This document shows, piece after piece, positions 1-64,000 of a stretch of DNA of 64,000 bases. A program made the translations under genes and the position numbers. Source of the stretch: a virus; IMG/VR virus record IMGVR_UViG_3300027909_000003; one strand, written 5' to 3'. The notes below the pieces were generated by a model that was not told where the DNA came from, did no database searches, and saw nothing but the letters and a program-made list of their open reading frames with translations. The number at the start of each line of letters is the position of its first letter. Position 1 is the first letter of the stretch.

Positions 1-807
1 CATGACACTGCGACACAATTGATGCTCTAAAACTGCATCCTGATAGTGTCCTGAAGGCATGCGCTTGCGTTCACTTTTGTTTACCAGATATATGTAATTG
101 CGATTTAGCTCAGACATCAAATCGGCATTTGCTGTGCCATAAGCGATGTAAGCCATGAGCTTGCCAGGCCAGTCACGCCGTCCCCAAAGTTGCTCCCTAG
201 TGGGGTCACGCGCAAAGATGGTAAGATCCTTGAACGGACCCCAGTAATACCCCATCACGCCATACATCATGCCGTACAATTGATGCAGGTGTCCAATACA
301 AACCACCGGATTCTTTTCCAGCCGGGGACAAACAGAGTACAATCGCGGATTGACCCCGCCGTCCCACACGAGTACGTTACACTCCAATTTGTCCTTGGAC
401 CAGGGGCTCATGGCATAAGCGCCAAGAATGTGCGACTCGACATGGGTGAAGGAATACGCCTGCCGTCCTCGTCCCTGCAGCATAATGGGCACAGGCATAG
501 TCTGCCAGCCCCAGCAGTGCTGCTCGCTACTTATTGCGTCACCATCGTGATACGGAGCAACGCGCAATCCCTGCTCGCCTACTTTGAGAAAGCCATGCGT
601 CCAACCATCAATGGCAATCTCACAATCATCAACATTGACGCGTTCACTATGCAGAATGTCCTCAATCTCCTCCACCGATTGGCATTTGCTGTAACGAGGA
701 TTCTCATTGATCTTTTCTAGCTCTATGGAGAACTCAAGCCTGCCATCAGCAATCAATGCAACAGCAGCATCGTGCGTCAGCTTGATCCCCAAGTAGTTCT
801 TACGCAC
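1..807 (-). CDS. Carbamoyltransferase (NodU/CmcH/TobZ-like), N-terminal part; the 3' end runs off the window
   Basis: Absent from the ORF track because there is no stop in the window. Manual minus-strand translation from GTG at 807 gives VRKNYLGIKLTHDAAVALIADGRLEFSIELEKINENPRYSK... and stays open for 269 codons to position 1. The N-terminus resembles the G-x-x-HD-A-A-x-L-x-DG...EEER pattern of carbamoyltransferases. The GTG overlaps the thyX stop. Confidence 0.6.
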   Translation of the reverse strand, partial: MRKNYLGIKLTHDAAVALIADGRLEFSIELEKINENPRYSKCQSVEEIEDILHSERVNVDDCEIAIDGWTHGFLKVGEQGLRVAPYHDGDAISSEQHCWGWQTMPVPIMLQGRGRQAYSFTHVESHILGAYAMSPWSKDKLECNVLVWDGGVNPRLYSVCPRLEKNPVVCIGHLHQLYGMMYGVMGYYWGPFKDLTIFARDPTREQLWGRRDWPGKLMAYIAYGTANADLMSELNRNYIYLVNKSERKRMPSGHYQDAVLEHQLCRSVM

Positions 808-1600
808 GAGGATTCTCCTTTGGCCTTGCTTCGAACCGAATCTTCGACCAAGCCTCTTGTATCTCATCACGCGTCGCAGGACGATCTTCATCCAAGTCCC
901 ATCGCTCAGCTGTATCAGGATTGAACACCATGCCTTTGATCGGGCATTCCTTAAAGTGTGGGAAGCAACATACACCATGCCTTGCGCAGTGTACACGCAA
1001 GAACGGCTCAGCCCAAGGATGCACTTCAATCACCGCTTCGCGCATGAGCCGGAACACATCCTGGTACTCACCTTGTGTTCGTGTGCACAAACGTAAGCCT
1101 GCCATGTGACTCAAAGTGCGTAGATTGAATTTGCCAATGATCGATGTAGCCACATTCGTAGGAAGAACACCACGAGCGTCCTGTGGTGCAACACCAACAT
1201 TGATCAGATCATGATACGCATGGTTTATGTTGTGCATTGCATCGTGATAGATGCTATATGCTTCACTCTCTTTATCAGTGATCTGTTCACCAGTGCTGAT
1301 GTATTCAAATCCACTCATGTCTACTGTCCGCTGTGACTGCTGTGCGTAGCTCCCTTCACGCGAGCGAACAAACTGGTGCGTGAAGGCCCGGCTTACGCCT
1401 GTGATTAGGAAGATGTAGTCACAGAACTCCCATGAGGACTCGATCGTGCCCAGCATGTAGTTGAGCTCTGATAGCTTGCGCTCCATAGGCCAGTCGCGAA
1501 CCGCCTGCAAATCCTCAGGAGTGAAAGACAAGCGAGTCTGCTTTGTCATCACCAACATGTCTAGAGCGTCAGGATCGTACCTAATCAATTTTACGTTCAT
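800..1600 (-). CDS. thyX: Flavin-dependent thymidylate synthase ThyX
   Basis: 266-aa ORF with a ThyX-like signature region (FTHQFVRSREGSYAQQSQRTV, resembling RHRxxSxxxxSxR) and a conserved C-terminal block (LRTLSHMAGLRLCTRTQGEYQ). Start overlaps the upstream stop. Confidence 0.85.
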   Translation of the reverse strand: MNVKLIRYDPDALDMLVMTKQTRLSFTPEDLQAVRDWPMERKLSELNYMLGTIESSWEFCDYIFLITGVSRAFTHQFVRSREGSYAQQSQRTVDMSGFEYISTGEQITDKESEAYSIYHDAMHNINHAYHDLINVGVAPQDARGVLPTNVATSIIGKFNLRTLSHMAGLRLCTRTQGEYQDVFRLMREAVIEVHPWAEPFLRVHCARHGVCCFPHFKECPIKGMVFNPDTAERWDLDEDRPATRDEIQEAWSKIRFEARPKENPRA

Positions 1601-2142
1601 GGCATTTTCACCAGCTGTGTAAAGATGGCGATGTTTCTTTCCACAAGAAACATTCCGAATGTTACATGCTCACGAAATTTCCATCCTTCGCGATCCTTGG
1701 AGTAGTACGGCTGGTTCAGTAGATTACTAAAGATATCATTCGCACAAATTCTCATATGCCCAAAATCATGATACGCCATCGATCCAAGGTAGTGCGGTAC
1801 AACGATGTTTGCCACGCCACCAGGAGCTAGAACACGTTGCATCTCTCTAAGCACGCCAATCGGATTTAAAAGGTGTTCTAAGAAATGGTATGCATGAATC
1901 TCAGACACGCTTTCGTCATCTCTTGGAATGGGCATACGATCTGCATCCCACTCGGGGAAATCAAAATTTATTGCGCCTGGGATGATTGACGCGCCAGAAC
2001 CTAGATTGATCGCACACTGGACATCATCGCATTCGGGCTCATAAAACTCCGGGATGTCTCGTTTCATCCCAAGCTTGAAAAATTCCTGAATGTCTTTCAC
2101 GACTCGAGTCTCCGATGATATCCAGTACGTTGTTCGATCCAA
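1597..2142 (-). CDS. Class I SAM-dependent methyltransferase
   Basis: INLGSGASIIPGAINFD (glycine-rich SAM loop) and FLEHLLNPIGVLREMQRVLAPGGVANIVVP are typical of Methyltransf_11-type enzymes. Start is uncertain: 2142 overlaps the upstream gene by 46 nt, and an alternative Met lies at 2067. Confidence 0.7.
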   Translation of the reverse strand: MDRTTYWISSETRVVKDIQEFFKLGMKRDIPEFYEPECDDVQCAINLGSGASIIPGAINFDFPEWDADRMPIPRDDESVSEIHAYHFLEHLLNPIGVLREMQRVLAPGGVANIVVPHYLGSMAYHDFGHMRICANDIFSNLLNQPYYSKDREGWKFREHVTFGMFLVERNIAIFTQLVKMP

Positions 2143-3014
2143 CGACTAACCTTCTTGATGTCTTGTACTACATCATCAAGAAGAATTTGTCGCCAGGTGC
2201 CAAAACGACCGATGCTGTACACACGATACTCATCTGTCATGTGCAGCAGGAACTGTTGACGAACATCTTCATCAATGGGAATCAGTTTACCATACTCCTG
2301 CCGTTTGGTTCCTCCTCCGACCCACTCAATATATTCTAAACCGAAATCATAGAGAATGTTGTCAAACTCTTGATTAGTGATAGGTCCGGTCATTGACTCA
2401 ACAATCATCTGCTGTCCTGTCACGCTGACCCTGTAGTACGACTCACTACCAGGGTAGTAGATTGTCTGGTGAATGTCAACGGCACTGTCAAGCAAAATTG
2501 TCGTCGACCAAATAGGTCGCCATGCATAATGTATCTGCACATCCCAACCAACAATCCTCATCAGATCAGGCATGGGGATTGTGCTGATTACATGGTCTCC
2601 ATTCTCCTTGTGCTCAATCAGTCTTTCTAATGTCAGCTCTTCAGAAGTCCAAATCGAGACATCCCGGGCAAGAGTCTTGAGAAAATCGGGAGGTGCTATA
2701 TACCTCACGCACGGAGCAAGATTGATGATCGATCTTGATGATACTCTGCCTGTGACCTTATAGCTGTATCTGTTTGCGTCCCGCAGGGAGCACTCGGTTG
2801 AGAGCAACTGATTGGACTTAATTGCCTTGGTGACGTCCACCATTCTAAAGCGTTGGCCAGTCTCCAATTCCACTGCAGGAGTGCGAAAGCGGAGCAACGC
2901 GCCGTGATTATCGGGCAAAGAATCTTGTCGCTCTCGCACAATCGGCTGGTGCCGTCGCAGAATATTTGCTGCCAGCAGCCCTGCCATGCCTGCACCGTAG
3001 ATCATTACCCCCAT
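2097..3014 (-). CDS. FAD/NAD(P)-binding flavoenzyme (amine-oxidase or UDP-galactopyranose-mutase-like fold)
   Basis: N-terminal dinucleotide-binding motif MIYGAGMAGLLAANIL (GxGxxG). C-terminal SIGRFGTWRQILLDDVV resembles the conserved C-terminal motif of this flavoenzyme superfamily. Confidence 0.65.
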   Translation of the reverse strand: MGVMIYGAGMAGLLAANILRRHQPIVRERQDSLPDNHGALLRFRTPAVELETGQRFRMVDVTKAIKSNQLLSTECSLRDANRYSYKVTGRVSSRSIINLAPCVRYIAPPDFLKTLARDVSIWTSEELTLERLIEHKENGDHVISTIPMPDLMRIVGWDVQIHYAWRPIWSTTILLDSAVDIHQTIYYPGSESYYRVSVTGQQMIVESMTGPITNQEFDNILYDFGLEYIEWVGGGTKRQEYGKLIPIDEDVRQQFLLHMTDEYRVYSIGRFGTWRQILLDDVVQDIKKVSRWIEQRTGYHRRLES

Positions 3015-3052
3015 AAAGCACCTCTGAGTCTTTTCAACGACTTACGAAAATT

Positions 3053-3217
3053 GGTTTTGCGCGGTTTTGTTTTTTCGAAAAGTCAAAACCGTTTACGAAT
3101 AGCCCTAGTCACGCCCGAATAAGGAGTTACGGGTTTGGTTTTGAGGTTTTGAGGTTTTGAGGTCGGATCACCCATCACACCGGCGAGTTGCTCACGCCCT
3201 ATAGGGTACCCAAAACC
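3053..3217. repeat. Cluster of GGTTTTG iterons (5 direct, 2 inverted) with palindromes
   Basis: GGTTTTG at 3053, 3063, 3137, 3145 and 3153; CAAAACC at 3084 and 3211. Palindromes TTTTCGAAAA (3072-3081) and CCCTATAGGG (3198-3207). All lie in the intergenic gap between the primase stop and the flavoenzyme start. Confidence 0.85.
3137..3160 (+). repeat. Perfect 3 x 8-nt tandem repeat GGTTTTGA
   Basis: Read directly: ggttttga ggttttga ggttttga. Confidence 0.95.
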
Positions 3218-3219
3218 GC

Positions 3220-4983
3220 TCACTGGGCCTCCCCCTCATCGCCCTCGCCGGCCCCTACCCAGCCCTCGGCGCCCCCCTCGCCGGCCGCCGCTAGGGCTCG
3301 AGCCCGTAGCCGCCGGAGGGGGTAACAGTAGTAATTGCGTGTTGTTCCTCTGCTGCCCTCCAATCGAGTTTTCACAACCCTATGCACAAATCCCAATTCC
3401 ACAAGCGCGTGCACAGGGTTGGCAAGCGGTGGACACCTGCCTACTTTCATGTCGAAGTGCATGGAATCAGATCTGATGAACAGACATTCCTCTGGCTCGC
3501 CCCAGTCGGATAGACCCAGCGGACCATCATCAACTTTCAAGAACGATTGACCCTCAAGCACACTAGCATCCTTGAAATCAGGAGCAGCATCGGCAACTTC
3601 TGACAGATAAGACTCCAGCTCCTGTGAAGCACGCACACTTTGACCATTGCCTATGACTCGTAAGATTGAGCCAGAACGCTGCACAAGATCTCGAAAGTAA
3701 ACAGGTGGCTTGCTTGGCAAAGAGTCTACAGCAACGCGTGATCCGAGCACAAGCTCAACCCACCAATTCCATTGAAGAATCTTGCCACGACTTGTTGCCC
3801 TCACATCGCGCATTTCATTATCGCATTGGATCCTGACGTGCCAAGATCCCTCAATAGAATCAACAGCCCACAGGTCCACAATCTTCACACCACCGAGCAT
3901 CCCGGACATCGCGAGAAACCATTTAGCTCTGACGCTAGAATCAACGGTAGCAGATGAGTCCAATTCATCTGTTACCTCTTCAGCCAGAGTAATCGTCTCC
4001 TGCGAAATTCGATCACGATCATTGGCAGTCTTCGCTTTTCGAAGAATGCGTTCAAAGTAGCCAGGATCAGTTATGTGGAGTGGATCTTTGGATGTGCCAG
4101 GATCAGTAATCTCATTCAACCATTTTCGCCGATGGGTGATGATTGTGTCTACGATTTCCTGCGGAGTCCAATTCAGAGCATCAAGACGTGTGGCAAGGGA
4201 CAAATCATAGCCAGACAAGGAGTTATCCACAGGCATCTTGATCTTATGTTCCATGATCTGTGGAATTTCATGCTGGTTCGTAGCAGCAACGTGCCATTTG
4301 TCGAATGGCGGTTGTGCATCATCCCTCAAAGCAAACTCCAGGGTAACACTAGAGATGGCAGAATTGCGCGCCCGTGTCTCAACTTGCCATGACTGGAATG
4401 CAGAGGGCTCGTAGCGGATTTCTTCTTGCTGCAGGATGAAGACAGGCACAGGCTGTGCACGTTTGAAGTTGCTCGTTCCTGGCACTCGTAAGACTCGTGC
4501 CAGATCTGCAACAGCATCAAGTTCAGCCTTTGATTCAAGCCTGGCAACTTGCCTACAGTACTGAAGCCAGCCCAACTCAAGAGATGCTGCTCGGCTGTCT
4601 TTCGCAGACAACGACTCTTGAAACAACCAATGAGCGTGAATGCCACCCCCTGTTGAAACCAAGAGTGTCGGCCGGAGCGGCAGAGCGGCAATAAATCGCT
4701 GCACACCCTCAACATCATTAAAGCCCTTGGAGAAATCTAGATCTAGCCACAGGCCTGGAATTGCTAGTGCTGTATCAGTCGTTCCACGACCCTTTGGTAC
4801 ACGCGGCTGGGCCGCCATACCAAAGTAGACATCAACAGTCTTGCCAATCTCGAGAGCACGTTTTCCAGCCTTGTCGACGTCCGAGTAGAACTCAGACGAC
4901 ATTTTTCCTTCGCGCTTGATTGCTAAAACAAGATGGCCGCCTTCTGGCAGACCAACTGGCCACAATGTATGAAAGAATTCCAA
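3220..4983 (-). CDS. Archaeo-eukaryotic-type DNA primase-polymerase (AEP/prim-pol) with a large C-terminal domain
   Basis: AEP catalytic motifs in order: VYFGMA, LWLDLDF (DxD), STGGGIHAHWLF (sGxGxH), RVPGTSNFK. The last ~30 codons (…RARALAAAGEGGAEGWVGAGEGDEGEAQ) are encoded by a GC-rich island. Confidence 0.75.
   Translation of the reverse strand: MEFFHTLWPVGLPEGGHLVLAIKREGKMSSEFYSDVDKAGKRALEIGKTVDVYFGMAAQPRVPKGRGTTDTALAIPGLWLDLDFSKGFNDVEGVQRFIAALPLRPTLLVSTGGGIHAHWLFQESLSAKDSRAASLELGWLQYCRQVARLESKAELDAVADLARVLRVPGTSNFKRAQPVPVFILQQEEIRYEPSAFQSWQVETRARNSAISSVTLEFALRDDAQPPFDKWHVAATNQHEIPQIMEHKIKMPVDNSLSGYDLSLATRLDALNWTPQEIVDTIITHRRKWLNEITDPGTSKDPLHITDPGYFERILRKAKTANDRDRISQETITLAEEVTDELDSSATVDSSVRAKWFLAMSGMLGGVKIVDLWAVDSIEGSWHVRIQCDNEMRDVRATSRGKILQWNWWVELVLGSRVAVDSLPSKPPVYFRDLVQRSGSILRVIGNGQSVRASQELESYLSEVADAAPDFKDASVLEGQSFLKVDDGPLGLSDWGEPEECLFIRSDSMHFDMKVGRCPPLANPVHALVELGFVHRVVKTRLEGSRGTTRNYYCYPLRRLRARALAAAGEGGAEGWVGAGEGDEGEAQ
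3224..3322. repeat. GC-rich TA-punctuated island (family member A) forming the 3' end of the primase ORF
   Basis: Runs of G/C interrupted by cctac, gctaggg, cgtagcc and ggtaac. Composition contrasts sharply with the flanks. Confidence 0.55.
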
Positions 4984-4986
4984 CGA

Positions 4987-6558
4987 CTACCCTCTGACTG
5001 GAATTTCTACAGCCCAACCCTGCTGGCGCAGAATTGTCAATGTTTGCCGCGCACGAGTCATTCCAACATAGAAGGTGCGCAATACACCATCGTGATGTGC
5101 CCACCCAGGTCGGCGAAAAGTCTCCATGCCCTTCATAGAGAGATCAGGAGCAAGAATCACGTGATCAGCCTGACCACCTTTCACAGAATGAATTGTCCCA
5201 AGGATGATATTTGGTTTTGCTCGCAGTCCTTCAAGCCCAAGCCTCTTGTACACTGTGATTGGATACTGCAGTGCTCTGCGTGTTGCTGCTTGTGAGTGCT
5301 CAGCAAACCAGTCTATGTTCTTGTTTAGCATGGCTTGACAGGCCATGTCAGTAAAGATCTTTCGTATCGCTTTTTGCATTTGCTCCACTGTGGCACCATC
5401 AGACATCCAATCGATGTCATCCTGTGATACTGGTCTAGCACCAGTACGGAGCATTGTCTTTGCCAGGAGAGAAATTTGTTCTGGTGATGGTAGTGTAACA
5501 CCATCAGTCATAGCAGAAACACACGCACACCATGCCTCAATCCGATCCGTCGCTGTGCGCCTACGTTCTGTCCCGTGCTGCAGCGGGCTCCATGCAGAAT
5601 CACTACGGTAAGGATTGTGGTACGGGATGCCACGCTTGCGCAGCAATGTGATAAAAGGATTCAACATGTAGGCGCAAGTGGCCAAGAACATGACTGTTCC
5701 TTCTAGGCGATCAATCAGATTGAGAGTGCGCTCAGCTTCACTCCAACCAATATTGACAGCAACACACGACCCCTCCTCCTCGCGCGGTTTATATTCCGCG
5801 TTGAGATAGGTGCTGCTGCGCTTACCGAGCGCTACTGCTGCAGACTGCACAGCCCTGGGCACCCGGTAACTTTGTCCCAAAACTATCGTGGGGACCGCGT
5901 GCGCAGTCTCCTCTGCCGCGTGACGCCAGTGATAGATGGACTGGTTTGGGTCACCAATCAACCCAAAATGATCCACATATTGGGCCCAACTACGAAGAAG
6001 AGTCAATTCAAGCTTAGAATGGTCTTGATATTCATCAGCAATGAGAGCTGCAGGATTCCCTGGCGGCATAGGAACATCATTATAGGCATGCTCGATCATA
6101 TCGGTGAAATCTACGAGACCTTCCTGACTCTTATGATCTTCCCATGCCTCAGCAAAATTCTTGGCAGACTCCGGCACAGGCACCATGTGATGCCGCGCAC
6201 GCTCCACAAGAGCCATGAACCTATCACCCAAGGTTTCTCTTGGCGGCTGGTCGCCAGCTTCTTCACGCTCAGTGCCACTGAGCGCCCAGTCAGGGTACTC
6301 ATCATTCCACGCTGTAATCGCTGCAGCATTGACCATTTTTGGTTGGCCCAACGCTCGAAAACAATGCGAGTGAAGTGTGCCTACCATCTGGCGTGACAAT
6401 TCTGTGCGACCAGCCAACTCACGCGCAGCAGCACGCGTCAGAGAGATTGCCAAGCATCGGTCAGGCCCATACCGCTCTACATGGCGCTCAACTTGGCGTG
6501 CTGCCCAAGTTGTCTTACCACACCCAGGAGGACCTACAACGATGTGTTCCTGCATCAA
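4987..6558 (-). CDS. UvrD/Rep-like superfamily 1 DNA helicase
   Basis: Walker A GPPGCGKTT, motif II ADEYQD, motif VI-like TIHSVKGGQADHV, C-terminal YVGMTRAR. Confidence 0.85.
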   Translation of the reverse strand: MMQEHIVVGPPGCGKTTWAARQVERHVERYGPDRCLAISLTRAAARELAGRTELSRQMVGTLHSHCFRALGQPKMVNAAAITAWNDEYPDWALSGTEREEAGDQPPRETLGDRFMALVERARHHMVPVPESAKNFAEAWEDHKSQEGLVDFTDMIEHAYNDVPMPPGNPAALIADEYQDHSKLELTLLRSWAQYVDHFGLIGDPNQSIYHWRHAAEETAHAVPTIVLGQSYRVPRAVQSAAVALGKRSSTYLNAEYKPREEEGSCVAVNIGWSEAERTLNLIDRLEGTVMFLATCAYMLNPFITLLRKRGIPYHNPYRSDSAWSPLQHGTERRRTATDRIEAWCACVSAMTDGVTLPSPEQISLLAKTMLRTGARPVSQDDIDWMSDGATVEQMQKAIRKIFTDMACQAMLNKNIDWFAEHSQAATRRALQYPITVYKRLGLEGLRAKPNIILGTIHSVKGGQADHVILAPDLSMKGMETFRRPGWAHHDGVLRTFYVGMTRARQTLTILRQQGWAVEIPVRG

Positions 6559-6761
6559 CGGAATCCGACGTCGAGTGAGCGTAATCCTTCGTGCGACACT
6601 TCTACCGCATCTACCACTTGCTCATATCGCACACCACCAGTCACCCAGGCAACAGAGTATTTGATGCAACCAGCAACAAGAACTCGTGCCTCTAGAATAG
6701 TCACCTCAATCGCTCCCATGTGTGCTTTTTGTCCTGGCTCGGCGACCAGTACTGCGCTCAT
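6555..6761 (-). CDS. Hypothetical small protein
   Basis: 68-aa ORF that fills the gap exactly, with start and stop overlaps on both sides. No recognisable domain. Confidence 0.35.
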   Translation of the reverse strand: MSAVLVAEPGQKAHMGAIEVTILEARVLVAGCIKYSVAWVTGGVRYEQVVDAVEVSHEGLRSLDVGFR

Positions 6762-7168
6762 TTGCTAATCAAGCATTCGCGCCGCGAAGGAATGCGCACG
6801 CCAGGGATCAATCCTGCAAGCTTTGTTTTCATCTGTCCATCTGGCAGCAATGCTACAGCCTCAGCAATCACGGCATCACCAGCACGCTGCGCAGTCAGCA
6901 CCTTGTCCGGAACATGGAGCACAATAGCCTTGCGCATCAAAAGAACCGTCAGCAATGCATCCATAAATCCGCCAGGAGCTGATTGCTCCATGGCATTAAC
7001 AACTACAAGTGCACGGTTAAAGAACCATTCTTTTTGCGCCTCGGTATCGGCGAAAACAGGAAGATTGCCTTCATCAAAGCGAATTTCCAATTCAGGAACA
7101 TTTCTGTCACCAATTGCAGAGGCTTTTGGTGCATGCAGAACTCGTAGACCAACAGGTTGTGTTTGCAT
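6758..7168 (-). CDS. Hypothetical protein
   Basis: 136-aa ORF in operon register. No recognisable motif. Confidence 0.5.
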   Translation of the reverse strand: MQTQPVGLRVLHAPKASAIGDRNVPELEIRFDEGNLPVFADTEAQKEWFFNRALVVVNAMEQSAPGGFMDALLTVLLMRKAIVLHVPDKVLTAQRAGDAVIAEAVALLPDGQMKTKLAGLIPGVRIPSRRECLISK

Positions 7169-7534
7169 TTAGTATTCGTCCGGATAATCGTGCATTGACA
7201 TTCGTCCAAAGTCGTCTTGTGCTATTGAATGGTCATTGCTAAAGTCATCTTCAGCATTGTGAATCACGGCCATCGCCTCTTCAACTGTCTCTACCCACTC
7301 GCACACAGCACCACTTTTGCGAATTTCTTCCATGACTGCTTCTTGCAGTCGTGTTGGCTTCTTACCTGGAACCTTGAATTCTAGGTAACACGCCCGACCG
7401 CGTGGGCGCAGCAAGTGCACAAGTAGATCAGGGACTCCGGCGCGCAGGTACTGTGATGCGCCTAGGCGCAAGCACCAACGGCCGGAGTCCTTGATCTTCT
7501 TTGCGGCACGATTTTTGATGCCGCTTTCGCTCAT
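7169..7534 (-). CDS. VRR-NUC domain nuclease
   Basis: GVPDLLVH...CYLEFKVPGKKPTRLQ matches the PD-(D/E)xK-type VRR-NUC core (D...ExK followed by a Q). Confidence 0.8.
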   Translation of the reverse strand: MSESGIKNRAAKKIKDSGRWCLRLGASQYLRAGVPDLLVHLLRPRGRACYLEFKVPGKKPTRLQEAVMEEIRKSGAVCEWVETVEEAMAVIHNAEDDFSNDHSIAQDDFGRMSMHDYPDEY

Positions 7535-8272
7535 TTACTGAGCGACACCCTCGCGATACTGTACGAAAGTCTCGCGAGTTTGGATGGCGAACTGCTGAGC
7601 AGCAGCCACTTCCTCATTCGTCAGTTGACGAATAATTGACGGCTGTGCCTTGGCAAACTTGATGCCATTCTTGTTGCGCGATTCGATGAGGTTGAACCGG
7701 ACAAGGAAGCACCAATAGGGTTTTCCCTTGCCAGTTATCTGCATCAGCCACTGCTTCATAGGCTGGAGAGACGTGGGCGGGAGCGCGATGACACTAGGCA
7801 AAGCCATGCCTTCACGAAGGATGAAAACGAAGCGCTGCTGCTTGCACGCCTGACCACGCGCCTTTTCGTCACCATCACTCTCGGCGCTTCCCCACTGAGC
7901 ATATGGGCATGAAGCGCACTCTCCACCAGGATCACCAATGCCGATCAGATTGTCAGGAGAAGAGCAATCCGGCGGTACACCACCACCGCTTTCACTGAGG
8001 CTTTGCTTCCAGAAGCTGCGACCCAACTTGTGGAACATGATGATGCCTTCAACCGACTGCTCATAGGTTGGCACGCCGCTGAGCCCAGGAATCTCCCACG
8101 CCAGCATCCCGCCTGAGGGGACCTTGATCCGCTCAAGATCCCAAACAGCAATCTTCTCACCACCGAGGTTAGCTTCCAGTGCTGCAGCAACGTCACCACC
8201 GCCCATCAGTGCTGGGTACTTGCTTTGCAGCAAAGCAAGCGAATTCTCTTCGGCTTCTTCTTTCTTCGCCAT
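7535..8272 (-). CDS. Hypothetical replication/recombination-module protein with a Cys cluster
   Basis: 245-aa ORF with a cysteine cluster (PPDC...ECASC...QACK). Context lies between nuclease and helicase genes. Family not recognised. Confidence 0.55.
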   Translation of the reverse strand: MAKKEEAEENSLALLQSKYPALMGGGDVAAALEANLGGEKIAVWDLERIKVPSGGMLAWEIPGLSGVPTYEQSVEGIIMFHKLGRSFWKQSLSESGGGVPPDCSSPDNLIGIGDPGGECASCPYAQWGSAESDGDEKARGQACKQQRFVFILREGMALPSVIALPPTSLQPMKQWLMQITGKGKPYWCFLVRFNLIESRNKNGIKFAKAQPSIIRQLTNEEVAAAQQFAIQTRETFVQYREGVAQ

Positions 8273-8291
8273 GTCTTTTTACCTCTTTGTT

Positions 8292-8750
8292 TTAGGAGAC
8301 GATCTGCCCGCTGGCGATGCGATCTTCACTGAGACGTGCAATCATTTCAGACATCGTCTCTAGATTGAGATGAAGGTTCTTGACCATTGCAACATACAAA
8401 AAGAATGCCTTGTCTCGCATGCTAGAGGCAGGATGACGATAAGCAATCACCTCAAGAGCATGCATTACATGTGCGTACCAGTGCTGTGGCAAATGGCCAA
8501 ACTCACTCGGCTTGAATGGCGCAGGCGGTTCGCTCTGGAAGAACGCACCAGGGACATTCACCTCACGAGGATCATGTGGCACCATGAAGGCAAACCGAAT
8601 AAAGGAAGTCAAACGTCGTCCAGGCGAGTCAGCAACGCCGCGCGATGTCCACGGCTTAGGCTCCTCGTCGCATCCACGCACAGCAGTGAGCAATGTGCCC
8701 TGCTCACGCAGCGGCAACTCCATCACCCATGGCTGCAGAACGCTATTCAC
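8292..8750 (-). CDS. Hypothetical protein
   Basis: 152-aa ORF in operon register. Confidence 0.5.
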   Translation of the reverse strand: MNSVLQPWVMELPLREQGTLLTAVRGCDEEPKPWTSRGVADSPGRRLTSFIRFAFMVPHDPREVNVPGAFFQSEPPAPFKPSEFGHLPQHWYAHVMHALEVIAYRHPASSMRDKAFFLYVAMVKNLHLNLETMSEMIARLSEDRIASGQIVS

Positions 8751-9174
8751 GACCGCGCACTCCCACGCGATGCTTCACCTCTGCGCGCACCCACTCACCC
8801 AGAGGAGGTGGCACGTTGCCGTCGTCGTCGACGAGGTCTTTCAAAAGACCTCGTACAGACTGATGATTGTACGTGATCATCCCCTCATGTCCCATGGCAA
8901 TGAGTGTGTCCACTGCGTGCTTGCGGGCTACATCACGATCAACACCATCTGGGATGATCAGCGCAGGCCACATTTCACGACGGATGTGTACTGTGCCACC
9001 CTTGACTTTCATCGAAGATACACCACTTGCGATGAATGCTTCAGACAAACGATCTTCCAAGATCTTCAAGTTGGCTTCAACATCAGCAACTTGAGATTGC
9101 AGCTTGCGTCGTTTCTCGTGCAGCTTGGCAAACTCCGTCGCATCGCGAGCTAACTCTGATTGCGGTTGTTTCAT
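8743..9174 (-). CDS. Hypothetical coiled-coil protein
   Basis: ORF-track ORF 8743..9189 trimmed to ATG at 9174 (MKQPQSELARD...). The TTG at 9189 lies inside the terminator T-run. Confidence 0.55.
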   Translation of the reverse strand: MKQPQSELARDATEFAKLHEKRRKLQSQVADVEANLKILEDRLSEAFIASGVSSMKVKGGTVHIRREMWPALIIPDGVDRDVARKHAVDTLIAMGHEGMITYNHQSVRGLLKDLVDDDGNVPPPLGEWVRAEVKHRVGVRGRE

Positions 9175-9186
9175 TTTTTCACCATG

Positions 9187-9234
9187 CAAAAAAAGAACCG
9201 AGGGCGCCGGCAGAAAGGCCCGGCGCCCTCGGTT
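9187..9234 (-). terminator. Intrinsic (rho-independent) terminator after the H1-like gene
   Basis: Perfect 15-bp stem aaccgagggcgccgg (9196-9210) / ccggcgccctcggtt (9220-9234) with a 9-nt loop. On the minus strand it is followed by a T-run (plus-strand A-run 9188-9194). Confidence 0.8.
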
Positions 9235-9261
9235 GAGGGCCAGTTGAAATGCGGTAGGCGA

Positions 9262-9561
9262 CTACGCGGTGGGCTCGCCCTCGGCGGCGGGCGGGGCGGC
9301 CGGCGCGGCGGCCCGCTGCAGCGCCTGCGCCACCAGCGACGGCACCTGCGTGGCCAGCGCGGCCAGCTCGTTCTTCTTGGCCTGGTCGATGGCCTTCTTG
9401 GCCGCGCTCACCTGCTTGTTGATGTAGCTGGTGGGCAGCCCGGTCGCCTTGGCGACGCGCTCGACCTCGACGCGCAGCGGGCTCTTCTTGACGGGCTTCT
9501 TGGGGGCGTTGGGGTCGCGGGGCTTCTTCGGAGCCTTCGGGGCGGTGGGATCCTTGGCCAT
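9262..9561 (-). CDS. Histone-H1-like Lys/Ala/Pro-rich DNA-binding protein
   Basis: 99 aa with N-terminal KAPKKPRDPNAPKKPVKK repeats and a C-terminal AAPAAPPAA tail. Strong RBS (aggag 9 nt before ATG), its own terminator, and much higher GC than the neighbours. Confidence 0.6.
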   Translation of the reverse strand: MAKDPTAPKAPKKPRDPNAPKKPVKKSPLRVEVERVAKATGLPTSYINKQVSAAKKAIDQAKKNELAALATQVPSLVAQALQRAAAPAAPPAAEGEPTA

Positions 9562-9574
9562 GGTACCTGTCTCC

Positions 9575-9660
9575 TGAGTTGGCGGTCTCTGACCGCCGGT
9601 TTAGGGCCACCCGTTTGTCCCGGCCAGCGACAACCGCCGCCGGGCTAAGGCAACCCAAAT
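9575..9660. repeat. GC-rich island-like 5' region of the H1-like gene (weaker family member)
   Basis: Hairpin ggcggt-ctctg-accgcc plus ttaggg and ctaagg punctuations in a G/C background. Confidence 0.35.
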
Positions 9661-9690
9661 TCCAACTCCTTGAGTATACGCCAGCAGGCT

Positions 9691-9900
9691 TCATTTCGCG
9701 CCATTCAGTTGCTCGGCTGGACCACATCGCAGCTCCTCCGGCATGGGCGCGAAGCCATCCGGCGCAGGGATGCCAGCAGCCCTGAGCTCACGGATGCAGA
9801 CAGCCATACGCCGAAAGCTAAAAGGCTGCGTGCTGATCCGATTCGGATCAAGGTACGCCCAACACGCGCGCAGCCAGAGGCGATCGCCGTCGTTCAGCAT
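9691..9900 (-). CDS. Hypothetical small protein
   Basis: ORF 9691..9957 trimmed to ATG at 9900 (MLNDGDRLWL...), a 7-nt overlap with the upstream stop. Confidence 0.4.
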   Translation of the reverse strand: MLNDGDRLWLRACWAYLDPNRISTQPFSFRRMAVCIRELRAAGIPAPDGFAPMPEELRCGPAEQLNGAK

Positions 9901-10283
9901 GGCTCTTCCTTTATCTTCAGCACCTGCTGCAGCGCCGCCTGCATCGCGTCGTTCCACATGCCGTATAGTTCCTCGAACATCCCCAGCGCCTTAAGCTGAT
10001 CGTCGAGAACTCGTCCATCACCTTGTATGCGGTGCCACTTGCTGCGCGGAGGAATTGCGAGGCCGCTCCACATGCCATCAGCACAAATGGAGTATGTGGA
10101 GTAGTATCGGTCGAGCGCGCTGTCGTCGAAGTCGGTGAAAGTGCAGCTCCAAAGAAGGTCGCCTCCGGCTTCGGCAGAATCGAACCACTCAGCACGATGC
10201 GAGGCGTCAGGAGGCTGCATCTCTCCGGTCTCGAGGTAGACGTCCAGCAGCGCCTCGAAGACCTCGCGTGGCCGTTCACTCAT
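9894..10283 (-). CDS. Hypothetical acidic protein
   Basis: 129-aa ORF with an ATGA overlap to the SNF2 helicase stop. Confidence 0.55.
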   Translation of the reverse strand: MSERPREVFEALLDVYLETGEMQPPDASHRAEWFDSAEAGGDLLWSCTFTDFDDSALDRYYSTYSICADGMWSGLAIPPRSKWHRIQGDGRVLDDQLKALGMFEELYGMWNDAMQAALQQVLKIKEEPC

Positions 10284-11953
10284 TCCTTCACCAGCTCGGC
10301 CGCGACAAACGCCAGCACGTCCGCACGCTTGTTCAGTGCACGGCGAATGATCTTGTCGACTGACGCCTTGACGTCTATGTGGTAGTATGAGACTGAGCGT
10401 GTCTGATCAGGACCATGAATGCGCGTACGACTCTGCTCATAGTCAACCAGCGAGTATCCCTTGGAGAGATAGGCACAGTAGCGAGCATCGGTCATGTCGA
10501 CGCCAATGCCACCAGCTTGTGTCTGTGCTCCCAGCACTGCACCTTTGCCAGAACGACATGCTGCCTTCCATTCATCAAGCTGATGATGCCTGCCAGACAA
10601 CTCAAAGAATGGCCTGCCAGTCTTACTGGCAGAATGCTTGGCGACATCAATGTCATGATGGAACCGGCCGAACACGACCCATGGTTCCTGATCGTCACAG
10701 CTCTCCAGTAGATCAATCAAAGCCTCTTGCTTTGCTGTATGAATGATCTCTTTTTTGCCATCCTGCAGCAAGGCGTGCGGCAGGAACCCAGATGAGATCT
10801 GTGCCAGCCGCATCAGCTTTGCCAAACTGTTGCCAACAGTCAGGGTGCCACTCTGCAACTCAGCGACACACTCATCGCGCATGTCAGCATAGATCTTCAT
10901 CGCAGCAGGAGGCATCTGAACCTCTACATCGATATCTTCTGGTGGCAGCAAATTCAAGACGTCTCTAGAAGTCTTGAATGTGTACACTCTCATCCTGGCA
11001 GCGAGATCATCAAGATTCTTGTAAGACAGAACCTGATGTCCACCAAATCCACCCATCAGAGCATACTGATCACGGAAGCGAGCAAAGCTAGTGCCCCACA
11101 GCCCCACGTCAAGATAGCGAAAGACGCCATAGGCATCGAGTGGGCTGTGTGCCAGCGGAGTCCCGCTCGCACCTATACGCATAGCTGCTGTGCGAGAGAT
11201 GTAAGCAAGGGCCTGGCTCCTGCTGGAGCCAGGAGCCTTAGCAAAGTGAACTTCATCTGCCACAATGGTCAGGCCTGTGAGTGCTGCTCTGAGTGCCTTC
11301 TTCTGTGGTAGAGAGGTTCTCTCCAACACAGACCATCCCATCACAACAATGGTCGGCTTGTCTGATGTCAGGTGGTGGCAGGCAAGAGCAACACGCTCAG
11401 CAACTGTACCACCGCTGAGAGGCACAACACGCAGATGGCGGCCAGGACCACAGTGTCGCCTTGCCTGCTCTCCCCAGACGGGCACAACCACCTTGGGGCA
11501 CAACACCAAGCCTGCTCTCAGACTTGGGTCAAGGCCTGAGAAGTAATCCAGGATGCACCGAGTCTTGCCCGTGCGCATGCCCATATCAAGCAGGCCGCAA
11601 CCAAGATGGTTGCGCGCCCACATGAGGAAGTGGTAGGCCATGCGTTGGTGCGGCCAGGGGACTGTTAATGATGTGAATGGAAGTTCAGCATCATTCTCAG
11701 TTGGTCGCTGCATCGATGAAATGCGTGCCACAAGAGCATTCGCTCTTTCATCAAGCCGCGCATCAACACAGCCCATGTTCATGAATGCTATCAGCCGCAG
11801 GACAGCGCCAGCGCTGTCTGGCATGACCCAGCGCGTTGCTTCCCACTTAGCAGATGGTAGCTGTGAGTACACAGCCATCTGAACAGCCTTGTCGAAGCCG
11901 ACAGGACGAATGTGAACCGCCCCGTCAGGAGCGGTGATCTCTACGTGGCTCAC
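10280..11953 (-). CDS. SNF2/Rad54-family (SF2) helicase/translocase
   Basis: Walker A-like MGMRTGKT, DEAH-type motif II ADEVHFAK, helicase-C motifs QTQAGGIGVDMT and HGPDQTR. Confidence 0.85.
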   Translation of the reverse strand: MSHVEITAPDGAVHIRPVGFDKAVQMAVYSQLPSAKWEATRWVMPDSAGAVLRLIAFMNMGCVDARLDERANALVARISSMQRPTENDAELPFTSLTVPWPHQRMAYHFLMWARNHLGCGLLDMGMRTGKTRCILDYFSGLDPSLRAGLVLCPKVVVPVWGEQARRHCGPGRHLRVVPLSGGTVAERVALACHHLTSDKPTIVVMGWSVLERTSLPQKKALRAALTGLTIVADEVHFAKAPGSSRSQALAYISRTAAMRIGASGTPLAHSPLDAYGVFRYLDVGLWGTSFARFRDQYALMGGFGGHQVLSYKNLDDLAARMRVYTFKTSRDVLNLLPPEDIDVEVQMPPAAMKIYADMRDECVAELQSGTLTVGNSLAKLMRLAQISSGFLPHALLQDGKKEIIHTAKQEALIDLLESCDDQEPWVVFGRFHHDIDVAKHSASKTGRPFFELSGRHHQLDEWKAACRSGKGAVLGAQTQAGGIGVDMTDARYCAYLSKGYSLVDYEQSRTRIHGPDQTRSVSYYHIDVKASVDKIIRRALNKRADVLAFVAAELVKE

Positions 11954-12195
11954 AACGACGATGAGCTGTTGTTGCTGTGACGCTCTGCGACGAGCAGTTG
12001 TGCGATGAGATCGTATGTGCCGCGACTCTTTGCCAGCACAGCAACAGCAATGTCGCGCTCGGGTACGTTGTGTCGCTTTGATGCTGCTGCCAGCTCATCC
12101 TTGATGCCGTCGGAGGGTGTGACGCGCAGCGTCAAGGCGCGGGACCGGGGGTTAAGGGGCCGCCCCGGGGGGCGGCGGGGGCGGGTAGGCGTCAT
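11950..12195 (-). CDS. Ribbon-helix-helix-like small DNA-binding protein (first gene of the minus-strand block)
   Basis: 81 aa. RPPGRPLNPRSRALTLRVTPSDGIKDELAAASKRHNV resembles the CopG/Arc-type RHH N-terminus. The first ~25 codons are encoded by a GC-rich island. Confidence 0.5.
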   Translation of the reverse strand: MTPTRPRRPPGRPLNPRSRALTLRVTPSDGIKDELAAASKRHNVPERDIAVAVLAKSRGTYDLIAQLLVAERHSNNSSSSL

Positions 12196-12235
12196 GGGAG
12201 CAATTATGGGGTAACCTGGGGCGGGCGCAACGCGA
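12135..12235. repeat. GC-rich TA-punctuated island (family member B)
   Basis: gggaccgggggttaaggggccgccccggggggcggcgggggcgggtagg ... ggtaacctggggcgggcgc. Confidence 0.5.
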
Positions 12236-12304
12236 GTGGTCGTAAGTCGTTGATTCTAAAGGTGCAAGTGATATGCCCGAAATGCCTCATTTTGACCGTA
12301 TAAT

Positions 12305-12387
12305 TAGGGCCGGTTGAAAACTAGGTAGCGCCGGGGCCGCCGCTAGGGCGCCCAACCCGTGAGGGTAACCGGCCCGGAGCCTAGGGG
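12305..12387. repeat. GC-rich TA-punctuated island (family member C), contains CCTAGG
   Basis: agggccgg...ctaggtagcgccggggccgccgctagggcgcccaaccc...ggtaaccggcccggagcctagggg, with CCTAGG at 12380-12385. Confidence 0.55.
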
Positions 12388-12714
12388 TCAACTACTTGCC
12401 AACTGAATAGCGGGTAAGCAGGGACGGCGGATCAGCCAGAGAGCTGCCGCAACACCGACGCGTAGGGAGCCGAGAGCGATGGCCCGGAGACGCTGGGAGC
12501 GGGTTGTGGTAAGGGGAGCAGGGGAGCGAGAGCTTGAAAGAGGCGCTGAGGCAAACTGGACGCCACCGTCAACCAGTGATCGTCTGCGAGACGAGCACAA
12601 CACCTTAACCCCCGCGCCACCCACCAGGGGTGCGAGCAACGCCAGCCGACAACCGAGTAGCCTGCGGGCACCAACAACTCGGTCGGAGCGAAACTGCTCG
12701 CACCAGTGATACTG

Positions 12715-12786
12715 GTGGCTGTGGTGAGCGCTGTGAGGACGTAACTCCTCTAGCCGCCGTGCGCGGTCAGCGCTCACCACAGCCAC
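12715..12786. repeat. Perfect 19-bp inverted repeat (gtggctgtggtgagcgctg / cagcgctcaccacagccac), 34-nt spacer
   Basis: Read directly from the sequence. Confidence 0.95.
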
Positions 12787-12825
12787 TCGGCAATCAAGCC
12801 GATGCTGTGAACGGAGAATTGGAAC
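12726..12825 (+). promoter_or_regulatory. Upstream element copy 1 (degenerate) before gene 12826
   Basis: Shares gtgagcgctg, ctcggcaatcaagcc and ggagaattggaacATG with copies 2 and 3. Confidence 0.45.
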
Positions 12826-13077
12826 ATGCAACTACGAGACGGCGAAATGGGGTTCGAGATCGTTGGCTTCGGTAGTGCTCGCTTCAAGGCAAGCACGTTT
12901 GATGCTGCTATGAAGATGCTAGCGCGCAACACTCCCAATGGGATTGCCCGACTGATCAAAGATGCCACTGGCCAAGACTACATTGGCCAAGCGGTGAAGC
13001 GCGGCAATGCGATGATGACGAAAGCAGAAGCTGTCGCCATTTGGATCGAGGCAGTTGGTGGAGGTTCAACTCTATGA
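12826..13077 (+). CDS. Hypothetical protein, possibly Cro/YdaS-like HTH
   Basis: 83-aa first ORF of the plus block. GIARLIKDATGQDYIGQAVKRGN..AEAVAIWIEAVGGG loosely resembles YdaS/Cro-type regulators. Confidence 0.5.
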   Translation: MQLRDGEMGFEIVGFGSARFKASTFDAAMKMLARNTPNGIARLIKDATGQDYIGQAVKRGNAMMTKAEAVAIWIEAVGGGSTL

Positions 13078-13265
13078 CGCTCATTCCTGCCTACGGTCGT
13101 GACTACAAAAGCAAGGCTGCTGTGCTCGCCGACTGGAATGCCAACAAGGATTTTGTCGTTGCATCAATCGGCGGACCAGGGTGCTACATCAACAAAGAGC
13201 AAGCCGACAAACTTGAGATCTGGATCCGCTACGCCAAACGCACCAAGATCGTGAGGGCACAATGA
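13074..13265 (+). CDS. Hypothetical small protein
   Basis: ORF 13041..13265 trimmed to ATG at 13074 (ATGA overlap): MTLIPAYGRDYKSKAAVLADW... Confidence 0.5.
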   Translation: MTLIPAYGRDYKSKAAVLADWNANKDFVVASIGGPGCYINKEQADKLEIWIRYAKRTKIVRAQ

Positions 13266-13408
13266 ATTGCCAACATTGCCATCGCTAGTTCGACAATCTG
13301 CGCGTGTTCGGTTGGAGTCCCAAGTTCTGCCAGCCATTGTGTGAGAGCCTTTTCATCGACAAAGCGGCAGACGCTTTCAAAGCGTGGTGGGAGCGTTCGC
13401 GCTGAGCG

Positions 13409-13487
13409 TTGCGGGTGACGCGCTGACGGCAGTGCGCATCCCGGAGTGCTCGACAATCAAGTCGGCCCTTCAACTAGGAGCATTGGA
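13409..13487 (+). promoter_or_regulatory. Upstream element copy 2 before gene 13488
   Basis: ttgcgggtgacgcgctg...gcgcatcccggagtgctcgacaatcaagtcgg...caactaggagcattggaATG, near-identical blocks to copy 3. Confidence 0.6.
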
Positions 13488-14423
13488 ATGAACAACGACA
13501 GCATCCTTGTGGTACGCAACATCGAGCAGGCCGCAGCGTGGCTCGAGCTCGACGGTCAGATCAGCGACGGGCACTGGGAGAACTCCTCTCCCCATGAGCA
13601 CTGGGTGCCTTGGTACCACGCTCGTGTCGTGGTCGCGCAGGACGAGCAACAGGTAGGCCGCAACTTCCACACTAGGAAGGACACCTACAACTTTACCAAC
13701 ATCGATCTCCTGAAGGTCGTCGGTCTTCGCATGCTGGGCATCATCCGCATCGCCCGCAGGTTCGGCATCGAGACCGCGTCGCTCTTCGAGCACAGCGTCG
13801 AGTGCGACGCATCCTTCGAGGTTCCCACATACGAGGGCGAACGTTACGACGAGATCCGCGCCAGGGTCTATGATCTTGGCCTTGAGAACATCCAAGCTGC
13901 GCTCGCCGACGAGTCCTATACTTTCGACGCCATGAAGCGCGACCTCGTCGACCTCAAGACAATCGTCAAGACGAAGATCGACGCGATCGTAGTAAGGACC
14001 GAGGTCGCAGGCATCGTGAAGGAGGAGCTCCGGTACGGCGCGCGGGCCGAGGCCATTGCCAGCGAGCAGGAGCGTGCCCGTGAACTTCGGACCAGGAAGA
14101 ATACCGAGCGGTACGGGAAGATGTTCGCCGATGTGAACGAGACCGAGGAGCAGTTCCTCGCTATCAAGGGCTCGTCGGTGGACGAGGTCATCAACCGCGC
14201 CAAGCTCTCTCATAGGATGGAGCAGGCCGACAAGGGTTGCAAGTTGATCGAGGCCGCCGCCCTGCTCCGTGACTGCATGGACGACTTAGTAAGTAGCCTC
14301 AAAGAGCGCGGCATCAACGCTCTGCCCAACTCACTGGGAGAAGTGCAGGGCAAAGGCGCAGACGTCGACCGTCTCTGTGCTGAGTTTGCTCTCCTTCGTA
14401 GCCTCGGCGGCGGTAGTCGCTAA
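13488..14423 (+). CDS. Hypothetical protein (311 aa)
   Basis: ORF 13446..14423 trimmed to ATG at 13488, 7 nt after aggag. No recognisable domain. Confidence 0.6.
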   Translation: MNNDSILVVRNIEQAAAWLELDGQISDGHWENSSPHEHWVPWYHARVVVAQDEQQVGRNFHTRKDTYNFTNIDLLKVVGLRMLGIIRIARRFGIETASLFEHSVECDASFEVPTYEGERYDEIRARVYDLGLENIQAALADESYTFDAMKRDLVDLKTIVKTKIDAIVVRTEVAGIVKEELRYGARAEAIASEQERARELRTRKNTERYGKMFADVNETEEQFLAIKGSSVDEVINRAKLSHRMEQADKGCKLIEAAALLRDCMDDLVSSLKERGINALPNSLGEVQGKGADVDRLCAEFALLRSLGGGSR

Positions 14424-14426
14424 GCA

Positions 14427-14510
14427 TTGCGGATGACGCGCTGGTGACAGCAGCGCGCATTCCGGAGTGCTTGGACAATCAAGTCCAATCACCTCAACAC
14501 AGGAGTGTTG
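14427..14510 (+). promoter_or_regulatory. Upstream element copy 3 before gene 14513
   Basis: ttgcggatgacgcgctg...gcgcattccggagtgcttggacaatcaagtcc...caacacaggag. Confidence 0.6.
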
Positions 14511-14512
14511 AC

Positions 14513-14869
14513 GTGCAAATGACGACAAGAGATGCCGACGAGACGCCAGAGATTGCCCCAGCCTTCTACACCGTCGCCGTATACCTGGCCGACCGCGCCT
14601 TCGGCGGTCGCGAGGAGGGCGGCTGGTGGTACGACACCGGCGAGCTGGTAACGCACGCCGAGGGGGAGCCTCTGCCTGTCCCGGTCATCACCAAGACCAT
14701 CGAGGAGGCGAAAACGGCTTCCGCTGCCATGCAGGCGACGCTCAACGCCACCGTGAACGTCGGCCGACGCGGGAAGTCTTCGGTGCTCTCGCAGGGGGTC
14801 TACGAGGCGCAGATTCACGAGAACCACGCGCCTCCGTTCTACCCGGCGGTTCGGCCGCACTACGAGTGA
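14513..14869 (+). CDS. Hypothetical protein
   Basis: ORF 14444..14869 trimmed to GTG at 14513, 7 nt after aggag, the same spacing as copy 2. ATG at 14519 is the alternative. Confidence 0.55.
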   Translation: MQMTTRDADETPEIAPAFYTVAVYLADRAFGGREEGGWWYDTGELVTHAEGEPLPVPVITKTIEEAKTASAAMQATLNATVNVGRRGKSSVLSQGVYEAQIHENHAPPFYPAVRPHYE

Positions 14870-14877
14870 GAAACCAA

Positions 14878-15084
14878 ATGGAAACAATCAAAGCAGCAGA
14901 CTACGCCAAGGTTGACGACGCCATTCAGTTTGCCAAACACCTCTGCCGTCAATCGTTGCGGCGCCGACTAGGTTACAGAATCGTTGATGCGGTCGGCTCC
15001 ACTCTGGCAGAGGTGACCAAGACGAACGGCATCATTCGCATCAAAGACGAACGTGGCGGCCGACGCGTTGCTGGAGGATACTGA
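14878..15084 (+). CDS. Hypothetical small protein
   Basis: Internal ATG at 14878 of ORF 14626..15084 (METIKAADYAKVDD...). The upstream part of that ORF overlaps the previous gene. Confidence 0.5.
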   Translation: METIKAADYAKVDDAIQFAKHLCRQSLRRRLGYRIVDAVGSTLAEVTKTNGIIRIKDERGGRRVAGGY

Positions 15085-15085
15085 G

Positions 15086-15490
15086 ATGCTCACATTCACC
15101 GATCATGGTGACCGCACGGGACACTACTACGGTTGCGATGACGAAGGCGATGAGGAAGCCACCGCGTTCGAAGTCCAACTGCCAGTGAAGTACGAAGTTT
15201 GCTGGCGATGTGATGGTGCTGGTGTTCACGACCACCCTGCATTCTCCAACGGCATTACCAGTAGCGAGTGGGTCGAGTGGGACGACGACGAGCAGCAAGC
15301 CTACATGAATGGTCGCTACGACGTACAGTGCGAGGAGTGCAAAGGCCTGCGTGTTGTGCAGGTTGTTGATGAAGAAAAAATTCCAGAAGAGTACAAAGAG
15401 GCATGGGCCCAGAGGGCAAAAGAAGAGCAGGAGTACAGAAACGAAATTGCGTACGAACGTCGGTGCCGCGAACGCGGCATTGAATACTAG
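15086..15490 (+). CDS. Acidic protein with two DnaJ-type CxxCxGxG-like zinc-finger motifs
   Basis: Trimmed to ATG at 15086, 1 nt after the upstream TGA. Motifs CWRCDGAG and CEECKGLR. Confidence 0.6.
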   Translation: MLTFTDHGDRTGHYYGCDDEGDEEATAFEVQLPVKYEVCWRCDGAGVHDHPAFSNGITSSEWVEWDDDEQQAYMNGRYDVQCEECKGLRVVQVVDEEKIPEEYKEAWAQRAKEEQEYRNEIAYERRCRERGIEY

Positions 15491-15501
15491 GAGTTCAATT
15501 C

Positions 15502-15828
15502 ATGAAACGCATCGCCACACTCATAGCCCTCGCCATCTCAACTTCCATCGCCGCACACGCTGACGTCAACATGGGCGTCTTCACCGCGTCTGGCAACTTC
15601 GAGTTCTCCTCAACTGTCACAGGAGCCAACGGCACCGTGACTGCCTTCTCAATCACCAAGCACTTCGAGGACGATGATGGCCGCATGGTAATCGAATGTG
15701 CTAGCGTGCAGTGCGAGGTCGCTGTGAGCACGCTCAAGCCTGGTCAGTATGTCGGCGTTGCTGGCGTCATCGACGCGGACAAGGACGGCGCCGTGACGCT
15801 CCGCGCTATGGACGTGATGAGGCAGTGA
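15502..15828 (+). CDS. Small secreted protein (signal peptide)
   Basis: N-terminus MKRIATLIALAISTSIAAHA is a typical Sec signal peptide with an AHA cleavage motif. Confidence 0.6.
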   Translation: MKRIATLIALAISTSIAAHADVNMGVFTASGNFEFSSTVTGANGTVTAFSITKHFEDDDGRMVIECASVQCEVAVSTLKPGQYVGVAGVIDADKDGAVTLRAMDVMRQ

Positions 15829-15829
15829 A

Positions 15830-16036
15830 ATGATCAAAGACGTTGTGGCAGCATTTCGCTTTCCAAACAACATGGTTGCTGTGACTGATCGCAACGGCGA
15901 ACAGATCCCAGAACTGCAAGGGCCATACACTATCGAGTTACACAGACTCATTCAAGCGAGAGCGACGCCGCAATGTGAGTGGAATGGTTATTGGCCATTG
16001 CAATTCAGCAATGGTGAATCGAAGGAGTCAGTATGA
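15830..16036 (+). CDS. Hypothetical small protein
   Basis: 68-aa ORF that starts 2 nt after the upstream stop. Confidence 0.5.
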   Translation: MIKDVVAAFRFPNNMVAVTDRNGEQIPELQGPYTIELHRLIQARATPQCEWNGYWPLQFSNGESKESV

Positions 16037-16206
16037 CGTTGTCGGAGTATGCAAAGCTTCCTGGCGTGGTGGACTTGCCCATGCGCGTGCGCGCCAAATT
16101 CATCGCTGCCATCAAGGCAGAGGATGAAGGCAACCACGAGCTGGCAGCAAGCAAGCTGGAGGAAGCGGTCACGATCGAGCAGGAGCTGAAGCTGGCCGCC
16201 AAGTAA
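16033..16206 (+). CDS. Hypothetical small helical protein (57 aa)
   Basis: Below the ORF-track size cut-off. Manual translation: MTLSEYAKLPGVVDLPMRVRAKFIAAIKAEDEGNHELAASKLEEAVTIEQELKLAAK. ATGA overlap, with aaggag 6 nt upstream. Confidence 0.5.
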   Translation: MTLSEYAKLPGVVDLPMRVRAKFIAAIKAEDEGNHELAASKLEEAVTIEQELKLAAK

Positions 16207-16270
16207 ACGGCGCTCGGTGAAGCTAGGACCCAATGTCAGCAAAACAACACCGGCTGGCATTGGTGCCGAA

Positions 16271-16294
16271 ACGAGTGGGGCAGTTCCCACTCGT
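16271..16294 (+). other. Perfect 9-bp hairpin in a 165-nt intergenic gap
   Basis: acgagtggg-gcagtt-cccactcgt with no following T-run. This is the only sizeable gap inside the plus block. Confidence 0.6.
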
Positions 16295-16371
16295 CCGCAC
16301 AGTTGGCTACTGTGTGCTGATGAGGCAGCTACAACGACAATTTCGTCGTTGATTGATGAAGGAGAATCGCG

Positions 16372-16662
16372 ATGCGAGGGAATCGTGAAAGGTATCACAA
16401 AGGCATGTGTCCAGTCTGGCGCGTAGTCGAGATCAGGAAAGGCACGCTCAACATCGACACTGGTGAAGTGAAAATGAATCCCAGCCGGACAGAAACCGTT
16501 CTTCAGCAATGCTGCGTCCCTCTGTTCGATAGAGACGCGAAGATTTGCAGCAGTTGTGCCAGTGGATGGGAAACGGAAAAGAACGCGCTCGCTACAGGCG
16601 CCATCCTTCGTGAGCATGGCATCGACCCAGCAACCGAAGACATCACAGCATACTTCAAATGA
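16372..16662 (+). CDS. Hypothetical Cys-rich small protein
   Basis: 96-aa ORF with aggag upstream of the ATG. Confidence 0.55.
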   Translation: MRGNRERYHKGMCPVWRVVEIRKGTLNIDTGEVKMNPSRTETVLQQCCVPLFDRDAKICSSCASGWETEKNALATGAILREHGIDPATEDITAYFK

Positions 16663-17078
16663 TCGAATACAAGGAGCACTCCATCACGCCGGAGGGCGAA
16701 GGATTTCGTGTACGCAAGGGCGAGTTTGAAATGGCTCTGTGCCCAAACATGCCCGCGGCATACGAGTACATTGACGCACTCGAGATGATCGCGCGCTCCA
16801 TCGCGAAGCCACTTCGTGATGAGCCGGAGCGTTACGTCACCACGTCCTATGTGCGACAGTTCTTGACTCCAGCCGAGCAACGTGCTGCTGATCGTGCGGC
16901 ACACGAGAAGATCAACGCAGCTCTAGATCGCTGCGGCATTGAGCGCTTCAGCTTCTTGAATAAACCGCTGCCACGCGTCTTGTGTGCGTGGTGTAAGATG
17001 GTGATGGCCGAGGGTGTTGAGCCTGTGAGCCACGGAATTTGCCAAATATGTTTGGCAAGGCAACTGGAGGAACTGTGA
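16659..17078 (+). CDS. Hypothetical protein with a C-terminal Cys4-like motif
   Basis: 139 aa with an ATGA overlap. CAWCKMV...HGICQIC near the C-terminus. Confidence 0.55.
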   Translation: MIEYKEHSITPEGEGFRVRKGEFEMALCPNMPAAYEYIDALEMIARSIAKPLRDEPERYVTTSYVRQFLTPAEQRAADRAAHEKINAALDRCGIERFSFLNKPLPRVLCAWCKMVMAEGVEPVSHGICQICLARQLEEL

Positions 17079-17578
17079 ACTATCGTGGCGTCGGCAGTGG
17101 CCTAGCACAAGATCACGCTAAGGTTTGTGCCCAACTACTCGGCGTTGGTTTCCCAGCGCAGGAGGATGAACTCAAGCGAGCGTACCGTGAAAAGGCACGC
17201 GAGCACCATCCAGACAAGGGCGGCGACAGCCACATGTTTCGTCGCGTGAAGGAAGCATATGACTTTCTCAAGAACAACTCCTACCTGTGCATCGCTCCGC
17301 ACGCATCAGGCTGCGCAGGCAGAACAATTCAAGGAGACTTTCTGAGTGAGTTAGGCAAGGGTCTGGGACCACGAGTCAATGGCACAACATGTACAATGTG
17401 CGAAGGGCGTGGTTACTCGCAAGACCGTTGGTATGAGAAAATAACATACTACACTTGCTTCAAATGCAACGGCACGGGTGAAGTCGAGATGTTCAATCCA
17501 GTGCTACCCAAGTGGCGTCTTGGTCGCACAAAGCAAGGCAGCAAGCCACGAGAGAAGAAGCGACATGGACGATCTTGA
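17075..17578 (+). CDS. J-domain (DnaJ-like) co-chaperone with a CxxCxGxG zinc-finger region
   Basis: LKRAYREKAREHHPDKGGDSHMFRRVKEAYDFL carries the HPD tripeptide. Zinc-finger motifs CTMCEGRG and CFKCNGTG. Start trimmed to GTG at 17075 (GTGA overlap, ggagg upstream). Confidence 0.8.
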   Translation: MNYRGVGSGLAQDHAKVCAQLLGVGFPAQEDELKRAYREKAREHHPDKGGDSHMFRRVKEAYDFLKNNSYLCIAPHASGCAGRTIQGDFLSELGKGLGPRVNGTTCTMCEGRGYSQDRWYEKITYYTCFKCNGTGEVEMFNPVLPKWRLGRTKQGSKPREKKRHGRS

Positions 17579-17843
17579 TCTCATTCGTGAGCTGCTTGCT
17601 AATACCAATGTGCGAGTAGCTATCCGCCAATCCAATTCAGCGCTCAAGGCACAACGCGCCATTGGCAAGCCATTCATGATCCGAACCGAGAAGCGACGCA
17701 ATCGCTTCCAGTCAATCGCTCTTGTGAGCGGCACAATCGAGCGATGTGAAGTCATTGCGCCGTCTCAGTGGCACGTCTGGTTGAGATCGCCCAATGGCAA
17801 AGTCCTTCACGGTCCATTCGTCGTTCGTCAATTGCCGAGGTGA
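17565..17843 (+). CDS. Hypothetical small protein
   Basis: ORF 17478..17843 trimmed to ATG at 17565 (MDDLDLIRELL...). Confidence 0.5.
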   Translation: MDDLDLIRELLANTNVRVAIRQSNSALKAQRAIGKPFMIRTEKRRNRFQSIALVSGTIERCEVIAPSQWHVWLRSPNGKVLHGPFVVRQLPR

Positions 17844-18115
17844 TGATGCAACACAAAGTTGGAGATCGTGTTAGCCGTGAGGTCTACATGGACGATGGAA
17901 CATGGGCGCGCGAGGGGGATCAATGCCTGCCGCGCTCCCCACTCCGCTTCGGCACGATCATTTCAGTCGAGGTAGAAGGCTACTGGAGATATAGTGACAA
18001 CAGAGGATGGAGCAACATTCTCATGTACCGCGTTGCGTGGGATGATGGCCACCGTAGCGGTCGCTACTTCGAGCACGGAGTAACCGTATGTTCAGAACCC
18101 ACTGCGACACTGTGA
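17843..18115 (+). CDS. Hypothetical small protein
   Basis: ORF 17768..18115 trimmed to ATG at 17843 (TGATG overlap): MMQHKVGDRVS... Confidence 0.5.
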   Translation: MMQHKVGDRVSREVYMDDGTWAREGDQCLPRSPLRFGTIISVEVEGYWRYSDNRGWSNILMYRVAWDDGHRSGRYFEHGVTVCSEPTATL

Positions 18116-18297
18116 GGTGCAAGAACAAACCATCGTGGCGCGTCGTTCGTCACTACACAATCAAGTGCAGCACTGGTCGTGTCAAAGAGCTTCACACAGA
18201 CAAGGAACTGTGCAACGAACCAGGTTGCATCGGACACGCTCTTGATCAGATGTACGAACCAGAAACGATTCGCGGCACATGGGAGCGCATTCCATGA
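18088..18297 (+). CDS. Hypothetical Cys-rich small protein
   Basis: 69-aa ORF in operon register. Confidence 0.45.
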   Translation: MFRTHCDTVRCKNKPSWRVVRHYTIKCSTGRVKELHTDKELCNEPGCIGHALDQMYEPETIRGTWERIP

Positions 18298-19268
18298 GCA
18301 TACTGCGCGAAATTATGAGAGGTGTGCGTCTCGATCCGCGCAGTCTGTTTGATGGTGGCTTAGCAGAGACGCAGCAACTGCTTAATCAATCTCCGATCTG
18401 CATGGACGTCAGCAGACTCGTCCTGGCAGGAATCAACCTCACAGTTGGCGAGGAAAATGCCAAGCCACCATACCCGTTGGTCTGGCTCGAGGACATGCAC
18501 CCAGACGGTCCTTTCGTGTCTGAGGATTCAGAGAAACGAGTACAAGCAGGAACAACATTTGGTGCACTCATTCAAGCAGAGAATCAATCAATGTCTCAGC
18601 TCCGGGTCAGAGAGATTCTACACACCGCTCGCAGACTTGGAGAAGAGACATACCGCCGTCTGTCAGACATCCAACGCATAGCAGAACAACTAGACTGTGG
18701 CCTGTGGATTCGTGGCTACGTGGCCCGCGACAACGCACGCTTCATTGTCGAGTTGGGGCAGTGTTGGATCCCGCTCGACAGCAAAGGCAATGGCTTCCGT
18801 CGTGCCAATGGATATGTCGACAGTGAGCCTCAACTGTCAGAAGGTGCACTGCGTGCAATTGCTGTCAGTAGGAACATAGAGAAGCGTGACATCAACGACG
18901 AGCGTGCAGAGCACAATCTTGGCGTCATGGGTTCACGCGCACTGATTGCATTCTCTCTTCTCAATTGCAAGAATATCACGTTGCAGAAACGTGATGTGAA
19001 TGTGCGGCGCAATCGCAGACACGGCAAGACTGGCATCGAGTGGCGCGTGCTCCACATCAAGCATGGTGGAAGTAAGCGCACAACCGTTGCAGCAACTGTT
19101 GAGAGTGATCGCCTCACACGCGCACACCTTGTACGCGGACACTTCAAAACATACACAGAGGACAAGCCGCTGCTCGGGCATGCAGTGGGGAGGTTTTGGT
19201 GGTCGCCAAATGTGCGTGGCAATCCTGAGCGTGGCGCCATCATCAAAGACTACGAGATTGGCAAATGA
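18294..19268 (+). CDS. Hypothetical protein (324 aa)
   Basis: ORF trimmed to ATG at 18294 (ATGA overlap). Basic C-terminal region (RRNRRHGKTGIEWRVLHIKHGG...HLVRGHFKTY...WWSPNVRG); family not recognised. Confidence 0.6.
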   Translation: MSILREIMRGVRLDPRSLFDGGLAETQQLLNQSPICMDVSRLVLAGINLTVGEENAKPPYPLVWLEDMHPDGPFVSEDSEKRVQAGTTFGALIQAENQSMSQLRVREILHTARRLGEETYRRLSDIQRIAEQLDCGLWIRGYVARDNARFIVELGQCWIPLDSKGNGFRRANGYVDSEPQLSEGALRAIAVSRNIEKRDINDERAEHNLGVMGSRALIAFSLLNCKNITLQKRDVNVRRNRRHGKTGIEWRVLHIKHGGSKRTTVAATVESDRLTRAHLVRGHFKTYTEDKPLLGHAVGRFWWSPNVRGNPERGAIIKDYEIGK

Positions 19269-19555
19269 GGTACACACTAGACCGATTGCGTTGCTTCGGA
19301 GAGTCTTGTTTCGTTCAAGCGGTGAACGGAGCACGAACATTTGAAGATGGCGGCCCAGCATACTTCATCACCTTGATTGAGAAGCGTGACAATGTGCCAC
19401 TGTTCCGCGTCTCATATAGCGACGGCATCAATGGTCCATTGCAAAAAGATGGTTCATGGTTGCTGCTTGGTGAGAATGTAAATTTCCTACCAGCACGCAG
19501 TATCATACGCAGTCACTTTCAATCCACGTACGAAGAGTTGAACAAGAGGACCTGA
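19265..19555 (+). CDS. Hypothetical protein
   Basis: 96-aa ORF with an ATGA overlap. Confidence 0.5.
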   Translation: MRYTLDRLRCFGESCFVQAVNGARTFEDGGPAYFITLIEKRDNVPLFRVSYSDGINGPLQKDGSWLLLGENVNFLPARSIIRSHFQSTYEELNKRT

Positions 19556-19731
19556 TGGACGCTGCAGTACTGATGGCAAAGAAGGGTCACGACGCAGACA
19601 TCGGCTACACGAATGATGATGATGGTCTTCACATTTGGTGCTCTTGTGGAGAAGACATCCCCATGGGGCATGACTATGGGCTAGACACAATCATAGCAAC
19701 TTACAACAAGCACGTAGAAGAGAAGCAATGA
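19555..19731 (+). CDS. Hypothetical small protein (58 aa)
   Basis: Below the ORF-track cut-off. Manual translation: MDAAVLMAKKGHDADIGYTNDDDGLHIWCSCGEDIPMGHDYGLDTIIATYNKHVEEKQ. TGATG and ATGA overlaps at the two ends. Confidence 0.5.
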   Translation: MDAAVLMAKKGHDADIGYTNDDDGLHIWCSCGEDIPMGHDYGLDTIIATYNKHVEEKQ

Positions 19732-20501
19732 TTCACATCACTCATGACGGCTTCCACACTCTGTGTGGCATGACCCAGTTCAAAGTCGGCACAATCATCA
19801 TGGTGGCCATGGTGACACCGAAGGAAGCATTCGCTGTTGCACAGCACACAGATCACGGTGAGCATATTTTTCCCAGCGACGTCTGGTGCCAGAACTGCAT
19901 TGGCTCCATGACGGGTGACAGCCCTAGGCGCGCGGAACCGGCCCAGCCCCTACCGGCGCCCCCGCCGGCCGCCGTAGCGGGCCTACCGGCGCCGGCTATA
20001 GGCCCCGGCGCTGGCGCCCCGGTAGGCCCTACGCCCACGCGGCCGACGCCGCCCTTACCCGGCGCCCCCCTATGGCCCGCCGGCCAGCCGGCGCCCCCGC
20101 CGGGCGAGGCTTCTGTCTTGGGTGGCGTGCTGCGCTTTGTGTTCGACGAGGATTGGGGGCCAGCAGGACCTCGACTGATTGAAGTTGAGGATGGGCATGG
20201 ACGTGGCATCAATGCTGGTGAGTGGCGCCACGAGCCTCCCTACTGGGTGCTCTACATTCCAGATTCTGCGCCGGCAGAATGGCAAGCCGAAATTGAAGAG
20301 ATTCGTCGTGATGAATTTCAACGGAGAGAAGAATATCAACGAGCACTCGCGCCTTGCGCACAATTGCTGCTGAGAGCAGAAGAGCTACTCGCCAGTGCAC
20401 AGCATGGCAATGCAGACGATAAGTGGCGGCGCGATGTGAGCGACTACTTCTCTGATCACGAGCGTGGCGTTGTGATCAAGACTATCAGAGAATCTACATG
20501 A
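19728..20501 (+). CDS. Hypothetical protein with an internal Pro/Ala/Gly low-complexity insert
   Basis: 257-aa ORF. Residues ~65-128 (SPRRAEPAQPLPAPPPAAVAGLPAPAIGPGAGAPVGPTPTRPTPPLPGAPLWPAGQPAPPPGEA) are encoded by a GC-rich island. Confidence 0.6.
   Translation: MIHITHDGFHTLCGMTQFKVGTIIMVAMVTPKEAFAVAQHTDHGEHIFPSDVWCQNCIGSMTGDSPRRAEPAQPLPAPPPAAVAGLPAPAIGPGAGAPVGPTPTRPTPPLPGAPLWPAGQPAPPPGEASVLGGVLRFVFDEDWGPAGPRLIEVEDGHGRGINAGEWRHEPPYWVLYIPDSAPAEWQAEIEEIRRDEFQRREEYQRALAPCAQLLLRAEELLASAQHGNADDKWRRDVSDYFSDHERGVVIKTIREST
19918..20109. repeat. GC-rich TA-punctuated island (family member D), in frame inside a CDS
   Basis: gccctaggcgcgcgg...cccctaccgg...cgtagcgggcctaccgg...ctataggcc...ggtaggccctacgcc..., with CCTAGG at 19923-19928. 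Shares the 12-mer gccctaggcgcg with island E. Confidence 0.6.
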
Positions 20502-20695
20502 GCGATCAGAAACTTCCAAAGAAGATGAATCGTCGTGATGCGCTCACAGAGCTAAAGCGCATCAACATTCAGATGCGCTGCGATCCAGAGTCTGCACACT
20601 TTTACGCAGATCGAGTTCTCATGGCGCTGTTGCTTGACTTTGGTTGCCGAGCAGTGGTGAATGAATTCAATTCAATCAAGAAGTATTATGCATGA
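20498..20695 (+). CDS. Hypothetical small protein
   Basis: 65-aa ORF with an ATGA overlap. Confidence 0.5.
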   Translation: MSDQKLPKKMNRRDALTELKRINIQMRCDPESAHFYADRVLMALLLDFGCRAVVNEFNSIKKYYA

Positions 20696-20865
20696 AAATT
20701 CCTGCAAACACAACTACGGATGATCTTCTGGAATGGCTAGAGAGCCTTGACTTTGAAGATCTTGTGCTCATTCTCCAGGTCATAGATTCCAACTACTGCA
20801 TGAGTTGCTACGACGAAAGAGAGCGCGATACTGGAAAATGCTTCACGTGTGGAGCACCAATATGA
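20692..20865 (+). CDS. Hypothetical small protein (57 aa) with CxxC...CxxC
   Basis: Below the cut-off. Manual translation: MKIPANTTTDDLLEWLESLDFEDLVLILQVIDSNYCMSCYDERERDTGKCFTCGAPI. ATGA overlaps at both ends. Confidence 0.5.
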   Translation: MKIPANTTTDDLLEWLESLDFEDLVLILQVIDSNYCMSCYDERERDTGKCFTCGAPI

Positions 20866-21074
20866 GTGGATGGAATCTTCCACCCGGAGTATCGGTTCAT
20901 GATATTCCTGGCAACGAAGTCGACGACGATGGCGACTTCTGTAACCACTGCGGCAGTGATTTGCGACCGCAATCCCCCGAGTCACTCAAGGCACAACTTG
21001 ACGAATTGCTCACAGCACCACTCCATCGTGTGCTTGAGCTGAGAGCGAACCACAGGAACAAACGATGCGAATAA
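20862..21074 (+). CDS. Hypothetical small protein
   Basis: ORF 20805..21074 trimmed to ATG at 20862 (MSGWNLPPGVS...CNHCG...). Confidence 0.5.
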   Translation: MSGWNLPPGVSVHDIPGNEVDDDGDFCNHCGSDLRPQSPESLKAQLDELLTAPLHRVLELRANHRNKRCE

Positions 21075-21298
21075 TCCAACGCAGAGAGCTGATCAAGACT
21101 TATGCGTATTCGATTCAAGACGTCAATGAAGAGTCGATCGAACCAATGATGAGACAGATCATCAAAGAGAGCAAAGATAGCGTAGAGACGGAAACAGGAT
21201 TCGTTTCTGCATACATCGGCAGGAAGTCTGCACAGATCCAAACCACAGGACTCTACCTTTACAGTGTTACTATTGAAGTGTGGCGAACGATACCATGA
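21065..21298 (+). CDS. Hypothetical small protein
   Basis: 77-aa ORF in register. Confidence 0.45.
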   Translation: MRIIQRRELIKTYAYSIQDVNEESIEPMMRQIIKESKDSVETETGFVSAYIGRKSAQIQTTGLYLYSVTIEVWRTIP

Positions 21299-21846
21299 GC
21301 AAGTACAGCAATCTGATCTTTGTCGACTGCGAGGCTATCGGTCTAGGCTGCCCAAGCATGGGGCTGATGACCGAGTTCGGTGCAGTGCACTATGATACGC
21401 GCTTCGCCCATCACGGAATCGTGATGCCCCACAAGGAGCACGAGCATCTAGTCGGCGAGCCCGTACCGGAAATCCTGCGGACGAAGCACACACATGATCT
21501 TCCCATTCACATGATCGCTTTCAACCAGTGGCTTCACTCCCTGTCAACAGGCGCCATGCCGGCAAAGTGGGATCGTGGTAGACCATGGCGCTGGACTCTT
21601 GTAAGCGACAACCCTGCGTTCGATTGGCAATGGATCAACGATGCATTCTTGCGATGCTTTGGACACAATCCGTTCGGCTTCTCCGCCAGGCGCATTGGCG
21701 ATTTCTACGCAGGCCTCGCCAATGACTTCTCCAAGGCGACCGACTGGAAGTCTCTTCGCGTCACAAAGCACGATCACAATCCTGTCAACGATGCCATGGG
21801 TAACTGCGAAGCATTCGAGCGAATGCTGAATGGAGAGCGAGTATGA
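21295..21846 (+). CDS. DEDDh-type 3'-5' exonuclease-like protein
   Basis: Trimmed to ATG at 21295. Exo motifs LIFVDCEAIG (DxE), VSDNPAFDWQWI and HNPVNDAMGN (H-x4-D). Confidence 0.6.
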   Translation: MSKYSNLIFVDCEAIGLGCPSMGLMTEFGAVHYDTRFAHHGIVMPHKEHEHLVGEPVPEILRTKHTHDLPIHMIAFNQWLHSLSTGAMPAKWDRGRPWRWTLVSDNPAFDWQWINDAFLRCFGHNPFGFSARRIGDFYAGLANDFSKATDWKSLRVTKHDHNPVNDAMGNCEAFERMLNGERV

Positions 21847-22595
21847 TTCCTGCTTCAAAGTTTGAAATTGGTCAAACAGTTTTCAAGAGTGGCATACAGT
21901 CTTACACCGAGGGAACCATTTGCCCAGATTGCAAGGGCAGCGGTCAGTGGAAGGTTATGACTCCTGCCGGCGACGAATTCAACACAGTGTGCCAACGGTG
22001 CAGTAGTTTTTCACGAGCCGAATTGCCCCCGCTGGGGCGCACTGTATGGGTCCCCCTCGTCAGACAATTGACCATCGGATCAATCAAGATGGACACCGCA
22101 GTGCAGCCCGACTGGGGCAACAGAGAACTCTTCTCGTACATGTGCGAGGAGACTGGTGTTGGTAGTGGCAGCATCTACTGGGAGTCTCAACTACACGCTA
22201 CTGAGGAAGAGGCACAAAGAACGTCTGAAATAGAAGTAGCACTCAAGCAACAAGAGCAAGACGCAAAGCAAGACGAACAGATCATTCGAAACTTCAGCCA
22301 TCTAACAATTCGTGATGCCACAATCGAATCCGCTAAGCACGCCATCTGGGACTCATGGTATGCTTACCATGCTCTCTACGAAGATGTGGAGGCAGCCGCA
22401 AAAGACGATCAAAAGTTAAGGGATGTGCTTGATGCTCGTCGTTTCAGAACTGCCACCCTTGGTGAACGGCTTGTCAATGCAGTTGATGCAGTTCTCAGGA
22501 GCGATTCTGATGTCCAGACAGCAGCGATGGAAGAATTGATCGCTGCACGAGGAGAACTAGCAAAGGCACTGGAAAGGAAAACCAATGCCCAGTGA
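21843..22595 (+). CDS. Hypothetical protein with an N-terminal zinc ribbon (CPDCKGSG...CQRC) and a coiled-coil C-terminus
   Basis: 250-aa ORF with an ATGA overlap and a CxxCxGxG-type motif. Confidence 0.6.
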   Translation: MIPASKFEIGQTVFKSGIQSYTEGTICPDCKGSGQWKVMTPAGDEFNTVCQRCSSFSRAELPPLGRTVWVPLVRQLTIGSIKMDTAVQPDWGNRELFSYMCEETGVGSGSIYWESQLHATEEEAQRTSEIEVALKQQEQDAKQDEQIIRNFSHLTIRDATIESAKHAIWDSWYAYHALYEDVEAAAKDDQKLRDVLDARRFRTATLGERLVNAVDAVLRSDSDVQTAAMEELIAARGELAKALERKTNAQ

Positions 22596-22851
22596 GTATG
22601 GTCCCATCCCACAAGATTGGACTTCGCATCCTCGTCGACCGCTAGAGGTCGGCATGGAGATTCGCGTTGGCAACGCAAAGCCGATGGTCGTGGTACGAGT
22701 CAGTCCTGCTGGTACCACAGTCGAGCTAGCAAACGGGTGGCACGCTGTTATCTCTACACACTCAGAAGTGGAGTATAGGCAAGCAACCAAACGCCCATCT
22801 GAAGTTGCAGTAACTTCAGAGGAGGATCAAGATGCTCGCGAAGCTATTTGA
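22585..22851 (+). CDS. Hypothetical small protein
   Basis: 88-aa ORF in register. Confidence 0.5.
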   Translation: MPSEYGPIPQDWTSHPRRPLEVGMEIRVGNAKPMVVVRVSPAGTTVELANGWHAVISTHSEVEYRQATKRPSEVAVTSEEDQDAREAI

Positions 22852-23224
22852 GGTTAGAGACAGGGCAACATTCATTCCGGTCATCGCAGTGCATCTTGCG
22901 CCGACAACGCCAATCATATGCAACCGTAACTTGCTTGAACTGCCATCTGACCATCCAGCAGAACTCTATCTACTCAATGTGTTGGGCTACAGTGGCGGTC
23001 AACGAACCGACTTCACTCCATACATTCTCTTAGCAAGAGCGAGTTGCGGAGACGCACATTACGATCCAAACCATTGGATGGATCGTACAATGAAGACGGC
23101 ACACAAATACATCACAGAGAACTGGATCCAGATCAACTCAGGAGACGTGGTCGACGTTGAATTCATTCTAGGAGAAACTACAGAACCAAAAAAGTCTCAA
23201 CGCCATGAGCAATTTTTCGTCTAG
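22832..23224 (+). CDS. Hypothetical protein
   Basis: 130-aa ORF in register. Confidence 0.5.
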   Translation: MLAKLFEVRDRATFIPVIAVHLAPTTPIICNRNLLELPSDHPAELYLLNVLGYSGGQRTDFTPYILLARASCGDAHYDPNHWMDRTMKTAHKYITENWIQINSGDVVDVEFILGETTEPKKSQRHEQFFV

Positions 23225-23326
23225 AAAGGAGAAGTCAATGCGGTACGTCGCAGCAGTGGTCGTCGGTAGAGGCGCAGTTGTAACGCGCGCCTGGTTCGCT
23301 CTAGCCGCGAAGAAGTGGAGCACTAA

Positions 23327-23698
23327 GTGAACGCCGCAATCCTAGTTGCCATCGCTGTCGTCGTCGCGGCTATAGTGGTCGACATAATCAGAGACGCCAC
23401 GAGGAAGCTGCCGCCAGAGCTGCCACCAGGCGACAACACATACAGCTCAGTCATGCGCCGATGCTCCATCAAGAGCTGCGGCGCCCTCTACACACACCCA
23501 AACCCGCGCGTCAAGCGCTGCGCCATCCACGCCGGCACCGCGTGCCGCTGCGGCTACGCCAAGCAGAAGTGGCAACCTGACTGCGGCAGAATCGGTGACT
23601 CAGGCGACAGCAGGGATTCTTGTGATTACGCAGTGGCGAACCGAAACAAGATGTCAAAGTCCAAAGTCGTAACCAACTTTAGAAAGGCGGCAAAATGA
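23327..23698 (+). CDS. Membrane-anchored Cys-rich small protein
   Basis: N-terminal TM segment (NAAILVAIAVVVAAIVVDII) followed by a Cys-rich region. GTG start. Confidence 0.5.
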   Translation: MNAAILVAIAVVVAAIVVDIIRDATRKLPPELPPGDNTYSSVMRRCSIKSCGALYTHPNPRVKRCAIHAGTACRCGYAKQKWQPDCGRIGDSGDSRDSCDYAVANRNKMSKSKVVTNFRKAAK

Positions 23699-24696
23699 TG
23701 CGAAGGAAAATCGTCACTCCAATCTACAGCGAGGGGAGCGAGCAACTGATGAATAGCAAGAAGTCGTACAGGTCGCCGTGGCCTCTGATCGCCATCGCGG
23801 CGTTCTTCGCGCTGCTCTCGATCTGCATGTTGGTTGCCATCGCACGAGCACAGGCGACGCTGCAGCCGACACAGGGCCACGCCGTTTACGCGCAAGGATT
23901 CAAGTGGGCGCTGTGTGTCGATCACTTCGAGGATCGACCAGTCGGGTGCGACCCATCAGTACAACGAGGTCAAGGGCTGCCCAATGCGTGTACGGGTACG
24001 GTGACGTTCTATGTCTCGCGACCGGCCAACCCTAACGCGGTGCTGGCGGACGATAGGTACGGCAAGCCGTGTAAAGGGAGTCGTGGAGGTGAGATCGCAT
24101 CGTGCGCCGATATCGAACCATGGGGAAGGTCAACTGAGAACCCATTGAACCTTGTCAACAACACGCACTGGAACTGCGACAAGAACGACCTACCCTACTT
24201 CTACAACAGTCCACAACCGTCGATACCTAGCCCCAATGCGTCTGGTAGCACAGCGTACGAGCACTATGACAGGATCGCGCGGGCATGGGCGGCGAGCCAG
24301 CAACCGCCGACTAACCCGACGCCTACGCCGACGACATCGCCTACACCGCCGCCAAACGTCTGCCTGACCGGGCAGTGTATACCTGAGTGCCCGCAGAACT
24401 GCCCGCCAGCGACTACGCCATCGCCATCGCTGCCACCACCGCAACCAACCCCTACGGCGACCCCTGTGACGACACCGCCAACGGTAGTCTGCCCTTCACC
24501 TACACCGTGCCCGGCTTGCCCCCAGCCATTGCCGTGTCCTGTGTTCGACGCCATGCCGGCAAAGGTGCGTGCGACGATCAACAGGGGCTTGAACCAGATC
24601 GGCAAGGGGCACGCGGCAGACAGGGACGCGGCGAAAGCGTGGATGGCAGCACACCCGGATATCAGGACGCCGAGAAGCAGTGGCGGTGGACAGTGA
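23695..24696 (+). CDS. Secreted or membrane-anchored protein with a Cys-rich domain and Pro/Thr-rich linkers
   Basis: Signal anchor WPLIAIAAFFALLSICMLVAIARAQA, 10+ Cys, and PTNPTPTPTTSPTPPPN and PPPQPTPTATPVTTPPT tracts. Confidence 0.65.
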   Translation: MMRRKIVTPIYSEGSEQLMNSKKSYRSPWPLIAIAAFFALLSICMLVAIARAQATLQPTQGHAVYAQGFKWALCVDHFEDRPVGCDPSVQRGQGLPNACTGTVTFYVSRPANPNAVLADDRYGKPCKGSRGGEIASCADIEPWGRSTENPLNLVNNTHWNCDKNDLPYFYNSPQPSIPSPNASGSTAYEHYDRIARAWAASQQPPTNPTPTPTTSPTPPPNVCLTGQCIPECPQNCPPATTPSPSLPPPQPTPTATPVTTPPTVVCPSPTPCPACPQPLPCPVFDAMPAKVRATINRGLNQIGKGHAADRDAAKAWMAAHPDIRTPRSSGGGQ

Positions 24697-25231
24697 GCGC
24701 CTCGGCGCGGGGCCGGGGGTGCGCGCCGTGAGCCATCCAGTATTCGCGCTGCCGAAGCGAGCGCGCTACGTGGACGCCGAGAGCAACGCCGGCATGGTGA
24801 TCTGCGTCAGCGGCGCCGTGCTGGCTGGCCCGCTCGGCTGGGTCGGCCCGCTCGTGGCGGCCCTAGGCGTCCTGATCGTCGCGCACGCGAACGAGCGGTG
24901 GTGGCTGTGGTATCGAGCTGCCAACCGCGCAGTTCGTGAGGCCACGCCCGCCTCGCCGAAGGGAGGGCCGAATAGCCCGCCCGCGCTTCCGTCTCAAGAG
25001 CGGGAGCTAATCGAGTTGATGTTCAGGTGCTTCGACGCACTGCGCCGCGCGGGCTGGATGGATGCCATGTACGCGCCGAGAGATGGGAGCGAATTGGAAG
25101 TGATCGAAGCGGGGTCAACCGGGATTCACAAGGCCACGCGAGACGGCATGGGGGCCTTTTGGGTCGCTGACGAGTTCGACCTTTGGCCATCGCGACCGGT
25201 GCTCTTCAGAGCGAAGGCAAAGTCAACTTGA
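24680..25231 (+). CDS. Hypothetical membrane protein (start uncertain)
   Basis: Two hydrophobic segments (GMVICVSGAVLAGPLGWVGPLVAALGVLIVAHA). GC-rich; alternative GTG starts at 24686 and 24728. Confidence 0.45.
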   Translation: MAVDSERLGAGPGVRAVSHPVFALPKRARYVDAESNAGMVICVSGAVLAGPLGWVGPLVAALGVLIVAHANERWWLWYRAANRAVREATPASPKGGPNSPPALPSQERELIELMFRCFDALRRAGWMDAMYAPRDGSELEVIEAGSTGIHKATRDGMGAFWVADEFDLWPSRPVLFRAKAKST

Positions 25232-25245
25232 GGCCCCAGGCCGGC

Positions 25246-25665
25246 ATGCTGTCCGACTCCCGCGCCAACGAAATGTCGAGACACTGGAGCAAGCAAGCGA
25301 TGAGCGACGAGTACACACTGCACGATGCCCTGCGCGCGAGCGCCGGTCTGCCGCCGAAGAAGCCAGAGGCGAGCGCGCCCGCACTGACCGCCGCCCGCCG
25401 CGAGGAGCTGATCGCAACCATCGAGGAGTGGGCGCACAACTTCCCCGACGGCAGCCAGCGGCCGATCACGCGCGAGGAGCTGCACGCGGCGCTGCTGGCG
25501 CACCGTGAGCTCTCGCGCGAGGGCGAGCGCGAGCCGGCGAGTAGCGGGCAGATCCAAACGGCGTGGTGGCGAAGTAACGCGTGTAGTCCTGAAAGGGCAT
25601 TCACCGAAGGCGCCCGCTGGGCCGAGTCTCGCCTGGGCGTCGGCGCGAAGGAGCCGCGCTCGTGA
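25246..25665 (+). CDS. Hypothetical protein (GC-rich block)
   Basis: ORF 25183..25665 trimmed to ATG at 25246. The plus strand is preferred because of the chain of coupled starts downstream. Confidence 0.45.
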   Translation: MLSDSRANEMSRHWSKQAMSDEYTLHDALRASAGLPPKKPEASAPALTAARREELIATIEEWAHNFPDGSQRPITREELHAALLAHRELSREGEREPASSGQIQTAWWRSNACSPERAFTEGARWAESRLGVGAKEPRS

Positions 25666-26264
25666 GCGAGCAAGAAAAGGGGCTGTGGTGGTGCTGCGCC
25701 GCTGAGTTCGGCCACCACGAATCGGCATGTCCCAACTACGAACCCGAGCCGAGCGAGCCCCACAAGCAGCCCGCCCCGCCCGTGAGCGAGGCGCGCGAGG
25801 GCGGCAGCCCGCTTGCTCAACTCGACCACCACGGCACCGAGTGGCGGCTGATCCCCTGGGACCAGCACTTCACAGGTGACCCGACATGGCAGGTACGAGA
25901 CACTGTACATCGCGACCGCTGGCACGACCGCTACCGCGCCGACGGGAACCACGTAGAGCTCGCCCGCCAGCTCGCCGCCGTCACGGCTGAGCGGGACGCG
26001 CTGCGCAGTGCGTTGCTCGGCGTAGAGGAGTTGCACTTCCGTGAAGGCGAGAATGCCAACGCTCGATTCGAGCGCATCGGCGAGGTGTTCTATCGCGAGA
26101 CAGGCTACCTACGACCAGGGAAGAGCGAGTCGCCGCATACGTGGCACCCCGGAAAAGACGAAGAGCGCGAGGCGGCCTTCACAGACTGGACGAAGAAGAG
26201 AATCAACGCTGCCCGTGCCGCCCTGGCCGCCCCCGCTGCCGCCGGGCGAGAGGAGGGCGAATGA
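25662..26264 (+). CDS. Hypothetical protein (GC-rich block)
   Basis: 200-aa ORF with a GTGA overlap. Confidence 0.5.
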   Translation: MSEQEKGLWWCCAAEFGHHESACPNYEPEPSEPHKQPAPPVSEAREGGSPLAQLDHHGTEWRLIPWDQHFTGDPTWQVRDTVHRDRWHDRYRADGNHVELARQLAAVTAERDALRSALLGVEELHFREGENANARFERIGEVFYRETGYLRPGKSESPHTWHPGKDEEREAAFTDWTKKRINAARAALAAPAAAGREEGE

Positions 26265-26839
26265 GCGAGCTTGCACGCTGGAGCGAAGGCCGACTCGTTG
26301 CCACCGACGACACCGGAGCGGTTCTCTCGCGCTTTGGGGGCTGTGCTGGCTACGCGCCCGCGCACGACGCCTGCGAACTATGGGAAGCCATCATTCATCT
26401 TGACGCCACCGTTAGAGAGCGGGAAGCCACCATCGCCGCCCACGAGGCCGAGCTTGCGCGCGTGCGTGCCGCCGTCCCGCCAACGAGCCTGGACTACACG
26501 ATGCCGCCCGACGAGTGGATCGGGTGGCTGACGCAACGGGTGGCGTGGCTGGAAGGCAAGATCGACTCGATTGTGACGGCACAAGACGCCGCGCGCGAGG
26601 CGATGCGTTGCAGCTACGCCGACGAAGGGCGCAGCGTCGCCGCCATCGTTGAACTGGTCAAGGGTCCGGTTGCGAAGCGCGACGAAGCGATAGAGATGGC
26701 CAGAGCAGCTGTGCGAGGCGATACGACCACCGCGCCCGGCGAGCGGCGCGGCGAGGGGGCGAAACGAAATGAGCGAATCCGTATTCGAGGAACGCATGAG
26801 ACTCAAGAGAGCGTGCGGTACTTGGAACCGCAGCCATGA
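26261..26839 (+). CDS. Hypothetical protein (GC-rich block)
   Basis: ORF 26141..26839 trimmed to ATG at 26261 (aggaggg upstream, ATGA overlap): MSELARWSEGRLVATDD... Confidence 0.5.
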   Translation: MSELARWSEGRLVATDDTGAVLSRFGGCAGYAPAHDACELWEAIIHLDATVREREATIAAHEAELARVRAAVPPTSLDYTMPPDEWIGWLTQRVAWLEGKIDSIVTAQDAAREAMRCSYADEGRSVAAIVELVKGPVAKRDEAIEMARAAVRGDTTTAPGERRGEGAKRNERIRIRGTHETQESVRYLEPQP

Positions 26840-26868
26840 GCGCGACCCGCCACGAGCGCGACCGCCAC
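26838..26868 (+). repeat. Imperfect tandem duplication gagcgcgac(c)cgccac x2
   Basis: Read directly; lies in the 57-nt gap before gene 26897. Confidence 0.8.
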
Positions 26869-26896
26869 GGCGTGCCCGTAGACGACAGGAGACCAC

Positions 26897-27097
26897 ATGA
26901 CCACCGATAGCACCGAGCGCCTCGCCGGCATCCGCGCCGAGCGACGCGCACTCGATCACTCGCTCACCGACCACGGCGACCAGCGAGCCTTTCAAGCCGA
27001 GTGTTCGGTGTGCGGTCGCGTCGTCGCAGTCGGTTACCCACACACCAGCAAGGACGGAAGAGGATTGTGCCCAGTTGGTCAGAAAGAGGTGATATGA
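26897..27097 (+). CDS. Hypothetical small protein
   Basis: 66 aa, with aggag 6 nt upstream of the ATG. Confidence 0.5.
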   Translation: MTTDSTERLAGIRAERRALDHSLTDHGDQRAFQAECSVCGRVVAVGYPHTSKDGRGLCPVGQKEVI

Positions 27098-27987
27098 AGA
27101 AGTCAAATGATGGCAAGGCGCACGGAATAAATGTTCACATCGCTATGGAGTGGTTGCTGAACATAGTATTCCTCCGCAAGCAAGTTACCACTCCGCAACC
27201 ACAAGTCGAAGTTGTAGATCCTGGACACTTCGGCGGCGGCTCGCCGAACATGAAGTTGCTCTACAGTCTGCTCTGGTATGCGTGGGCATGGCTCACAGAC
27301 TCGCGCAACATGTCTGTGCATCGTGAGCGCATGCGGCGCATCATCAACCGTGAAAGAAGTTTCTACGGAAATGTCGAGCCAACCACAAGCTCACACGGTC
27401 AGCTTTGGCTCGCTGTAATGACAGGCGCGCTCTATGTCGCGCTCCAATGCGAACACGATGATGTACGTGATGAAGCTGTGTGGTGGCTTCGCATCGATCA
27501 TGCAATCCACTGGGTCACAGAGGCTGATGGCGCCATGTGGGCCCCAGGAGGACGCTGCACAGACAAGCCCAAGAACATGGGCGGTAAGCTACTCGGCAGC
27601 AACCCAACAAGGCCAAAGTACCTGCAAGCCTTACAGACTGGCAAGACCAAAGGCAAGGCCAATCAGTACGACATCGGAGCATGGTTCATGACGCGTGTAC
27701 CGCAGGCCTGGCGGGAAGAAATTCAGCGTTGGCCTCAGTCATTCCCACCCATGGCTGGTGGGTTTCACGCTCGTCGCTATGCCAATGGAGACTTCATAGC
27801 TTGGTATGAAGATCTGGAAGGTGTAGCAGACACCACATATGCAACAGGAAGATTTGAAGGAGCCCTTTGGATCAGTGAATCGCCCATAGACGACGACGAC
27901 AAGAACCACCACATCAATCTACTCGACGCACATGAGGGTGAGACCCCAGAGCTGTCAATCGATGCACCTGCTGCAGTAACCGCCTAA
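27094..27987 (+). CDS. Hypothetical protein (297 aa), last gene of the plus block
   Basis: ORF 27001..27987 trimmed to ATG at 27094 (ATGA overlap). No recognisable domain. Confidence 0.6.
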   Translation: MKKSNDGKAHGINVHIAMEWLLNIVFLRKQVTTPQPQVEVVDPGHFGGGSPNMKLLYSLLWYAWAWLTDSRNMSVHRERMRRIINRERSFYGNVEPTTSSHGQLWLAVMTGALYVALQCEHDDVRDEAVWWLRIDHAIHWVTEADGAMWAPGGRCTDKPKNMGGKLLGSNPTRPKYLQALQTGKTKGKANQYDIGAWFMTRVPQAWREEIQRWPQSFPPMAGGFHARRYANGDFIAWYEDLEGVADTTYATGRFEGALWISESPIDDDDKNHHINLLDAHEGETPELSIDAPAAVTA

Positions 27988-28233
27988 CCCCCCTGCCAGG
28001 ACCCCCCTAACCGCCGCCCTAACCGGCCCCCGCCTAGGGAGCCTACGGTCGCCGCCGGGCGGCCCCTAGGCCCTACGGGGGCCGGTTAGCGGCCCCTACC
28101 GGGCGCCCTAGGCGCGTAACGTGGCCGCCGGGCCTACTAGCGCCGGTTCTACGGGCCTAGGGGGCCCGCCCCCCGCCTCCCCTTTACCGCGCCCGCCCGC
28201 CCCTACTCCTCGCCGGCCGGCCGCCGGCCGCTC
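27985..28233. repeat. GC-rich TA-punctuated island (family member E), convergent intergenic region
   Basis: About 250 nt with no ORF. Four CCTAGG sites (28033, 28065, 28107, 28156) plus cctaac, cctacgg, ggttagc, cctacc, cctactag and ccctact punctuations. Shares ggcgcgtaac and cccctaggcc with island F. Confidence 0.7.
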
Positions 28234-28890
28234 TTAGCCGCCCGGCGGGAGCTGCGCAGAGGCAGGCCACTCAGCACGACCCTCGAATGCCTCGCGCAGT
28301 TGTGTAGTGCCTAGCCCAAGAGCAAGTTGATAGTGTGGCTGATCGCCAAGATCACCCGGCCAGTCCCCGCCCCACTCCACACCCGCCGGTTTCCAAATTC
28401 CCCCTAGCCTACCATAGTCGTCGTCGTGGCGATCCTCACGATCGAACGTGAGGTATGTGCCATCGGCAGCAAACAATCCAAGATCCCACGCAATGCCGAA
28501 GTTGTGTCGGCTCTGCCCACCGCGCGCATTAGTCACCACGCCTTTTCGCGTCTTGCGGTTACCAATAGCGTACAGCGCATCTTGTTCGGCATAGGTCCGG
28601 GTCCCGCCGACCACACGCGGATGCAAGCCAGCAGCGTGCACAGCGAGCAGGCAGGCACGCGCCTGCTTGTGGGCTACCGGCAGTAACGTGCGCAGCAATG
28701 GCGTAGTGCGGCCGCCCCACTCAGCGAAGGCGAACGATCGAGCTACTGCATTGTGCTGAGTGTCCCAGGCTAGCTCCGCCGCATAGGTCTTCGGACCGAA
28801 CACGCCGTCCAGCTTGCCAGTGTACAGTCCTGCGGCGCGGTAATAGCGCTGGTCGCTAAGCACTTGCGCCGGCAGCAATGGCGCGCTCAC
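28234..28890 (-). CDS. Endolysin: peptidoglycan-binding domain plus M15-family zinc peptidase (VanY or L-Ala-D-Glu peptidase type)
   Basis: PG_binding_1-like YYRAAGLYTGKLDGVFGPKTYAAELAW. M15 motifs RTYAEQDALY, SRHNFGIAWDL (H-x6-D), WGGDW and DQPHYQL. Confidence 0.85.
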   Translation of the reverse strand: MSAPLLPAQVLSDQRYYRAAGLYTGKLDGVFGPKTYAAELAWDTQHNAVARSFAFAEWGGRTTPLLRTLLPVAHKQARACLLAVHAAGLHPRVVGGTRTYAEQDALYAIGNRKTRKGVVTNARGGQSRHNFGIAWDLGLFAADGTYLTFDREDRHDDDYGRLGGIWKPAGVEWGGDWPGDLGDQPHYQLALGLGTTQLREAFEGRAEWPASAQLPPGG

Positions 28891-29138
28891 TCACCGTCTC
28901 CTGGCGGCCGCTCGCCCACGTCGGGCAACTCCTCTGCATTGATGCGCACGATCTCAGTTTCGATCTCCTCTCGCGTCATTGTTTCAATCTTGTCACCGTG
29001 CTTAGCGATCATTCGATCCGCAGTCGACGAGGCCAGCTCGAAAGCCGTCGCGGCGAGCGGCCCACCGTAGACGCCGACGGCGACCTGGAGCAGAGCCTTG
29101 AGTTTGGGGTCGAGAGTCTTCACGATTTGCTCCTCCAC
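28887..29138 (-). CDS. Hypothetical small protein (lysis cassette)
   Basis: 83-aa ORF with an ATGA-type overlap to the endolysin. Confidence 0.45.
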   Translation of the reverse strand: MEEQIVKTLDPKLKALLQVAVGVYGGPLAATAFELASSTADRMIAKHGDKIETMTREEIETEIVRINAEELPDVGERPPGDGE

Positions 29139-29494
29139 GGCGTCGCCTCTGCCAGCTGCGCGAGCAGCGCGTCCAGCTGCGCCGACAGTGCCAGGACCTC
29201 GGTGGCGTCAGTTTCGTCGTTGGTCAGGTAGTTCTCCAGCGCGAGGCCGGCGGCCACGACCACTGGCTTCATCACACGCAGGACAGTGCGCGCCTTGTCG
29301 AGCTTGTCCTCACTGACGGCGTGCGCTGCGCTGGCCGCGTCGACAGCCTTGACGGCATCCTTGTAGATGCTGCGGGCAGTGGTAATGGTGATGAGCGCCT
29401 TTTGCTCTGTGCTGAGATGATGGCGCGGAGCCTCGGCGCAGGCGGCAGCCAGGAGAGCCACCGCGAGGAGTGGAGCGAGAGAGCGCAGCTTCAA
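29120..29494 (-). CDS. Lipoprotein (possible outer-membrane spanin component)
   Basis: MKLRSLAPLLAVALLAAAC has a lipobox LAAC. The rest is helical and Ala-rich. Confidence 0.6.
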   Translation of the reverse strand: MKLRSLAPLLAVALLAAACAEAPRHHLSTEQKALITITTARSIYKDAVKAVDAASAAHAVSEDKLDKARTVLRVMKPVVVAAGLALENYLTNDETDATEVLALSAQLDALLAQLAEATPWRSKS

Positions 29495-29784
29495 GGCCTC
29501 TCCTCCTTGGCCGCCTCGACCTTGGCGATATCGGCGTTGGTCATACTGGCGGCTTTGGCGAGCGTCGGCTCGCTGAGCTTGACAGCAGGGACCACATTGT
29601 CCCTGGTTGCGACTGTGCCGGCACCGGCGATAGCCAGTAGGATGATATCAAGGAAGGTCTTCCACTCCGCTGCGATGTCGACGCCATACTTGTGCAGCGT
29701 GACGCCGAGCGCGATGAGGAAAGCGTCGAGCAAGCGCGTCGCGAGAACCGGCTGTCGCTTGACCCAGTCTGTAAGCCACTTCAT
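29491..29784 (-). CDS. Holin-like small membrane protein
   Basis: 97 aa with two hydrophobic segments (LLDAFLIALGVTL; FLDIILLAIAGAGTVA) and a charged C-terminus. Lies next to the endolysin. Confidence 0.5.
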   Translation of the reverse strand: MKWLTDWVKRQPVLATRLLDAFLIALGVTLHKYGVDIAAEWKTFLDIILLAIAGAGTVATRDNVVPAVKLSEPTLAKAASMTNADIAKVEAAKEERP

Positions 29785-30242
29785 TACCTCTCCTTCTCGA
29801 TTGTTGGCAATGCTTCATCAACCTTAGCCGCCAGCTTCTCGATTGCCTTGCCGCGATTACCAGCCTGCTCAGTCTGAATCTGCACCCTCCCAGCCAGATC
29901 AGCTAGCCGCTGATCGATTCTGGCAGCCCTGTCGCGATCCTCCTCGTCTCTCTTCTCCATTGTGCCTGCTTTACCTTCCAGCAACTTTAAGGAAGCTTCG
30001 ATTCTGCCAATAACATCGTGCAGTGATGTGCCCTTGTTAGGCCGGAACTGTTCTGCTATTTCGTTGAGCGTTGAGAACACTCCTGGTGTGTCCTCAAATT
30101 GTTTCACCATCTGTATTAGTAGAGGCAGCAAACGATTGTGGAGCGTAATGAGCATGGCGATTGGACGCACCAGCTTAGTCCAAATGATTCCTGAGGCTAC
30201 TATCAATGTAGATGCCAGTACGATCCCTTCGACCAAATGCAT
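29784..30242 (-). CDS. N-terminal TM plus coiled-coil protein (possible inner-membrane spanin or holin partner)
   Basis: ORF 29784..30398 trimmed to ATG at 30242 (MHLVEGIVLASTLIVASGIIW...), then a long charged helical region. Confidence 0.5.
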   Translation of the reverse strand: MHLVEGIVLASTLIVASGIIWTKLVRPIAMLITLHNRLLPLLIQMVKQFEDTPGVFSTLNEIAEQFRPNKGTSLHDVIGRIEASLKLLEGKAGTMEKRDEEDRDRAARIDQRLADLAGRVQIQTEQAGNRGKAIEKLAAKVDEALPTIEKER

Positions 30243-30276
30243 CAAGCTCTCCTTCAAGTAATTGCTACGTTTCTTT

Positions 30277-30513
30277 TTAGTCTCGCTTTGCCTCGTGATC
30301 AAGCGCCAGCTTAGCGACAGCCTCGTACAGTTTCCCCGTCGTTCCGAATGGCGCGAGGTCGTAGTTGTCCAGTAGCCAATCGGCGTACTTCTTGGCATCC
30401 TCGAAAGAGCAGCCCATGCCCTTCACCATGTCGGTTGCAAGGGCCTCCTTCGCGGCAGCCCCGTTGGGAGGGCAGCAGACCCCAGTCGCACAGTTGCGCA
30501 GTCCGTTGCTCAT
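30277..30513 (-). CDS. Hypothetical Cys-containing small protein
   Basis: ORF 30277..30609 trimmed to ATG at 30513 (ATGA overlap): MSNGLRNCATGVCCPPNG... Confidence 0.45.
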   Translation of the reverse strand: MSNGLRNCATGVCCPPNGAAAKEALATDMVKGMGCSFEDAKKYADWLLDNYDLAPFGTTGKLYEAVAKLALDHEAKRD

Positions 30514-31019
30514 CGCTTCTCTTCTCCTTTTGGTAACTGGTTTGGGCGAGGGCTGACAGCCAACGGGACAGTACCTGTTCCGACTGGAGGATTGATTGAG
30601 CCATTCCAAAGTCCCGCACGCGCAAGCGCAATCTTAATGTCATAGAGATCGTATTGCTGCATTAACCACTTACCATCAAACTTGTCGTTGAACTCTTTGA
30701 GCTGCTCGCGTAGTTCTCCAGATTGCTTGGCCTGCTCACCCTGAGCACGCTTAATGTCGCGAAGCTCAGAGACAATCCCCCAGTAAGCGAAGGCTGCCAA
30801 GATAATAGCCCCTACAACTTTGATAAAGTCGCCAAGAGCTATTTGAATGACCATTCCGTCGCCAGCTTTTATCATTGTAGGCTTACGTTGAGCTTCAGCC
30901 ACTGTGCTCACCTCGCCAGATTGGAAACGACGAGTCGTGGATTCAGCACCAGCAGCGAGGTGGATCTCATTAGCGAGACGAACCCCTGAATCGTTATCTC
31001 CTGATCCCTTCTGTTCCAT
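30510..31019 (-). CDS. Hypothetical membrane protein
   Basis: 169 aa with a central TM segment (FIKVVGAIILAAFAYWGIV) followed by a coiled coil. Confidence 0.5.
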   Translation of the reverse strand: MEQKGSGDNDSGVRLANEIHLAAGAESTTRRFQSGEVSTVAEAQRKPTMIKAGDGMVIQIALGDFIKVVGAIILAAFAYWGIVSELRDIKRAQGEQAKQSGELREQLKEFNDKFDGKWLMQQYDLYDIKIALARAGLWNGSINPPVGTGTVPLAVSPRPNQLPKGEEKR

Positions 31020-31058
31020 CCGTTGTGCTCCATACTTCTCTCACCCCGTCTGAAAAAG

Positions 31059-31466
31059 TTAGCGAACAGCGTTTCTGTTCCTTCCACGCTCCCTAGGTGG
31101 CAACTTCGCCACTGCTGCCGAAGGTGTCGGCGCAGGCTCCATTTCGACTCCGTTACGATCCCTCGCCACCCAATCCCCGTTTGGCCTGCGATCCAATCTT
31201 TGCTCAGCCATCACCAAGTCCAAATCAGCGAGCGTCTCAATAACAACCACCTCTGCTCGCGCTGCGATGAGTGCAGTCAACCTAGTATCAGTGTCCTGAG
31301 CTGCCTCCAACGGGGTCGGGAAGCCAGCGTGCGCAGCTCGCAGTGACGACCACGGTGCTGAGTCGGTCTCTCTTACCGAGCAGCGCCACATGCCGCCAGG
31401 CAGTGGCTCTACCCTAATCTGCCAGCCTTCAGCGCGACGACGCAACAGAATTTCGTCTGTAGGCAC
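31059..31466 (-). CDS. Hypothetical protein
   Basis: 135-aa ORF downstream of the fibre genes. Confidence 0.45.
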   Translation of the reverse strand: MPTDEILLRRRAEGWQIRVEPLPGGMWRCSVRETDSAPWSSLRAAHAGFPTPLEAAQDTDTRLTALIAARAEVVVIETLADLDLVMAEQRLDRRPNGDWVARDRNGVEMEPAPTPSAAVAKLPPRERGRNRNAVR

Positions 31467-31467
31467 T

Positions 31468-32100
31468 CTATGTCACCTTCAGTCCGCCACCCGAGGTGGG
31501 CAGAACGATCGTCCCAGTTCCCTCTGTACCAGCGCTGCGAATCAGACCGGAGTCAGAGGCCTGCAGAATATTTCCGGAATCGGCCGCTGCATTGATAAGA
31601 CCTGAGTTTGAAATGTCCATGTGCTTGAAGCCTGGCACTTGGAAATGAGCATGATAAACGCGAAGATCAAAGTCCAGCTCTGTGATCTTAAGTCCTTCGA
31701 CTGTGAGCGACAATCCACCATAGTTCGTGATCGCGTCAGCCTCACCACTAGACAATGTCAAAGTGTACGTGATCGTAGTGTTGTTAGTCAGTGATTGATT
31801 GCCGGTGGCAATGAGAGTTGCTCCCTGCTTTAGCTTAAAGATGAGAACATTCTGAACCCCAGGGCAGTTCAGTTGTGCAGCTGTGACTGTGAGTATGTGT
31901 CCTGTGCTGACCAGTGGGTCGGCGACAGCCGACAATCCAGCCTGATAGACAAATGGCACATCCTGAACAAGCGTCTTAATGTAGTCGCTGAGATTCTCAA
32001 CAGCCTCATCGATTGACTGGAATATGTTCGTTGTCCCGCCTGACTGGTCGGACCAGCCAGAGGAAGCGATGTCGCTATTGGGTCGTGCGAAGATAGGCAT
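31468..32100 (-). CDS. Tail fibre/spike-associated protein
   Basis: 210 aa; position and Gly/Ser/Thr/Asn-rich beta-type composition. Confidence 0.45.
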   Translation of the reverse strand: MPIFARPNSDIASSGWSDQSGGTTNIFQSIDEAVENLSDYIKTLVQDVPFVYQAGLSAVADPLVSTGHILTVTAAQLNCPGVQNVLIFKLKQGATLIATGNQSLTNNTTITYTLTLSSGEADAITNYGGLSLTVEGLKITELDFDLRVYHAHFQVPGFKHMDISNSGLINAAADSGNILQASDSGLIRSAGTEGTGTIVLPTSGGGLKVT

Positions 32101-32840
32101 TAGCCACCAATCGCAATCGACTGAACAATTGCCAACTCGGTCGTGTTAATCGCTACTCCCAGCATACGTCGCCGCACTGAGGAAGATGGAGTAGGAGCTG
32201 TGATCGTAAATCCTCCAGCCGTTGATAGATAGTAGGGCGACCCTGCTGTAAGGCTGGACAATGTAACACGGCCGCTTAGTACATACACTCCAGTAGCCTC
32301 TTTGAAAGCGACCAATGCGAGTTGATCATTTGTATCAGCTTGCGAAGCGTCAGTCCATGTATTCGCTGTTGTTGTCATGCGCACAAACTTGCCGACTGTG
32401 CCACCGGTCTGGCTCACATTCAAAGTAGTGCGCGCGTCATTCTTTACGCCGAGATTAACAACAGCTGTTGCAATAGAATTGAGGTCGCTGAGATTGTTCG
32501 CTGCAAGCAAGTACAGCGTCGGATTGTGCACAATGTACACATCACGTGTACCAGCACCCCAATTTACTGCTGCGCCGTTTGGCTGCAGAACAGTAGCTCG
32601 CGTCAGAGTCTTGGCTGTGTTGTTCCAGACACCAGTGCCAACCTCACAGAGCTTTGGACCACCGACCACTGTGGTGTCGACCACGATGTAGGCGACGGTG
32701 TCTCCGTCGGCTAGATCTCCGTCTGTAACGGCGCGAGTCAAATTGCGCCAACCAGCCGAGGTTGGCTCAGACAGAGTGTACGTGCCTGTGCCTGTTGTAG
32801 ATGAAGTGCTCTTACACCTGAAAGGAAAACGAAACGCCAT
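32100..32840 (-). CDS. Tail fibre-like protein
   Basis: 246 aa, Thr/Gly/Ala/Asn-rich, immediately after the distal tail genes. Confidence 0.45.
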   Translation of the reverse strand: MAFRFPFRCKSTSSTTGTGTYTLSEPTSAGWRNLTRAVTDGDLADGDTVAYIVVDTTVVGGPKLCEVGTGVWNNTAKTLTRATVLQPNGAAVNWGAGTRDVYIVHNPTLYLLAANNLSDLNSIATAVVNLGVKNDARTTLNVSQTGGTVGKFVRMTTTANTWTDASQADTNDQLALVAFKEATGVYVLSGRVTLSSLTAGSPYYLSTAGGFTITAPTPSSSVRRRMLGVAINTTELAIVQSIAIGG

Positions 32841-32845
32841 TTGTC

Positions 32846-33697
32846 TTACCTCATCTCTGTGATACCAAGCTCAGTTACTGTGAATCCTGTCTGTCGATAT
32901 TCGGTAGGGATATGCTTGACGGAGACATCCTCTTTCACGCGACCAACATACAGAACATCCATTGGATAGATCAATTCAGATGTATCAACACACACCACTA
33001 TGTCGTGCGATGAGCCACGCTCCAAAAGCATGTCCTTGATATTTGCTCCATCAGCCTTTGTCAATGCACCAGGCTGCCATCCGAAAGACACTCTACGACG
33101 CGCACCGCACGGCCTGGTACTCTCTCCTCCATCCATATCCTCTGTCCCCACAACATTCTCGCCATGGATCATCTCCCACCCAGGCTCTGCCGAATGGACA
33201 GGAGTGATGGGCGTTCCTAGAATTAGACGCGATCCACGAACGAAACCATCACTGTTCGAATTCCACTGGAAGTCAACTCGCCACCAACGCGCACCAGATG
33301 TGCCGAATGTGTATAGGCGGTGGGGACGACGATACTTAACCATCGAAAGTTCACTACCAGCCGGGTAGAATGGAATCATGCCAGAGTCAAACGATGGATT
33401 AGCTGTGAGATCCACCTCTGAACTTGCTGATCTCAGTCTGAATTCATCGCTGTCCTCACCGTTAAAGTAGCCTAGAAAAAGTGCACGCCAATTGACTACT
33501 GCTCCCGCATCGACTGTGATAAATGGAGTCGTCGTCGTTGACTGCCAAACCAACTTTGTGCGCTGGTTCCGAAGATACGCGGCAGCAGTCCCTCCGACAG
33601 AATTGCTAGCCACCATCTCATGAATGGCGTCAGATTCCTTCGGACTAACGAGTGTTGTTAAACTACCCAAAGAGATCCACCTCCACACGGTCGGCAC
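32846..33697 (-). CDS. Distal tail/baseplate protein
   Basis: 283 aa; assigned by position. Start uncertain: 35-nt overlap with the upstream gene, alternative Met at 33616. Confidence 0.45.
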   Translation of the reverse strand: MPTVWRWISLGSLTTLVSPKESDAIHEMVASNSVGGTAAAYLRNQRTKLVWQSTTTTPFITVDAGAVVNWRALFLGYFNGEDSDEFRLRSASSEVDLTANPSFDSGMIPFYPAGSELSMVKYRRPHRLYTFGTSGARWWRVDFQWNSNSDGFVRGSRLILGTPITPVHSAEPGWEMIHGENVVGTEDMDGGESTRPCGARRRVSFGWQPGALTKADGANIKDMLLERGSSHDIVVCVDTSELIYPMDVLYVGRVKEDVSVKHIPTEYRQTGFTVTELGITEMR

Positions 33698-35909
33698 TTG
33701 AGCTGTCGCCGTAGAATTCAGACAACTTTACCACCATGTAATTCTTACCAGGACCGAGAGCGTAGCGTGCTAGTACGAAATTAACAATCGTCCCGATGAA
33801 GTAACTTAGTATGCCTGCCTCCAGAGTTATTTTTAGCAACCGACGATCCAGCTTCAGAATGTCAAGAACTAGTTGTGCCAATGCTTGAGCAGCAGCCTGC
33901 TCGTCGATATTGGTAACAATCTCCAGCTCGTCGGCATCAACACTGCGCAACGGGTCTAAGGCTCGTGCCACACGGTGAGGCTTTCCGTAGTCGTTGCGCG
34001 TTGCGAGCGGAACAATTCCAGCAATGTCAGTCGGACTCAGGACTGTGTGATAAGGACGATAGAGCACACGCACCTCACCCACGCGCACACCCATAGGATC
34101 ATCGCGGAACCGACCACCCTTAGTCGGCTCAATTACATCAGTCTTGGTTAGGAATACAGTTGCTGTCTTGCTCTCCGGTGCAGGCGTGCGCCCACAAGTG
34201 ATAGCGCCCACACGGTTCGGCCCCCACCAGGACCAAATGCTTAGGAACACTTCTTGTAGCGCTGCGTCGCGGTTAATCTCGGAATCCCAATAGAATCCAT
34301 TCACAGAACTGTCTGCAGCCAGCAGCGCTGCAAAAGCAGCATCGTCAATATCGCCTGCTGACCAAGAGCAGTACTGTAGAAGGATTTTCTTAGCGATGCC
34401 TGTGACTGTGTGCTGATAGCCGCCAGCTCCGGCGTTATCTCCCTTGATGTCTCCAGTGATTGTGCCAACCGGAGTTGACCCAAGTCTCACCAAACCTTGA
34501 GCAAGACAAGTGTTGTAAGTGCCAGCAGACGGAGCAGAAGCGTAAATGTCAGACACATCGCTGCCAAAAGTAATTGGGTCTCCCTTGTCTCGCATCGCGT
34601 CTACCGCCTGCAGCGGACCGTCACTAAACTGCCAGACGCCATTTTGTGTATCAACCCAGGTCGGAGCAACTTGGCGCCTTACGCCAAATGCTAGAGGCTT
34701 TGGCTTACCCGCTAGGCTGGCATCACCCTCTAGTGTGCCAACCCATTTGATGGCTGCACCGCCAGTGAGTGTGAGCGTACCAGTACCCACTGTCGGAACA
34801 GCCGACGTGCCAGAACCCTCGTTTACTGGATTGTAGTAAGTCAGTCCAGTTTCTGTGGTGTTGAGAATGCTGTTGTAAGCTGAGAGTATTTGATCTGCCG
34901 TGCGAACAACAGACCAAATTCTGATCTCGTCGACCTCGGCATTCAGAAATGTCGCCAGATCTGCGTAGCGCAGTACTCCCATTGTACTCAATACTGTGTT
35001 GAACGTGCCCGTCACCGCCAGCGATCCGTCTAGCACTCCGTCTACGTAGACTTTGAGCAACAGGTTCGGCACATCAAGCGTCATCGACACCATGTGTGCA
35101 GTGCCGAACGTGAATGTAGTAGAACCATCTAGGACGTAGATAGTGCCTGCGTCGTTGCGCACTACCGCCGAAAACTTGTTTGCACCGCCACCCTCAGCTA
35201 CTCCAATCTCCCGGAAGCCAGCGCCTGCTCCATTGCGCCAGCTCACAATCGGACGACCAGCAGTGATGCTTGCCCGCGTCCTGACTCGAGCCTCCAACGT
35301 CATGGACCCTGCTGGCGGTGTAACAGTGCCTGTCATGTAGCCGGCTGTGCCGTCACCACGCACAGCGGCTCCAAAGCCGCCATACTTATGAGGTTGCAGC
35401 GCGCGTTGCAGTTTGAACTTGGCATCACGGAACACAACCAGTGCATCGTCGAGACCTCGAGACACGCCAGAGCCAGAGCCGCGCAGAATTGGAGTGAACT
35501 CCGAGAGTGAGCCATCCTTGGGGCCTAGTAGTACCTGTGTGTCGATGCCGAGCCAATCCAGACCCATGTCCACATCTCGCAAAGCGTCGCCATTATTCAA
35601 CACAACAGCACCGATGCCAGCTTGCGTACTCCCTGCCAGCGTCGGTACTGAGAGACTAACAGTGAAGTCTCCTGGGCGACGAATCGCTGGATGAAAATGC
35701 TTGTAAGGACTATCAGTTGGTAGAGAAACGTAGCCACCACCAGAGAGATCAACAGGATTTCCAAATCCGAGCGCATCCTTTGGTTCTGCACGTAGCAAGA
35801 ACTCGCGCTTGGCCTCTGGGTCAGAGAGCAGACCAGTCAAAGGATCTGCGACCGACAATGACCCAGTAAACCCTCCGAGTGGAAACTCGCCAAGAGCTCC
35901 GTCTGCCAT
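33663..35909 (-). CDS. Large distal tail (host-specificity-type) protein with a LamG/concanavalin-like lectin domain
   Basis: 748 aa immediately after the tape measure. The central block (…MTLEARVRT…IVSWRNG…HMVSMTLD…LKVYVDGVLDG…VDEIRIWSVVRTADQI) is typical of Laminin_G_3/LamG domains. Confidence 0.6.
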   Translation of the reverse strand: MADGALGEFPLGGFTGSLSVADPLTGLLSDPEAKREFLLRAEPKDALGFGNPVDLSGGGYVSLPTDSPYKHFHPAIRRPGDFTVSLSVPTLAGSTQAGIGAVVLNNGDALRDVDMGLDWLGIDTQVLLGPKDGSLSEFTPILRGSGSGVSRGLDDALVVFRDAKFKLQRALQPHKYGGFGAAVRGDGTAGYMTGTVTPPAGSMTLEARVRTRASITAGRPIVSWRNGAGAGFREIGVAEGGGANKFSAVVRNDAGTIYVLDGSTTFTFGTAHMVSMTLDVPNLLLKVYVDGVLDGSLAVTGTFNTVLSTMGVLRYADLATFLNAEVDEIRIWSVVRTADQILSAYNSILNTTETGLTYYNPVNEGSGTSAVPTVGTGTLTLTGGAAIKWVGTLEGDASLAGKPKPLAFGVRRQVAPTWVDTQNGVWQFSDGPLQAVDAMRDKGDPITFGSDVSDIYASAPSAGTYNTCLAQGLVRLGSTPVGTITGDIKGDNAGAGGYQHTVTGIAKKILLQYCSWSAGDIDDAAFAALLAADSSVNGFYWDSEINRDAALQEVFLSIWSWWGPNRVGAITCGRTPAPESKTATVFLTKTDVIEPTKGGRFRDDPMGVRVGEVRVLYRPYHTVLSPTDIAGIVPLATRNDYGKPHRVARALDPLRSVDADELEIVTNIDEQAAAQALAQLVLDILKLDRRLLKITLEAGILSYFIGTIVNFVLARYALGPGKNYMVVKLSEFYGDSSSADRVEVDLFG

Positions 35910-35910
35910 C

Positions 35911-38900
35911 TTACCTGCTGTCCATCACAGTTCTTTTGGTTGTCATCATAGTGGTTTCCATCAACTGAAGACGCTCATTCAAAATTTGCTGATGAGTTGA
36001 AATGTTCCCTAGTTCGTCTACCATTGCGTGCATTGTTGTGAGCTGTTCTGTGCCAACCGCGACGGTTGCCGCGAACCCAGTGTTAGTCGCCTGAATCTGC
36101 TGCTGTGTGCCAGCGTTGAATAGGGTGCTTGTAAGCAAGTTGTCGTCATGCGCAGTTGTTATACCAAGCAAACCTTGCAAGTCGGTCTGAATGTTCGGGA
36201 ATTCTGCAGCGAGCAGCGCTGGTGAGAAGCTAGCCAACGCAGCAAGGTAGTCGCGGCCGACATCATCGATTGCTTCCATAGCAAATATGTCGCCAGTGCG
36301 GGCAAGATCTCGCGTCTGCTGGTACAGTGCTTGCTGTGCCTCGAATGCCTGCCTAGCAGAGACTACGCCATGGGCGCCAGTGGCCATTTCATTGAGCAGG
36401 TCACGGATGCCATCTTGGGCCTCGATCAATCTGCGCGCAAGATCGCTGAGCCCAGTTGCCACTTCACCGACAGCACTGCTAAAGTCTTCCATCTGCGGGA
36501 AGAACGTACTGCCCTCAAAGCTGGCGTCACGGATCCATCCAAGAAGATCAGACAGCGTGAACGAGAGACCTTCGAATGCGCCTGCCGCAGCCAGGGCCAA
36601 TGCGGCAGACATTGCCTGCGCCTGTGCCAGTGCGAACTGGGCGTGCGCCAATTCAAGCACCACCTTAGTCGGTAGTCGCACACCGAGAGACTCCAACGAG
36701 CCAAGGAACTCGGCACCGATTTGACGTGCCGCGATGCTTTGTGCCTTGTCAAGCTTTTCGATATCCTCAGCTAGGAAGTCAGTCGACCGCCCTGCAGCGC
36801 GAGCCTCGTCGGCGAGCTTGCGCAACGCCTCGCGGCTCTTCTCGAACGCGGCCAGCATGTCGATAAGTCCACGCTGCGAGCTGCCGATACCGGCAGCTGC
36901 GTCAAGCGCTGCACGGTGGGGGGCCATTGCAGCATCGCGGCCCTGCTCAATGAGTTGATCAGCTTGCTTCTCATATTCTGCAGTGAGAGATGCTATCATG
37001 CCAGCAGCAACATCAGCCGCAAATCCCCCGTCTGCAACCTCCTTGAGCAATATCTCCAGACTCTTGCTGAGCTGTGCCAGAGGATCCTGACCCACACCAA
37101 GGAATTGATTGACGCGATCACGAATCCCCTGCCTGATCTCTGCTTGCCGACGCGCCACCTCTGCCAAACCTTGCGCTATGAGCGCGGCAGACTGCGCTGC
37201 ACTGAACCCAGCATCCTTGACTCGTTTCTTGAATTCCTCCAACCAGAAGCCGGTGTCTGCGAGTTGGCGCGTAATGTCGCTGGCGCCAAACAATCCTGCC
37301 TCTTGCAGGATGTCAGCGCGCGATTGGCGTTGTGCATCGCCTCGCCCAGATCTAGGACCACGTCCTGCGTCTCTGCGCGCAGCCGCCAACGCATCGTCGA
37401 ACATCGTGGCGAACTCTTCCCACTTACCAAGAGCGACCAACTGCGCCTTGATGGCTGCGAATTCAATCTCCACCTTCATCAAGGCGTACTTGTGAGCTTC
37501 TGCTGCATATTTTCCGCTGCTCTGCAAGTATTTGTACAGAGCATCAAAGATGCCCATGTTAATCTCTTGATCAGAGAGTGCAACAGGGATCTTATCTAGC
37601 TCTGCAACGTAGCGGTCAACCTCGGCCTGCAATCGAGCGATAGCAGCATCAAACTCCTCCTGAGTCTGAATGTGCGATTCGCCAAGCGCGCGATTGACAG
37701 TGGTCCGTGGGCCTGCAGCAACAGCAGCTTCCAGATCGGCGCGAGCACGGTCTACTGCCTGGCTTGCAATGGCTCCAGCAGTATCACCCAGCTCAGCGAT
37801 GCCGCGCTGGAAGCTAGCTAGATTAGCGATGGCATCTGACGCCGCAGTATCAACACCCAGCAGGTTATTCTTGAGTGCTGCAGCCTCACGATCTCGCTTC
37901 GCAATTGTGGCATCAATCGAAAGACCCAATGCTTGCAGAGAAGCGACCTCAGCAACAGACGAACGGAAGATATCATACAATGCGCTACCAGATTCGCCGA
38001 GCCTCGCGTGAACAGCAGCCAATGCTGTGTCAATGTTCTTTTGGAATTCGTCCAGCTTCGTAGCTGTCGAATTCTTAATGGCGGTTACTATCTCAGAGCT
38101 GAGTCCGATGTTCGGTGCAGCCTTAATCGCTTGGATGGTAGCGAATTCGAACGCTGCCTCCATGTCCTTGCCGAAATTGACAACAGCACCATCGATCAAC
38201 CTGACTAGCCACTGTGTATGCTTACCCTGACCCTTCTTGGTGATGGACATATTGCCCATCTCCTGCTTGGTCAGGTCCAACTCACCTCCGAGCGCAGTCA
38301 GGAAGTCGCGGACGTTCTTCATCACCCCCTGAATCTGAGAAAGCACCACAGCCATCGAGTGCGACGCATTTGCCGAGCTGCCGCCCTGCGGATTGGTCAT
38401 CGAGCCGGGCATGCCTGAGGTATACATGCCCTGCGGACCGCCGAAGAAGATGTCCTGTGAGGCGCGCGGCGTGCCAGCTTTCGCCATTTTATTGAAGGCG
38501 ATGAGAGCGACAGCCAGGAACGCTGCTGCCCAGCCTGCACCAGCTGCAGCTCCGCTGCTACTGCCTCCCGCCGCTACAGCGCCGGAAGAACTTGTACCTG
38601 AGGCTCCTAGGCCTGAGTAACCAGCAGTGCCAAACCCAGTACTGCCGCCCACTGCCCCGCCGCCGGCAGAGCCGCCGCCGAACATCCGCATGATGCTGCT
38701 CATCCACCCGCCGCCACCTCCGCCGCCGCCGCCACTACCACTGTCCGCCGCCTTGCGAATTGCAGCTTGCTGAATGGTGATCGCGGTCTTTAGCAACTCG
38801 CCCTTCAGCCAATTCGTGACGATCTCCGCCACCATGTTCGCGATGATGTTGATGAGTCGATCGACAAGGGACTCCATGATTGCTTCGCCATCAATGGCCC

Positions 38901-40611
38901 CTTCCTTAAGGCCCTGTGCGATGGCATCGCCGAACGCGTCTCCAACTGCTCCCGCAGCTGCCATCCCAGCCTGCATATATGACTGGAAGACATTATCGAC
39001 CAACACCTCCTGCGCCATGATCATCTGGTTCAGGTGATCCTGCGCCGATCCTGCCTTGACAATCTCCTCTGTGATGTCGGCCTGTATGCGATTGTTCTTT
39101 GCGAGCCATGCATCCATGACCTCGGTGGACACACCGAGCTTGATCATTCTCTGCCTAGCCAACTCGATGTTGACTGCAAACTGCTCGCTGTCACTCAAGC
39201 TCTCAAACCAGAAGTCGAATTTGCTCTTAGCTAGCTCCTTGCTCACGCCGGTGAGAGATGCAATGTCTACTCCCTTACCAGCCTTTTCAATGAAATCCTT
39301 CAGACGGGCGAATTTGTCACCGGCCAGTTTCGCATTTAGAGCCAGCTGCACAAGCTGTGCAATTGTCTTTGCTGAAGCGTCAGGGAACTGCTTCATTACA
39401 GCTACAAGAGCTTCAGAGAATTCAACCGACTTGCCACTAGCTAATGACTCAAGCCCAGCATTTATCGCCACTACCTCAGCAGAAGCTTGCTTGAAAGCTG
39501 CAGCAAGCGCTTCACCTGCAGCCTTCTCTTCCTCGGAGAGTCGAACAAGACCATCACCAGTGATGTTGGCTGCCCTGCCAAGGGCTAGCTGCGCATCAAC
39601 TTGCGCAAGTATTTGCTTGACGATATCAGACCCAATAGTTCGTTCCATTGCATTGAAGGACGCGTCCAGTGCAGAACGTGTCTTTCGTTGCGCACCCTCC
39701 ATCTTATCAAACATGGCCACAAGCGCCAGCCCCGCAGGGCCGGCGAGAATGGCCATTGACTTGCCCGCGTTCAGAATCTGCAAATCAAGATCGATCCACG
39801 CGTCAACAAGACTATGAATCTTCTTTACAATATCCAGCACACCAACATCAACCGTCATCCAGAATTTGTGCCAGTTATCGTTGATCTTGTCAATAGCTTT
39901 GACCGCTAACTCAACTCCTGCACGAAATTGTCCTGTGGAATCTTTTCCAATAGTCTCGAGCAGTCTATCCCATGAATTCTTTAGCGCAGTTAAGGATCCT
40001 CCCATTGTGTTACGCATGGCAGCTGCAGCGCCAGCGTATTTAACAGCAAGTGCATCGAGCAATACTCCTTGCGCCTTGATGAGCTCCCCATGGGCCATCA
40101 AGTGCTTAACCTGCTCTTTTTGCTCGTCAGTTAAAGTGACGTTCGTTCTGCGCAGCAATGTGAGCCCACGAATTGGGTCGTCTATCGAACGACCTAGACT
40201 TTCCATCGCGCTAGCAACATCACTACCAGTAGCAGCAGCCATATCCATGGCCGCTTGTGTTACGCGCGGGAAGACCTCGTTTCCTATGTGGGTGAATCGC
40301 AGCGCTATTGTTTGTGCCTGAACAATCGCATTGTCTGTAAATGTAGAAACGCGAGACAATGCATCTGCTTGGCCTTCCAAAGCCTCAGCAACACCTTCAC
40401 TTGCATTCCGGGTAGAATGAAGAACTGCTACCAATCTGGCATGGTCATTAGCATCCTCGATCACCTCCTGAGAGATGTCGTTGAACAATTTGATCGTGGC
40501 ACCTGCAACAGCAGCAAACGACAGCATGCCGCTGATAGTCTTCGCCATGTTCGCCGTGAACTGATCATTCAGGCGAATTGTTCCTTCGATTATGCCAATG
40601 CTAGTGCTCAT
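35911..40611 (-). CDS. Tail tape measure protein (1566 aa)
   Basis: Size, position after the G/T chaperones, Ala-rich helical composition, internal hydrophobic and Gly-rich segment (SGSGGGGGGGGWMSSIMRMFGGGSAGGG). Confidence 0.85.
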   Translation of the reverse strand: MSTSIGIIEGTIRLNDQFTANMAKTISGMLSFAAVAGATIKLFNDISQEVIEDANDHARLVAVLHSTRNASEGVAEALEGQADALSRVSTFTDNAIVQAQTIALRFTHIGNEVFPRVTQAAMDMAAATGSDVASAMESLGRSIDDPIRGLTLLRRTNVTLTDEQKEQVKHLMAHGELIKAQGVLLDALAVKYAGAAAAMRNTMGGSLTALKNSWDRLLETIGKDSTGQFRAGVELAVKAIDKINDNWHKFWMTVDVGVLDIVKKIHSLVDAWIDLDLQILNAGKSMAILAGPAGLALVAMFDKMEGAQRKTRSALDASFNAMERTIGSDIVKQILAQVDAQLALGRAANITGDGLVRLSEEEKAAGEALAAAFKQASAEVVAINAGLESLASGKSVEFSEALVAVMKQFPDASAKTIAQLVQLALNAKLAGDKFARLKDFIEKAGKGVDIASLTGVSKELAKSKFDFWFESLSDSEQFAVNIELARQRMIKLGVSTEVMDAWLAKNNRIQADITEEIVKAGSAQDHLNQMIMAQEVLVDNVFQSYMQAGMAAAGAVGDAFGDAIAQGLKEGAIDGEAIMESLVDRLINIIANMVAEIVTNWLKGELLKTAITIQQAAIRKAADSGSGGGGGGGGGWMSSIMRMFGGGSAGGGAVGGSTGFGTAGYSGLGASGTSSSGAVAAGGSSSGAAAGAGWAAAFLAVALIAFNKMAKAGTPRASQDIFFGGPQGMYTSGMPGSMTNPQGGSSANASHSMAVVLSQIQGVMKNVRDFLTALGGELDLTKQEMGNMSITKKGQGKHTQWLVRLIDGAVVNFGKDMEAAFEFATIQAIKAAPNIGLSSEIVTAIKNSTATKLDEFQKNIDTALAAVHARLGESGSALYDIFRSSVAEVASLQALGLSIDATIAKRDREAAALKNNLLGVDTAASDAIANLASFQRGIAELGDTAGAIASQAVDRARADLEAAVAAGPRTTVNRALGESHIQTQEEFDAAIARLQAEVDRYVAELDKIPVALSDQEINMGIFDALYKYLQSSGKYAAEAHKYALMKVEIEFAAIKAQLVALGKWEEFATMFDDALAAARRDAGRGPRSGRGDAQRQSRADILQEAGLFGASDITRQLADTGFWLEEFKKRVKDAGFSAAQSAALIAQGLAEVARRQAEIRQGIRDRVNQFLGVGQDPLAQLSKSLEILLKEVADGGFAADVAAGMIASLTAEYEKQADQLIEQGRDAAMAPHRAALDAAAGIGSSQRGLIDMLAAFEKSREALRKLADEARAAGRSTDFLAEDIEKLDKAQSIAARQIGAEFLGSLESLGVRLPTKVVLELAHAQFALAQAQAMSAALALAAAGAFEGLSFTLSDLLGWIRDASFEGSTFFPQMEDFSSAVGEVATGLSDLARRLIEAQDGIRDLLNEMATGAHGVVSARQAFEAQQALYQQTRDLARTGDIFAMEAIDDVGRDYLAALASFSPALLAAEFPNIQTDLQGLLGITTAHDDNLLTSTLFNAGTQQQIQATNTGFAATVAVGTEQLTTMHAMVDELGNISTHQQILNERLQLMETTMMTTKRTVMDSR

Positions 40612-40907
40612 GCGACTGGCTTTCTACCTTCTTTCATCATTGCCTTGAATGAATCAAATCTCTCACGTGCTTGTAGCGCAGCTTCTTCTGGGGACAGTGG
40701 TTTCTTATTTTCTACTTCCTTCGGCACAAACTTGAGTGCACAGTCCTGTGGTGTAAGTTGCTTGGCTCCTCGTCGAGCATTGACGTTATAGATTGCTGCA
40801 GCAATGCTCCCAGACCGCAAGTCGTCGCGCTCCTCGCCGAATGGTTCCAACTGAAAGTATTCCAACCATGATAGCAATTGATCTAATGAGCCAGGCTCAG
40901 CCAACAA
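40608..40907 (-). CDS. Tail assembly chaperone T-segment (probably expressed as a G-T fusion by -1 frameshifting)
   Basis: This reading frame is the -1 frame relative to the upstream chaperone ORF. By my manual translation it stays open upstream of 40907 through the stop of ORF 40928..41365. Confidence 0.55.
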   Translation of the reverse strand: MLAEPGSLDQLLSWLEYFQLEPFGEERDDLRSGSIAAAIYNVNARRGAKQLTPQDCALKFVPKEVENKKPLSPEEAALQARERFDSFKAMMKEGRKPVA

Positions 40908-40927
40908 TTTTTCAACGTGCCATATTC

Positions 40928-41365
40928 CTAGCTGGGCGCAGGCTCGGTATGCGAAGCGGAGGAGTCCGCTTCGCGCGATGCGTTTGGGAGCTCAACACCT
41001 CCGCTGCTAGTAATCGCCTTCATGATTGCAACCAACTGAAACGAAGGTGCCTTCTGTAGCTCATCGACGCTGCTGAACATCGGAGACCCATCAGGGTTAA
41101 CCAGATGCTTTTGAAGAAACTCCACCATACGCTCGATGTGCTTTCCGTTTCCTCCAGCTGCGTCAATTTGCTGAGCCTCGGCATGTTCACTCTGAAACTT
41201 GATCATTGCTGCTGCCGAGATAGGAGTAAAGCAGACCATACCGGTCTGACCATTCTTGAAGAATCCTGGCACCTCCACCTGGCGGACATCGCTATCACCA
41301 CCACGAATGATGTCTGCTGCAGAGAGCATGGGATTCGTGCGGTCTTGAGACTTCTTGTTAGACAT
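40928..41365 (-). CDS. Tail assembly chaperone (gpG-like)
   Basis: 145 aa between the major tail protein and the tape measure, with an acidic C-terminus. Confidence 0.6.
   Translation of the reverse strand: MSNKKSQDRTNPMLSAADIIRGGDSDVRQVEVPGFFKNGQTGMVCFTPISAAAMIKFQSEHAEAQQIDAAGGNGKHIERMVEFLQKHLVNPDGSPMFSSVDELQKAPSFQLVAIMKAITSSGGVELPNASREADSSASHTEPAPS
40982..40988 (-). promoter_or_regulatory. Candidate -1 programmed frameshift slippery heptamer C CCA AAC
   Basis: Plus-strand gtttggg is CCCAAAC on the minus strand, in register X XXY YYZ with the chaperone frame (ctc cca aac), 17 codons before its stop. Confidence 0.5.
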
Positions 41366-41394
41366 TACCTTTTGTTCCTGTACTAGCAGGTTAC

Positions 41395-41877
41395 TTAGGA
41401 GAACAGCACGCCATCAATCTTGACGAACGGCTCGGTGAAAGACACCGTAACATCAACCTTGCGAACGCCAGCACCCTCAGGAGCACTGTCCTTCCATGAA
41501 GTGATCTCGCCGGTCTGGATCACCTCATCTACGCCAGCCGCTCCACTCGGCCCCCAGTAGCGCCAGCCACGACGACGAAGCGCCGTGGTATTCGCAAGGT
41601 ATGCCGCGCGCATCGCTACATGCACAGCAACCGAAGGGTCGTAGTTGATCGAGAAGGTCTGATCTTCTCGCTCAACAGGACCGGTGACTGCACTGTTGAT
41701 GTTCGCGCCGTGCGGCGTGAACTTGGTGGTGGCTCGCGTGCCAGAGAATCCAAGGATGTCGCCCTGGATACCTGGAACACTTGTGAATGTGCCACTCACA
41801 GGTGCTGCGATTACTCCTGCGACTACAGATCCTGACTCGAAAGCCAGTGTCGCATAGTGGCCAGATTCCACGCTCAT
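41395..41877 (-). CDS. Major tail (tube) protein
   Basis: 160 aa; canonical position upstream of the chaperones, with beta-rich composition. Confidence 0.6.
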   Translation of the reverse strand: MSVESGHYATLAFESGSVVAGVIAAPVSGTFTSVPGIQGDILGFSGTRATTKFTPHGANINSAVTGPVEREDQTFSINYDPSVAVHVAMRAAYLANTTALRRRGWRYWGPSGAAGVDEVIQTGEITSWKDSAPEGAGVRKVDVTVSFTEPFVKIDGVLFS

Positions 41878-41896
41878 AGCTCTCTCCTTTCGTGGC

Positions 41897-42310
41897 TCAT
41901 GCGGCCACTGTTATATTGAAATTTCCATCAAGCGCAGCATATACGGCATTTGCTCGCGCTTCTGCGACAGCATAGTTTGTTGCTGTAATGACCAACTGTG
42001 CTGACAATCGTTTGAATTTAGTTGCACCAATTCCATGCGGCCTAATTGGTGCAGTACCACCAGTATTGATCACAGAAATGAATGGTCCTGCGCCAGCAGG
42101 GAGTGCGACACCAGGGCCGGAGAAGATGTCTGTTCCAAAAGTGCCTAGACCAGCAGTGTTAAGTATCTTCACGATACACAGCACCCAAGAGGCTACTGGC
42201 TCTTGAGCCACAGCACTAAAGTTGACAGAAAACTGATTACGATTTTGCCCATCAAGCCCAATTGGAAATGGTTCCTGGTTTGCAGTGATAGAGAGGAAGC
42301 GAGTGCTCAT
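41897..42310 (-). CDS. Tail terminator / head-tail joining protein (DUF3168-like)
   Basis: 137 aa; assigned by position between the gp10-like and tail tube genes. Confidence 0.45.
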   Translation of the reverse strand: MSTRFLSITANQEPFPIGLDGQNRNQFSVNFSAVAQEPVASWVLCIVKILNTAGLGTFGTDIFSGPGVALPAGAGPFISVINTGGTAPIRPHGIGATKFKRLSAQLVITATNYAVAEARANAVYAALDGNFNITVAA

Positions 42311-42759
42311 TCTTCCACCTCGACACTAGCTTTTTCCTTCGCAACGCGCGCAGCAACTCGCTCAGCCATACCAGGTATGGCTTCCATGAGTGGACGCTCT
42401 AGGTACTTCGGACCAGTACCAGGAGGATTGAATGTGATTGTCTTTCCTTCCCAGCTAGGAGGACTGGAACCAGAAGGGTGTTCATGAACTGCAGTCGCAT
42501 AAGCTGCTGCCGCACCACCGAAACCCAACACAACAGAGAAAGCAGTACCTCTACGCGCTGGCTTAGACACAAAGCCGCTGTTGCGCAATGTGCCACCCAT
42601 CTCCTCTGCGACCGGTGTTACTTTTTTTGCGGCTGTCATTACGAACTGTGCTTCCTTATATAACGCGCGCTCGATCTTGTCAGGGAACTCTTTTTGTATT
42701 GCCTTGATCTTCGCGCGCATCTCCTTGATGCCTTTGAAGACGATGCTAGCAGCCCCCAC
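42307..42759 (-). CDS. HK97 gp10-family head-tail joining protein
   Basis: KEFPDKIERALYKEAQFVMTAAKKVTPV..GTLRNSG resembles HK97 gp10-family N-termini. Confidence 0.55.
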   Translation of the reverse strand: MGAASIVFKGIKEMRAKIKAIQKEFPDKIERALYKEAQFVMTAAKKVTPVAEEMGGTLRNSGFVSKPARRGTAFSVVLGFGGAAAAYATAVHEHPSGSSPPSWEGKTITFNPPGTGPKYLERPLMEAIPGMAERVAARVAKEKASVEVEE

Positions 42760-43994
42760 TAGGCCATCACCTCATCAGTCACGGCTGCTCCAGCAATGAC
42801 AGCTTCCAACTGCAGGCGGAATGCTTCGCCAATTGCCGACCACTGTAACGATGGACGAGCAGTAAGTGCCAGTCCACGCTCGCTGAATTCTCGGCGCAGT
42901 TCCTTATAGGCGTACATGCGCCACAAAGCTCTGACCGTCTCGTCCCTATCTGGCACTCCACCAATGGTGTACGGAAACATATTCAATGGAGCTGAGAGCG
43001 CTGTTGCTGTGCAAGGCACCTTCATCACTGCATCTTCTGGCCACTCTCCTAGTGCGCTCCAATCTGGAACGATGCAAGGAATCCCACAGGCCATGGCTTC
43101 ATGCGTTGTCAGGCCCCAACCTTCGCCTTGTGTCGTGGTAAGGACGACGTCGAACGCTCTATACACTTCTGCCATCGTATGCTCGCTGAGCTCATTGCCA
43201 ATGCTCGGCACATTCATCATGATCCGATTCTTCAGAACAGAGCCATAGTATGCAGCCACCGCTCTGACATCGCACGCCTTTTCACCAGTCGCAGCGATGT
43301 GCAAAAAGAGATGAGCATCCGGGACATTGTGCCTTTCAATGAACTCAGCAAAGTAAGCTATGGCCAAATCGATCCTTTTACGAGGCTGATTTCGCCCAAC
43401 GACGCCGACGATGAATGCATTCATCGGCACTTCCGGCGGGCAAATTAGCAGACGAGCCTCATTGCGATCGCCAGGCTTGAACACAGAAGTATCCACACCT
43501 AGCGGAACGATTGAGGAAGTGCCGGTGTAGCCGCCCTTACGCAGCTCATCGATAGCAAATTGCGTCCATGTAACGATGTGTGCAAGTTGATTCAATTCAT
43601 CACTCATCGGATGATTTTTTGCATCAACTGCAAGCCACCCCACGACCGGAATTCCTTCAACTCCTTTTTCCTTGAGAGAGTCAAAGTACTCGTCAACGTT
43701 CCATGGATCCTGAAGCAGCACAATCACGTCAGGCTGGAGATCAGAGGCGAGCACCGCCAAGCGCTGTGCCCCAAACAAGTCACCCTTGCCGCGTCGTTGT
43801 GCCACATAGATCGGATATGGATATCGTTGCTGTAGTTGCCATCCACTTGCATCTGCTTGCGAGTCTCCAGACTCGTTAATACCAAGTACAGCAACCTGAT
43901 GCCCTGCAGCATGCAATGCACCGCATGCCGCACGCGTACAGCGAGCAAACCCTGTGCTCACAGTCGGCGCGTCACCAACCCAGAGGACCTTCAA
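42759..43994 (-). CDS. GT-B glycosyltransferase (GT4/GT1-like)
   Basis: N-terminus (M)KVLWVGDAPTVSTGF and EX7E motif region TTQGEGWGLTTHEAMACGIPCIV. TTG start coupled (TTGA) to the upstream small ORF. Confidence 0.8.
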   Translation of the reverse strand: MKVLWVGDAPTVSTGFARCTRAACGALHAAGHQVAVLGINESGDSQADASGWQLQQRYPYPIYVAQRRGKGDLFGAQRLAVLASDLQPDVIVLLQDPWNVDEYFDSLKEKGVEGIPVVGWLAVDAKNHPMSDELNQLAHIVTWTQFAIDELRKGGYTGTSSIVPLGVDTSVFKPGDRNEARLLICPPEVPMNAFIVGVVGRNQPRKRIDLAIAYFAEFIERHNVPDAHLFLHIAATGEKACDVRAVAAYYGSVLKNRIMMNVPSIGNELSEHTMAEVYRAFDVVLTTTQGEGWGLTTHEAMACGIPCIVPDWSALGEWPEDAVMKVPCTATALSAPLNMFPYTIGGVPDRDETVRALWRMYAYKELRREFSERGLALTARPSLQWSAIGEAFRLQLEAVIAGAAVTDEVMA

Positions 43995-44197
43995 TGTCTT
44001 ACCTCGCCAACTTCGCCGACAGATACGCCGAATGCACTACGCTTTACATTGTGAATCTGTCCATTGCTTATCTTGACGCGAATCCTGTTTGGAGTCTTAT
44101 TGTCGAGCAGCACGACAGTCTCACCAGCCCTGAGCAATATGTCGCAGCACAACACACGCAGATCGCTTCTGAGGGTATAAGTCTTACCGATTTTCAC
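43991..44197 (-). CDS. Hypothetical small protein within the glyco-cassette
   Basis: ORF 43991..44311 trimmed to GTG at 44197 (GTGA overlap with the methyltransferase stop): VKIGKTYTLRSDLRVLCCDILLRAGETVVLLDNK... Confidence 0.4.
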   Translation of the reverse strand: MKIGKTYTLRSDLRVLCCDILLRAGETVVLLDNKTPNRIRVKISNGQIHNVKRSAFGVSVGEVGEVRH

Positions 44198-45441
44198 GCC
44201 GCCACTTCCTTCTCGCCAATCTGCACGACGCCTGGGAGAGGGAACAGCAAGTTGCCACCAGCTCTGAGGAACTCGCGCTCGCGCGCGATGATAGAGTCGC
44301 GGAAGTGCCACGGCATTACTAGAAACTGGTCTGGCCTCATAGCGTGCGCTTCTCGTTCTGAGATAATTGGGATCATCGACCCAGGAGTGAAGCAGCCAAA
44401 CTTCTCCTCATTCACCTCCGCGAAATACGGAAGCTCACGGCTAGTCAGGCCACAGTACTGCAGGATTACATTACCCTTGGTTGATGCTCCGTATCCGAAA
44501 GTCCTGGTCCCACGAGCTGAAGAGCGAGACAAAGCAGAACACAAAGAGTCGCGATGCGAAGCAACAGAGGAGGCGAACCGACTGTAAGTGCTAGCTGTGA
44601 TCGATTCTTCTTCGCGAAGCAATTCGTACACAGCCGGTTCCGTTCGATAATTTGACGCAGCGTGAGCCATCACGACTGCAAAACTACCACCATTCGCATT
44701 CGTTCTCGTTACATCAATCACGCGCAGGCCTACACAACGCGCAATATATGCAATTTGCCGCAATCCGTAATATTCCACGTGCTCGTGGCATACAGTATCG
44801 TAGGAGTTCTGATACATCATCGCTGGCATGTAGCTCTGTTCGGAGACCCAAATTCCATCGTCAGCAAGTACATCTGCAACATCACGAGCAAACCCCACAG
44901 GGTCAACCAAATCGTAGAACATCGCGATGGATGTAACTAGCTTCGCCTTCTTACTCCCGAAGCAACGTTGCCAGAGTGCTTCTGTGAAAAAGTCAGGAAT
45001 TTTCTCAATGTGATCAGGATAGTAGTGACCGAATTTACGAATGGTTGGATCCACTCCAACCAGAGTCACTCCTGGCGCAAAAAAAGACAACAAGGTCCCA
45101 TCATTACTGCCAATGTCCAGAACAATGTCGGGCTCTTGCAGTGTATCAACATGGGACATTGCGAATGAACAAACATGACGTAAGTGCTCGATCATCGCCT
45201 TGTTCAATCCAGAACGATATCCGTATCCATCACCATAAAGCAAGTGTGCCGGATAAACATGCCGCAATTGAACAAGCCCGCAATCGCCAACACATCGCAC
45301 AAGCCGTAACGGGCCTTCAGGAACAGCTTCATCAAGACTCGCAGGGAACAATCCTGTCAATGACTGCACACCCAAATCGAGCACTGGAATTAGGTCATTA
45401 CAACCACATACCAGACACCCAGCTGTGAGCGTGCCGATCAC
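44194..45441 (-). CDS. Sugar C-methyltransferase-type enzyme (zinc-ribbon N-domain, class I SAM MTase, C-methyltransferase C-domain)
   Basis: CLVCGCNDLIPVLDLGVQSLTGLF...PLRLVRCVGDCGLVQL matches the Methyltransf_13 zinc-binding N-domain. VLDIGSNDGTLL is the SAM loop. Start trimmed to GTG at 45441 (GTGA overlap with the GT2 stop). Confidence 0.75.
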   Translation of the reverse strand: MIGTLTAGCLVCGCNDLIPVLDLGVQSLTGLFPASLDEAVPEGPLRLVRCVGDCGLVQLRHVYPAHLLYGDGYGYRSGLNKAMIEHLRHVCSFAMSHVDTLQEPDIVLDIGSNDGTLLSFFAPGVTLVGVDPTIRKFGHYYPDHIEKIPDFFTEALWQRCFGSKKAKLVTSIAMFYDLVDPVGFARDVADVLADDGIWVSEQSYMPAMMYQNSYDTVCHEHVEYYGLRQIAYIARCVGLRVIDVTRTNANGGSFAVVMAHAASNYRTEPAVYELLREEESITASTYSRFASSVASHRDSLCSALSRSSARGTRTFGYGASTKGNVILQYCGLTSRELPYFAEVNEEKFGCFTPGSMIPIISEREAHAMRPDQFLVMPWHFRDSIIAREREFLRAGGNLLFPLPGVVQIGEKEVAA

Positions 45442-46238
45442 AGCGCCACCATAGCTTCTTGATTTACCCTGTCGTACTGTGGACCATAAGGTGAATGCCT
45501 CGTCTCTGGAGCAATCCGAAGAGAAAGACCTGGATTGTTCCATGGCAAAGTAAGCGTCTCTTCGCCATTAGGACCGCCCCACTTTCGACAGTAGTAATTC
45601 CTATTGCGCACAAAGGTGTCGTGGTTGCGACGATTCACCTCTGGGTCACGATAGATAGTGCCACTCCCGACGTGAGAGACAGAGGTTCCCTCGCACACTG
45701 TCTGGCCCAAGCCTGACAGAGTCGCGCGTCGACCATAGTCGCAGTCTTCAAAATATGCAGGGAACAGATTTTCATCGAAGCAACCAAGAACCTCAAGTGC
45801 AAGTGGCTGTAGTGCGAAGCATGAATAGCCATGAGAAGAAACGGCCCTCTTGGCGCGCTCATGGTATCCACCGCACACAACTATGAAACCATCACGATGG
45901 TTCACTGCGTGCTCTGCCATGCGCCTCAGGTCACCAGCTCCAAACACAATGTCGTCATTAGCGATGATCACGACATCTGCACCATCTTCATAGCAGGCAA
46001 GCACACCTTCGTTCCAAGCACGTGCGAGACCTGCATTGTGCCGAATATCGCGCAATTGACACGCCGAGCCGTACCGCGCCGCAACATCATGGCAAGCCTG
46101 CACAGTTTCCTCATCGTTGGAGTGTAGGAACAATTCAAAACGCAAGGCATCGCTGAGAGTGAAACCATCAGCGCTATCAACCAAACGAACCAAGTCACGT
46201 CCAGAATTGTACGCTGCGATTACCAATCCGATGTTCAT
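45438..46238 (-). CDS. GT-A glycosyltransferase (family 2-like)
   Basis: GLVIAAYNSGRDLVRLVDS and the DxD region VVIIANDDIVF. Confidence 0.75.
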   Translation of the reverse strand: MNIGLVIAAYNSGRDLVRLVDSADGFTLSDALRFELFLHSNDEETVQACHDVAARYGSACQLRDIRHNAGLARAWNEGVLACYEDGADVVIIANDDIVFGAGDLRRMAEHAVNHRDGFIVVCGGYHERAKRAVSSHGYSCFALQPLALEVLGCFDENLFPAYFEDCDYGRRATLSGLGQTVCEGTSVSHVGSGTIYRDPEVNRRNHDTFVRNRNYYCRKWGGPNGEETLTLPWNNPGLSLRIAPETRHSPYGPQYDRVNQEAMVAL

Positions 46239-47641
46239 GCCTGTACCTTTTTCAATACTAGTGATGCAAACGTATAACCGTGCACGTGTGCTCCGCGATC
46301 AGTATAGTCTGGCGTCCCGAGCAATTCAAACCCAGGCGCATCGTTGATCAAGCGGCTCAAACGCGCGACATTATACGTTCGCAGATGCCCAGATACTTGT
46401 GGAACTCCGTCTGGCCAAAAGTCCACAGTAAGGATAAGCAGACCGCCTGGCCGCACGAAGCTCTGCAAGCGACGAAAGAAATCGCGATCTTCCTCGATGT
46501 GTTCCAATACTGATAGACATGTTACTGCATCGTAAGTCCTCCGATCATCATAACTCATGATGTCTTGCTGATGATAAACCAAAGGACGCCCAAGCGTCCA
46601 GGCTTGATGAGCGACCCATTCCAAACAATCGCCAGGGTCAACCTGGACCACAGTAATTCCAAGCGACGCGGCAGCGGGAGCGAAGACAGAGCCGCCACCA
46701 CCCACATCTAACACCGAGAAGCACTCACGCGATCGCAGCACATTGAGCGCCAGTCCATACTCCCATGCGCGTAGAGGGTGCTCAAAGCGGTGGGCGACGC
46801 TGGCGAGTTGCTCGTTGATGTTAAGGACGATTGCAGACTCCTCGAAGTTGTCTGCAGGATCATATGTCTTCGAGTAAATGATAGGCTGCCTGGCATTGAT
46901 GCCAAGAGAGTACAGAATATCGATCGCCGACGGGTTAACAAGATAGTGGTTATACGGTGACTGCACCCAATGTCGCTCGTCCCAAGAGCGCCCGTCGTGT
47001 GGCACCACCTTCGGCATTGAGAAGCCATTAGCAAGCACGAGCATTGCCGAAGACAACCCAAAAAACCCGCCGGAATCGGCAAGCCACGGCAAGATCTCTA
47101 ACATGTCAAGGCCCGTCAGATCGAGGCTGCGCCCTCTGCCAATATACTCACCAAATGCGCCAATTTCGACGACTGGTATAGGACTCAGGCCAATTACCTC
47201 ACGGAACAAATCCGCATAGCTCGTCTCGCCACGAGCTGCCAACACTGTGTACGATCCGCTGCCAAGCGTCGCACGCTGATAGAAGTCGTAGCGAACATCG
47301 CAGCCTCGCCAGTCAATTCCAGACTGAGAGGCAATGAACTCATTGAGTGGCCGATCAGGAATCGTCCTAAACCCCAGGTGATGCACAGCGTCATAGCCAT
47401 CTGGCACTGGCATTTGCCATGGCTGAACGCCGCAATCAGCGCGCTCAGGAATGTAGTCGCCAGCTACTATAGCGTGTCGTATATAAGGTTGTGCTTGTAC
47501 AAGATCGAGAATGGGCCGGCAATACTCGCTCGTGTAGAAGTCAGCCTTACAACCATGAATTTGGCACAGCGCACGCACTGTAGGCAATGCGTAGAGCGCG
47601 TCGCCAATCTTACCAGGATGGGTGCAAGCAATCACTCGCAA
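46235..47641 (-). CDS. Fusion protein: GT9 (heptosyltransferase-like) glycosyltransferase plus class I SAM methyltransferase
   Basis: N-terminus MRVIACTHPGKIGDALYALPTVRAL is GT9-like. C-terminal VLDVGGGGSVFAPAAASLG...LSVLEHIEEDRDFFRRLQSFVRPGGLLILTVD is a SAM MTase. Confidence 0.7.
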   Translation of the reverse strand: MRVIACTHPGKIGDALYALPTVRALCQIHGCKADFYTSEYCRPILDLVQAQPYIRHAIVAGDYIPERADCGVQPWQMPVPDGYDAVHHLGFRTIPDRPLNEFIASQSGIDWRGCDVRYDFYQRATLGSGSYTVLAARGETSYADLFREVIGLSPIPVVEIGAFGEYIGRGRSLDLTGLDMLEILPWLADSGGFFGLSSAMLVLANGFSMPKVVPHDGRSWDERHWVQSPYNHYLVNPSAIDILYSLGINARQPIIYSKTYDPADNFEESAIVLNINEQLASVAHRFEHPLRAWEYGLALNVLRSRECFSVLDVGGGGSVFAPAAASLGITVVQVDPGDCLEWVAHQAWTLGRPLVYHQQDIMSYDDRRTYDAVTCLSVLEHIEEDRDFFRRLQSFVRPGGLLILTVDFWPDGVPQVSGHLRTYNVARLSRLINDAPGFELLGTPDYTDRGAHVHGYTFASLVLKKVQA

Positions 47642-48006
47642 CCTCGATCATAGGTCTTGGTGATGACTGTGATTCCATCCTCACCAAAAAGTTGGTCGAT
47701 GTGTTGCACCAATCTTGTCCTGTGAGCATTCAATCGCTGCGCTTGACGTGCTGCGGCAGCAGTTGTCTTATCGTCTTGATCAGACATGACGATTTCCTGC
47801 GCCAACCAAGTAGCACGAAGAACAATGGCGAGATCGAAAATGAGGACACCGGCACCATCGCCCAAGTGACGATCGAGTGCATCAACGAGCATCCACATGC
47901 GCGCGGCAAGCTGTGCGTCACCATCTGGTTTCTCTGAAATGCGAAACGCCAGCGTCGCAGCCTCATCCACTAACTGTCCTGTGCTCTTTACCTCGATGCT
48001 GCTCAT
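47632..48006 (-). CDS. Hypothetical protein (between the connector genes and the glyco-cassette)
   Basis: 124-aa ORF in register. Confidence 0.5.
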   Translation of the reverse strand: MSSIEVKSTGQLVDEAATLAFRISEKPDGDAQLAARMWMLVDALDRHLGDGAGVLIFDLAIVLRATWLAQEIVMSDQDDKTTAAAARQAQRLNAHRTRLVQHIDQLFGEDGITVITKTYDRGCE

Positions 48007-48386
48007 CCGAGAAACACCTCTGTGGCAACAGGGATGCCAGTCACTGCATCAATGAATCCTGCCATATCAAGAATTGGCCCAGTAGTCCCGTCAGGAAGCG
48101 TGATCTTGTCGTCGTCACCGATGCCTGCGCCACCAGTGGCTGCCACAAGCGCATCGATGTCGAGGAATGTCACTGCAGCGCGGCTGACAGTAAGCAACCC
48201 TGTGGTCGTGCGCACTTGTGTTTGCTTCCAATCCACGATTGCTTTTAGATCAACTGCTGCTGCGTATGTTTTGTCGCCAAATCCATCTTGCCCAGTGAAT
48301 CTTTCGTAAGAGACTGAAGGTTGCAGATCCTTTGTTACCTTATCGGCAACCTTTACGCCCGAGCGAATGACACCTAGCAAACCCAT
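48003..48386 (-). CDS. Head-tail adaptor / head closure protein
   Basis: 127 aa; assigned by position after the gp6-like connector. Confidence 0.45.
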   Translation of the reverse strand: MGLLGVIRSGVKVADKVTKDLQPSVSYERFTGQDGFGDKTYAAAVDLKAIVDWKQTQVRTTTGLLTVSRAAVTFLDIDALVAATGGAGIGDDDKITLPDGTTGPILDMAGFIDAVTGIPVATEVFLG

Positions 48387-48389
48387 TGG

Positions 48390-48995
48390 CTACATAGCAC
48401 TCAAAGACGCACGGAGCGCCGGAGTGATGACCTCATCAGTAAGCCAACTGGGCACCAGCAATTCCATAACAGCATCAGGCAACACCTGCCGCTCGATCAT
48501 TTCCTTGAATGTCACAGCCACCGAACCTGCACGCACAGAAGTGATTCCCTGAAGCGACACATCATTATCAAGCGTGCGATCAACGATGAGCAATTGCCCA
48601 GCCAACTCAAATTGAGCTTCCTTTAAGGATTGCGGAATTGATGTAGAGCCAGTGCTTGGAATAGCCCTTCCAAGTCGATCAAACATTCCCTCGCGCCCCC
48701 ACGCCAGCGCCTGTGTCGCTGTGGCCACTGTGCCTGTCCACGCGCGTGAAGTAATGTAATACGGGTATCCCTTTGGTCCACCTGCCTTATCGCGGTGCAG
48801 TCTCTTGCGTGCCACCGCGAAAGAATCCAGCACGCGTGTGGCCATGATCAATGCTGCCTTTTTCGGCTCACCAGTACCTGTTGGCCATGGCGTTGCTAGT
48901 GGCACACGAGCCTCAAAATAGAGGTCTGCCTCTGCCAATGTCCCGTAGGAATTTGCAGCCGCGTGCCCAGGCGTCGCTTCAATGGTCAATGCCAC
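48390..48995 (-). CDS. gp6-like head-tail connector protein
   Basis: N-terminus ...AAANSYGTLAEADLYFEAR is typical of the phage gp6-like head-tail connector family. Confidence 0.6.
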   Translation of the reverse strand: MALTIEATPGHAAANSYGTLAEADLYFEARVPLATPWPTGTGEPKKAALIMATRVLDSFAVARKRLHRDKAGGPKGYPYYITSRAWTGTVATATQALAWGREGMFDRLGRAIPSTGSTSIPQSLKEAQFELAGQLLIVDRTLDNDVSLQGITSVRAGSVAVTFKEMIERQVLPDAVMELLVPSWLTDEVITPALRASLSAM

Positions 48996-49001
48996 AGCAG
49001 T

Positions 49002-49355
49002 CTACCCTTTCAGCTCTGCGCGCTTTGCATCGAGAGAGTCGAGCACACCCTTGCGATTCTTGCCATCTTCCTCGGCCTTGGCCACGGCATCAACCTGTGC
49101 GACCGTAGTGAGGTTGGCAATTTCAGCAACTGCGTCAGCTACCGTGCCTTCCAGAAAACCGAATGTCTGAGGCAACTGTGACTGCTGTGGTTGCTGAGAC
49201 GTGTCGACAGGCCGCTTCTGCCAGACCAACTCGAATCGATCCAGAAGACCCGCAGCACGATCATCATCCATTTCCAACTCATCACCAGCCTTCAACACCT
49301 TGCCACCTTCGTAGTGCTCGTTGCCAGGCTTCAGTCTATATGTGCCCTTATTCAT
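49002..49355 (-). CDS. Hypothetical head-associated protein with a C-terminal HeH/SAP-like motif
   Basis: ORF 49002..49412 trimmed to ATG at 49355 (ATGA overlap). C-terminus TVADAVAEIANLTTVAQVDAVAKAEEDGKNRKGVLDSL. Confidence 0.5.
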   Translation of the reverse strand: MNKGTYRLKPGNEHYEGGKVLKAGDELEMDDDRAAGLLDRFELVWQKRPVDTSQQPQQSQLPQTFGFLEGTVADAVAEIANLTTVAQVDAVAKAEEDGKNRKGVLDSLDAKRAELKG

Positions 49356-49642
49356 CTTGTAGCCTCCTTCGTAACTCGGATCACTCGTTCGCTTTCTCTC
49401 GGCGGCCACCACTTGATGCTATCTGTCGTATTCCCGAGCGCATCTTCTAGATAGAGCACATCTCCGGCCTGCAGCAACTTGATTATAACAGACTGCAAAG
49501 GCGAGTCATAATGCAGTTCAACTTGCCGACCAATGTCTGCTCCTTCATCATCAAGCAAACGCGTAACTGTGAATTTGGAACAAGGAGGAATCTCCTCCTT
49601 GGTCCATTCACCACCGGAGTTGCGAACTACCTTAACAAACAT
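49352..49642 (-). CDS. Hypothetical small protein downstream of the capsid gene
   Basis: 96-aa ORF in register. Confidence 0.5.
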   Translation of the reverse strand: MFVKVVRNSGGEWTKEEIPPCSKFTVTRLLDDEGADIGRQVELHYDSPLQSVIIKLLQAGDVLYLEDALGNTTDSIKWWPPRESERVIRVTKEATR

Positions 49643-49657
49643 ACCTATTCCAATGCT

Positions 49658-50686
49658 TTACGAAATGACGTAGATGCCGCTGCGATCAGCCGCCGTGGCC
49701 CGGACCACTGGCACCTGAATGGCGAACACCTTCATCGCCACTGCCATACCGCCGTAGATGTCCCACTGAATGGTCTGAATGCCCTCGCCGTCGGCGATGG
49801 CGACCACGTCACGGGTGGCCTGGAACACTGTGATCGTGTTGGCCGGCTGCTGATCAGCAATGATGATCTTCTGCAGACCCTTGATCTTCATGATGCGATC
49901 GTTGATCGTGACGCCAGGATACAGCGTGCTGTAATCGACGTCGACTACATCACCATAGGCGCCAGGGAGCAGAACCCAATACGGACCATAGAACCGCTTG
50001 GTCCGCAGCACGGCGACCGCCGTGCGAATGTCGTTGAACATGTCGAGGCCGGTCTTGGCGACCTGTGCCCAGTTGCCGTTGGTGCCGAAACCACCGGTGT
50101 TGCGCTTGGGGTGGTTGTTGAGGCCATAGACTGTCTGACCACCATAGGTCGGACCACCGATGATTGTCATCTCCTCAATCTTCTCACCAACCAGCCCGCC
50201 CGACAGGCCGACCTGCAGCGTGTCGAGCGGCTCGCCACTATCACGGCTCGCCTCCAGAGAACGCAGGCCGATATTGAAGTCCTTGTGTGTGATGGGAAGC
50301 GGCACACCGAGGTGGTCGAACTCGGTGCGATCATTGTCGCTGCGAGCCAATCCGTCAAGCGACACGATGGCAGGAGTCATGTTGGTGATCCTGTCCCACT
50401 GGAACACAGTCTTGCCCATCGCGTTGGGGATGGGGATTCGCAGGCCTGCAGCCAACAGGTCGGTGACGAGCGGAGAGCGGACCAACCCCTCGCGCACCGC
50501 TACCTTATCGAACTCAATCCATGCATTGAACGGAAGTGTGTCGAGGGTGCGCAGCTCCTTGGGGCTGAGCTTACGCCCTTCCTTCAGGGCCTTGAGCAGC
50601 TGCTCGCCGGCCCACCGACCGCCGGTATCGCCGCTGCTCATGAATGCGTTGGCGCCATCGACGCGCGCCGGAGTAGCTTCGGACAT
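49658..50686 (-). CDS. Major capsid protein (HK97 fold, encapsulin-like family)
   Basis: 342 aa after the scaffold and decoration genes. The N-terminal region (…LDTLPFNAWIEFDKVAVREGLVRSPLVTDLLAAGL…) resembles encapsulin/Linocin-type capsid proteins. Confidence 0.75.
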   Translation of the reverse strand: MSEATPARVDGANAFMSSGDTGGRWAGEQLLKALKEGRKLSPKELRTLDTLPFNAWIEFDKVAVREGLVRSPLVTDLLAAGLRIPIPNAMGKTVFQWDRITNMTPAIVSLDGLARSDNDRTEFDHLGVPLPITHKDFNIGLRSLEASRDSGEPLDTLQVGLSGGLVGEKIEEMTIIGGPTYGGQTVYGLNNHPKRNTGGFGTNGNWAQVAKTGLDMFNDIRTAVAVLRTKRFYGPYWVLLPGAYGDVVDVDYSTLYPGVTINDRIMKIKGLQKIIIADQQPANTITVFQATRDVVAIADGEGIQTIQWDIYGGMAVAMKVFAIQVPVVRATAADRSGIYVIS

Positions 50687-50714
50687 CTCAGGTTCTCCTT
50701 GCGCTCTGGCGCGG

Positions 50715-51149
50715 TTAGAGGATAATCACAACGAGGCGGTCGCCGCCAGCAGCACTCGACGGAGACTTGTCGTATGCAGCACGTGCGATGGGCTTGGTGG
50801 TACCAGCCTTCAGGCGCCCGGCACCGTCCGACTCCAGCTCAGCACCATCAACGAAGGTGCTGCCCGAGTCGACGATGGCATTGACGCGTTCCCCAGTCTT
50901 GAAGAAGCCGGCCTTGATGTAATCGAGCGCAGCGTATGCCACGTCGATGCCCTGGCCAAGCTCATCGCGCTCCAGCGCGAACCAGGGACCAGCAGCGCCA
51001 GACGCCGTGGCATGCTTGCGCCACTTGCCGGCGTTGACCTCGATGAGATGGCCAGGCGTGATCGCAGCGCTGGCCTGCTTCTGCTCGTCGACATTCGGCT
51101 CGCCGCGCACTGCGATGACGCGGCTGCCGGTCTTTTCGCTTCCAGCCAT
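50715..51149 (-). CDS. Head decoration / DUF2190-like protein
   Basis: 144 aa between the scaffold and the capsid gene; Gly/Ala-rich beta-type sequence. Confidence 0.45.
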   Translation of the reverse strand: MAGSEKTGSRVIAVRGEPNVDEQKQASAAITPGHLIEVNAGKWRKHATASGAAGPWFALERDELGQGIDVAYAALDYIKAGFFKTGERVNAIVDSGSTFVDGAELESDGAGRLKAGTTKPIARAAYDKSPSSAAGGDRLVVIIL

Positions 51150-51185
51150 GGTTATTGTTCTCCTTGTACTTTCTTGTCGTTTTTC

Positions 51186-52724
51186 TTATGCCTCGTTGGA
51201 GAGCCCACGCATGGCACGTGCCGACTTCTCCATCGAGGGCGGCGGCGGAATTACCTGCGGCTCACCCTCGGGTGCCAGCGACGGAACGAATCGCGCGCTG
51301 TGATCCTTGGGTGTGGCCTTGGCCAACTTGGCCACGCGCTCGAGCTCGGACACCTTCATAGCCTTCAGATCGGCATCACTGTAGGCGTCCTGCTTGGTAG
51401 CCTTGATGGCCACGAGCAACTCGGCATGGCGAGCACGATCACGCTCCTGCTCGCGCGCGGCCATCGCACGCAACGCCTGAAGCTCCTCAGCCTGAATCGC
51501 CACCACGCCCTCGGGCAGCTTCGGCTCAGCCGGTGGATCCTTCTTTTCATCGTCCTTCTTCTCGTCGTCCTTCTTCTCAGTATCAGCAACCGATGCCTCC
51601 AGCACTGCGAGTCGCTCTGCGGGCACGGCAGTCAACCATGCGCGATCGCCTTCGTTGAACTTGCCAGACTTGATGAGCGCCGCGACGCGCTCTTCGGGCT
51701 TGTCCATCTTCGTCTCCTTATTTGCGTCGTCGACGCGGTTATGAGCACAGCCGCACGATGCGGCTTTCGGTTCCTTCTGTGCACATTCAGCACCCAAGCT
51801 AACTGCATGATCGTGGACCGTCTGAAGCATCTTCTGGTCGCTCGCTGAGTGGCGCTTGCCTGCAGCAGCGATCAGTTCTGTAACCAGCTCCAGTTCCTCA
51901 ACTTGCTCCACATCTACTTCCGCTGCAATTTCGCGCGATGTATCATCCTCTGTGCCAACATCAGCCACTGTGAGCTTGGCAAGCAGAGCCTTGAGTCGGT
52001 CAGCAACTGTCATGGCAGACTCCTTTGAAGACGATGGCGGAGGCGGCTTTTCGTGGACAATGGTTGAAGGCGGTGTGACCGGAGTCGTAACCGCCGGCTC
52101 GTCCACGAGAGACAGACCCTCCGCCGAAACCATATGACGCATGGCTCGAACGCCACACCCCATTTTGTTTGAGCATGCGCCGGTAGCGCCAGGAGGCAAT
52201 AGCGCAATATGGTCGCCTTGAAGATCGCGCCAAATGCCGACATACTTTTTGCCGTTGGGAGCAACACCGCTCTTGTCTTCGACCTCAACCTCTACACCAA
52301 CACTCACTTCAATGGGCTCGTTTTTCTCTGCCCGCTGCAGAGCACTCAAGGCGTCACCGCCGAGCCGCTCGGCACGTGCACGGTCGATCCATGCATCCAG
52401 GATCATGCGCCCATCAATGAAACGAGGATTATCAATACGGCCGAACGCGTGGCGATCAGCAATATGCGCAGGATTGGCCGAGACGTAACGGCCATCTACC
52501 TGCGGATGATCCCCAACAACAGGGCGCCCACACCAACTCATGTAACCACGCCGAATCTCTTCAGCAGGTACAAATTCTGGAGTATCACTGTTAGCTGCGT
52601 GCACCACCTCATCACCGATTAGCACTGTCAAGGGAACAATCAGGTGTGGGCGTTCCTGGAACAGTGCAGTACGCAACTGCGAGCCAACAGCATTGACGAG
52701 TGTGAGGTAGCGAAGCTCGCTCAT
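51186..52724 (-). CDS. Prohead scaffold/protease-like protein (DUF2213-like N-domain plus acidic coiled-coil C-region)
   Basis: 512 aa. The N-terminal ~200 aa resemble DUF2213 proteins. The C-terminus has a KKDDEKKDDEKKD repeat and coiled coils. Confidence 0.5.
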   Translation of the reverse strand: MSELRYLTLVNAVGSQLRTALFQERPHLIVPLTVLIGDEVVHAANSDTPEFVPAEEIRRGYMSWCGRPVVGDHPQVDGRYVSANPAHIADRHAFGRIDNPRFIDGRMILDAWIDRARAERLGGDALSALQRAEKNEPIEVSVGVEVEVEDKSGVAPNGKKYVGIWRDLQGDHIALLPPGATGACSNKMGCGVRAMRHMVSAEGLSLVDEPAVTTPVTPPSTIVHEKPPPPSSSKESAMTVADRLKALLAKLTVADVGTEDDTSREIAAEVDVEQVEELELVTELIAAAGKRHSASDQKMLQTVHDHAVSLGAECAQKEPKAASCGCAHNRVDDANKETKMDKPEERVAALIKSGKFNEGDRAWLTAVPAERLAVLEASVADTEKKDDEKKDDEKKDPPAEPKLPEGVVAIQAEELQALRAMAAREQERDRARHAELLVAIKATKQDAYSDADLKAMKVSELERVAKLAKATPKDHSARFVPSLAPEGEPQVIPPPPSMEKSARAMRGLSNEA

Positions 52725-53311
52725 AGTTGTGCCTCAACTAGTCCGACGCTGCAGCGACAGCGCGGATGCGCACCATCACCAGGCTCGATCTCAGTGCCGT
52801 CTTCTGTCACGAAATTCTCGCCTATGGGCACTTTCTGCCCAGCAAGAAACTCGCAGATATCGCAAGAGACCTCGTCATCAGTGAAGATCCACTCCATCAT
52901 CTCCTGCCCTGAGAGCAAGCCTGCCTCGCGTGCCTGGTTCCACAGCTCAACTTGCCCTGCGCGCGCAGAGTTAAGACTTTCAGTCTGAGCAATCATGTCA
53001 GCACGGTCTGCAATGAGCTCACGAGTGTACCGTTCGGCAGCCTTGTCGATCTTCTCACGACTAGCGCCATCCTCGGCCATCTCAGCCCGCAGCCGTGCCA
53101 CTGCGCCGGCGCCTTGCTCGGTGAGGCCGATCATGGCGCGAATCAGTTTTGCTGTTTCGCGTGGCGGTCGACCCTCAGTGAAGGCTTCAGCGATGATCTG
53201 CCGAATGCCTGCGCGTGTAGCTTTGTTGATGTCTGTGATGAGTGTGGCGCTGTGCTTGAGCGCGTGGCGCACGGCCATTGGATTGGTGCGGTCGAAGGAT
53301 GCAAGAATCAT
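52721..53311 (-). CDS. Head morphogenesis protein (SPP1 gp7 / Mu F family)
   Basis: ADRADMIAQTESLNSARAGQ...DDEVSCDICEFLAGQKV...HPRCRCSV are hallmark MuF/gp7 motifs. Confidence 0.8.
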   Translation of the reverse strand: MILASFDRTNPMAVRHALKHSATLITDINKATRAGIRQIIAEAFTEGRPPRETAKLIRAMIGLTEQGAGAVARLRAEMAEDGASREKIDKAAERYTRELIADRADMIAQTESLNSARAGQVELWNQAREAGLLSGQEMMEWIFTDDEVSCDICEFLAGQKVPIGENFVTEDGTEIEPGDGAHPRCRCSVGLVEAQL

Positions 53312-53505
53312 TTCTTCACCGTCTGTCGCCGCACTGCGTTGGCGCCGTCTTCCATGATGTCGAGAAGGGTGCCTGCCAGTCCGTGCCGTGGTGCTGGCTT
53401 GAAGAGCTTGGCGTGGCGCTCGCGCGCCTCAAACCCAACCGCGACAGCCACGGCGCAGAGGGCGCGGATGCGCGAGAGGCGGGCATGGTCCATCAGGGAG
53501 TCCAC
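53308..53505 (-). CDS. Hypothetical small protein
   Basis: 65-aa ORF in register. Confidence 0.35.
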   Translation of the reverse strand: MDSLMDHARLSRIRALCAVAVAVGFEARERHAKLFKPAPRHGLAGTLLDIMEDGANAVRRQTVKK

Positions 53506-53720
53506 TCTTGCTTGAAGATTGCGAAGATCAGGTAATCAGGAGTGTTGTCTGAATAGCGCTCAAACTTCATCTGCCAAGATTCGAGCACTCGGCCTTGCTG
53601 GCGATGCTCCGAGATGGCCGTCTGGAAGTTTGATGCAAGCTCAATGTCGTAGCCGCCGCCTATCAAGACAACCACCTGAGAACCAATAGCAAGCAGTCCG
53701 CCGACGTGATCGCTCGCCAC
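53493..53720 (-). CDS. Hypothetical small protein
   Basis: 75-aa ORF that starts at the portal stop. Confidence 0.4.
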   Translation of the reverse strand: MASDHVGGLLAIGSQVVVLIGGGYDIELASNFQTAISEHRQQGRVLESWQMKFERYSDNTPDYLIFAIFKQEWTP

Positions 53721-55918
53721 TATAGGCCCCCACCCACAAGCTGGATAACGGATTTGTTGCTATCGGCATCGCTGAAGACAACTTCAGAAACAGAAGCCAT
53801 CAGTCCTTCGAACCGAGCATCGCCGATATAGTTCTTTCCAAGCCCAGGCTTGAGGTATGCAACACACGCATGTGGAATGTACGTTGGATGTGTGTCTGTT
53901 GTGACGAGCGCTGAAGCAATCTTCTTGTTAAGTCTCTCAAGGTCCATACTGGTGACTGAAACATACAGCACGTCGTACTCTTCAGATGCAAAAATTGCAG
54001 TCTTACCGAGCTTCAGTGCTGCTGGTGCTTGACCCGCGAGAGCAGAGCGAACCTCATCGGCATCTTGGGTGTGCAACCCGTACTTCACTGTGACATGCGG
54101 ATCGTTCTCACGTCCATCGGCAGCAAGTGCAGCATCAGGAATCGTGAGACTATATGCTAGCAACTTTTTAGCAATTTCAGGGGGCAGCTGCACTTGCGTA
54201 GAGGAGAACTTTCGCTCCTTGTCGATTGCTCTTCGCTCGCTTGCGACAGCAAACAGCGTCGCCGCCTGCGCCGGCAACTCCTCGTCCAGTAGCTCTCCGA
54301 ACAGTGCGACAGCTGCGGCGAGTAGCTCCTCGGCCTTAACGCGGTTGCCCTCTAGCGCAGCCTGCTCTAGCGCCTCCATGTCTACTTTGTCACGTACACG
54401 ATCAAACGCAGAACGAAATGCTGCTTCCAATCGTGGCGCGTAAGCATCGGCAACCTTATGTGTTGCCTTCCATGCAGGCTCGGCGGCAGCACGCTGCGCA
54501 TCTTCTTCCGTTGCATTATCGTCTTCAGCGCCAGGAAGAGGCACACCAGGCAGAACAGGAGCAGGAGGTGGCTTAGGTAGTTCTTCCTCTGGTATGGGAT
54601 CGAGCCCCCATATGCGATTACGAATCTCAGCAGAGGTCATGATCGGATCGCCACCAGCATTCTTTTGTGCTTGATTAGCAGTGGCAATCGCACCAGCAGC
54701 TGCAGTCTTCTCCGACTCGGACATTTCCTCTTCTACAGGCCACTCAATCTCGTATTTGCCATCCTTCGGCTCTGGCAGTTGGCCAACCTCAATAAAGTGA
54801 TCCACGAGTTTGCGCAACGCCGGCTCTGCGACCGATGTGCGGCGCGTAGCAACCTCATCATTGAAGTTGTCGTCCTCACTCTTGCCGGTCATCTCGCCGA
54901 TGCCGCTACCCAGTAGCTTGCGCTGCGGAATCCCCTTGGCTGCGGCAATCAACGCAATGACCAACTTGGCACTACTGTCGAAGGGGAATGGGCCACCGCT
55001 CAGCGCGTCTAATTCCACGCCTACAGTCTGAAACAATCGGCGCTGATTATGCTCGTACTCCGCATATTGCTCACTGATCTTCTCCTTGAGCGCTGCTAGA
55101 TCAGAGTCAGACATACCAGCAGCCATCTCAGGATCGAACTTCGCGTTCATCCCGGGATGCGCCCGATGCCACGCAGCCTCGCCACCACCACCAACGAGCT
55201 TGTCTAGATCATCAAGCTTGTTCCACACAGAGCGAAGACGAGGCTCGCCGAAGATATCATCGGCAAGATTTCCCTCAACAAAATGAATGATGTGAGAATG
55301 ATGAACGCGACGGGTCAAACCAGCAACAGAACCAGGCACTGGAATGCCTGTCACTGTACCTAACCTTACTTGATAGAACAACGGTTGCCCGAAGCGCTCG
55401 CTCTCCTTGTCTGCGTCCAGTGACTCGACTGTGCACTGCTCTTCACCCAGAGGCTGCAGAGACAGAACGGGCAACTTGCCATCACGCTCTTGTTCTAGGT
55501 TTTGTGCGGAACCGAGCAGCATCACTCCATAGCGCCCAAGCCCAGCGAGGACATCAAGCCGCAGCATGCGAGGCCACACCTGTAGCTGCTTGAACAGCTC
55601 CTTGGCAGCAGTCTCAAATGGCGTCTCGGTCTCTGTGTCATCGTCATCATAGACACAGCCCTTGGCACCCCAAGTCGCCTTGGGGAATGCCTCGACGATA
55701 GACTCAGCAATATCGCCGCGCTCGTAGCGCGTGCGATACATGGCTGGCGTAATGAAGTCAGCGTAGCCTAGCGCCTTGCTAACGTTGCGCTGGCCACCGA
55801 AGGTAAGGTTAGCACGCTCGGCCCATTGTGCGCGGCCAGCGATGGCAGATGCTGCAGCGCGCAACCACGCAAGCATGCCGTGGTCGCTGCCGTTTTGCTC
55901 CGACGAGGCTCTTGCCAC
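53720..55918 (-). CDS. Portal-like protein (DUF1073 type) fused to a C-terminal 2H-phosphoesterase (Acb1/LigT-like) domain
   Basis: 732 aa after TerL. The N-terminal ~470 aa are portal-like. The C-terminal ~160 aa carry two H-x-(T/S/C)-x motifs, HVTV (codon at 54095-54097) and HACV (53870-53872), spaced ~75 aa apart with flanking hydrophobic beta-strands. Confidence 0.7.
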   Translation of the reverse strand: MARASSEQNGSDHGMLAWLRAAASAIAGRAQWAERANLTFGGQRNVSKALGYADFITPAMYRTRYERGDIAESIVEAFPKATWGAKGCVYDDDDTETETPFETAAKELFKQLQVWPRMLRLDVLAGLGRYGVMLLGSAQNLEQERDGKLPVLSLQPLGEEQCTVESLDADKESERFGQPLFYQVRLGTVTGIPVPGSVAGLTRRVHHSHIIHFVEGNLADDIFGEPRLRSVWNKLDDLDKLVGGGGEAAWHRAHPGMNAKFDPEMAAGMSDSDLAALKEKISEQYAEYEHNQRRLFQTVGVELDALSGGPFPFDSSAKLVIALIAAAKGIPQRKLLGSGIGEMTGKSEDDNFNDEVATRRTSVAEPALRKLVDHFIEVGQLPEPKDGKYEIEWPVEEEMSESEKTAAAGAIATANQAQKNAGGDPIMTSAEIRNRIWGLDPIPEEELPKPPPAPVLPGVPLPGAEDDNATEEDAQRAAAEPAWKATHKVADAYAPRLEAAFRSAFDRVRDKVDMEALEQAALEGNRVKAEELLAAAVALFGELLDEELPAQAATLFAVASERRAIDKERKFSSTQVQLPPEIAKKLLAYSLTIPDAALAADGRENDPHVTVKYGLHTQDADEVRSALAGQAPAALKLGKTAIFASEEYDVLYVSVTSMDLERLNKKIASALVTTDTHPTYIPHACVAYLKPGLGKNYIGDARFEGLMASVSEVVFSDADSNKSVIQLVGGGL

Positions 55919-56098
55919 CCTTGCCGGGCTCCACTTCCTCGGTGGGAGTCCTGGGCCGGTCCCCGCGCGCCGGGGACGGGGCGGCCGGCGCGTAACAGCC
56001 GCCCCTAGGCCGCTAAGTATGGGGCCAACGGGGCGGGGGCCAACGCGGGTGGGCCTAAGTCGCTGAGGCTACGGGCGGTTCCCACCCGCCGTCGGGGA
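55919..56098. repeat. GC-rich TA-punctuated island (family member F) between a small ORF and the portal gene, running into the small ORF's 3' end
   Basis: ggccggtccccgcgcgccggggacggggcggccggcgcgtaacagccgcccctaggccgctaag...ggcctaagtcgctgaggctacgggcgg, with CCTAGG at 56004-56009. Confidence 0.6.
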
Positions 56099-56300
56099 AC
56101 ACGTACAGCGAAAGATCGGAATCACGCACATGTGCACGAATATTGTAAATTGATTCATCTGGTGCCCAACCACGTGCAGGACCGATGACGAAGCGCTCTT
56201 CAATATGAAGATGTCGCATTGACTCTGCGATATATTGACTGCGAGCGAGTTGACCTGCGAGAGCTTTTGCTTCTTCTATTGCTCTTTGCCATGTAAACAT
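56055..56300 (-). CDS. Hypothetical small protein
   Basis: ORF 56055..56366 trimmed to ATG at 56300, 1 nt after the TerL stop: MFTWQRAIEEAKALAGQ... Confidence 0.5.
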   Translation of the reverse strand: MFTWQRAIEEAKALAGQLARSQYIAESMRHLHIEERFVIGPARGWAPDESIYNIRAHVRDSDLSLYVFPDGGWEPPVASAT

Positions 56301-56301
56301 G

Positions 56302-57693
56302 TCAATCCCCAATCCAAACGCGCTTGCCACTGCGCACACGCTCAACCGCATAACGCAGCGAATCAATCACGTGATTCTTCTTGTCCTCAAGCACAGGAGT
56401 AACAAGACCAGTCATCTTGTCTGTCTTATACGAGTACATGGTGAGTTCATCAATCGTATGCTTACATCGTGGGTGAACAATGATGTCATAATTCTGAAGA
56501 AAGATGACACCTTCTTTAACGCTGTTCGGCCCCTTGATTGCTGCTGTGATCTTGGGATAGCCATGCTTCTGTAGATACGAGATCGTTTCTGGTCGTGCGC
56601 TATCTGCAGTGATTGTCCATTGTCTAGCCATGCCGTGTGCTGGAAGATCTCTACACCACACAGGGATCTCACACCCACAGGCATAGAAGCGATTCGGTCC
56701 AGGCTTGCCATGCTTCGCTATGCTCGTACATGGAACATTGGGTATCTCACAACCACAGGTAGCACGATCAAACAGATCAGGCAGATCATCAATCTCACAT
56801 CCTATCTTGTATGCCTCTCGATCGATGAACAGCTGATTGCCTACTACAAAGCAGCGAATAAGAACAGAAGGATCAATCGAGAATCCCCAGTCACCACCAA
56901 ACAGGAATACAGAATTCTCTGGTGTGTCGAATTCCTGCACCGTCCAATTCTTAAAGACGCGCGACTCGGCATGCTTCTCATACTCACCACGCCAGATGTG
57001 CGCATACTTTTCTGGGTCGCGCCTCTGGTCCCACTCCATCTCCTGTCGCAGCACTTCCGGGAACCACGGATTGTCAGTGTAGTTAACCTTGATGACCACA
57101 GCATCTGGAGGCAGGTCTGTGCCACGAAGAAGCACATCAACAGGATCTGTCGCATGTTTTGGATTCCAAGAAAACCACAATTCCGAGTCAGGCAAACGAA
57201 TCGTAGGGCGAAGCAATGTCAGTGAGCGATCAGAAAGTGACTGCGCTTCCTCTACCCACGCAATATTGAATCCTTCGAGCGACTTGATTGACTCGGCCGT
57301 CTGCTGATGCATGCCTTGAAAAATGATGATGCCACCACCAGGCGTGGCGATGTGTGTATTCATGATGCGGAATTCTTTGTGAAGCGCATACTTAGCGATC
57401 TTGTCTTCCAGCAACCGCTTCACAGACTGTTCCAATGATCTCTGGTATTCACGGATACAAACCGCCCTCACGGTCTGCTCCATACATCGCTTGATCAGCA
57501 ACTCAGCGAAGAAATGACTCTTGGCCGAACCGCGCCCTCCGTGCGCACCCTTGTAGCGACTGGGCGTCAGCAATGGCTTATAGGCATCTGGAAATGTGAT
57601 GTCTAACTGACGATGAGCTGCTGTAGTGTCCGTGAGGCCATCGCCCCACTTCTGTAGCATGCGAGCCCAGGCTGACTGCTGCTGATTAGGCAT
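56302..57693 (-). CDS. terL: Terminase large subunit (PBSX/terminase_6-like)
   Basis: Walker A GGRGSAKSHF, Walker B-like IAWVEEAQ, and C-terminal RNase-H-like nuclease motifs (GGDWGFSIDPS...HVIDSLRYA). Confidence 0.85.
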   Translation of the reverse strand: MPNQQQSAWARMLQKWGDGLTDTTAAHRQLDITFPDAYKPLLTPSRYKGAHGGRGSAKSHFFAELLIKRCMEQTVRAVCIREYQRSLEQSVKRLLEDKIAKYALHKEFRIMNTHIATPGGGIIIFQGMHQQTAESIKSLEGFNIAWVEEAQSLSDRSLTLLRPTIRLPDSELWFSWNPKHATDPVDVLLRGTDLPPDAVVIKVNYTDNPWFPEVLRQEMEWDQRRDPEKYAHIWRGEYEKHAESRVFKNWTVQEFDTPENSVFLFGGDWGFSIDPSVLIRCFVVGNQLFIDREAYKIGCEIDDLPDLFDRATCGCEIPNVPCTSIAKHGKPGPNRFYACGCEIPVWCRDLPAHGMARQWTITADSARPETISYLQKHGYPKITAAIKGPNSVKEGVIFLQNYDIIVHPRCKHTIDELTMYSYKTDKMTGLVTPVLEDKKNHVIDSLRYAVERVRSGKRVWIGD

Positions 57694-57904
57694 GCTTGAT
57701 CAACAGAGCTGTATAGTAACGCTCACCTTCATCTGCCGTATGCGAGACAACTGTCCAGCCTTGATCACGCAGCATCTCTAACAATCCAACAAACTCCTCG
57801 CGATCCTTGGATTCAACCAGCCCTGTGTTACCAGAACCTGTGACAAGGCTACACAAACCGTACTTCATGGTGTTCTTGCTAATTAGCGGCATCACAGACC
57901 ACAT
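57686..57904 (-). CDS. Hypothetical small protein
   Basis: 72-aa ORF that overlaps the TerL start by 8 nt. Confidence 0.45.
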   Translation of the reverse strand: MWSVMPLISKNTMKYGLCSLVTGSGNTGLVESKDREEFVGLLEMLRDQGWTVVSHTADEGERYYTALLIKHA

Positions 57905-57907
57905 CCT

Positions 57908-58663
57908 TTATGTATCATTGCCATGGTCAATCCCTTGCATGTATGCAATGCAATCACGCGCAACTATCGATCCAATTTTGAATAGCAAGCGACGTGCCAC
58001 TTCAAGATTGTTCTTAACATCAACAAGAGCATCGTGTGCGCTGCCATCATACTTAATGCCGAATCGTTCCAGCAGTGCTGGCATGTTAAGGGGAATATTA
58101 TCCATACCATGCTCCATAAACATGACCCAGCAAGCAAGATGGTATGTGTCCAGGCATCGATACTCACAAGGAAAGAAGCGGTCTGGACCGTACAGCGCGC
58201 GCAAGTGTGGAATGTCAAATGCTGCGATGTTATGCCCTGCCAGGCGAGCAACAGAATACTTCTTGTGTGGAGGTTTCTTTCCAACCATGGGCACCGACTT
58301 ATGCCGATTGAGGAATGCGTCGATTAAGGATTGTGCCTGTGCGCGTGACTTGATGTTGGACCGTTTGTTCCAGACATCAACACACTTGATAAACTCTTCA
58401 CGATCTGGGACAAGCTTCTCTTCAACAGCAACCATATTGCCCGTGTACCCCGTCAGATGTGCGAACACATTGCCTCTCATTGCCTCGATCTCCCAAGGAT
58501 CGTCAAGGACATGAAAGGCAATCTTGTACTCTACTTGCTCTACAGAAACAAGCGTCTTTGCGTCAACTGCAATGGCAGCAAACTGAAGAATGTGATGCTT
58601 ACCTGGCTCTCTGCCTGAGGTCTCAAGATCGAAGAAGACTAGATGGCCATTATTGCTGGTCAT
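57908..58663 (-). CDS. DEDDh 3'-5' exonuclease (DnaQ/RNase T-like)
   Basis: LVFFDLETSG (Exo I), GHNIAAFDIPHL (Exo II), HDALVDV (Exo III). Confidence 0.8.
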   Translation of the reverse strand: MTSNNGHLVFFDLETSGREPGKHHILQFAAIAVDAKTLVSVEQVEYKIAFHVLDDPWEIEAMRGNVFAHLTGYTGNMVAVEEKLVPDREEFIKCVDVWNKRSNIKSRAQAQSLIDAFLNRHKSVPMVGKKPPHKKYSVARLAGHNIAAFDIPHLRALYGPDRFFPCEYRCLDTYHLACWVMFMEHGMDNIPLNMPALLERFGIKYDGSAHDALVDVKNNLEVARRLLFKIGSIVARDCIAYMQGIDHGNDT

Positions 58664-58937
58664 AATTGCCCTTCAATACAGAAAGGATTACTTGTCTAGC
58701 ACCTTCCACATCACCACTCTCAAACATCCTTCGAGCCTCGGCCACCTCATTAGGCCAAACAGGTCTTGTCTCCATGAATCGAATGGCACCATTAACAGAG
58801 TTCACCGAAATCTCATTGAGGCGATCGAGAAGTTCGTTAGCTTCTCCTCTCAGTTGACGCCGTCTTTGCCGGTAGCAGCACTCAATCTCATAGGCGATGC
58901 GCTTCTTCTCTTCTGAGACGCTGCGAGGTCCACTCAT
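58650..58937 (-). CDS. Hypothetical small protein
   Basis: 95-aa ORF in register. Confidence 0.45.
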   Translation of the reverse strand: MSGPRSVSEEKKRIAYEIECCYRQRRRQLRGEANELLDRLNEISVNSVNGAIRFMETRPVWPNEVAEARRMFESGDVEGARQVILSVLKGNYDQQ

Positions 58938-59689
58938 GACTGCTCTCCCTCTACAATCTCTGCATCGACTGTGTCTGGCAGCAAGCTGTGCCCAATGGCG
59001 CCACTGCCAAGTTCCTGCACGCGCCTCACATAAGCACTCAGCTTCTGCTTGTCGTCTGTGAGGCTCTTCGCCTCTGCAATCAGAGCTTGAATGAAGGCGT
59101 CAATGTGCTCAATCAAGATGCGCTCACTGAGAAGCTTCTGCCATGCCAGCTCTGCTTGACTGAGCTTGGCCCGCGTGGCCAGCAGGCGGTGGACCTCGTC
59201 CCAGGCGTTGTTAATCAAGGCCTGCTGCTCTACTATAGCGGCCAAGGCCTCGTACCCCCGCTTAACCCCCTGGAGGTTTTCCCTATCCAGCTCCATGAGG
59301 ACCACACCCAACGCTGCACGAAAACTGATAGTCACGCCCGTGGGTTTTCCTGCAGTGATATTGCTCAAGACTTCTGCTGTTCGGGCATCGACCAGGGCCA
59401 GCTCCTCGCGGCAACTAGCAGCCTCCTCTAGCTTACTGAGGTCGAAATGCTCACGGAGCCCCTGAGGGAGCACTGCACTGTACTTACTTGCGCGGCCTGT
59501 CTTCCAGTTTTTGCTAGCTGGCCCGACCAGAGACTTGCCACCGTGCCGTCGGCAACGGTTAGATCCCTTGATTGGATGTACGCAACAATAGCGCGGAGGA
59601 TCACTATTCCTGAGCTTTGCACCGCACCGTCCAGGTGTAGGATCTGCGCTACCGCGATCCTGCTTGTTAGGATCATTGAGTGTGTTCAT
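58934..59689 (-). CDS. Zinc-ribbon (C..C..H...C..HGG) DNA-binding protein; possible terminase small subunit
   Basis: RCGAKLRNSDPPRYCCVHPIKGSNRCRRHGGKS followed by a helical region. The TerS idea rests only on the motif type and on proximity to terL. Confidence 0.35.
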   Translation of the reverse strand: MNTLNDPNKQDRGSADPTPGRCGAKLRNSDPPRYCCVHPIKGSNRCRRHGGKSLVGPASKNWKTGRASKYSAVLPQGLREHFDLSKLEEAASCREELALVDARTAEVLSNITAGKPTGVTISFRAALGVVLMELDRENLQGVKRGYEALAAIVEQQALINNAWDEVHRLLATRAKLSQAELAWQKLLSERILIEHIDAFIQALIAEAKSLTDDKQKLSAYVRRVQELGSGAIGHSLLPDTVDAEIVEGEQS

Positions 59690-59704
59690 AGGGCAGCATT
59701 CATC

Positions 59705-62560
59705 TCATGCAGTAGCAAACGGTTTGTACAATGGACTGACTTCCTCGAGACAGCGCCAACGTTTGATGTAGATCAGTCGGAATCCGTCCTCCTTGATTGA
59801 TCCCTTCCACATGAACCACTGTCCAGCTCTGCCATGTTCGATGATCGGTTTTCCCCACTGCTGGTAGTCCCACCTCTGTACCCGCGTAATGATACTCCCA
59901 GTATCATCCTCCAGGGTCATGTTCAGGAACAAAGGGTCTTTATCAATCAGCTTTCCCCCTCGCTTCACTACGTTACCATACTCATTCAGATCACGCAAAT
60001 TGAGATCAGCAATCTTAGCAAGAAAGACATAGTCTCCCTGGCCCTCGATATCCTTCACACGATAGATCTTCCCACTGATAACATTGAAGTCTTCAGGACG
60101 ATCATAGATCATCTTGAATCGTCGCTCTCCCTCAAAGATGTCATCATACGGAGTTTTTGCCTCACTTAGCAACTTGCGTTGCCCCGGGAGCAGGGCACGT
60201 CCTGAGGAACGACGTGCGATGATGTCTTCAGCCTTCTTCGGTCCAACTCCCTTGATGTTCGTGAGACCACCGATCAACTTACCATCAACAACAGACCACT
60301 CTAGACCAGACCTCTCTGCGTCCACAGGAGTGTACGCAAAGCCTTCCTGCACGAGATCGCGCAATACGTTCACGCCTTGCGCTTCATCCTTTTCGTGCCT
60401 CAAGCAAGCGGCGGCAAACTCCAACGGCCAATGGGCTTTGAGGACGCAGCACCAGTAGCTGATGATTCCATAACTGATGCCGTGACTCTTGTTGAATGCC
60501 CACGAGCCAAACGTGCACATGTTCTCCCAGATCTTCCTTGACTCTTCCTCGTCAATGCCATTCTCAATGGCACCATCACGAAACCGTTCCCAGTACTTGT
60601 TGAAGAACTCCTCGCCCATGCTCTTGCTCATGGCCTTACGAAGCTCACTGACATCTTCCCAAGACAGACGACCAACATCCCTACCGATCGCCATGACCTG
60701 TTCCTGGTAGATCACCACACCATAGGTCATTGCCGTAATCGGTTCTAGCATCGGATGCATATACCGAACGGGTTCCTTTCCAATGCGTCGCTGAATGAAC
60801 GCTGTAGCAGCGCCACAGTGTAGCGGCCCAGGGCGGGCCAGCGCACCAATCACTGCAAGATCATCAAACGTCTCAACCTTCATCTGCCGACACAAGGCCT
60901 GTAGCGCGTAGCCCTCAAATTGGAAAATGCCGCTGTAGCGCTGTGTATTCAATATGCTGAATGCTGCCTCATCATCTAGAGGATATTCTAGCAACCACTT
61001 ACGCGTCTTGCCAATCTGATCAAGGCAATCCTGAAGCACGCTCAAGACGCGCAATCCCAGTGCGTCAATCTTGAGCATGTTCAGTGCTTCAGCATCCTTC
61101 TTGTCCAATTGCACCGCGCCGGAATTGTCGATGGTGCAATAACCGACGATAGGCTCTTGACATACCAGCACACCAGCAGCGTGCTTACCAGTGTGCTGCG
61201 CGTGGCCTTCGAGTATCCCTGCGATGCTCATCGCAGGATACTTTTCCAACAAGGCCTTTCCCACTTCGAGCGTCTCCAACGCATCTTTAACGCAGAACTG
61301 AGCGCGAGCATCACCGGTACTCCGCTCAATGACCGCGTCCTGCACCTTGCGCACTTCCCAAGATGGAATGCTGAGGCCCTTTGCAGTGTCACCCAACGCG
61401 CTCTTTGACTTCAGTCTAGACACAGTACCAATACGGCCAACACGATTCTCTCCATATTTATCACATAGATATGTGATAACCATGTCGCGTCGCGTGTCCT
61501 GGAAGTCAATATCAACATCAGGCAAATCAGCACGCGTCACATCAATGAATCGTTCAAACATCAAGTCGTGCTTTAGAGGATCGACCTCAGTGATTCCCAG
61601 CAAGTAGCAGACCAAACTACCAGCACTAGAACCGCGAGCAGGCCCGACCAGCATGTTGTCCTTTGCCCACACTAACAGGTCAGCAAGCATGAAGAAGTAG
61701 TCTTCGAACTTCTTCTCAGCTATCATGTCGAGCTCGCGTTTCATTCGCTCAAGATAGACATCATCTAGCGTGAGACCGCGTTTCATTGCACCGTCACGAC
61801 ACAGTTGAAGAAGCGACAACTGTGAGGCAATCTTGATGTTCTCAGCACGAGGCAATTCAGCATTACACAGCTTTGCTATCCTGCCAATGTTAACAAATTC
61901 CTCTTCACCTGCCTGCGGAACTGCTAGACATAATTCATCCTCTGCTAGAAGATGCATTGGCGTCGTTCTAGTCAGCTTGTCTCGCTGAGACAAGATCTCA
62001 TAGGCCACCTGATCTTCGAGTCGAGGGTAATGGTTGTCACAAACAACAGTATGCTGGAACCGCACGTCACGAGCAACAGTGTTATTCCATACCATGTTTG
62101 TCGGGCACATTGCCAGGTACACATCATCACTCGGATCAAGCAAATTGGTGTTTGTGCCGTGCCCCATTAGCACAATTACATCTTCACTTAGGTCGTTGAT
62201 GTGCCCATAGCTTACGCGTGGGTAGTAGTAGAAGCCGTGCTTGTTGGCCATGCTAAGCACCACGTACATTTCCTGCAGGCCGTCAGAATTCTTCGCCAGC
62301 AGAGTTGCTAAGCCTCCCGGCTGCCGCTCACGCTTCAAGCAATCAGAAACAACGGGCACTGCCACGCCGTAGATGGGTTTCACATCATGCTTCTTGCATG
62401 CCTTTGTGAATGCGACATAGCCCCAGGTACCTGTATCGGTGATGACAGCACAACGTTCGTCGTGATGAGACAAATGTCTCAACAGCACACTCAGAACGTC
62501 ATCGATTCGACCGAACGCTTTCCTGAACGAGTACTCTGTACGCACCCGTAGCTGAATCAC
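59705..62560 (-). CDS. dnaE: DNA polymerase III alpha subunit (DnaE-type C-family replicase)
   Basis: 951 aa. N-terminal PHP domain (LRVRTEYSF), polymerase core motifs (GPARGSSAGSLVCYLLGIT, DIDIDF), HhH region (GVGPKKAEDI) and a C-terminal OB-like region. GTG start coupled to the upstream ORF. Confidence 0.9.
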   Translation of the reverse strand: MIQLRVRTEYSFRKAFGRIDDVLSVLLRHLSHHDERCAVITDTGTWGYVAFTKACKKHDVKPIYGVAVPVVSDCLKRERQPGGLATLLAKNSDGLQEMYVVLSMANKHGFYYYPRVSYGHINDLSEDVIVLMGHGTNTNLLDPSDDVYLAMCPTNMVWNNTVARDVRFQHTVVCDNHYPRLEDQVAYEILSQRDKLTRTTPMHLLAEDELCLAVPQAGEEEFVNIGRIAKLCNAELPRAENIKIASQLSLLQLCRDGAMKRGLTLDDVYLERMKRELDMIAEKKFEDYFFMLADLLVWAKDNMLVGPARGSSAGSLVCYLLGITEVDPLKHDLMFERFIDVTRADLPDVDIDFQDTRRDMVITYLCDKYGENRVGRIGTVSRLKSKSALGDTAKGLSIPSWEVRKVQDAVIERSTGDARAQFCVKDALETLEVGKALLEKYPAMSIAGILEGHAQHTGKHAAGVLVCQEPIVGYCTIDNSGAVQLDKKDAEALNMLKIDALGLRVLSVLQDCLDQIGKTRKWLLEYPLDDEAAFSILNTQRYSGIFQFEGYALQALCRQMKVETFDDLAVIGALARPGPLHCGAATAFIQRRIGKEPVRYMHPMLEPITAMTYGVVIYQEQVMAIGRDVGRLSWEDVSELRKAMSKSMGEEFFNKYWERFRDGAIENGIDEEESRKIWENMCTFGSWAFNKSHGISYGIISYWCCVLKAHWPLEFAAACLRHEKDEAQGVNVLRDLVQEGFAYTPVDAERSGLEWSVVDGKLIGGLTNIKGVGPKKAEDIIARRSSGRALLPGQRKLLSEAKTPYDDIFEGERRFKMIYDRPEDFNVISGKIYRVKDIEGQGDYVFLAKIADLNLRDLNEYGNVVKRGGKLIDKDPLFLNMTLEDDTGSIITRVQRWDYQQWGKPIIEHGRAGQWFMWKGSIKEDGFRLIYIKRWRCLEEVSPLYKPFATA

Positions 62561-62730
62561 GACTTGCCCTTTCGCAGCTTTAGTCGAATAGCGAAAATTC
62601 GCTCTCGTTCATTGGCAACAAGAGAATCATTAATCAAATTCATTGTAGACAAAGATGTCAACGCTTCGTCATACAATCCCAAGCCGACCAAGACGCGCCT
62701 GATTTCTTTGTCGTTCAGAAAGACTCTCAT
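62557..62730 (-). CDS. Hypothetical small protein (57 aa)
   Basis: Below the cut-off. Manual translation: MRVFLNDKEIRRVLVGLGLYDEALTSLSTMNLINDSLVANERERIFAIRLKLRKGKS. ATGA and GTGA overlaps at the two ends. Confidence 0.5.
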   Translation of the reverse strand: MRVFLNDKEIRRVLVGLGLYDEALTSLSTMNLINDSLVANERERIFAIRLKLRKGKS

Positions 62731-63287
62731 ATGCGATTGTCCTTGGTCCGCAGCCAGCGAAGAATGGTCGCGAGACTACGAGCATCGTCTAACGCACGAT
62801 GTGTGACAGGAGGTTTCTCACCTATCACGCGAGCATATAAATCTTCTTGCTTGAGACGATCTGATTTCTGTCGAGGAACCTCAAGATCCATCGTGAGCTC
62901 AACTGTGCAGATAGGCTCTGGCGGCCAGGGAAACCGCATCAGCATATTCACCCGTGCCAGCTCCCAGTACATGACGCCAAGATCATAGCTGATGTTATGT
63001 GCTAACCATCTACGTTCGCCCAGCACAAAGGTTGTGATAGCCCTCAGCACGCCAGCAAAAGAAGGTGCATCCTGCAGCATCTCAGTAGTGATATTGTTCC
63101 ACTCAGTTACCTGTGCAGGAATAGGCCAGAGAATTTTCGGCTTGATCAAGAAGTGTATGTGATCTTTTTCCTCGAGTGTCTCATCATCCAGCTTCACTGC
63201 GCCAAACTCCATCATCTCTGGCTGCTGGTCCATCGGCACAGTGCTCGGTTTCAACCCACCAGTTGCTTCGGTATCCCAAACGATCAT
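62727..63287 (-). CDS. DEDDh 3'-5' exonuclease (Pol III epsilon-like proofreader candidate)
   Basis: MIVWDTEATG (Exo I), LAHNISYDLGVM (Exo II), HRALDDARSL (Exo III). Lies immediately upstream of dnaE. Confidence 0.8.
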   Translation of the reverse strand: MIVWDTEATGGLKPSTVPMDQQPEMMEFGAVKLDDETLEEKDHIHFLIKPKILWPIPAQVTEWNNITTEMLQDAPSFAGVLRAITTFVLGERRWLAHNISYDLGVMYWELARVNMLMRFPWPPEPICTVELTMDLEVPRQKSDRLKQEDLYARVIGEKPPVTHRALDDARSLATILRWLRTKDNRI

Positions 63288-63619
63288 GGCTGTTTCTCAC
63301 TGATCCTTCGATCCTCTGCCTCAAGCATGAAGCTATACACACCCAGATCGTGTATGCTGTCTACATGCCCAGCGTAAGGCATGGTGACATAGCGCACCAG
63401 CTTACCAACAACCTGCGTTATCAGTCCATATCGTACGAAGTCATCGTGCGTCTGAAGATGAATTCCATTTGGAAACAGAACAATCATCGCATCAGCAAAT
63501 CGCTTTTCGCTATCGCCGTAGTCGCTACGACGATCTTTGTACGTTTGTACAGCTTGCTTGAGAAGTTTCTCTGCCGGTCCTGATTTCATCCCAGCCTCCT
63601 GCTGCGTGGTTGCAGGCAA
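63284..63619 (-). CDS. Hypothetical protein
   Basis: 111-aa ORF in register. Confidence 0.5.
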   Translation of the reverse strand: MPATTQQEAGMKSGPAEKLLKQAVQTYKDRRSDYGDSEKRFADAMIVLFPNGIHLQTHDDFVRYGLITQVVGKLVRYVTMPYAGHVDSIHDLGVYSFMLEAEDRRISEKQP

Positions 63620-64000
63620 ACAATTCCATTCTCTCGGTACATGGCAACAACATCATCATCATCATCCATAGCAAAAGCAATCTTGTTCCCTTGTGCAATC
63701 AAATTGAGCAAGACCTCATTCTTGATAAGCGCTGCCGGTCTACGATCACGTGTGAATCTCATGAATATTAAACCAAAAGGAAGATCGTGCTTACTTAGCC
63801 AATGCTCTGTGATCTGTCTTTTTGAGGAATATCTGCCTGTGCTGTACACAATGCCACCGCCGCGTTGCGACCATGCACGAACCAGCTCTGCTTCAACCAT
63901 ATGAGGGCTATCCAGGTCGCAGAGCCTGTGATACAGCTCATATTCACCTGAATTTGCATAATGTACACGATGCCCATCATCGCACAATGTGCCATCAAGA
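63586..64000 (-). CDS. HAD-superfamily phosphatase (PNK-phosphatase / nucleotidase-like); the 5' end runs off the window
   Basis: The frame is open to the window edge. Manual translation upstream of the track start gives LDGTLCDD (HAD motif I tail DGTL), and a C-terminal AFAMDDDDDVVAMYRENGIVCLQ (motif IV-like). Confidence 0.55.
   Translation of the reverse strand, partial: LDGTLCDDGHRVHYANSGEYELYHRLCDLDSPHMVEAELVRAWSQRGGGIVYSTGRYSSKRQITEHWLSKHDLPFGLIFMRFTRDRRPAALIKNEVLLNLIAQGNKIAFAMDDDDDVVAMYRENGIVCLQPRSRRLG

What the first reader, a model, noticed from the sequence alone, without database searches (positions are those of the whole stretch)
27985..28233. Family of dispersed, extremely GC-rich, TA-punctuated, CCTAGG-studded islands in a moderate-GC phage
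At least seven short segments are almost pure G/C, interrupted mainly by isolated TA dinucleotides in contexts such as CCTAGG, CCTAC, CGTAG, GGTAA and GGTTAG. They are 3224-3322, 12135-12235, 12305-12387, 19918-20109, 27985-28233, 55919-56098 and, more weakly, 9575-9660.

The islands share exact sub-strings:
- gccctaggcgcg (19921 and 28105)
- ggcgcgtaac (28111 and 55988)
- cccctaggcc (28063 and 56002)

Seven of the roughly ten CCTAGG palindromes I noticed in 64 kb fall inside these ~900 nt.

The positions are non-random. Islands mark both strand-switch regions that bound the plus-strand block, the gap before the portal gene, two ORF 3' ends, one ORF 5' end, and one site in frame inside an ORF.

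Possible explanations:
- a selfish GC-cluster-type miniature mobile element, analogous to GC clusters of yeast mitochondrial DNA
- an array of binding sites for a phage or host protein (nucleoid, partition or packaging)
- boundary or terminator elements
- recombination scars from a high-GC donor

I know of no described phage element with this signature.
Basis: seen in the sequence. Interest (0 to 1): 0.7.

Follow-up and report, generated by a model that had tools for sequence, protein, structure and literature searches.

The report
TA-punctuated GC-rich islands at phage gene junctions
An uncultivated 65-kb phage carries six short, related, roughly 80% G+C segments at gene junctions in which A and T occur almost only as the pair TA; the pattern is real and found nowhere else searched, but its function is unknown.

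Summary
Six segments (83-300 nt, 71-80% G+C) sit in a 54.5% G+C phage genome of about 64.9 kb.

- **TA signature:** A and T occur almost only as TA (43 seen, 10.9 expected). The contexts are CTAG, CTAC and CTAA, never GTAC. Seven of the 11 CCTAGG sites lie in 1.4% of the window.
- **Not an artefact:** independent assemblies carry the sequence unchanged.
- **Position:** the islands sit at gene or module junctions (permutation p about 0.005) and have sharp edges.
- **Relatedness:** they resemble each other beyond composition. They share 9-15-mers, and one 32-nt block is 25/32 identical.
- **Coding:** where ORFs run through them, they override codon usage.
- **Absent features:** folding beyond composition, helical periodicity, tandem structure and terminal repeats.
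- **No counterpart** in 50,697 phage genomes or PLSDB plasmids. The tested shared blocks are also absent from IMG/VR, JGI metagenomes and 185,579 species genomes.

Best reading (about 0.35): a paralogous family of non-coding GC-rich junction inserts that multiplied within this genome and survive only where they do no harm. Main rivals are functional transcription-unit boundary elements (0.25) and arrays of protein-binding sites (0.13). No known family passes its membership test. Function and the cause of the TA signature remain unproven.

The parts
27976..28275 (.). Island i28, the largest. It fills the 246-nt gap between the convergent genes 27094-27987 (+) and endolysin 28234-28890 (-). It supplies both stop codons and about 8 extra C-terminal residues of the endolysin.
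   Evidence: 78-80% G+C with 18 TA and 4 CCTAGG. Identical in three other assemblies. The endolysin tail is absent from 9 homologues. Fold z-scores are -0.73 and +0.84.
19909..20136 (.). Island i19. It is read in frame as a 76-residue Pro/Ala-rich linker inside ORF 19728-20501 (+).
   Evidence: 80% G+C with 10 TA. Within the island, Leu is 4/4 CTA or TTA, Val 2/2 GTA and Ile 1/1 ATA, and GC3 is 0.79 against 0.56 genome-wide. The domain that begins right after the island (residues about 135-195) starts at residue 2-8 of many stand-alone small proteins, and residues 200-255 match other stand-alone proteins.
3216..3328 (.). Island i3. It encodes the last 36 or so residues of the primase-polymerase-like gene 3220-4983 (-).
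   Evidence: 79% G+C with 4 TA. The tail reads RRLRARALAAAGEGGAEGWVGAGEGDEGEAQ*. Positions 3227-3258 share a 32-nt block with 28175-28206 (25/32 identical, same spacing). The alignment scores z = 3.9 against shuffles.
12115..12202 (.). Island i12a. It lies at the 5' end of the first leftward gene, 11950-12195 (-), at the divergent strand switch.
   Evidence: 78% G+C. It encodes the Pro/Arg-rich N-terminal 19 residues MTPTRPRRPPGRPLNPRS, or lies in the 5' UTR if the TTG start is the one used. It is followed by the conserved 60-nt element.
12305..12387 (.). Island i12b, inside the 630-nt divergent intergenic region 12196-12825.
   Evidence: 71% G+C with 6 TA and 3 CTAG. It shares the exact 15-mer GGCCGCCGCTAGGGC with i3. 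It also aligns in three blocks, inverted, with 28063-28116; that pair alone is only marginal (z = 1.9).
55919..56018 (.). Island i56, in the gap between ORF 56055-56300 (-) and the portal start at 55918 (-).
   Evidence: 77% G+C, in a 136-nt non-coding gap. In the nearest relative (L006) and in Xanthomonas phage PBR31, terminase and portal overlap with no gap.
9575..9660 (.). Weak candidate only.
   Evidence: It lies in a 129-nt gap of 62% G+C. It holds 2 TA (TTAG, CTAA) and does not pass the island scan.
12205..12265 (+). Conserved element next to i12a (TATGGGG...GCAACGCG.GTGG.CGTAAGTCGTTGA). It is associated with the islands but is not one of them.
   Evidence: It aligns with 56018-56078 at about 70% over 95 nt. 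The core CGTAAGTCGTTGA gives 6 matches at up to 2 mismatches against 1.1 expected.
56018..56078 (+). Second copy of the conserved element, next to i56.
3030..3075 (-). Partial third copy of the conserved element, about 150 nt downstream of i3 and just upstream of the start of gene 2097-3014 (-).
   Evidence: (I6).

Best explanation
The islands are a small family of related, non-coding, GC-rich junction inserts.

**Proposed mechanism (inferred)**
- Pieces of one island were copied into other places of the same genome, in either orientation.
- The most likely route is illegitimate recombination or replication template switching at the very stable G/C microhomologies the islands share, such as CGCCGGCCGCCG, TAACCGGCCC and CCCTAGGC.
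- In a genome that is 94% coding, copies survive only where they break nothing: between genes, at gene ends, or between protein modules.
- Where one reading frame happens to stay open, the island is translated as a Pro/Ala/Gly/Arg-rich tail or linker.
- Elsewhere its dense TAG/TAA (CTA/TTA) content ends the neighbouring ORF within a few codons.
- On this reading the islands are selfish or neutral DNA, analogous to yeast mitochondrial GC clusters. Any insulating or terminating effect is secondary.

**Shown**
- The compositional anomaly and the TA signature.
- Relatedness between islands.
- Junction positions and sharp edges.
- ORFs running into the islands with abnormal codon use.
- Absence from other genomes.

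**Inferred**
- The copying mechanism, the direction of events (insertion rather than in-situ evolution), and the lack of function.
- The cause of the TA punctuation is not explained by this model.
For: **Relatedness beyond composition**
- Summed pairwise local-alignment scores have z = 4.2, with 0 of 200 dinucleotide shuffles reaching the observed value.
- Shared 10-mers number 56, against 17 +/- 6 in shuffles.
- The excess persists when every TA and its flanks are held fixed: 56 against 14-22.
- Positions 3227-3258 and 28175-28206 share GCCTCCCC-N16-GCCCCTAC at 25/32 identity with identical spacing. i3 and i12b share an exact 15-mer. i28 aligns piecewise with i3, i12b and i19 in both orientations.

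**DNA-level feature, indifferent to coding**
- Codon use inside i19 and i3 contradicts the genome's usage.

**ORFs run on into the islands**
- The endolysin has about 8 extra residues compared with 9 homologues.
- The primase has a 36-residue low-complexity tail.
- The first leftward gene has a Pro/Arg-rich N-terminus.
- ORF 19728-20501 joins modules that are stand-alone proteins elsewhere, and the island lies exactly at the joint.

**Extra DNA relative to kin**
- Terminase and portal overlap in L006 and PBR31 but are 383 nt apart here.

**Position and shape**
- Junction-only positions (p = 0.005 and 0.001).
- Abrupt composition steps at the edges.
- No consistent orientation or G/C skew relative to transcription.
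Against: - No defined unit: nhmmer finds only the pair used to build the model.
- No terminal inverted repeats or target duplications were seen at the edges, though I checked these only by eye.
- No transposase or RAYT appears among the called genes (Pfam lists).
- No empty-site or presence/absence variant exists in the data. All copies of the phage are identical, and the nearest relative is only 54% identical in the portal protein.
- An element confined to a single genome is unusual.
- Neutral 80% G+C DNA should decay in a 54.5% G+C genome, so the islands must be young or maintained.
- Two islands sit directly beside a conserved promoter-like element, and two sit at the only strand switches. 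That pattern also fits a function.
- The TA signature is unexplained.
Confidence: 0.35

Rival explanations
1. The islands are functional boundary elements of transcription units. Very GC-rich DNA, and the massively self-paired RNA made from it, would act through composition rather than a specific fold. They would pause or stop RNA polymerase, protect mRNA 3' ends, or insulate neighbouring operons. The dense stop codons would unload ribosomes before the structured stretch.
For: - Islands occupy both strand-switch regions (12.1-12.4 kb divergent, 28.0-28.3 kb convergent). They also occupy the start of the structural operon (portal) and the end of the primase gene ahead of an iteron-bearing gap.
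- i12a and i56 lie immediately beside a conserved element. Read on the minus strand, that element resembles TTGSSC-N16-CATAMT upstream of the first leftward gene and of the portal gene (the promoter reading is my inference).
- Absolute folding energies are very large, -134 to -148 kcal/mol for 256 nt.
- Maintenance of 80% G+C in a 54.5% genome suggests constraint.
- The window shows no excess of canonical terminators that could otherwise do this job.
Against: - Three islands lie inside translated ORFs.
- Folding is no better than shuffles.
- The scan flags only one weak hairpin-plus-T site, at the 3' edge of i19.
- There is no consistent strand asymmetry relative to transcription.
- Stop-codon selection fails as an explanation. 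TGA is the phage's main stop (61 of 96 genes), yet TGA and TCA are at expectation in the islands while TAG and CTA are 5-8 times enriched.
Confidence: 0.25
2. The islands are arrays of binding sites for a phage or host DNA-binding protein. The protein would recognise short CTAG- or CCTAC-centred cores in a G/C frame (CCCTAGGS, CCTACSGG) and assemble a nucleoprotein complex at operon boundaries, for regulation, nucleoid organisation or packaging.
For: - Core words are strongly concentrated in the islands: CCCTAGGC 7 copies against 1 outside, CCTACSGG 5 of 6, CCTAGG 7 of 11, ACCGGCCC 6 against 0.
- The cores occur in both orientations and in variable numbers, as in some repressor arrays.
- A small DNA-binding-like gene starts at i12a (its fold class is not verified).
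Against: - Spacing between cores is irregular (2-38 nt), with no helical periodicity.
- There is no dyad symmetry between neighbouring TAs.
- Sequence sharing extends well beyond any plausible site length.
- Sites inside ORFs are hard to reconcile with this role.
- Pfam and PHROGs recognise neither candidate protein.
Confidence: 0.13
3. The islands are recombination hotspots at module junctions, driven to high G+C by GC-biased repair of heteroduplex DNA. TA would survive because T:G mismatch repair works poorly in a TpA context.
For: - Positions are at module junctions.
- TG and CA are depleted while TA is retained.
- The genome is compositionally mosaic, with 62-72% G+C blocks at 23.4-29.8 kb and 50-51.6 kb.
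Against: - The edges are abrupt rather than graded.
- Biased repair does not explain shared 12-15-mers and the 32-nt block between distant islands.
- TC and GA are depleted as well.
- There is no comparative evidence for recombination at these sites.
Confidence: 0.07
4. The islands are pieces of foreign high-GC DNA from a host or another phage, left behind by recombination.
For: - The relatives found are 67-70% G+C.
- Part of the capsid region is 73% identical at DNA level to the high-GC relative L006.
Against: - BLAST against 50,697 phages and PLSDB gives no significant match.
- The shared blocks are absent from IMG/VR, JGI metagenomes and 185,579 species genomes.
- High-GC phage DNA rarely reaches 4 TA per 80 nt. 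Where it does, the TA contexts are ordinary, with 28% RTAY including 12 GTAC.
- 80% G+C exceeds any donor genome average.
Confidence: 0.05
5. The islands are ordinary low-complexity coding sequence, namely Pro/Ala/Gly-rich linkers and tails and their decayed remains.
For: - i19, i3 and i12a are translated as P/A/G/R-rich segments.
- A homologue with a similar architecture also has a low-complexity linker before the same domain (P0148).
Against: - About half of the island bases are non-coding, with stops in all six frames.
- Third codon positions and the choice of CTA, GTA and ATA contradict the phage's codon usage.
- The same words occur in both orientations.
Confidence: 0.05

Closest known systems
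Yeast mitochondrial GC clusters (e.g. GC42; PMC4478555)
   Same: Both are short GC-rich segments that contrast with the composition of a compact genome. Both lie mostly between genes, occur in both orientations, and are related to one another. 'Merger and shuffling' of pieces has been proposed for the clusters, and a selfish or neutral nature is likely.
   Different: - GC42 has a 42-nt consensus, a hairpin under constraint, an AG target duplication, and presence/absence polymorphism across strains.
- Here there is no unit consensus, no hairpin signal, no duplication seen and no polymorphism data.
- The background is 54% G+C rather than AT-rich, and the TA punctuation has no counterpart.
REP/BIME/REPIN elements mobilised by RAYT transposases (from my own knowledge)
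   Same: Both are GC-rich extragenic sequences at gene ends and between convergent genes. The GTAG/CTAC tetranucleotide is prominent (16 of 50 TA contexts). Clusters occur in alternating orientation.
   Different: - REPs are imperfect palindromes present in tens to hundreds of copies on the host chromosome, with a RAYT gene.
- Here palindromy does not exceed shuffles and no RAYT is encoded.
- The shared blocks are absent from 185,579 species genomes.
Rickettsia palindromic elements inserted in frame into ORFs (from my own knowledge)
   Same: Both are short non-coding-type repeats that are tolerated inside protein-coding genes and translated as extra peptide segments.
   Different: RPEs are conserved 100-150-nt palindromic units found in many copies. 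The phage islands have no such unit.
Dispersed regulatory repeats of phages, such as mycobacteriophage stoperators and start-associated sequences, or PeSLs of T4-like phages (from my own knowledge)
   Same: Both are repeated short sequences at gene boundaries of a phage genome.
   Different: Those are discrete motifs or stem-loops of fixed length with a consistent orientation. The islands are 83-300 nt, defined by composition, irregular, and partly translated.
Hairpin terminators flanked by stop codons, TAG-stem-loop-stem-CTA, between convergent phage genes
   Same: The local pattern GTAGGGGCCG-loop-CGGCCCCTAC occurs once in i28. It also occurs as a single hairpin between convergent genes in other phages (L014, L015, L011).
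   Different: Those are single 25-30-nt hairpins, whereas the islands are ten times longer. The terminator-type scan flags only one weak hairpin-plus-T site, at the edge of i19, and none in the other islands.
12-nt tandem repeats encoding (A/D)AA(R/W) tetrapeptides in other viral contigs
   Same: These are also GC-rich, CTAG-studded stretches of 100-260 nt in 50-58% G+C phages. They share the 15-mer GGCCGCCGCTAGGGC with i3 and i12b.
   Different: Those are strictly periodic (12 nt) and coding. The islands have no tandem period and are half non-coding.

Membership tests
Yeast-type GC clusters | A conserved unit consensus of 30-60 nt shared by the copies | tested here: not met
   A profile built from the best pair finds no further copy. 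Only 9-15-mers and one 32-nt block are shared.
Yeast-type GC clusters | Hairpin secondary structure under constraint | tested here: not met
   Fold z-scores lie between -0.8 and +0.8 for all islands on both strands.
Yeast-type GC clusters | Target-site duplication and presence/absence polymorphism | not testable with these tools
   The contigs fetched for the phage are identical across the islands. The nearest relative is 54% identical in the portal protein. No duplication was seen by eye at the edges.
REP/BIME/REPIN | A GTAG/CTAC head next to an imperfect palindrome | tested here: inconclusive
   GTAG and CTAC are enriched, and one perfect example exists at about 28079-28101. Palindromy overall does not exceed shuffles.
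REP/BIME/REPIN | Many copies on a bacterial chromosome, with a RAYT gene | tested here: not met
   Two conserved-block patterns give 0 hits in 185,579 species genomes. No Y1-transposase family appears in the Pfam lists of the called genes. These exact-pattern scans would miss diverged copies.
MITEs | Terminal inverted repeats and target-site duplications around a unit of fixed length | tested here: not met
   Island lengths range from 83 to 300 nt. Self-inverted similarity is weak (z <= 2.9). No flanking duplications were seen by eye in the sequence.
Intrinsic terminators | A G+C-rich hairpin followed by a T run | tested here: not met
   The scan lists one weak site (5-bp stem, 20124-20136) at the 3' edge of i19 and none in the other islands. 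Totals equal the shuffle expectation. T makes up 11% of island bases.
Protein-binding site arrays (operator or stoperator type) | A discrete motif of fixed length with regular spacing or dyad symmetry | tested here: inconclusive
   The cores CCCTAGGS and CCTACSGG are enriched. Spacing is irregular and there is no dyad symmetry. Binding itself was not tested.
Structured RNA families (Rfam) | A match to a covariance model | tested here: not met
   The only gathering-level hit in the window is a hammerhead ribozyme at 16264-16334, outside the islands.

The most novel reading that the evidence does not exclude
The islands are a previously undescribed class of phage-borne micro-elements defined by composition. 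They are G/C runs joined by TA, mostly as CTAG, CTAC or CTAA. They multiply within a genome and settle at gene junctions, where they can fuse or extend genes. Alternatively, they form a new kind of nucleoprotein or transcription boundary that works through composition plus TA hinges rather than through a fixed motif.
Probability: 0.25. Interest if true: 0.7.

Novelty: new variant of a known kind. Interest (0 to 1): 0.5.

Why it matters
Phage genomes are tightly packed, and dispersed non-coding repeat families in them are rare. When present, such repeats usually mark regulation or recombination.

- **If the islands are selfish inserts,** they show a way in which phage genes acquire tails and linkers, and in which separate genes become fused. 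ORF 19728-20501 looks like such a fusion.
- **If they are functional,** they would be a boundary element that works by composition, which gene finders and motif tools do not see.
- **Either way,** the TA-only use of A and T, which overrides codon usage, points to a DNA-level rule that none of the mechanisms considered here explains.

The case rests on one genome, so its generality is unknown.

Tried and rejected
- **Assembly artefact.** Rejected: independent assemblies carry the same sequence.
- **Structured RNA or terminator.** Rfam gives nothing in the islands. Folding equals shuffles on both strands. The terminator scan lists one weak site at the edge of i19 and none in the other islands.
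- **G-quadruplex motifs.** They are present in only some islands and absent from the largest.
- **Helical (10-11 bp) periodicity of TA, as in nucleosome-positioning DNA.** Not seen.
- **Dyad symmetry between neighbouring TAs.** Below the null.
- **Degenerate tandem repeat.** TRF finds only small GCCG-type (4-8-nt) runs at the edges of i28 and i19.
- **Stop-codon selection.** Rejected because TGA and TCA are not enriched, although TGA is the main stop.
- **Decay of a purer GC tract.** This would give a TG/CA excess, and the opposite is seen.
- **Recoded TAG gene.** The TAs fall in all frames.
- **Host REP or foreign donor.** There are no significant matches in phages or plasmids, and none of the tested blocks occurs in IMG/VR, JGI metagenomes or GTDB genomes. 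The hits to GTAGGGGCCG-N5-CGGCCCC are ordinary single hairpins. The hits to the 15-mer are mostly a 12-nt coding tandem repeat or random GC-rich DNA.
- **Comparative genomics.** The portal, terminase, endolysin and ORF257 searches found no relative closer than 54-56% identity, so presence/absence could not be scored.
- **Primase C-terminus comparison.** Only the N-terminal domain has homologues.
- **Inverted pair i12b / i28 flanking the plus-strand block.** This would suggest an old inversion, but that pair alone is not significant (z = 1.9), so I do not build on it.
- **Resemblances to the lambda cos overhang and the phiKMV nick consensus.** I noticed these by eye and treat them as chance.
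Full report
**What the window is**

The window is 64,000 bases of an uncultivated tailed phage.
- It encodes a Terminase_3 large terminase (56302-57693, minus strand), a portal protein (53720-55918), a DnaE-type polymerase (59705-62560), a UvrD-like helicase, an SNF2-related helicase and a primase-polymerase-like protein, an M15 endolysin (28234-28890), and a 1566-residue tape-measure protein.
- The same sequence occurs as two 65,077-bp k141 contigs in ENA (ERZ27257771, ERZ27257663) and as Logan contigs from SRR5582993 and SRR5689928.
- The contig ends overlap the two ends of the window, which implies a circular or terminally redundant genome of about 64.9 kb.
- All copies are identical to the window except three SNPs, none of them in an island.
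- Island 27950-28270 is identical base for base in three other contigs. The islands are therefore not assembly or chimera artefacts.

The two classes separate cleanly on TA content.
- The six islands (903 nt pooled) hold 43 TA against 10.9 expected from their base composition.
- TG, CA, GA and TC are each about half of expectation, and AT is 0.37.
- The coding high-GC controls hold 3 TA in 595 nt.

The TA contexts are also skewed.
- CTAC 11, CTAG 11, CTAA 6, GTAG 5, GTAA 5, TTAG 4.
- Purine-TA-pyrimidine contexts are 1 of 50, against 28% in the whole window.
- GTAC has 167 copies in the window and none in an island.

Short words concentrate in the islands.
- Seven of 11 CCTAGG sites lie in the islands, which make up 1.4% of the window.
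- CCCTAGGC: 7 inside, 1 outside. ACCGGCCC: 6 inside, 0 outside. CCTACSGG: 5 of 6 inside.

A detector for at least 74% G+C and at least 4 TA per 80 nt flags five regions in this window.
- In the non-tandem background windows checked, the TA contexts are ordinary, with 28% RTAY including 12 GTAC.

The motif content differs from that of other GC-rich stretches.

**Where the islands lie**

Using the gene calls attached to the public contigs:
- **i28 (27976-28275)** fills the 246-nt gap between two convergent genes. It supplies both stop codons.
- **i12a (12115-12202) and i12b (12305-12387)** lie at the divergent strand switch. i12a covers the first 19 or so codons, or the 5' UTR, of the first leftward gene. 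i12b lies inside a 630-nt gap with no called gene.
- **i56 (55919-56018)** lies in the 136-nt gap before the portal gene.
- **i3 (3216-3328)** encodes the last 36 or so residues of the primase-like protein.
- **i19 (19909-20136)** is read in frame inside ORF 19728-20501.

Random placement gives five or more boundary-overlapping islands in 0.5% of trials. It gives 49% or more non-coding island bases in 0.1% of trials. The segment at 9575-9660 is at most a weak member.

**The 'in-frame' island is also at a junction**

A full HMMER search of 1.84 billion representative proteins with ORF 19728-20501 shows three things.
- Residues about 135-195 form a domain that starts at residue 2-8 of many stand-alone proteins of 55-160 residues.
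- Residues 200-255 match other stand-alone proteins of 67-89 residues.
- Residues 1-60 have no relatives.

The island encodes residues 61-136, which is exactly the joint before the first recognisable module. The ORF therefore looks like a fusion in which the island serves as linker.

**The islands are a DNA-level feature, not a product of coding**

- Genome-wide, Leu is CTA or TTA 12% of the time, Val is GTA 14%, Ile is ATA 9%, and GC3 is 0.56.
- Inside i19, all four Leu are CTA or TTA, both Val are GTA, the one Ile is ATA, and GC3 is 0.79.
- Also inside i19, Pro and Ala never use the A-ending codons that are commonest elsewhere.
- The island-encoded tail of the primase shows the same habit.
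- The endolysin carries about 8 extra C-terminal residues (ASAQLPPGG) that nine homologues lack.

ORFs therefore run into sequence whose make-up ignores them.

**The islands are related to each other**

- The sum of best pairwise local alignments exceeds all 200 dinucleotide-preserving shuffles (z = 4.2).
- Shared 10-mers between different islands number 56, against 17 +/- 6.
- The excess remains when each TA with up to 3 flanking bases is held in place and only the G/C runs are shuffled.

Concrete matches:
- 3227-3258 and 28175-28206 share GCCTCCCC-N16-GCCCCTAC with 25 of 32 identities and identical spacing.
- i3 and i12b share the exact 15-mer GGCCGCCGCTAGGGC.
- i12b aligns, inverted, with 28063-28116 in three blocks (CTAGGGCGCCC, TAACCGGCCC, GCCTAGGGG).
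- CGCCGGCCGCCG occurs in four islands.

There is, however, no common unit. A profile of the best pair finds nothing else. i28 reads as a mosaic of pieces that resemble parts of the others.

**What the islands are not**

- **Not a structured RNA.** There is no Rfam match. Folding energy does not exceed that of shuffles for any island on either strand.
- **Not symmetric or periodic.** Self-inverted similarity is weak, with z at most 2.9. Neighbouring TAs show no dyad symmetry. There is no 10-11-bp periodicity. TRF finds no tandem structure beyond small GCCG-type runs at the edges of i28 and i19.
- **Not terminators or quadruplex sites.** The terminator scan lists one weak site at the 3' edge of i19 and none in the other islands. 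G-quadruplex motifs occur in only some islands.
- **Not shaped by stop-codon selection.** TGA is the phage's main stop (61 of 96 genes), yet TGA and TCA sit at expectation while TAG and CTA are 5-8-fold enriched.
- **Not a decayed purer G/C tract.** Decay by C-to-T change would enrich TG and CA, and the opposite is seen.

**Nothing similar elsewhere**

- BLAST of the islands against 50,697 phage genomes and against PLSDB plasmids gives no significant match.
- Two patterns built from the blocks conserved between islands give zero hits in genome contigs and metagenome contigs. One of them also gives zero in viral contigs.
- A REP-like hairpin pattern taken from i28 hits only ordinary single hairpins between genes of other phages.
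- The shared 15-mer hits a different object, 12-nt tandem repeats encoding (A/D)AA(R/W), or random GC-rich DNA.

Comparative genomics is not possible at present.
- The nearest portal is 54% identical, the nearest terminase 56% and the nearest endolysin 56%. ORF257 has no full-length relative.
- One informative point remains. In the nearest relative (L006) and in Xanthomonas phage PBR31, terminase and portal overlap. Here they are 383 nt apart, and the gap is filled by an 81-residue ORF and island i56.

**Interpretation**

The evidence that discriminates best points one way:
- relatedness without a unit;
- both orientations;
- sharp edges;
- indifference to coding;
- ORFs that run on into the islands;
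- positions limited to the few places where extra DNA is harmless in a 94%-coding genome.

That is what one expects of sequence that was copied around the genome and filtered by selection, as proposed for yeast mitochondrial GC clusters (PMC4478555). I therefore rank 'paralogous junction inserts, selfish or neutral' first, at about 0.35.

Several things argue against it or leave it open.
- There is no terminal repeat, target duplication, mobilising enzyme or presence/absence variant.
- An 80% G+C tract should not persist neutrally in a 54.5% genome.
- The TA rule is left unexplained.

The main rival (0.25) is a functional boundary element that works through composition.
- Supporting it: islands occupy both strand switches, and i12a and i56 adjoin a conserved 60-nt element. 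Read on the minus strand, that element resembles a -35/-10 promoter in front of the first leftward gene and of the portal gene. That promoter reading is my inference.
- Against it: three islands lie within ORFs, and there is no structural or strand signal.

The remaining readings rank lower.
- A protein-binding array (0.13) fits the enriched CTAG and CCTAC cores but not the irregular spacing or the long shared words.
- GC-biased repair, foreign high-GC scraps and plain low-complexity coding each explain part of the picture and fail on specific tests (see rival explanations).

**Comparison with known systems and novelty**

The islands work most like GC clusters or REP-type extragenic repeats, but they fail the defining features of each family that could be tested (membership table). 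No phage element with this signature turned up in the collections or papers I could search. I file them as a new variant of the known kind 'dispersed GC-rich junction repeats', on the evidence of a single genome.

Noticed in passing
window 16264-16334 (+): Rfam gathering-level match to the type II hammerhead ribozyme (RF02276; 39.9 bits against a cut-off of 37; E = 1.2e-4). It lies in a 165-nt gap between called genes.
   Followed up: no
window 12205-12265 (+), 56018-56078 (+), partial copy at 3030-3075 (-): A conserved element of about 60 nt (TATGGGG..GGGGCGGG.GCAACGCG.GTGG.CGTAAGTCGTTGA) lies next to islands i12a and i56 and about 150 nt downstream of i3. Read on the minus strand, the two full copies resemble TTGSSC-N16-CATAMT upstream of the first leftward gene and of the portal gene. 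A shortened pattern gave only unrelated hits in IMG/VR.
   Followed up: partly
window 12390-12825 (+): A 436-nt stretch with no called gene, between island i12b and the first plus-strand gene. It folds much better than shuffles (-190.6 against -166.6 +/- 6.7 kcal/mol; z = -3.6; 0 of 100 shuffles), including a long near-perfect hairpin at about 12705-12785. There is no Rfam match. It may be a structured leader or non-coding RNA.
   Followed up: partly
window 3137-3163: Three and a half perfect copies of an 8-nt unit (GGTTTTGA, or CCTCAAAA on the minus strand). They lie in the 205-nt gap just downstream of the primase-like gene. They look like iterons and could mark a replication origin.
   Followed up: no
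window 19728-20501 (+): The 257-residue ORF is a three-module fusion. Residues 135-195 and 200-255 each match different stand-alone small proteins in other genomes.
   Followed up: partly
window 53720-55918 (-): The portal protein is 732 residues, against about 560 in its relatives. It carries a C-terminal match to the 2'-5' RNA ligase superfamily (PF13563; residues 603-691).
   Followed up: no
window 23400-29800 and 50000-51600: These blocks are 62-72% G+C in a 54.5% genome. Positions 49659-50434 are 73% identical at DNA level to the 68% G+C relative L006. The genome is compositionally mosaic.
   Followed up: no
L102 5325-5584, L078 4649-4796, L050 4869-5946, L092, L094, L065, L053, L066, L088, L090, L099: Many IMG/VR contigs of 50-64% G+C carry 100-260-nt arrays of a 12-nt unit (GCCGCCGCTAGG / GATGCCGCTTGG). 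The unit encodes (A/D)AA(R/W) tetrapeptide repeats. At first glance these arrays mimic CTAG-studded GC islands.
   Followed up: partly
window 1-1600 and 62700-64000, plus L007 and L009: A cluster of ThyX, carbamoyltransferase, HAD phosphatase, exonucleases and several methyl- and glycosyltransferases. This hints at DNA or surface-sugar modification. I did not examine it further.
   Followed up: no

Follow-up and report, generated by a model that had tools for sequence, protein, structure and literature searches.

Why would a virus carry a set of sugar-modifying enzymes in the middle of its head-to-tail morphogenesis genes, and on what would those enzymes act? The question arises in a window of 64,000 nt (the whole stretch of DNA analysed; IMG/VR record IMGVR_UViG_3300027909_000003) from a ~65-kb siphophage. 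A preliminary description had placed a cassette of five minus-strand genes (42759-47641) there, with the connector gene on one side and the genes for neck, terminator and tube on the other. Gene calls and flanks agree with that placement, and the ORF list, the sequence and the JGI gene calls give concordant gene models (Table 1). While the five genes stand, a sixth member, orf124, lies outside the coordinates given for them; the whole six-gene module (42759-48006) is predicted to be translated within the late head-to-tail morphogenesis operon. Upstream lie the genes for the Ad1 adaptor, connector, major capsid protein and decoration protein; downstream lie those for Neck1/tail-completion, tail terminator (PF12691, a weak match), tube, chaperones and tape measure. 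The distal tail genes are 7-12 kb from the cassette (33663-35909 and nearby).

Table 1. The module, its domains and its boundary genes, from high to low coordinates
Feature	Coordinates	Strand	Length or residues	Remarks
Ad1 adaptor gene	48390-48995			phrog_477, E 4e-25; precedes connector gene
Head-tail connector gene	48003-48386	-	127 aa	upstream boundary; phrog_3881 connector, E 2e-5
orf124	47632-48006	-	124 aa	sixth module member
GT9-like/methyltransferase (MT) fusion	46235-47635	-	466 aa
Fusion N-domain	46886-47635	-	residues ~1-250	minimal GT-B, predicted GT9-like fold
Fusion C-domain	46235-46783	-	residues ~285-466 + stop codon	class-I SAM methyltransferase
GT2	45438-46238	-	266 aa	PF00535
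NDP-sugar 3-C-methyltransferase (C-MT)	44194-45441	-	415 aa
orf68, putative gene	43991-44197	-	68 aa	ORFan
GT4	42759-43994	-	411 aa
Neck1/tail-completion (HK97 gp10-like) gene	42307-42759	-	150 aa	downstream boundary; phrog_5, E 1.3e-11

The connector/orf124 and fusion/GT2 junctions are ATGA overlaps, the orf124/fusion, GT2/C-MT and C-MT/orf68 junctions are GTGA, and the orf68/GT4 junction is TTGA; at the GT4/neck junction (TAGTG), the GTG start of the neck gene and the TAG stop of GT4 share 1 nt. The GTGA, GTGA and TTGA overlaps reported earlier were correct for three of the four internal junctions, with only the ATGA junction missed, a trivial slip. Overlaps of 4 nt occur throughout the operon (e.g. 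48003/48006, 42307/42310 and 40608/40611) and are not specific to the cassette. The fusion is 466 aa long from its GTG start, or 468 aa from a TTG start at 47641. The cassette has no intergenic space, and neither promoter-like sites (11 versus 7.7±3.1 in shuffles) nor terminator-like sites (12 versus 10.9±3.6) exceed the number in shuffled sequence. These data support the proposed co-expression within the late operon. The suggestion that expression is stoichiometric was an over-reading, as GC3 in the cassette is 0.51, like that of the neighbouring minor structural genes and unlike that of the capsid and decoration genes (0.73-0.76).

Pfam domains and intact catalytic motifs bear out the identities first given to the GT2, C-MT (with its zinc ribbon), GT4 and MT proteins. 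The GT2 protein (PF00535, E 6.9e-9; phrog_29879 “galactosyl transferase”, E 2e-24) classifies as a GT-A glycosyltransferase, and residues D96 (ANDD motif) and D165/D167 (FEDxD motif) are invariant in an alignment of homologues from loci L011, L006 and L014 and from phages S-CBS4 and phiPsal1. C-MT matches PF08421 (1.8e-14), PF13489 and PF08484 (1.1e-44), has full-length PDB matches to MtmC (4rv9, E 4e-60), a KijD1-type enzyme (5t64, E 5e-41) and TcaB9 (E 2e-38), and aligns with its PDB relatives at four zinc-ribbon cysteines and an HEH motif. By these matches the enzyme, which has a zinc ribbon at its N-terminus, is a TylCIII/TcaB9/KijD1/MtmC-type NDP-hexose 3-C-methyltransferase. The GT4 protein is a GT-B enzyme (PF13692, 3.6e-11; PF00534; PF13439; phrog_2170, E 9e-34) with an EX7E motif (GEGWGLTTHE) that is conserved in at least 90% of 28 homologues, and its best PDB sequence match is the chlorovirus glycosyltransferase B736L (3oy2, E 3e-9, residues 1-373). 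The putative orf68, called as a gene by JGI, fills the exact gap between C-MT and GT4 and follows an AAGGAAG Shine-Dalgarno-like motif; a search of 5.8 billion clusters returned only itself, Pfam gave at most weak SH3-like hints (E 0.04-0.2), and in L011, which lacks it, the C-MT and GT4 genes overlap directly.

The assignment of the fusion N-domain to GT9 holds by predicted fold but not by sequence, since no Pfam or PDB sequence match was found even at E=10. Its AlphaFold (AF2) model (pLDDT 90.9, pTM 0.87) retrieved exclusively GT9 structures at ranks 1-30 of a Foldseek search against the PDB. The top match was TibC (4rap, E 4e-11), a protein O-heptosyltransferase; the LPS-core heptosyltransferases WaaC (2gt1/2h1h; E 5e-9 to 1e-8, TMq 0.57-0.68) and WaaF (1psw) were also matched, as was 3tov. 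Residues G11-D12, within the motif HPGKxGDALYxLP, are invariant and align locally to the N-terminal GD motif of WaaF. The GT9-like family is small, with 574 representatives among 1.84 billion proteins. The C-domain matches Methyltransf_23/11/25/12 (E 3e-10 to 5e-7, residues 307-405), and among PDB sequences it comes closest to UbiG O-methyltransferases (E 1.3e-8); D310, G312 and G313 of its motif I (VLDVGGGGS) are invariant in 16 homologues.

Five other phage loci have an orf124-type partner next to their GT9-like gene: in L007, L011 and L013 the gene immediately upstream is a homologue (44-48% identity), and in L097 and L098 genes of 122 and 155 aa hold the position. No orf124 homologue was found in related phages without a GT9 gene. 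The AF2 model of orf124 (pLDDT 80.7) is all-helical, with five helices, and found no match in a PDB fold search (best E 0.2); seven of nine homologues have sub-threshold matches to DUF4254. Together, the comparisons mark orf124 as a module member, a conserved and distantly DUF4254-like upstream partner of the GT9-like gene.

Evidence that GT4 is inherited with the virion genes came from related IMG/VR loci, counted as informative if they have ≥6 kb of sequence on the downstream side of the capsid gene. Of 35 such loci, 29 have a GT4 homologue (36-45% identity) downstream of the capsid gene and six lack one; dereplication gives 28 of 34 clusters, with any cluster that showed GT4 also let into the denominator. 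In 11/11 loci where the neck gene was detected, its start follows GT4 by -3 to +90 nt. Divergence from the window protein is parallel for GT4 (mean 41% identity) and the capsid protein (mean 45%). This persistence beside the capsid and neck genes strengthens the preliminary reading, arguing against a casual moron, and GT4 appears to be a lineage-conserved anchor directly upstream of the neck gene. Connector homologues form the upstream edge of a variable island; the connector-to-GT4 gap ranges from 0.2 to 8.4 kb, and sugar-modifying gene content differs among phages. Annotated island families include DegT (6), GT2 (5), GT11 (4), Methyltransf_24 (4), class-I MT families (3-5 members each), hexapeptide acyltransferase (3), GNAT (2), NTP transferase (2) and rhamnosyl O-MT (2), nearly all of them glycan-building or glycan-tailoring enzymes. 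The window's enzyme set is one allele of this island.

Free turnover of island content and the relatives without GT4 would suit auxiliary metabolic or other cargo with no virion role, tolerated at an insertion hotspot, with enzymes that would work on the nucleotide-sugar pool, a small molecule or a host protein. Cargo often sits in gaps between structural genes, the module moves between phages that are not related, and PHROGs places the GT2 and GT4 families under “moron, auxiliary metabolic gene and host takeover”. We consider this quite improbable: GT4 has diverged about as much as the capsid gene and abuts the neck gene in all 11 loci where the latter was detected, its homologues recur inside structural modules of unrelated cultured phages, and the island families are not a random assortment.

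The GT9-MT/C-MT module recurs in unrelated phages, upstream of TerL in L006, adjoining a DNA ligase in L007 and with unannotated neighbours in L013, L097 and L098, and some versions carry an SDR epimerase/reductase. In a Bdellovibrionota chromosome, the fusion alone is flanked by housekeeping genes, with lptD and nucleotide-sugar genes ~6-10 kb away. Elsewhere, then, the module is not tied to structural genes, which was counted against a virion role. The arrangement had been put forward as undescribed. No homologue of the GT9-like domain was detectable in GenBank phage records, and no paper describing such a cassette was found, but the claim is weakened because the GenBank phages S-CBS4 and phiPsal1 carry a homologous GT4+GT2+MT trio in or beside structural genes, UniProt entries of uncultured phages hold GT9-like proteins (one methyltransferase fusion included), and metagenomes contain >85 full-length clusters (90% identity) of the fusion family.

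Phage GT-A and GT-B enzymes also glycosylate 5hmC, with one pathway adding heptose, and the genes of such pathways lie in clusters with those for C5-methyltransferase/5mYOX or a ThyA-type hydroxymethylase (bioRxiv 10.1101/2023.12.21.572611). If the transferases decorated hydroxymethylated bases so that the phage genome evades restriction, the ThyX thymidylate synthase at 800-1600 and the position of the module near DNA ligase or N6/N4 DNA methylase in L007 and L098 would fit. However, the cassette is surrounded by structural genes, with ThyX >41 kb distant; a scan of 20 non-structural ORFs (186-951 aa) found neither a C5-MT nor a TET/JBP-like domain; an NDP-keto-sugar C-methyltransferase with an O-MT fusion is typical of glycan tailoring; and the fold matches are to GT9, not T4 beta-GT. 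DNA hypermodification is very improbable.

The most likely role of the module, to which we assign about an even probability, is to glycosylate a virion protein in the cytoplasm while the particle is being assembled. Precedents exist: mycobacteriophage Corndog has an O-MT and three GT genes between portal and protease (PMC4351075), which, in the passages of PMC11600133 and PMC12363180 that cite Freeman et al. 2023, modify capsid and tail tube, and chlorovirus A064R, a GT-GT-MT fusion, builds and methylates a capsid glycan (PMC7826918). No mycobacteriophage homologue was detectable for any of the window's enzymes. The host would provide nucleotide sugars, including NDP-4-keto-6-deoxyhexose; tblastn with six nucleotide-sugar synthesis enzymes found no such genes in the window. 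C-MT would produce a branched 3-C-methyl sugar donor, the ketoreductase for which is not encoded here. Three transferases (two GT-B, one GT-A) would assemble a short oligosaccharide, and the fused MT may O-methylate, and thereby cap, the sugar added by its own GT domain. Gene structure, synteny, folds, motifs and lineage distribution are observed; the substrates, the order of action and, above all, a virion protein as acceptor are inferred. The tube, capsid and decoration proteins, compared between phages with and without the cassette, show neither a Ser/Thr-rich tail nor another feature that follows its presence.

Five of the six module proteins have no TM-like segment (maximum KD19 1.02-1.57), with a borderline score (1.69) over a predicted bundle helix in orf124, and neither a flippase nor a polymerase or polyprenyl-phosphate transferase was found. 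Enzymes of the WaaC type act on lipid A-core despite being soluble, so an envelope target is compatible with the absence of TM segments. The TibC match was counted in favour of a virion protein, but TibC and WaaC score nearly equally, and the modelled fold therefore gives no preference between protein and lipid-linked acceptors. The transferases might instead act on lipid-linked intermediates (LPS core, O-antigen or another polysaccharide precursor) on the cytoplasmic side of the inner membrane, altering the surface late and blocking superinfection or adsorption to debris. This is unlikely, although the structural relatives WaaC and WaaF, a JGI label of “ADP-heptose:LPS heptosyltransferase” on one GT9-like homologue, the chromosomal fusion near lptD, and island content resembling O-antigen loci (DegT, GT11, acyltransferases, rhamnosyl O-MT) all fit, and the closest cultured relatives by capsid infect the Gram-negative Brevundimonas. 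The link of GT4 to the structural module is hard to explain on these terms. Moreover, no integrase domain was detected in the 20 ORFs scanned, the cassette lies in the late structural operon and not near an attachment site, GtrA-, GtrC-, Wzx- and Wzy-like membrane proteins are absent, and late modification requires new glycolipid to be exported before lysis.

Virion glycosylation could also take a narrower form, with the glycan placed on a protein of the tail or neck, for instance a receptor-binding one, and tuning adsorption or host range instead of coating the capsid. The island occupies the head-tail junction and is immediately followed by the neck, terminator and tube genes, its diversity would suit host-range diversification, and the tail tube is among the glycosylated proteins of mycobacteriophages (PMC11600133). 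While the evidence does not distinguish head from tail targets, we regard this form as improbable: the distal tail genes are several kilobases off, and among homologues the acceptor-side N-domain of GT4 is as conserved as its donor-side C-domain (pairwise identity 0.497 versus 0.501), which favours a conserved target over a hypervariable one. Under the broader virion reading, GT4 would be the best candidate for the transferase on a conserved acceptor. Sequence comparison suggests two layers, in which GT4 is inherited with the structural module and the variable connector-GT4 island here holds a horizontally mobile set whose enzymes may set a strain-specific outer glycan structure.

The window covers almost all of a 65,026-bp JGI metagenome contig (3300006847, Ga0075431_100000045). 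Because the three contigs on which this fusion protein is recorded are each about 65 kb long, and related IMG/VR contigs measure 60-70 kb, the window is probably a near-complete phage genome. The five consecutive minus-strand genes of the preliminary description were recovered alike from the ORF list, the sequence and the JGI gene calls. They encode a glycosyltransferase-methyltransferase fusion, a GT2-type glycosyltransferase, a predicted C-methyltransferase (C-MT), the small ORF orf68 and a GT4-type glycosyltransferase. Their internal junctions read ATGA, GTGA, GTGA and TTGA, the fusion gene overlaps the gene upstream of it (orf124) by GTGA, and the end of the GT4 gene has one base in common with the start of the neck gene. 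Each cassette start is preceded by a Shine-Dalgarno-like motif. All six genes, orf124 included, are co-oriented, overlapping and situated inside the late structural operon. The flanks are as the preliminary description gave them, with head and connector genes upstream (scaffold/protease, decoration protein, major capsid protein, Ad1 adaptor and connector) and neck-to-tail genes downstream (Neck1/tail-completion protein, tail terminator, tube, chaperones and tape measure protein). Overlaps of 4 nt occur throughout the whole operon, so translational coupling is not peculiar to the cassette. The proposed lack of a dedicated promoter is supported, in that promoter-like and terminator-like matches in the cassette region are no commoner than in shuffled sequence. 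The cassette is not a compositional foreigner either, since its GC and GC3 (0.52 and 0.51) match those of the neighbouring minor structural genes.

Positions and contents of the features discussed, in the window and in other loci (viral unless stated otherwise)
Sequence	Feature	Position	Strand	Description
Window	fusion	46235-47635	-	466 aa
Window	GT2	45438-46238	-	266 aa
Window	C-MT	44194-45441	-	415 aa
Window	orf68	43991-44197	-	68 aa
Window	GT4	42759-43994	-	411 aa
Window	orf124	47632-48006	-	124 aa, directly upstream of fusion
Window	capsid and decoration genes	49658-51149 (capsid 49658-50686, decoration 50715-51149)	-	GC3 0.76 and 0.73
Window	tube gene	41395-41877		tail-tube protein
Window	scaffold/protease-like protein, KKDDE tandem repeat	51538-51579		512-aa protein; 15-bp period, 2.8 copies
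Window	tape measure protein	35911-40611	-	1566 aa; run of about ten glycines mid-protein, inside a long Gly/Ser/Ala-rich stretch
Window	distal tail protein	33663-35909	-	748 aa; concanavalin-A-like lectin (Laminin_G_3) domain
Window	endolysin	28234-28890	-	peptidase M15/VanY type
Window	333-aa ORF	23695-24696	+	N-terminal hydrophobic anchor/signal PWPLIAIAAFFALLSICMLVAIARAQA, many cysteines, long Pro/Thr-rich linker PTNPTPTPTTSPTPPP...PQPTPTATPVTTPPTV
Window	GC-rich segment	24000-30000		GC 0.60-0.665, AT skew +0.19
Window	ThyX	800-1600	-	replication/nucleotide set
Window	UvrD-like helicase, SNF2-family ATPase, DNA polymerase III alpha subunit, two DnaQ-like exonucleases	4987-6558, 10280-11953, 57908-58663, 59705-62560, 62727-63287	-	replication/nucleotide set
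L011	97.5-kb Logan contig			orf124, fusion, GT2, C-MT, GT4, same order, before neck gene
L006	unrelated phage			C-MT, GNAT, DegT, fusion, GT2 directly upstream of large terminase
L007				two GT2s, FkbM methyltransferase, orf124 homologue, stand-alone GT9-like gene near DNA ligase
L013, L097, L098				recurring GT2, C-MT, orf124-like gene, fusion, SDR epimerase/reductase
L008	unrelated 73.6-kb viral contig	10001-15329		three tandem GT9-like paralogues, then C-MT
L012	Bdellovibrionota MAG JAXLVP010000002.1	10001-11401		fusion alone among housekeeping genes, 47-48% identity
L003	tail-tube-like gene	13938-14378		between connector and neck gene; 28% identity to window's
L004	island ORF	15171-15620		non-glycan domain
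L080	island ORF	~15620		non-glycan domain

Several features outside the cassette were recorded in passing. The GC3 of the capsid and decoration genes lies far above that of all other operon genes, the cassette among them (0.36-0.60), a pattern that fits codon optimisation of the proteins made in the largest amounts. The GC-rich segment, in which the 333-aa ORF sits, stands out sharply from the rest of the genome, both in AT skew and in GC (0.49-0.55 elsewhere). The 333-aa ORF has no Pfam match, and its product may be a secreted or envelope-directed cargo protein; Pro/Thr-rich linkers of this kind are classic O-glycosylation sites in some bacteria. The distal tail protein, with its lectin-like domain, is a candidate carbohydrate-binding receptor protein.

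The N-terminal domain of the fusion, about 250 residues long, had been labelled GT9-like in the preliminary description. The label stands as a predicted fold and falls as a sequence family. No Pfam family matched at E<=10, PF01075 included, phmmer and profile searches of the PDB gave no sequence match, and hhalign comparison with E. coli WaaC and WaaF returned probabilities of 2.7-5.8%. The AlphaFold model, built on a 29-sequence alignment, has a pLDDT of 90.9, and the first 30 PDB structures ranked by Foldseek are all GT9 enzymes (TibC, WaaC, the Veillonella GT9 3tov and WaaF; E 4e-11 to 1e-6, TMq 0.57-0.68). The best fold matches in BFVD are phage proteins named RfaF, Aah/TibC or GT9. Within the N-terminal motif HPGKxGDALYxLP, G11-D12 is invariant and aligns with the GD motif of WaaF, in a local alignment that is non-significant. 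Heptosyltransferases of the GT9 family have an N-terminal catalytic Asp, Asp13 in WaaC, and residues that bind ADP-heptose.

A GT-B architecture is common to the GT9-like domain, as predicted, and to WaaC, WaaF and TibC/AAH, whereas these established enzymes are 320-400 aa long. Even TibC, the best fold match, gives a TMt of only 0.43-0.45 over its 371-390 resolved residues. TibC/AAH enzymes modify protein Ser acceptors and carry, beyond the GT-B core, an iron-binding Cys cluster and an oligomerisation hairpin, elements that could not be accommodated in 250 aa. A search of 1.84 billion representatives with the GT9-like profile yielded only 574 clusters, for the most part free-standing proteins about 250 aa long, and hence the profile does not merge with canonical GT9. 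The minimal domain would constitute a compact new GT-B scaffold. Sequence places the C-terminal half of the fusion among the class-I SAM methyltransferases; its motif I is intact, and UbiG-type O-methyltransferases are its nearest relatives. No homologue of the GT9-like domain was detectable in 50,697 GenBank phage records. GT9-like folds, including a methyltransferase fusion, do occur among UniProt entries of uncultured phages, and the fusion family is common in metagenomes. A profile search of genome contigs with the fusion, based on a single peptide pattern, gave three loci and says little about its rarity in cells.

The C-MT can be assigned unambiguously, at the level of sequence, as a predicted NDP-hexose 3-C-methyltransferase. 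It has three domains (Zn-ribbon PF08421, 1.8e-14; class-I methyltransferase PF13489, 2e-10; PF08484, 1.1e-44) and aligns over its full length to MtmC (4rv9, E 4e-60), to a KijD1-type enzyme and to TcaB9. MtmC, TcaB9, KijD1 and TylCIII have the same three-part architecture, Zn-ribbon cysteines and HEH motif. The zinc cysteines are spaced CxxC...CxxxC, as against CxxC...CxxC in MtmC, a one-residue gap. The HEH of the C-MT aligns with YHEH of MtmC, so that the catalytic Glu-His pair is present, with Cys in place of the Tyr, which is Tyr222 in TcaB9. The substrate of MtmC, TDP-4-keto-2,6-dideoxyglucose, is methylated at C-3, and the enzyme is also able to reduce its 4-keto group (PMC10269268). The known 3-C-methyltransferases serve actinomycete antibiotic deoxysugar pathways, whereas the C-MT gene belongs to the morphogenesis operon of a phage and has no dehydratase, aminotransferase or reductase gene beside it.

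GT4, a retaining GT-B enzyme by family, matches PF13692, PF00534 and PF13439 and belongs to phrog_2170. Its EX7E motif, GEGWGLTTHE, has each Glu at least 90% conserved in 28 homologues, and its best PDB sequence match is chlorovirus B736L (E 3e-9, full length). An alternative classification as GT4-conflict (PF20706, E 2.6e-10) was rejected, as the match covers only the generic donor-binding half and is no better than that to GT1 families. GT2, by family an inverting GT-A enzyme, matches PF00535 at E 6.9e-9, above the cut-off, and belongs to phrog_29879; the acidic residues D96, D165 and D167 are invariant. The motifs by which the preliminary description proposed to judge these enzymes are therefore in place, EX7E in GT4, a DxD-type motif in GT2 and the TylCIII-type architecture in C-MT. 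With the fusion, the cassette comprises three glycosyltransferase folds and two methyltransferase domains with motifs intact.

The gene set formed by the fusion and the C-MT is a mobile module. In L011 the cassette proteins are 47-65% identical to those of the window, and the capsid, decoration and tube proteins only 32-38%. Elsewhere the set recurs in other genomic settings and with other partners (see table). The L008 set, with a protein bearing a PfkB-type sugar-kinase C-terminal region about 0.7 kb past its C-MT, may be a variant module that activates heptose or another sugar. In L012 the fusion is found in a cellular genome and lacks the partners it has in phages; the gene lies on a 1.87-Mb contig between yjbQ and glyoxalase/pgk, with lptD and nucleotide-sugar genes about 6-10 kb downstream. 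orf124 belongs to the module as its sixth member. The GT9-like gene of L007, L011 and L013 is immediately preceded by an orf124 homologue, genes of similar size occupy this position in L097 and L098, and relatives lacking a GT9-like gene have no orf124-like gene. Structure prediction suggests a five-helix bundle, for which a PDB fold search found only generic helical bundles (E>0.2). Seven of nine homologues match DUF4254, all below threshold, and the literature on DUF4254 offered nothing useful. One guess is that orf124 works with the GT9-like enzyme, as its partner or by setting its specificity. orf68 had no homologue except itself in 5.8 billion clusters and is absent from the L011 cassette, otherwise identical in gene order; it is left as a putative gene only.

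A different pattern emerged from 80 related IMG/VR loci retrieved by a capsid-protein profile. Lineage counts were restricted to loci with a capsid-protein identity to the window of 41% or more. Genes were counted by tblastn (E<=1e-4), with queries that came from the window except for a few, so divergent genes escape the count, and the 10-kb flank cuts some loci short. A GT4 homologue (36-45% identity) lies downstream of the capsid gene in 29 of the 35 loci having at least 6 kb there. After dereplication at 95% capsid nucleotide identity this becomes 28/34 clusters, a denominator that also counts clusters with less than 6 kb downstream if GT4 was detected there. The neck homologue starts -3 to +90 nt after the GT4 match wherever it was detected (11/11 loci). 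GT4 was not found in six loci (L003, L020, L024, L031, L064 and L065), and in L024 its absence may be a truncation artefact. L003, a close relative which lacks GT4 and island, also differs from the window in gene order here, with a tail-tube-like gene in the interval.

The stretch between connector and GT4, by comparison, ranges from 239 bp to 8.4 kb among relatives. A Pfam scan of 119 non-redundant ORFs from this gap found mostly sugar-tailoring families: DegT aminotransferases (6), GT2 (5), GT11 (4), class-I methyltransferase families (3-5 members each), Methyltransf_24 (4), hexapeptide acyltransferases (3), and GNAT, NTP transferases, rhamnosyl O-methyltransferases and radical SAM proteins (2 each). 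Taking the window and its relatives together, the sets include GT9-like/O-methyltransferase with C-MT, an aminotransferase with an acyltransferase, and a fucosyltransferase-family (GT11) enzyme. The fusion, C-MT and GT2 genes of the window occur in none of the 80 loci. CHAP, Peptidase_M15_4 and Laminin_G_3 domains were also seen among the sugar enzymes, in L004, L080 and one more island ORF; given these cell-wall hydrolase and Laminin_G_3 domains, the hotspot is not exclusively glycan-related. That the island carries neutral cargo is hard to square with the conservation of GT4 and with island content that is mostly glycan-related.

GT4 and the capsid protein show similar mean identity to the window (41% and 45%, respectively), and the GT4 N-terminal acceptor-side and C-terminal donor-side halves are equally conserved (mean pairwise identity 0.497 vs 0.501). 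These values fit a model in which GT4 would be inherited with the structural module and act on a conserved acceptor, while the adjoining island exchanges its content. The only cultured relatives by capsid protein are Brevundimonas phages (the nearest, MaInes, at 32% identity), in which the cassette is missing; no glycosyltransferase is annotated between capsid and tape measure genes in MaInes, where the genes are annotated only as hypothetical. A megablast search with 12 kb of the region found no match among GenBank phages. The window has no tRNAs, and its host is probably not an actinobacterium.

The most likely scheme for the cassette would begin with a host NDP-4-keto-6-deoxyhexose, which the C-MT would convert to a branched 3-C-methyl sugar donor. 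The window contains no nucleotide-sugar synthesis genes and no SDR reductase detectable by tblastn, so sugar donors must come from the host. The three transferases would assemble a short oligosaccharide, and the fused methyltransferase would O-methylate the residue laid down by its own glycosyltransferase domain. The acceptor would be a virion protein, modified in the cytoplasm. This last step is the weak one, and we consider the odds of it about even. It is suggested by the position of the cassette, its lineage-wide linkage to morphogenesis genes, the analogy with mycobacteriophage Corndog and the recurrence of GT4 homologues among or next to structural genes in S-CBS4, phiPsal1 and Mae-JY09. 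A tail protein as target is a sub-case of virion glycosylation, not separable here from a head target. When capsid, decoration and tube proteins from phages with and without the cassette were compared, no Ser/Thr-rich tail or insertion tracked with it.

The serious alternative is that the cassette enzymes remodel the host envelope. Enzymes of the WaaC type are soluble and yet act on lipid A-core, the island content resembles an O-antigen locus, and the fusion is also present in a bacterial chromosome. Remodelling is hard to reconcile with the late-operon position, with how closely GT4 is linked to the neck gene and with the lack of an integrase and of membrane components. A scan of 20 non-structural window ORFs (186-951 aa) revealed no integrase domain, and no flippase, polymerase or polyprenyl-phosphate transferase was found. 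The cassette proteins have no clear membrane-spanning segment; maximal KD19 values are 1.02-1.57 in five of them, and orf124 is borderline at 1.69, where a helix of the bundle is predicted. Sugar hypermodification of DNA is an unlikely role. Known pathways of this type adjoin C5-MT/5mYOX or hydroxymethylase genes (bioRxiv 10.1101/2023.12.21.572611), whereas the cassette neighbours are connector and neck genes and the sole thymidylate-synthase-type gene, ThyX, is 41 kb away; this reading was set aside because the partner genes are lacking.

Phage glycosyltransferase/methyltransferase cassettes in or beside structural genes are already known. In Corndog, gp35-gp38 comprise an O-methyltransferase and three glycosyltransferases between portal and protease (PMC4351075), and mycobacteriophage enzymes are reported to modify capsid and tail-tube subunits, according to the accounts of Freeman et al. 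2023 in PMC11600133 and PMC12363180. Corndog and the window have in common a methyltransferase and several glycosyltransferases, co-oriented inside a siphophage structural operon, although glycosylation is only predicted for the window and the sites differ (connector/neck as against portal/protease). The Corndog enzymes are made in infected cells and are not virion components. Descriptions of Corndog mention no GT9-like domain, C-methyltransferase or glycosyltransferase-methyltransferase fusion, all three of which the window has. Che8 and Myrna also carry virion-glycosylation genes. tblastn searches of the 50,697 phage records (E<=1e-3) with GT4, GT2, the fusion and C-MT found no mycobacteriophage match (e.g. 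Che8 gp110, Corndog gp38).

True homologues of GT4 (27-29% identity, phrog_2170) and GT2 (29-32%, phrog_29879) lie in GT4, GT2 and SAM-methyltransferase trios of the cultured phages S-CBS4 (Synechococcus; gp014-016) and phiPsal1 (Pontimonas; gp010-012). The S-CBS4 trio falls between portal and head protease, with HNH endonuclease, repressor and hypothetical genes between, and that of phiPsal1 between capsid and neck genes with the methyltransferase on the opposite strand. Microcystis phage Mae-JY09 has a GT4 gene between capsid and adaptor genes. The GT9-like domain, the 3-C-methyltransferase and orf124 of the window are missing from these cassettes, in which the methyltransferase has a gene to itself. 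The literature yielded no functional study of them, and that on phage heptosyltransferases and cyanophage structural-module glycosyltransferases contained nothing on the arrangement in the window.

Virus-encoded cytoplasmic capsid-glycan enzymes of chloroviruses, A064R and NY-2A B736L, also show a likeness to the cassette. We know of no established function for B736L, and its similarity to GT4 is remote. A064R of PBCV-1, a fusion of two glycosyltransferases and a methyltransferase, methylates the sugar just added to the capsid glycan (PMC7826918). However, chloroviruses are eukaryotic giant viruses with N-linked glycans, and the A064R glycosyltransferase domains are not described as GT9-like. 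Seroconverting prophage systems (GtrABC, O-antigen modification) likewise include phage-encoded glycosyltransferases such as GT2. These systems contain membrane proteins (a flippase and a transferase), lie beside the integrase and attachment site and are expressed in lysogens, whereas the window module lies in a late operon with no integrase domain detected and no clear transmembrane segment (orf124 borderline).

The novelty claimed for the cassette is weakened, since GT4, GT2 and methyltransferase trios are deposited and a fusion of a GT9-like fold with a methyltransferase occurs in UniProt entries of uncultured phages. Three elements appear new: a minimal GT9-like GT-B enzyme, as a predicted fold, fused to a methyltransferase and accompanied by the helical partner orf124; a putative TylCIII/MtmC-type C-methyltransferase in such a cassette; and, as gene content suggests, the lineage-level pairing of a conserved GT4 anchor with an island of sugar-tailoring genes that is hypervariable. 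The broadest reading, that a widespread lineage of 60-70-kb environmental siphophages has a dedicated virion-glycosylation locus in its morphogenesis operon, with an inherited priming GT4 at the neck gene and, adjoining it, a hypervariable, horizontally shuffled island, is offered tentatively, and we hold it to be somewhat less probable than its converse. The lineage pattern can be put to the test and would extend the reach of self-glycosylation by phages. To our knowledge, self-encoded virion glycosylation has been shown experimentally only in a few mycobacteriophages and in chloroviruses. If the window locus glycosylates the virion, the trait would extend to an abundant uncultured phage lineage with unrelated enzymes, and a branched 3-C-methyl sugar and O-methyl capping would be added to the known chemistry. 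A conserved GT4 with a variable island offers a handle on why phages of soil and water, where there are no antibodies, would diversify a surface glycan; the glycan might stabilise the particle, protect it from proteases, make it stick to matrices or let it escape host sensors that recognise capsid proteins. Such cassettes are also candidate parts for engineering glycan-shielded therapeutic phages. If the broad reading is true, the locus would correspond in phages to the O-antigen loci of bacteria, and self-encoded, strain-variable glycan coats would be common well beyond actinobacteriophages and under diversifying selection.
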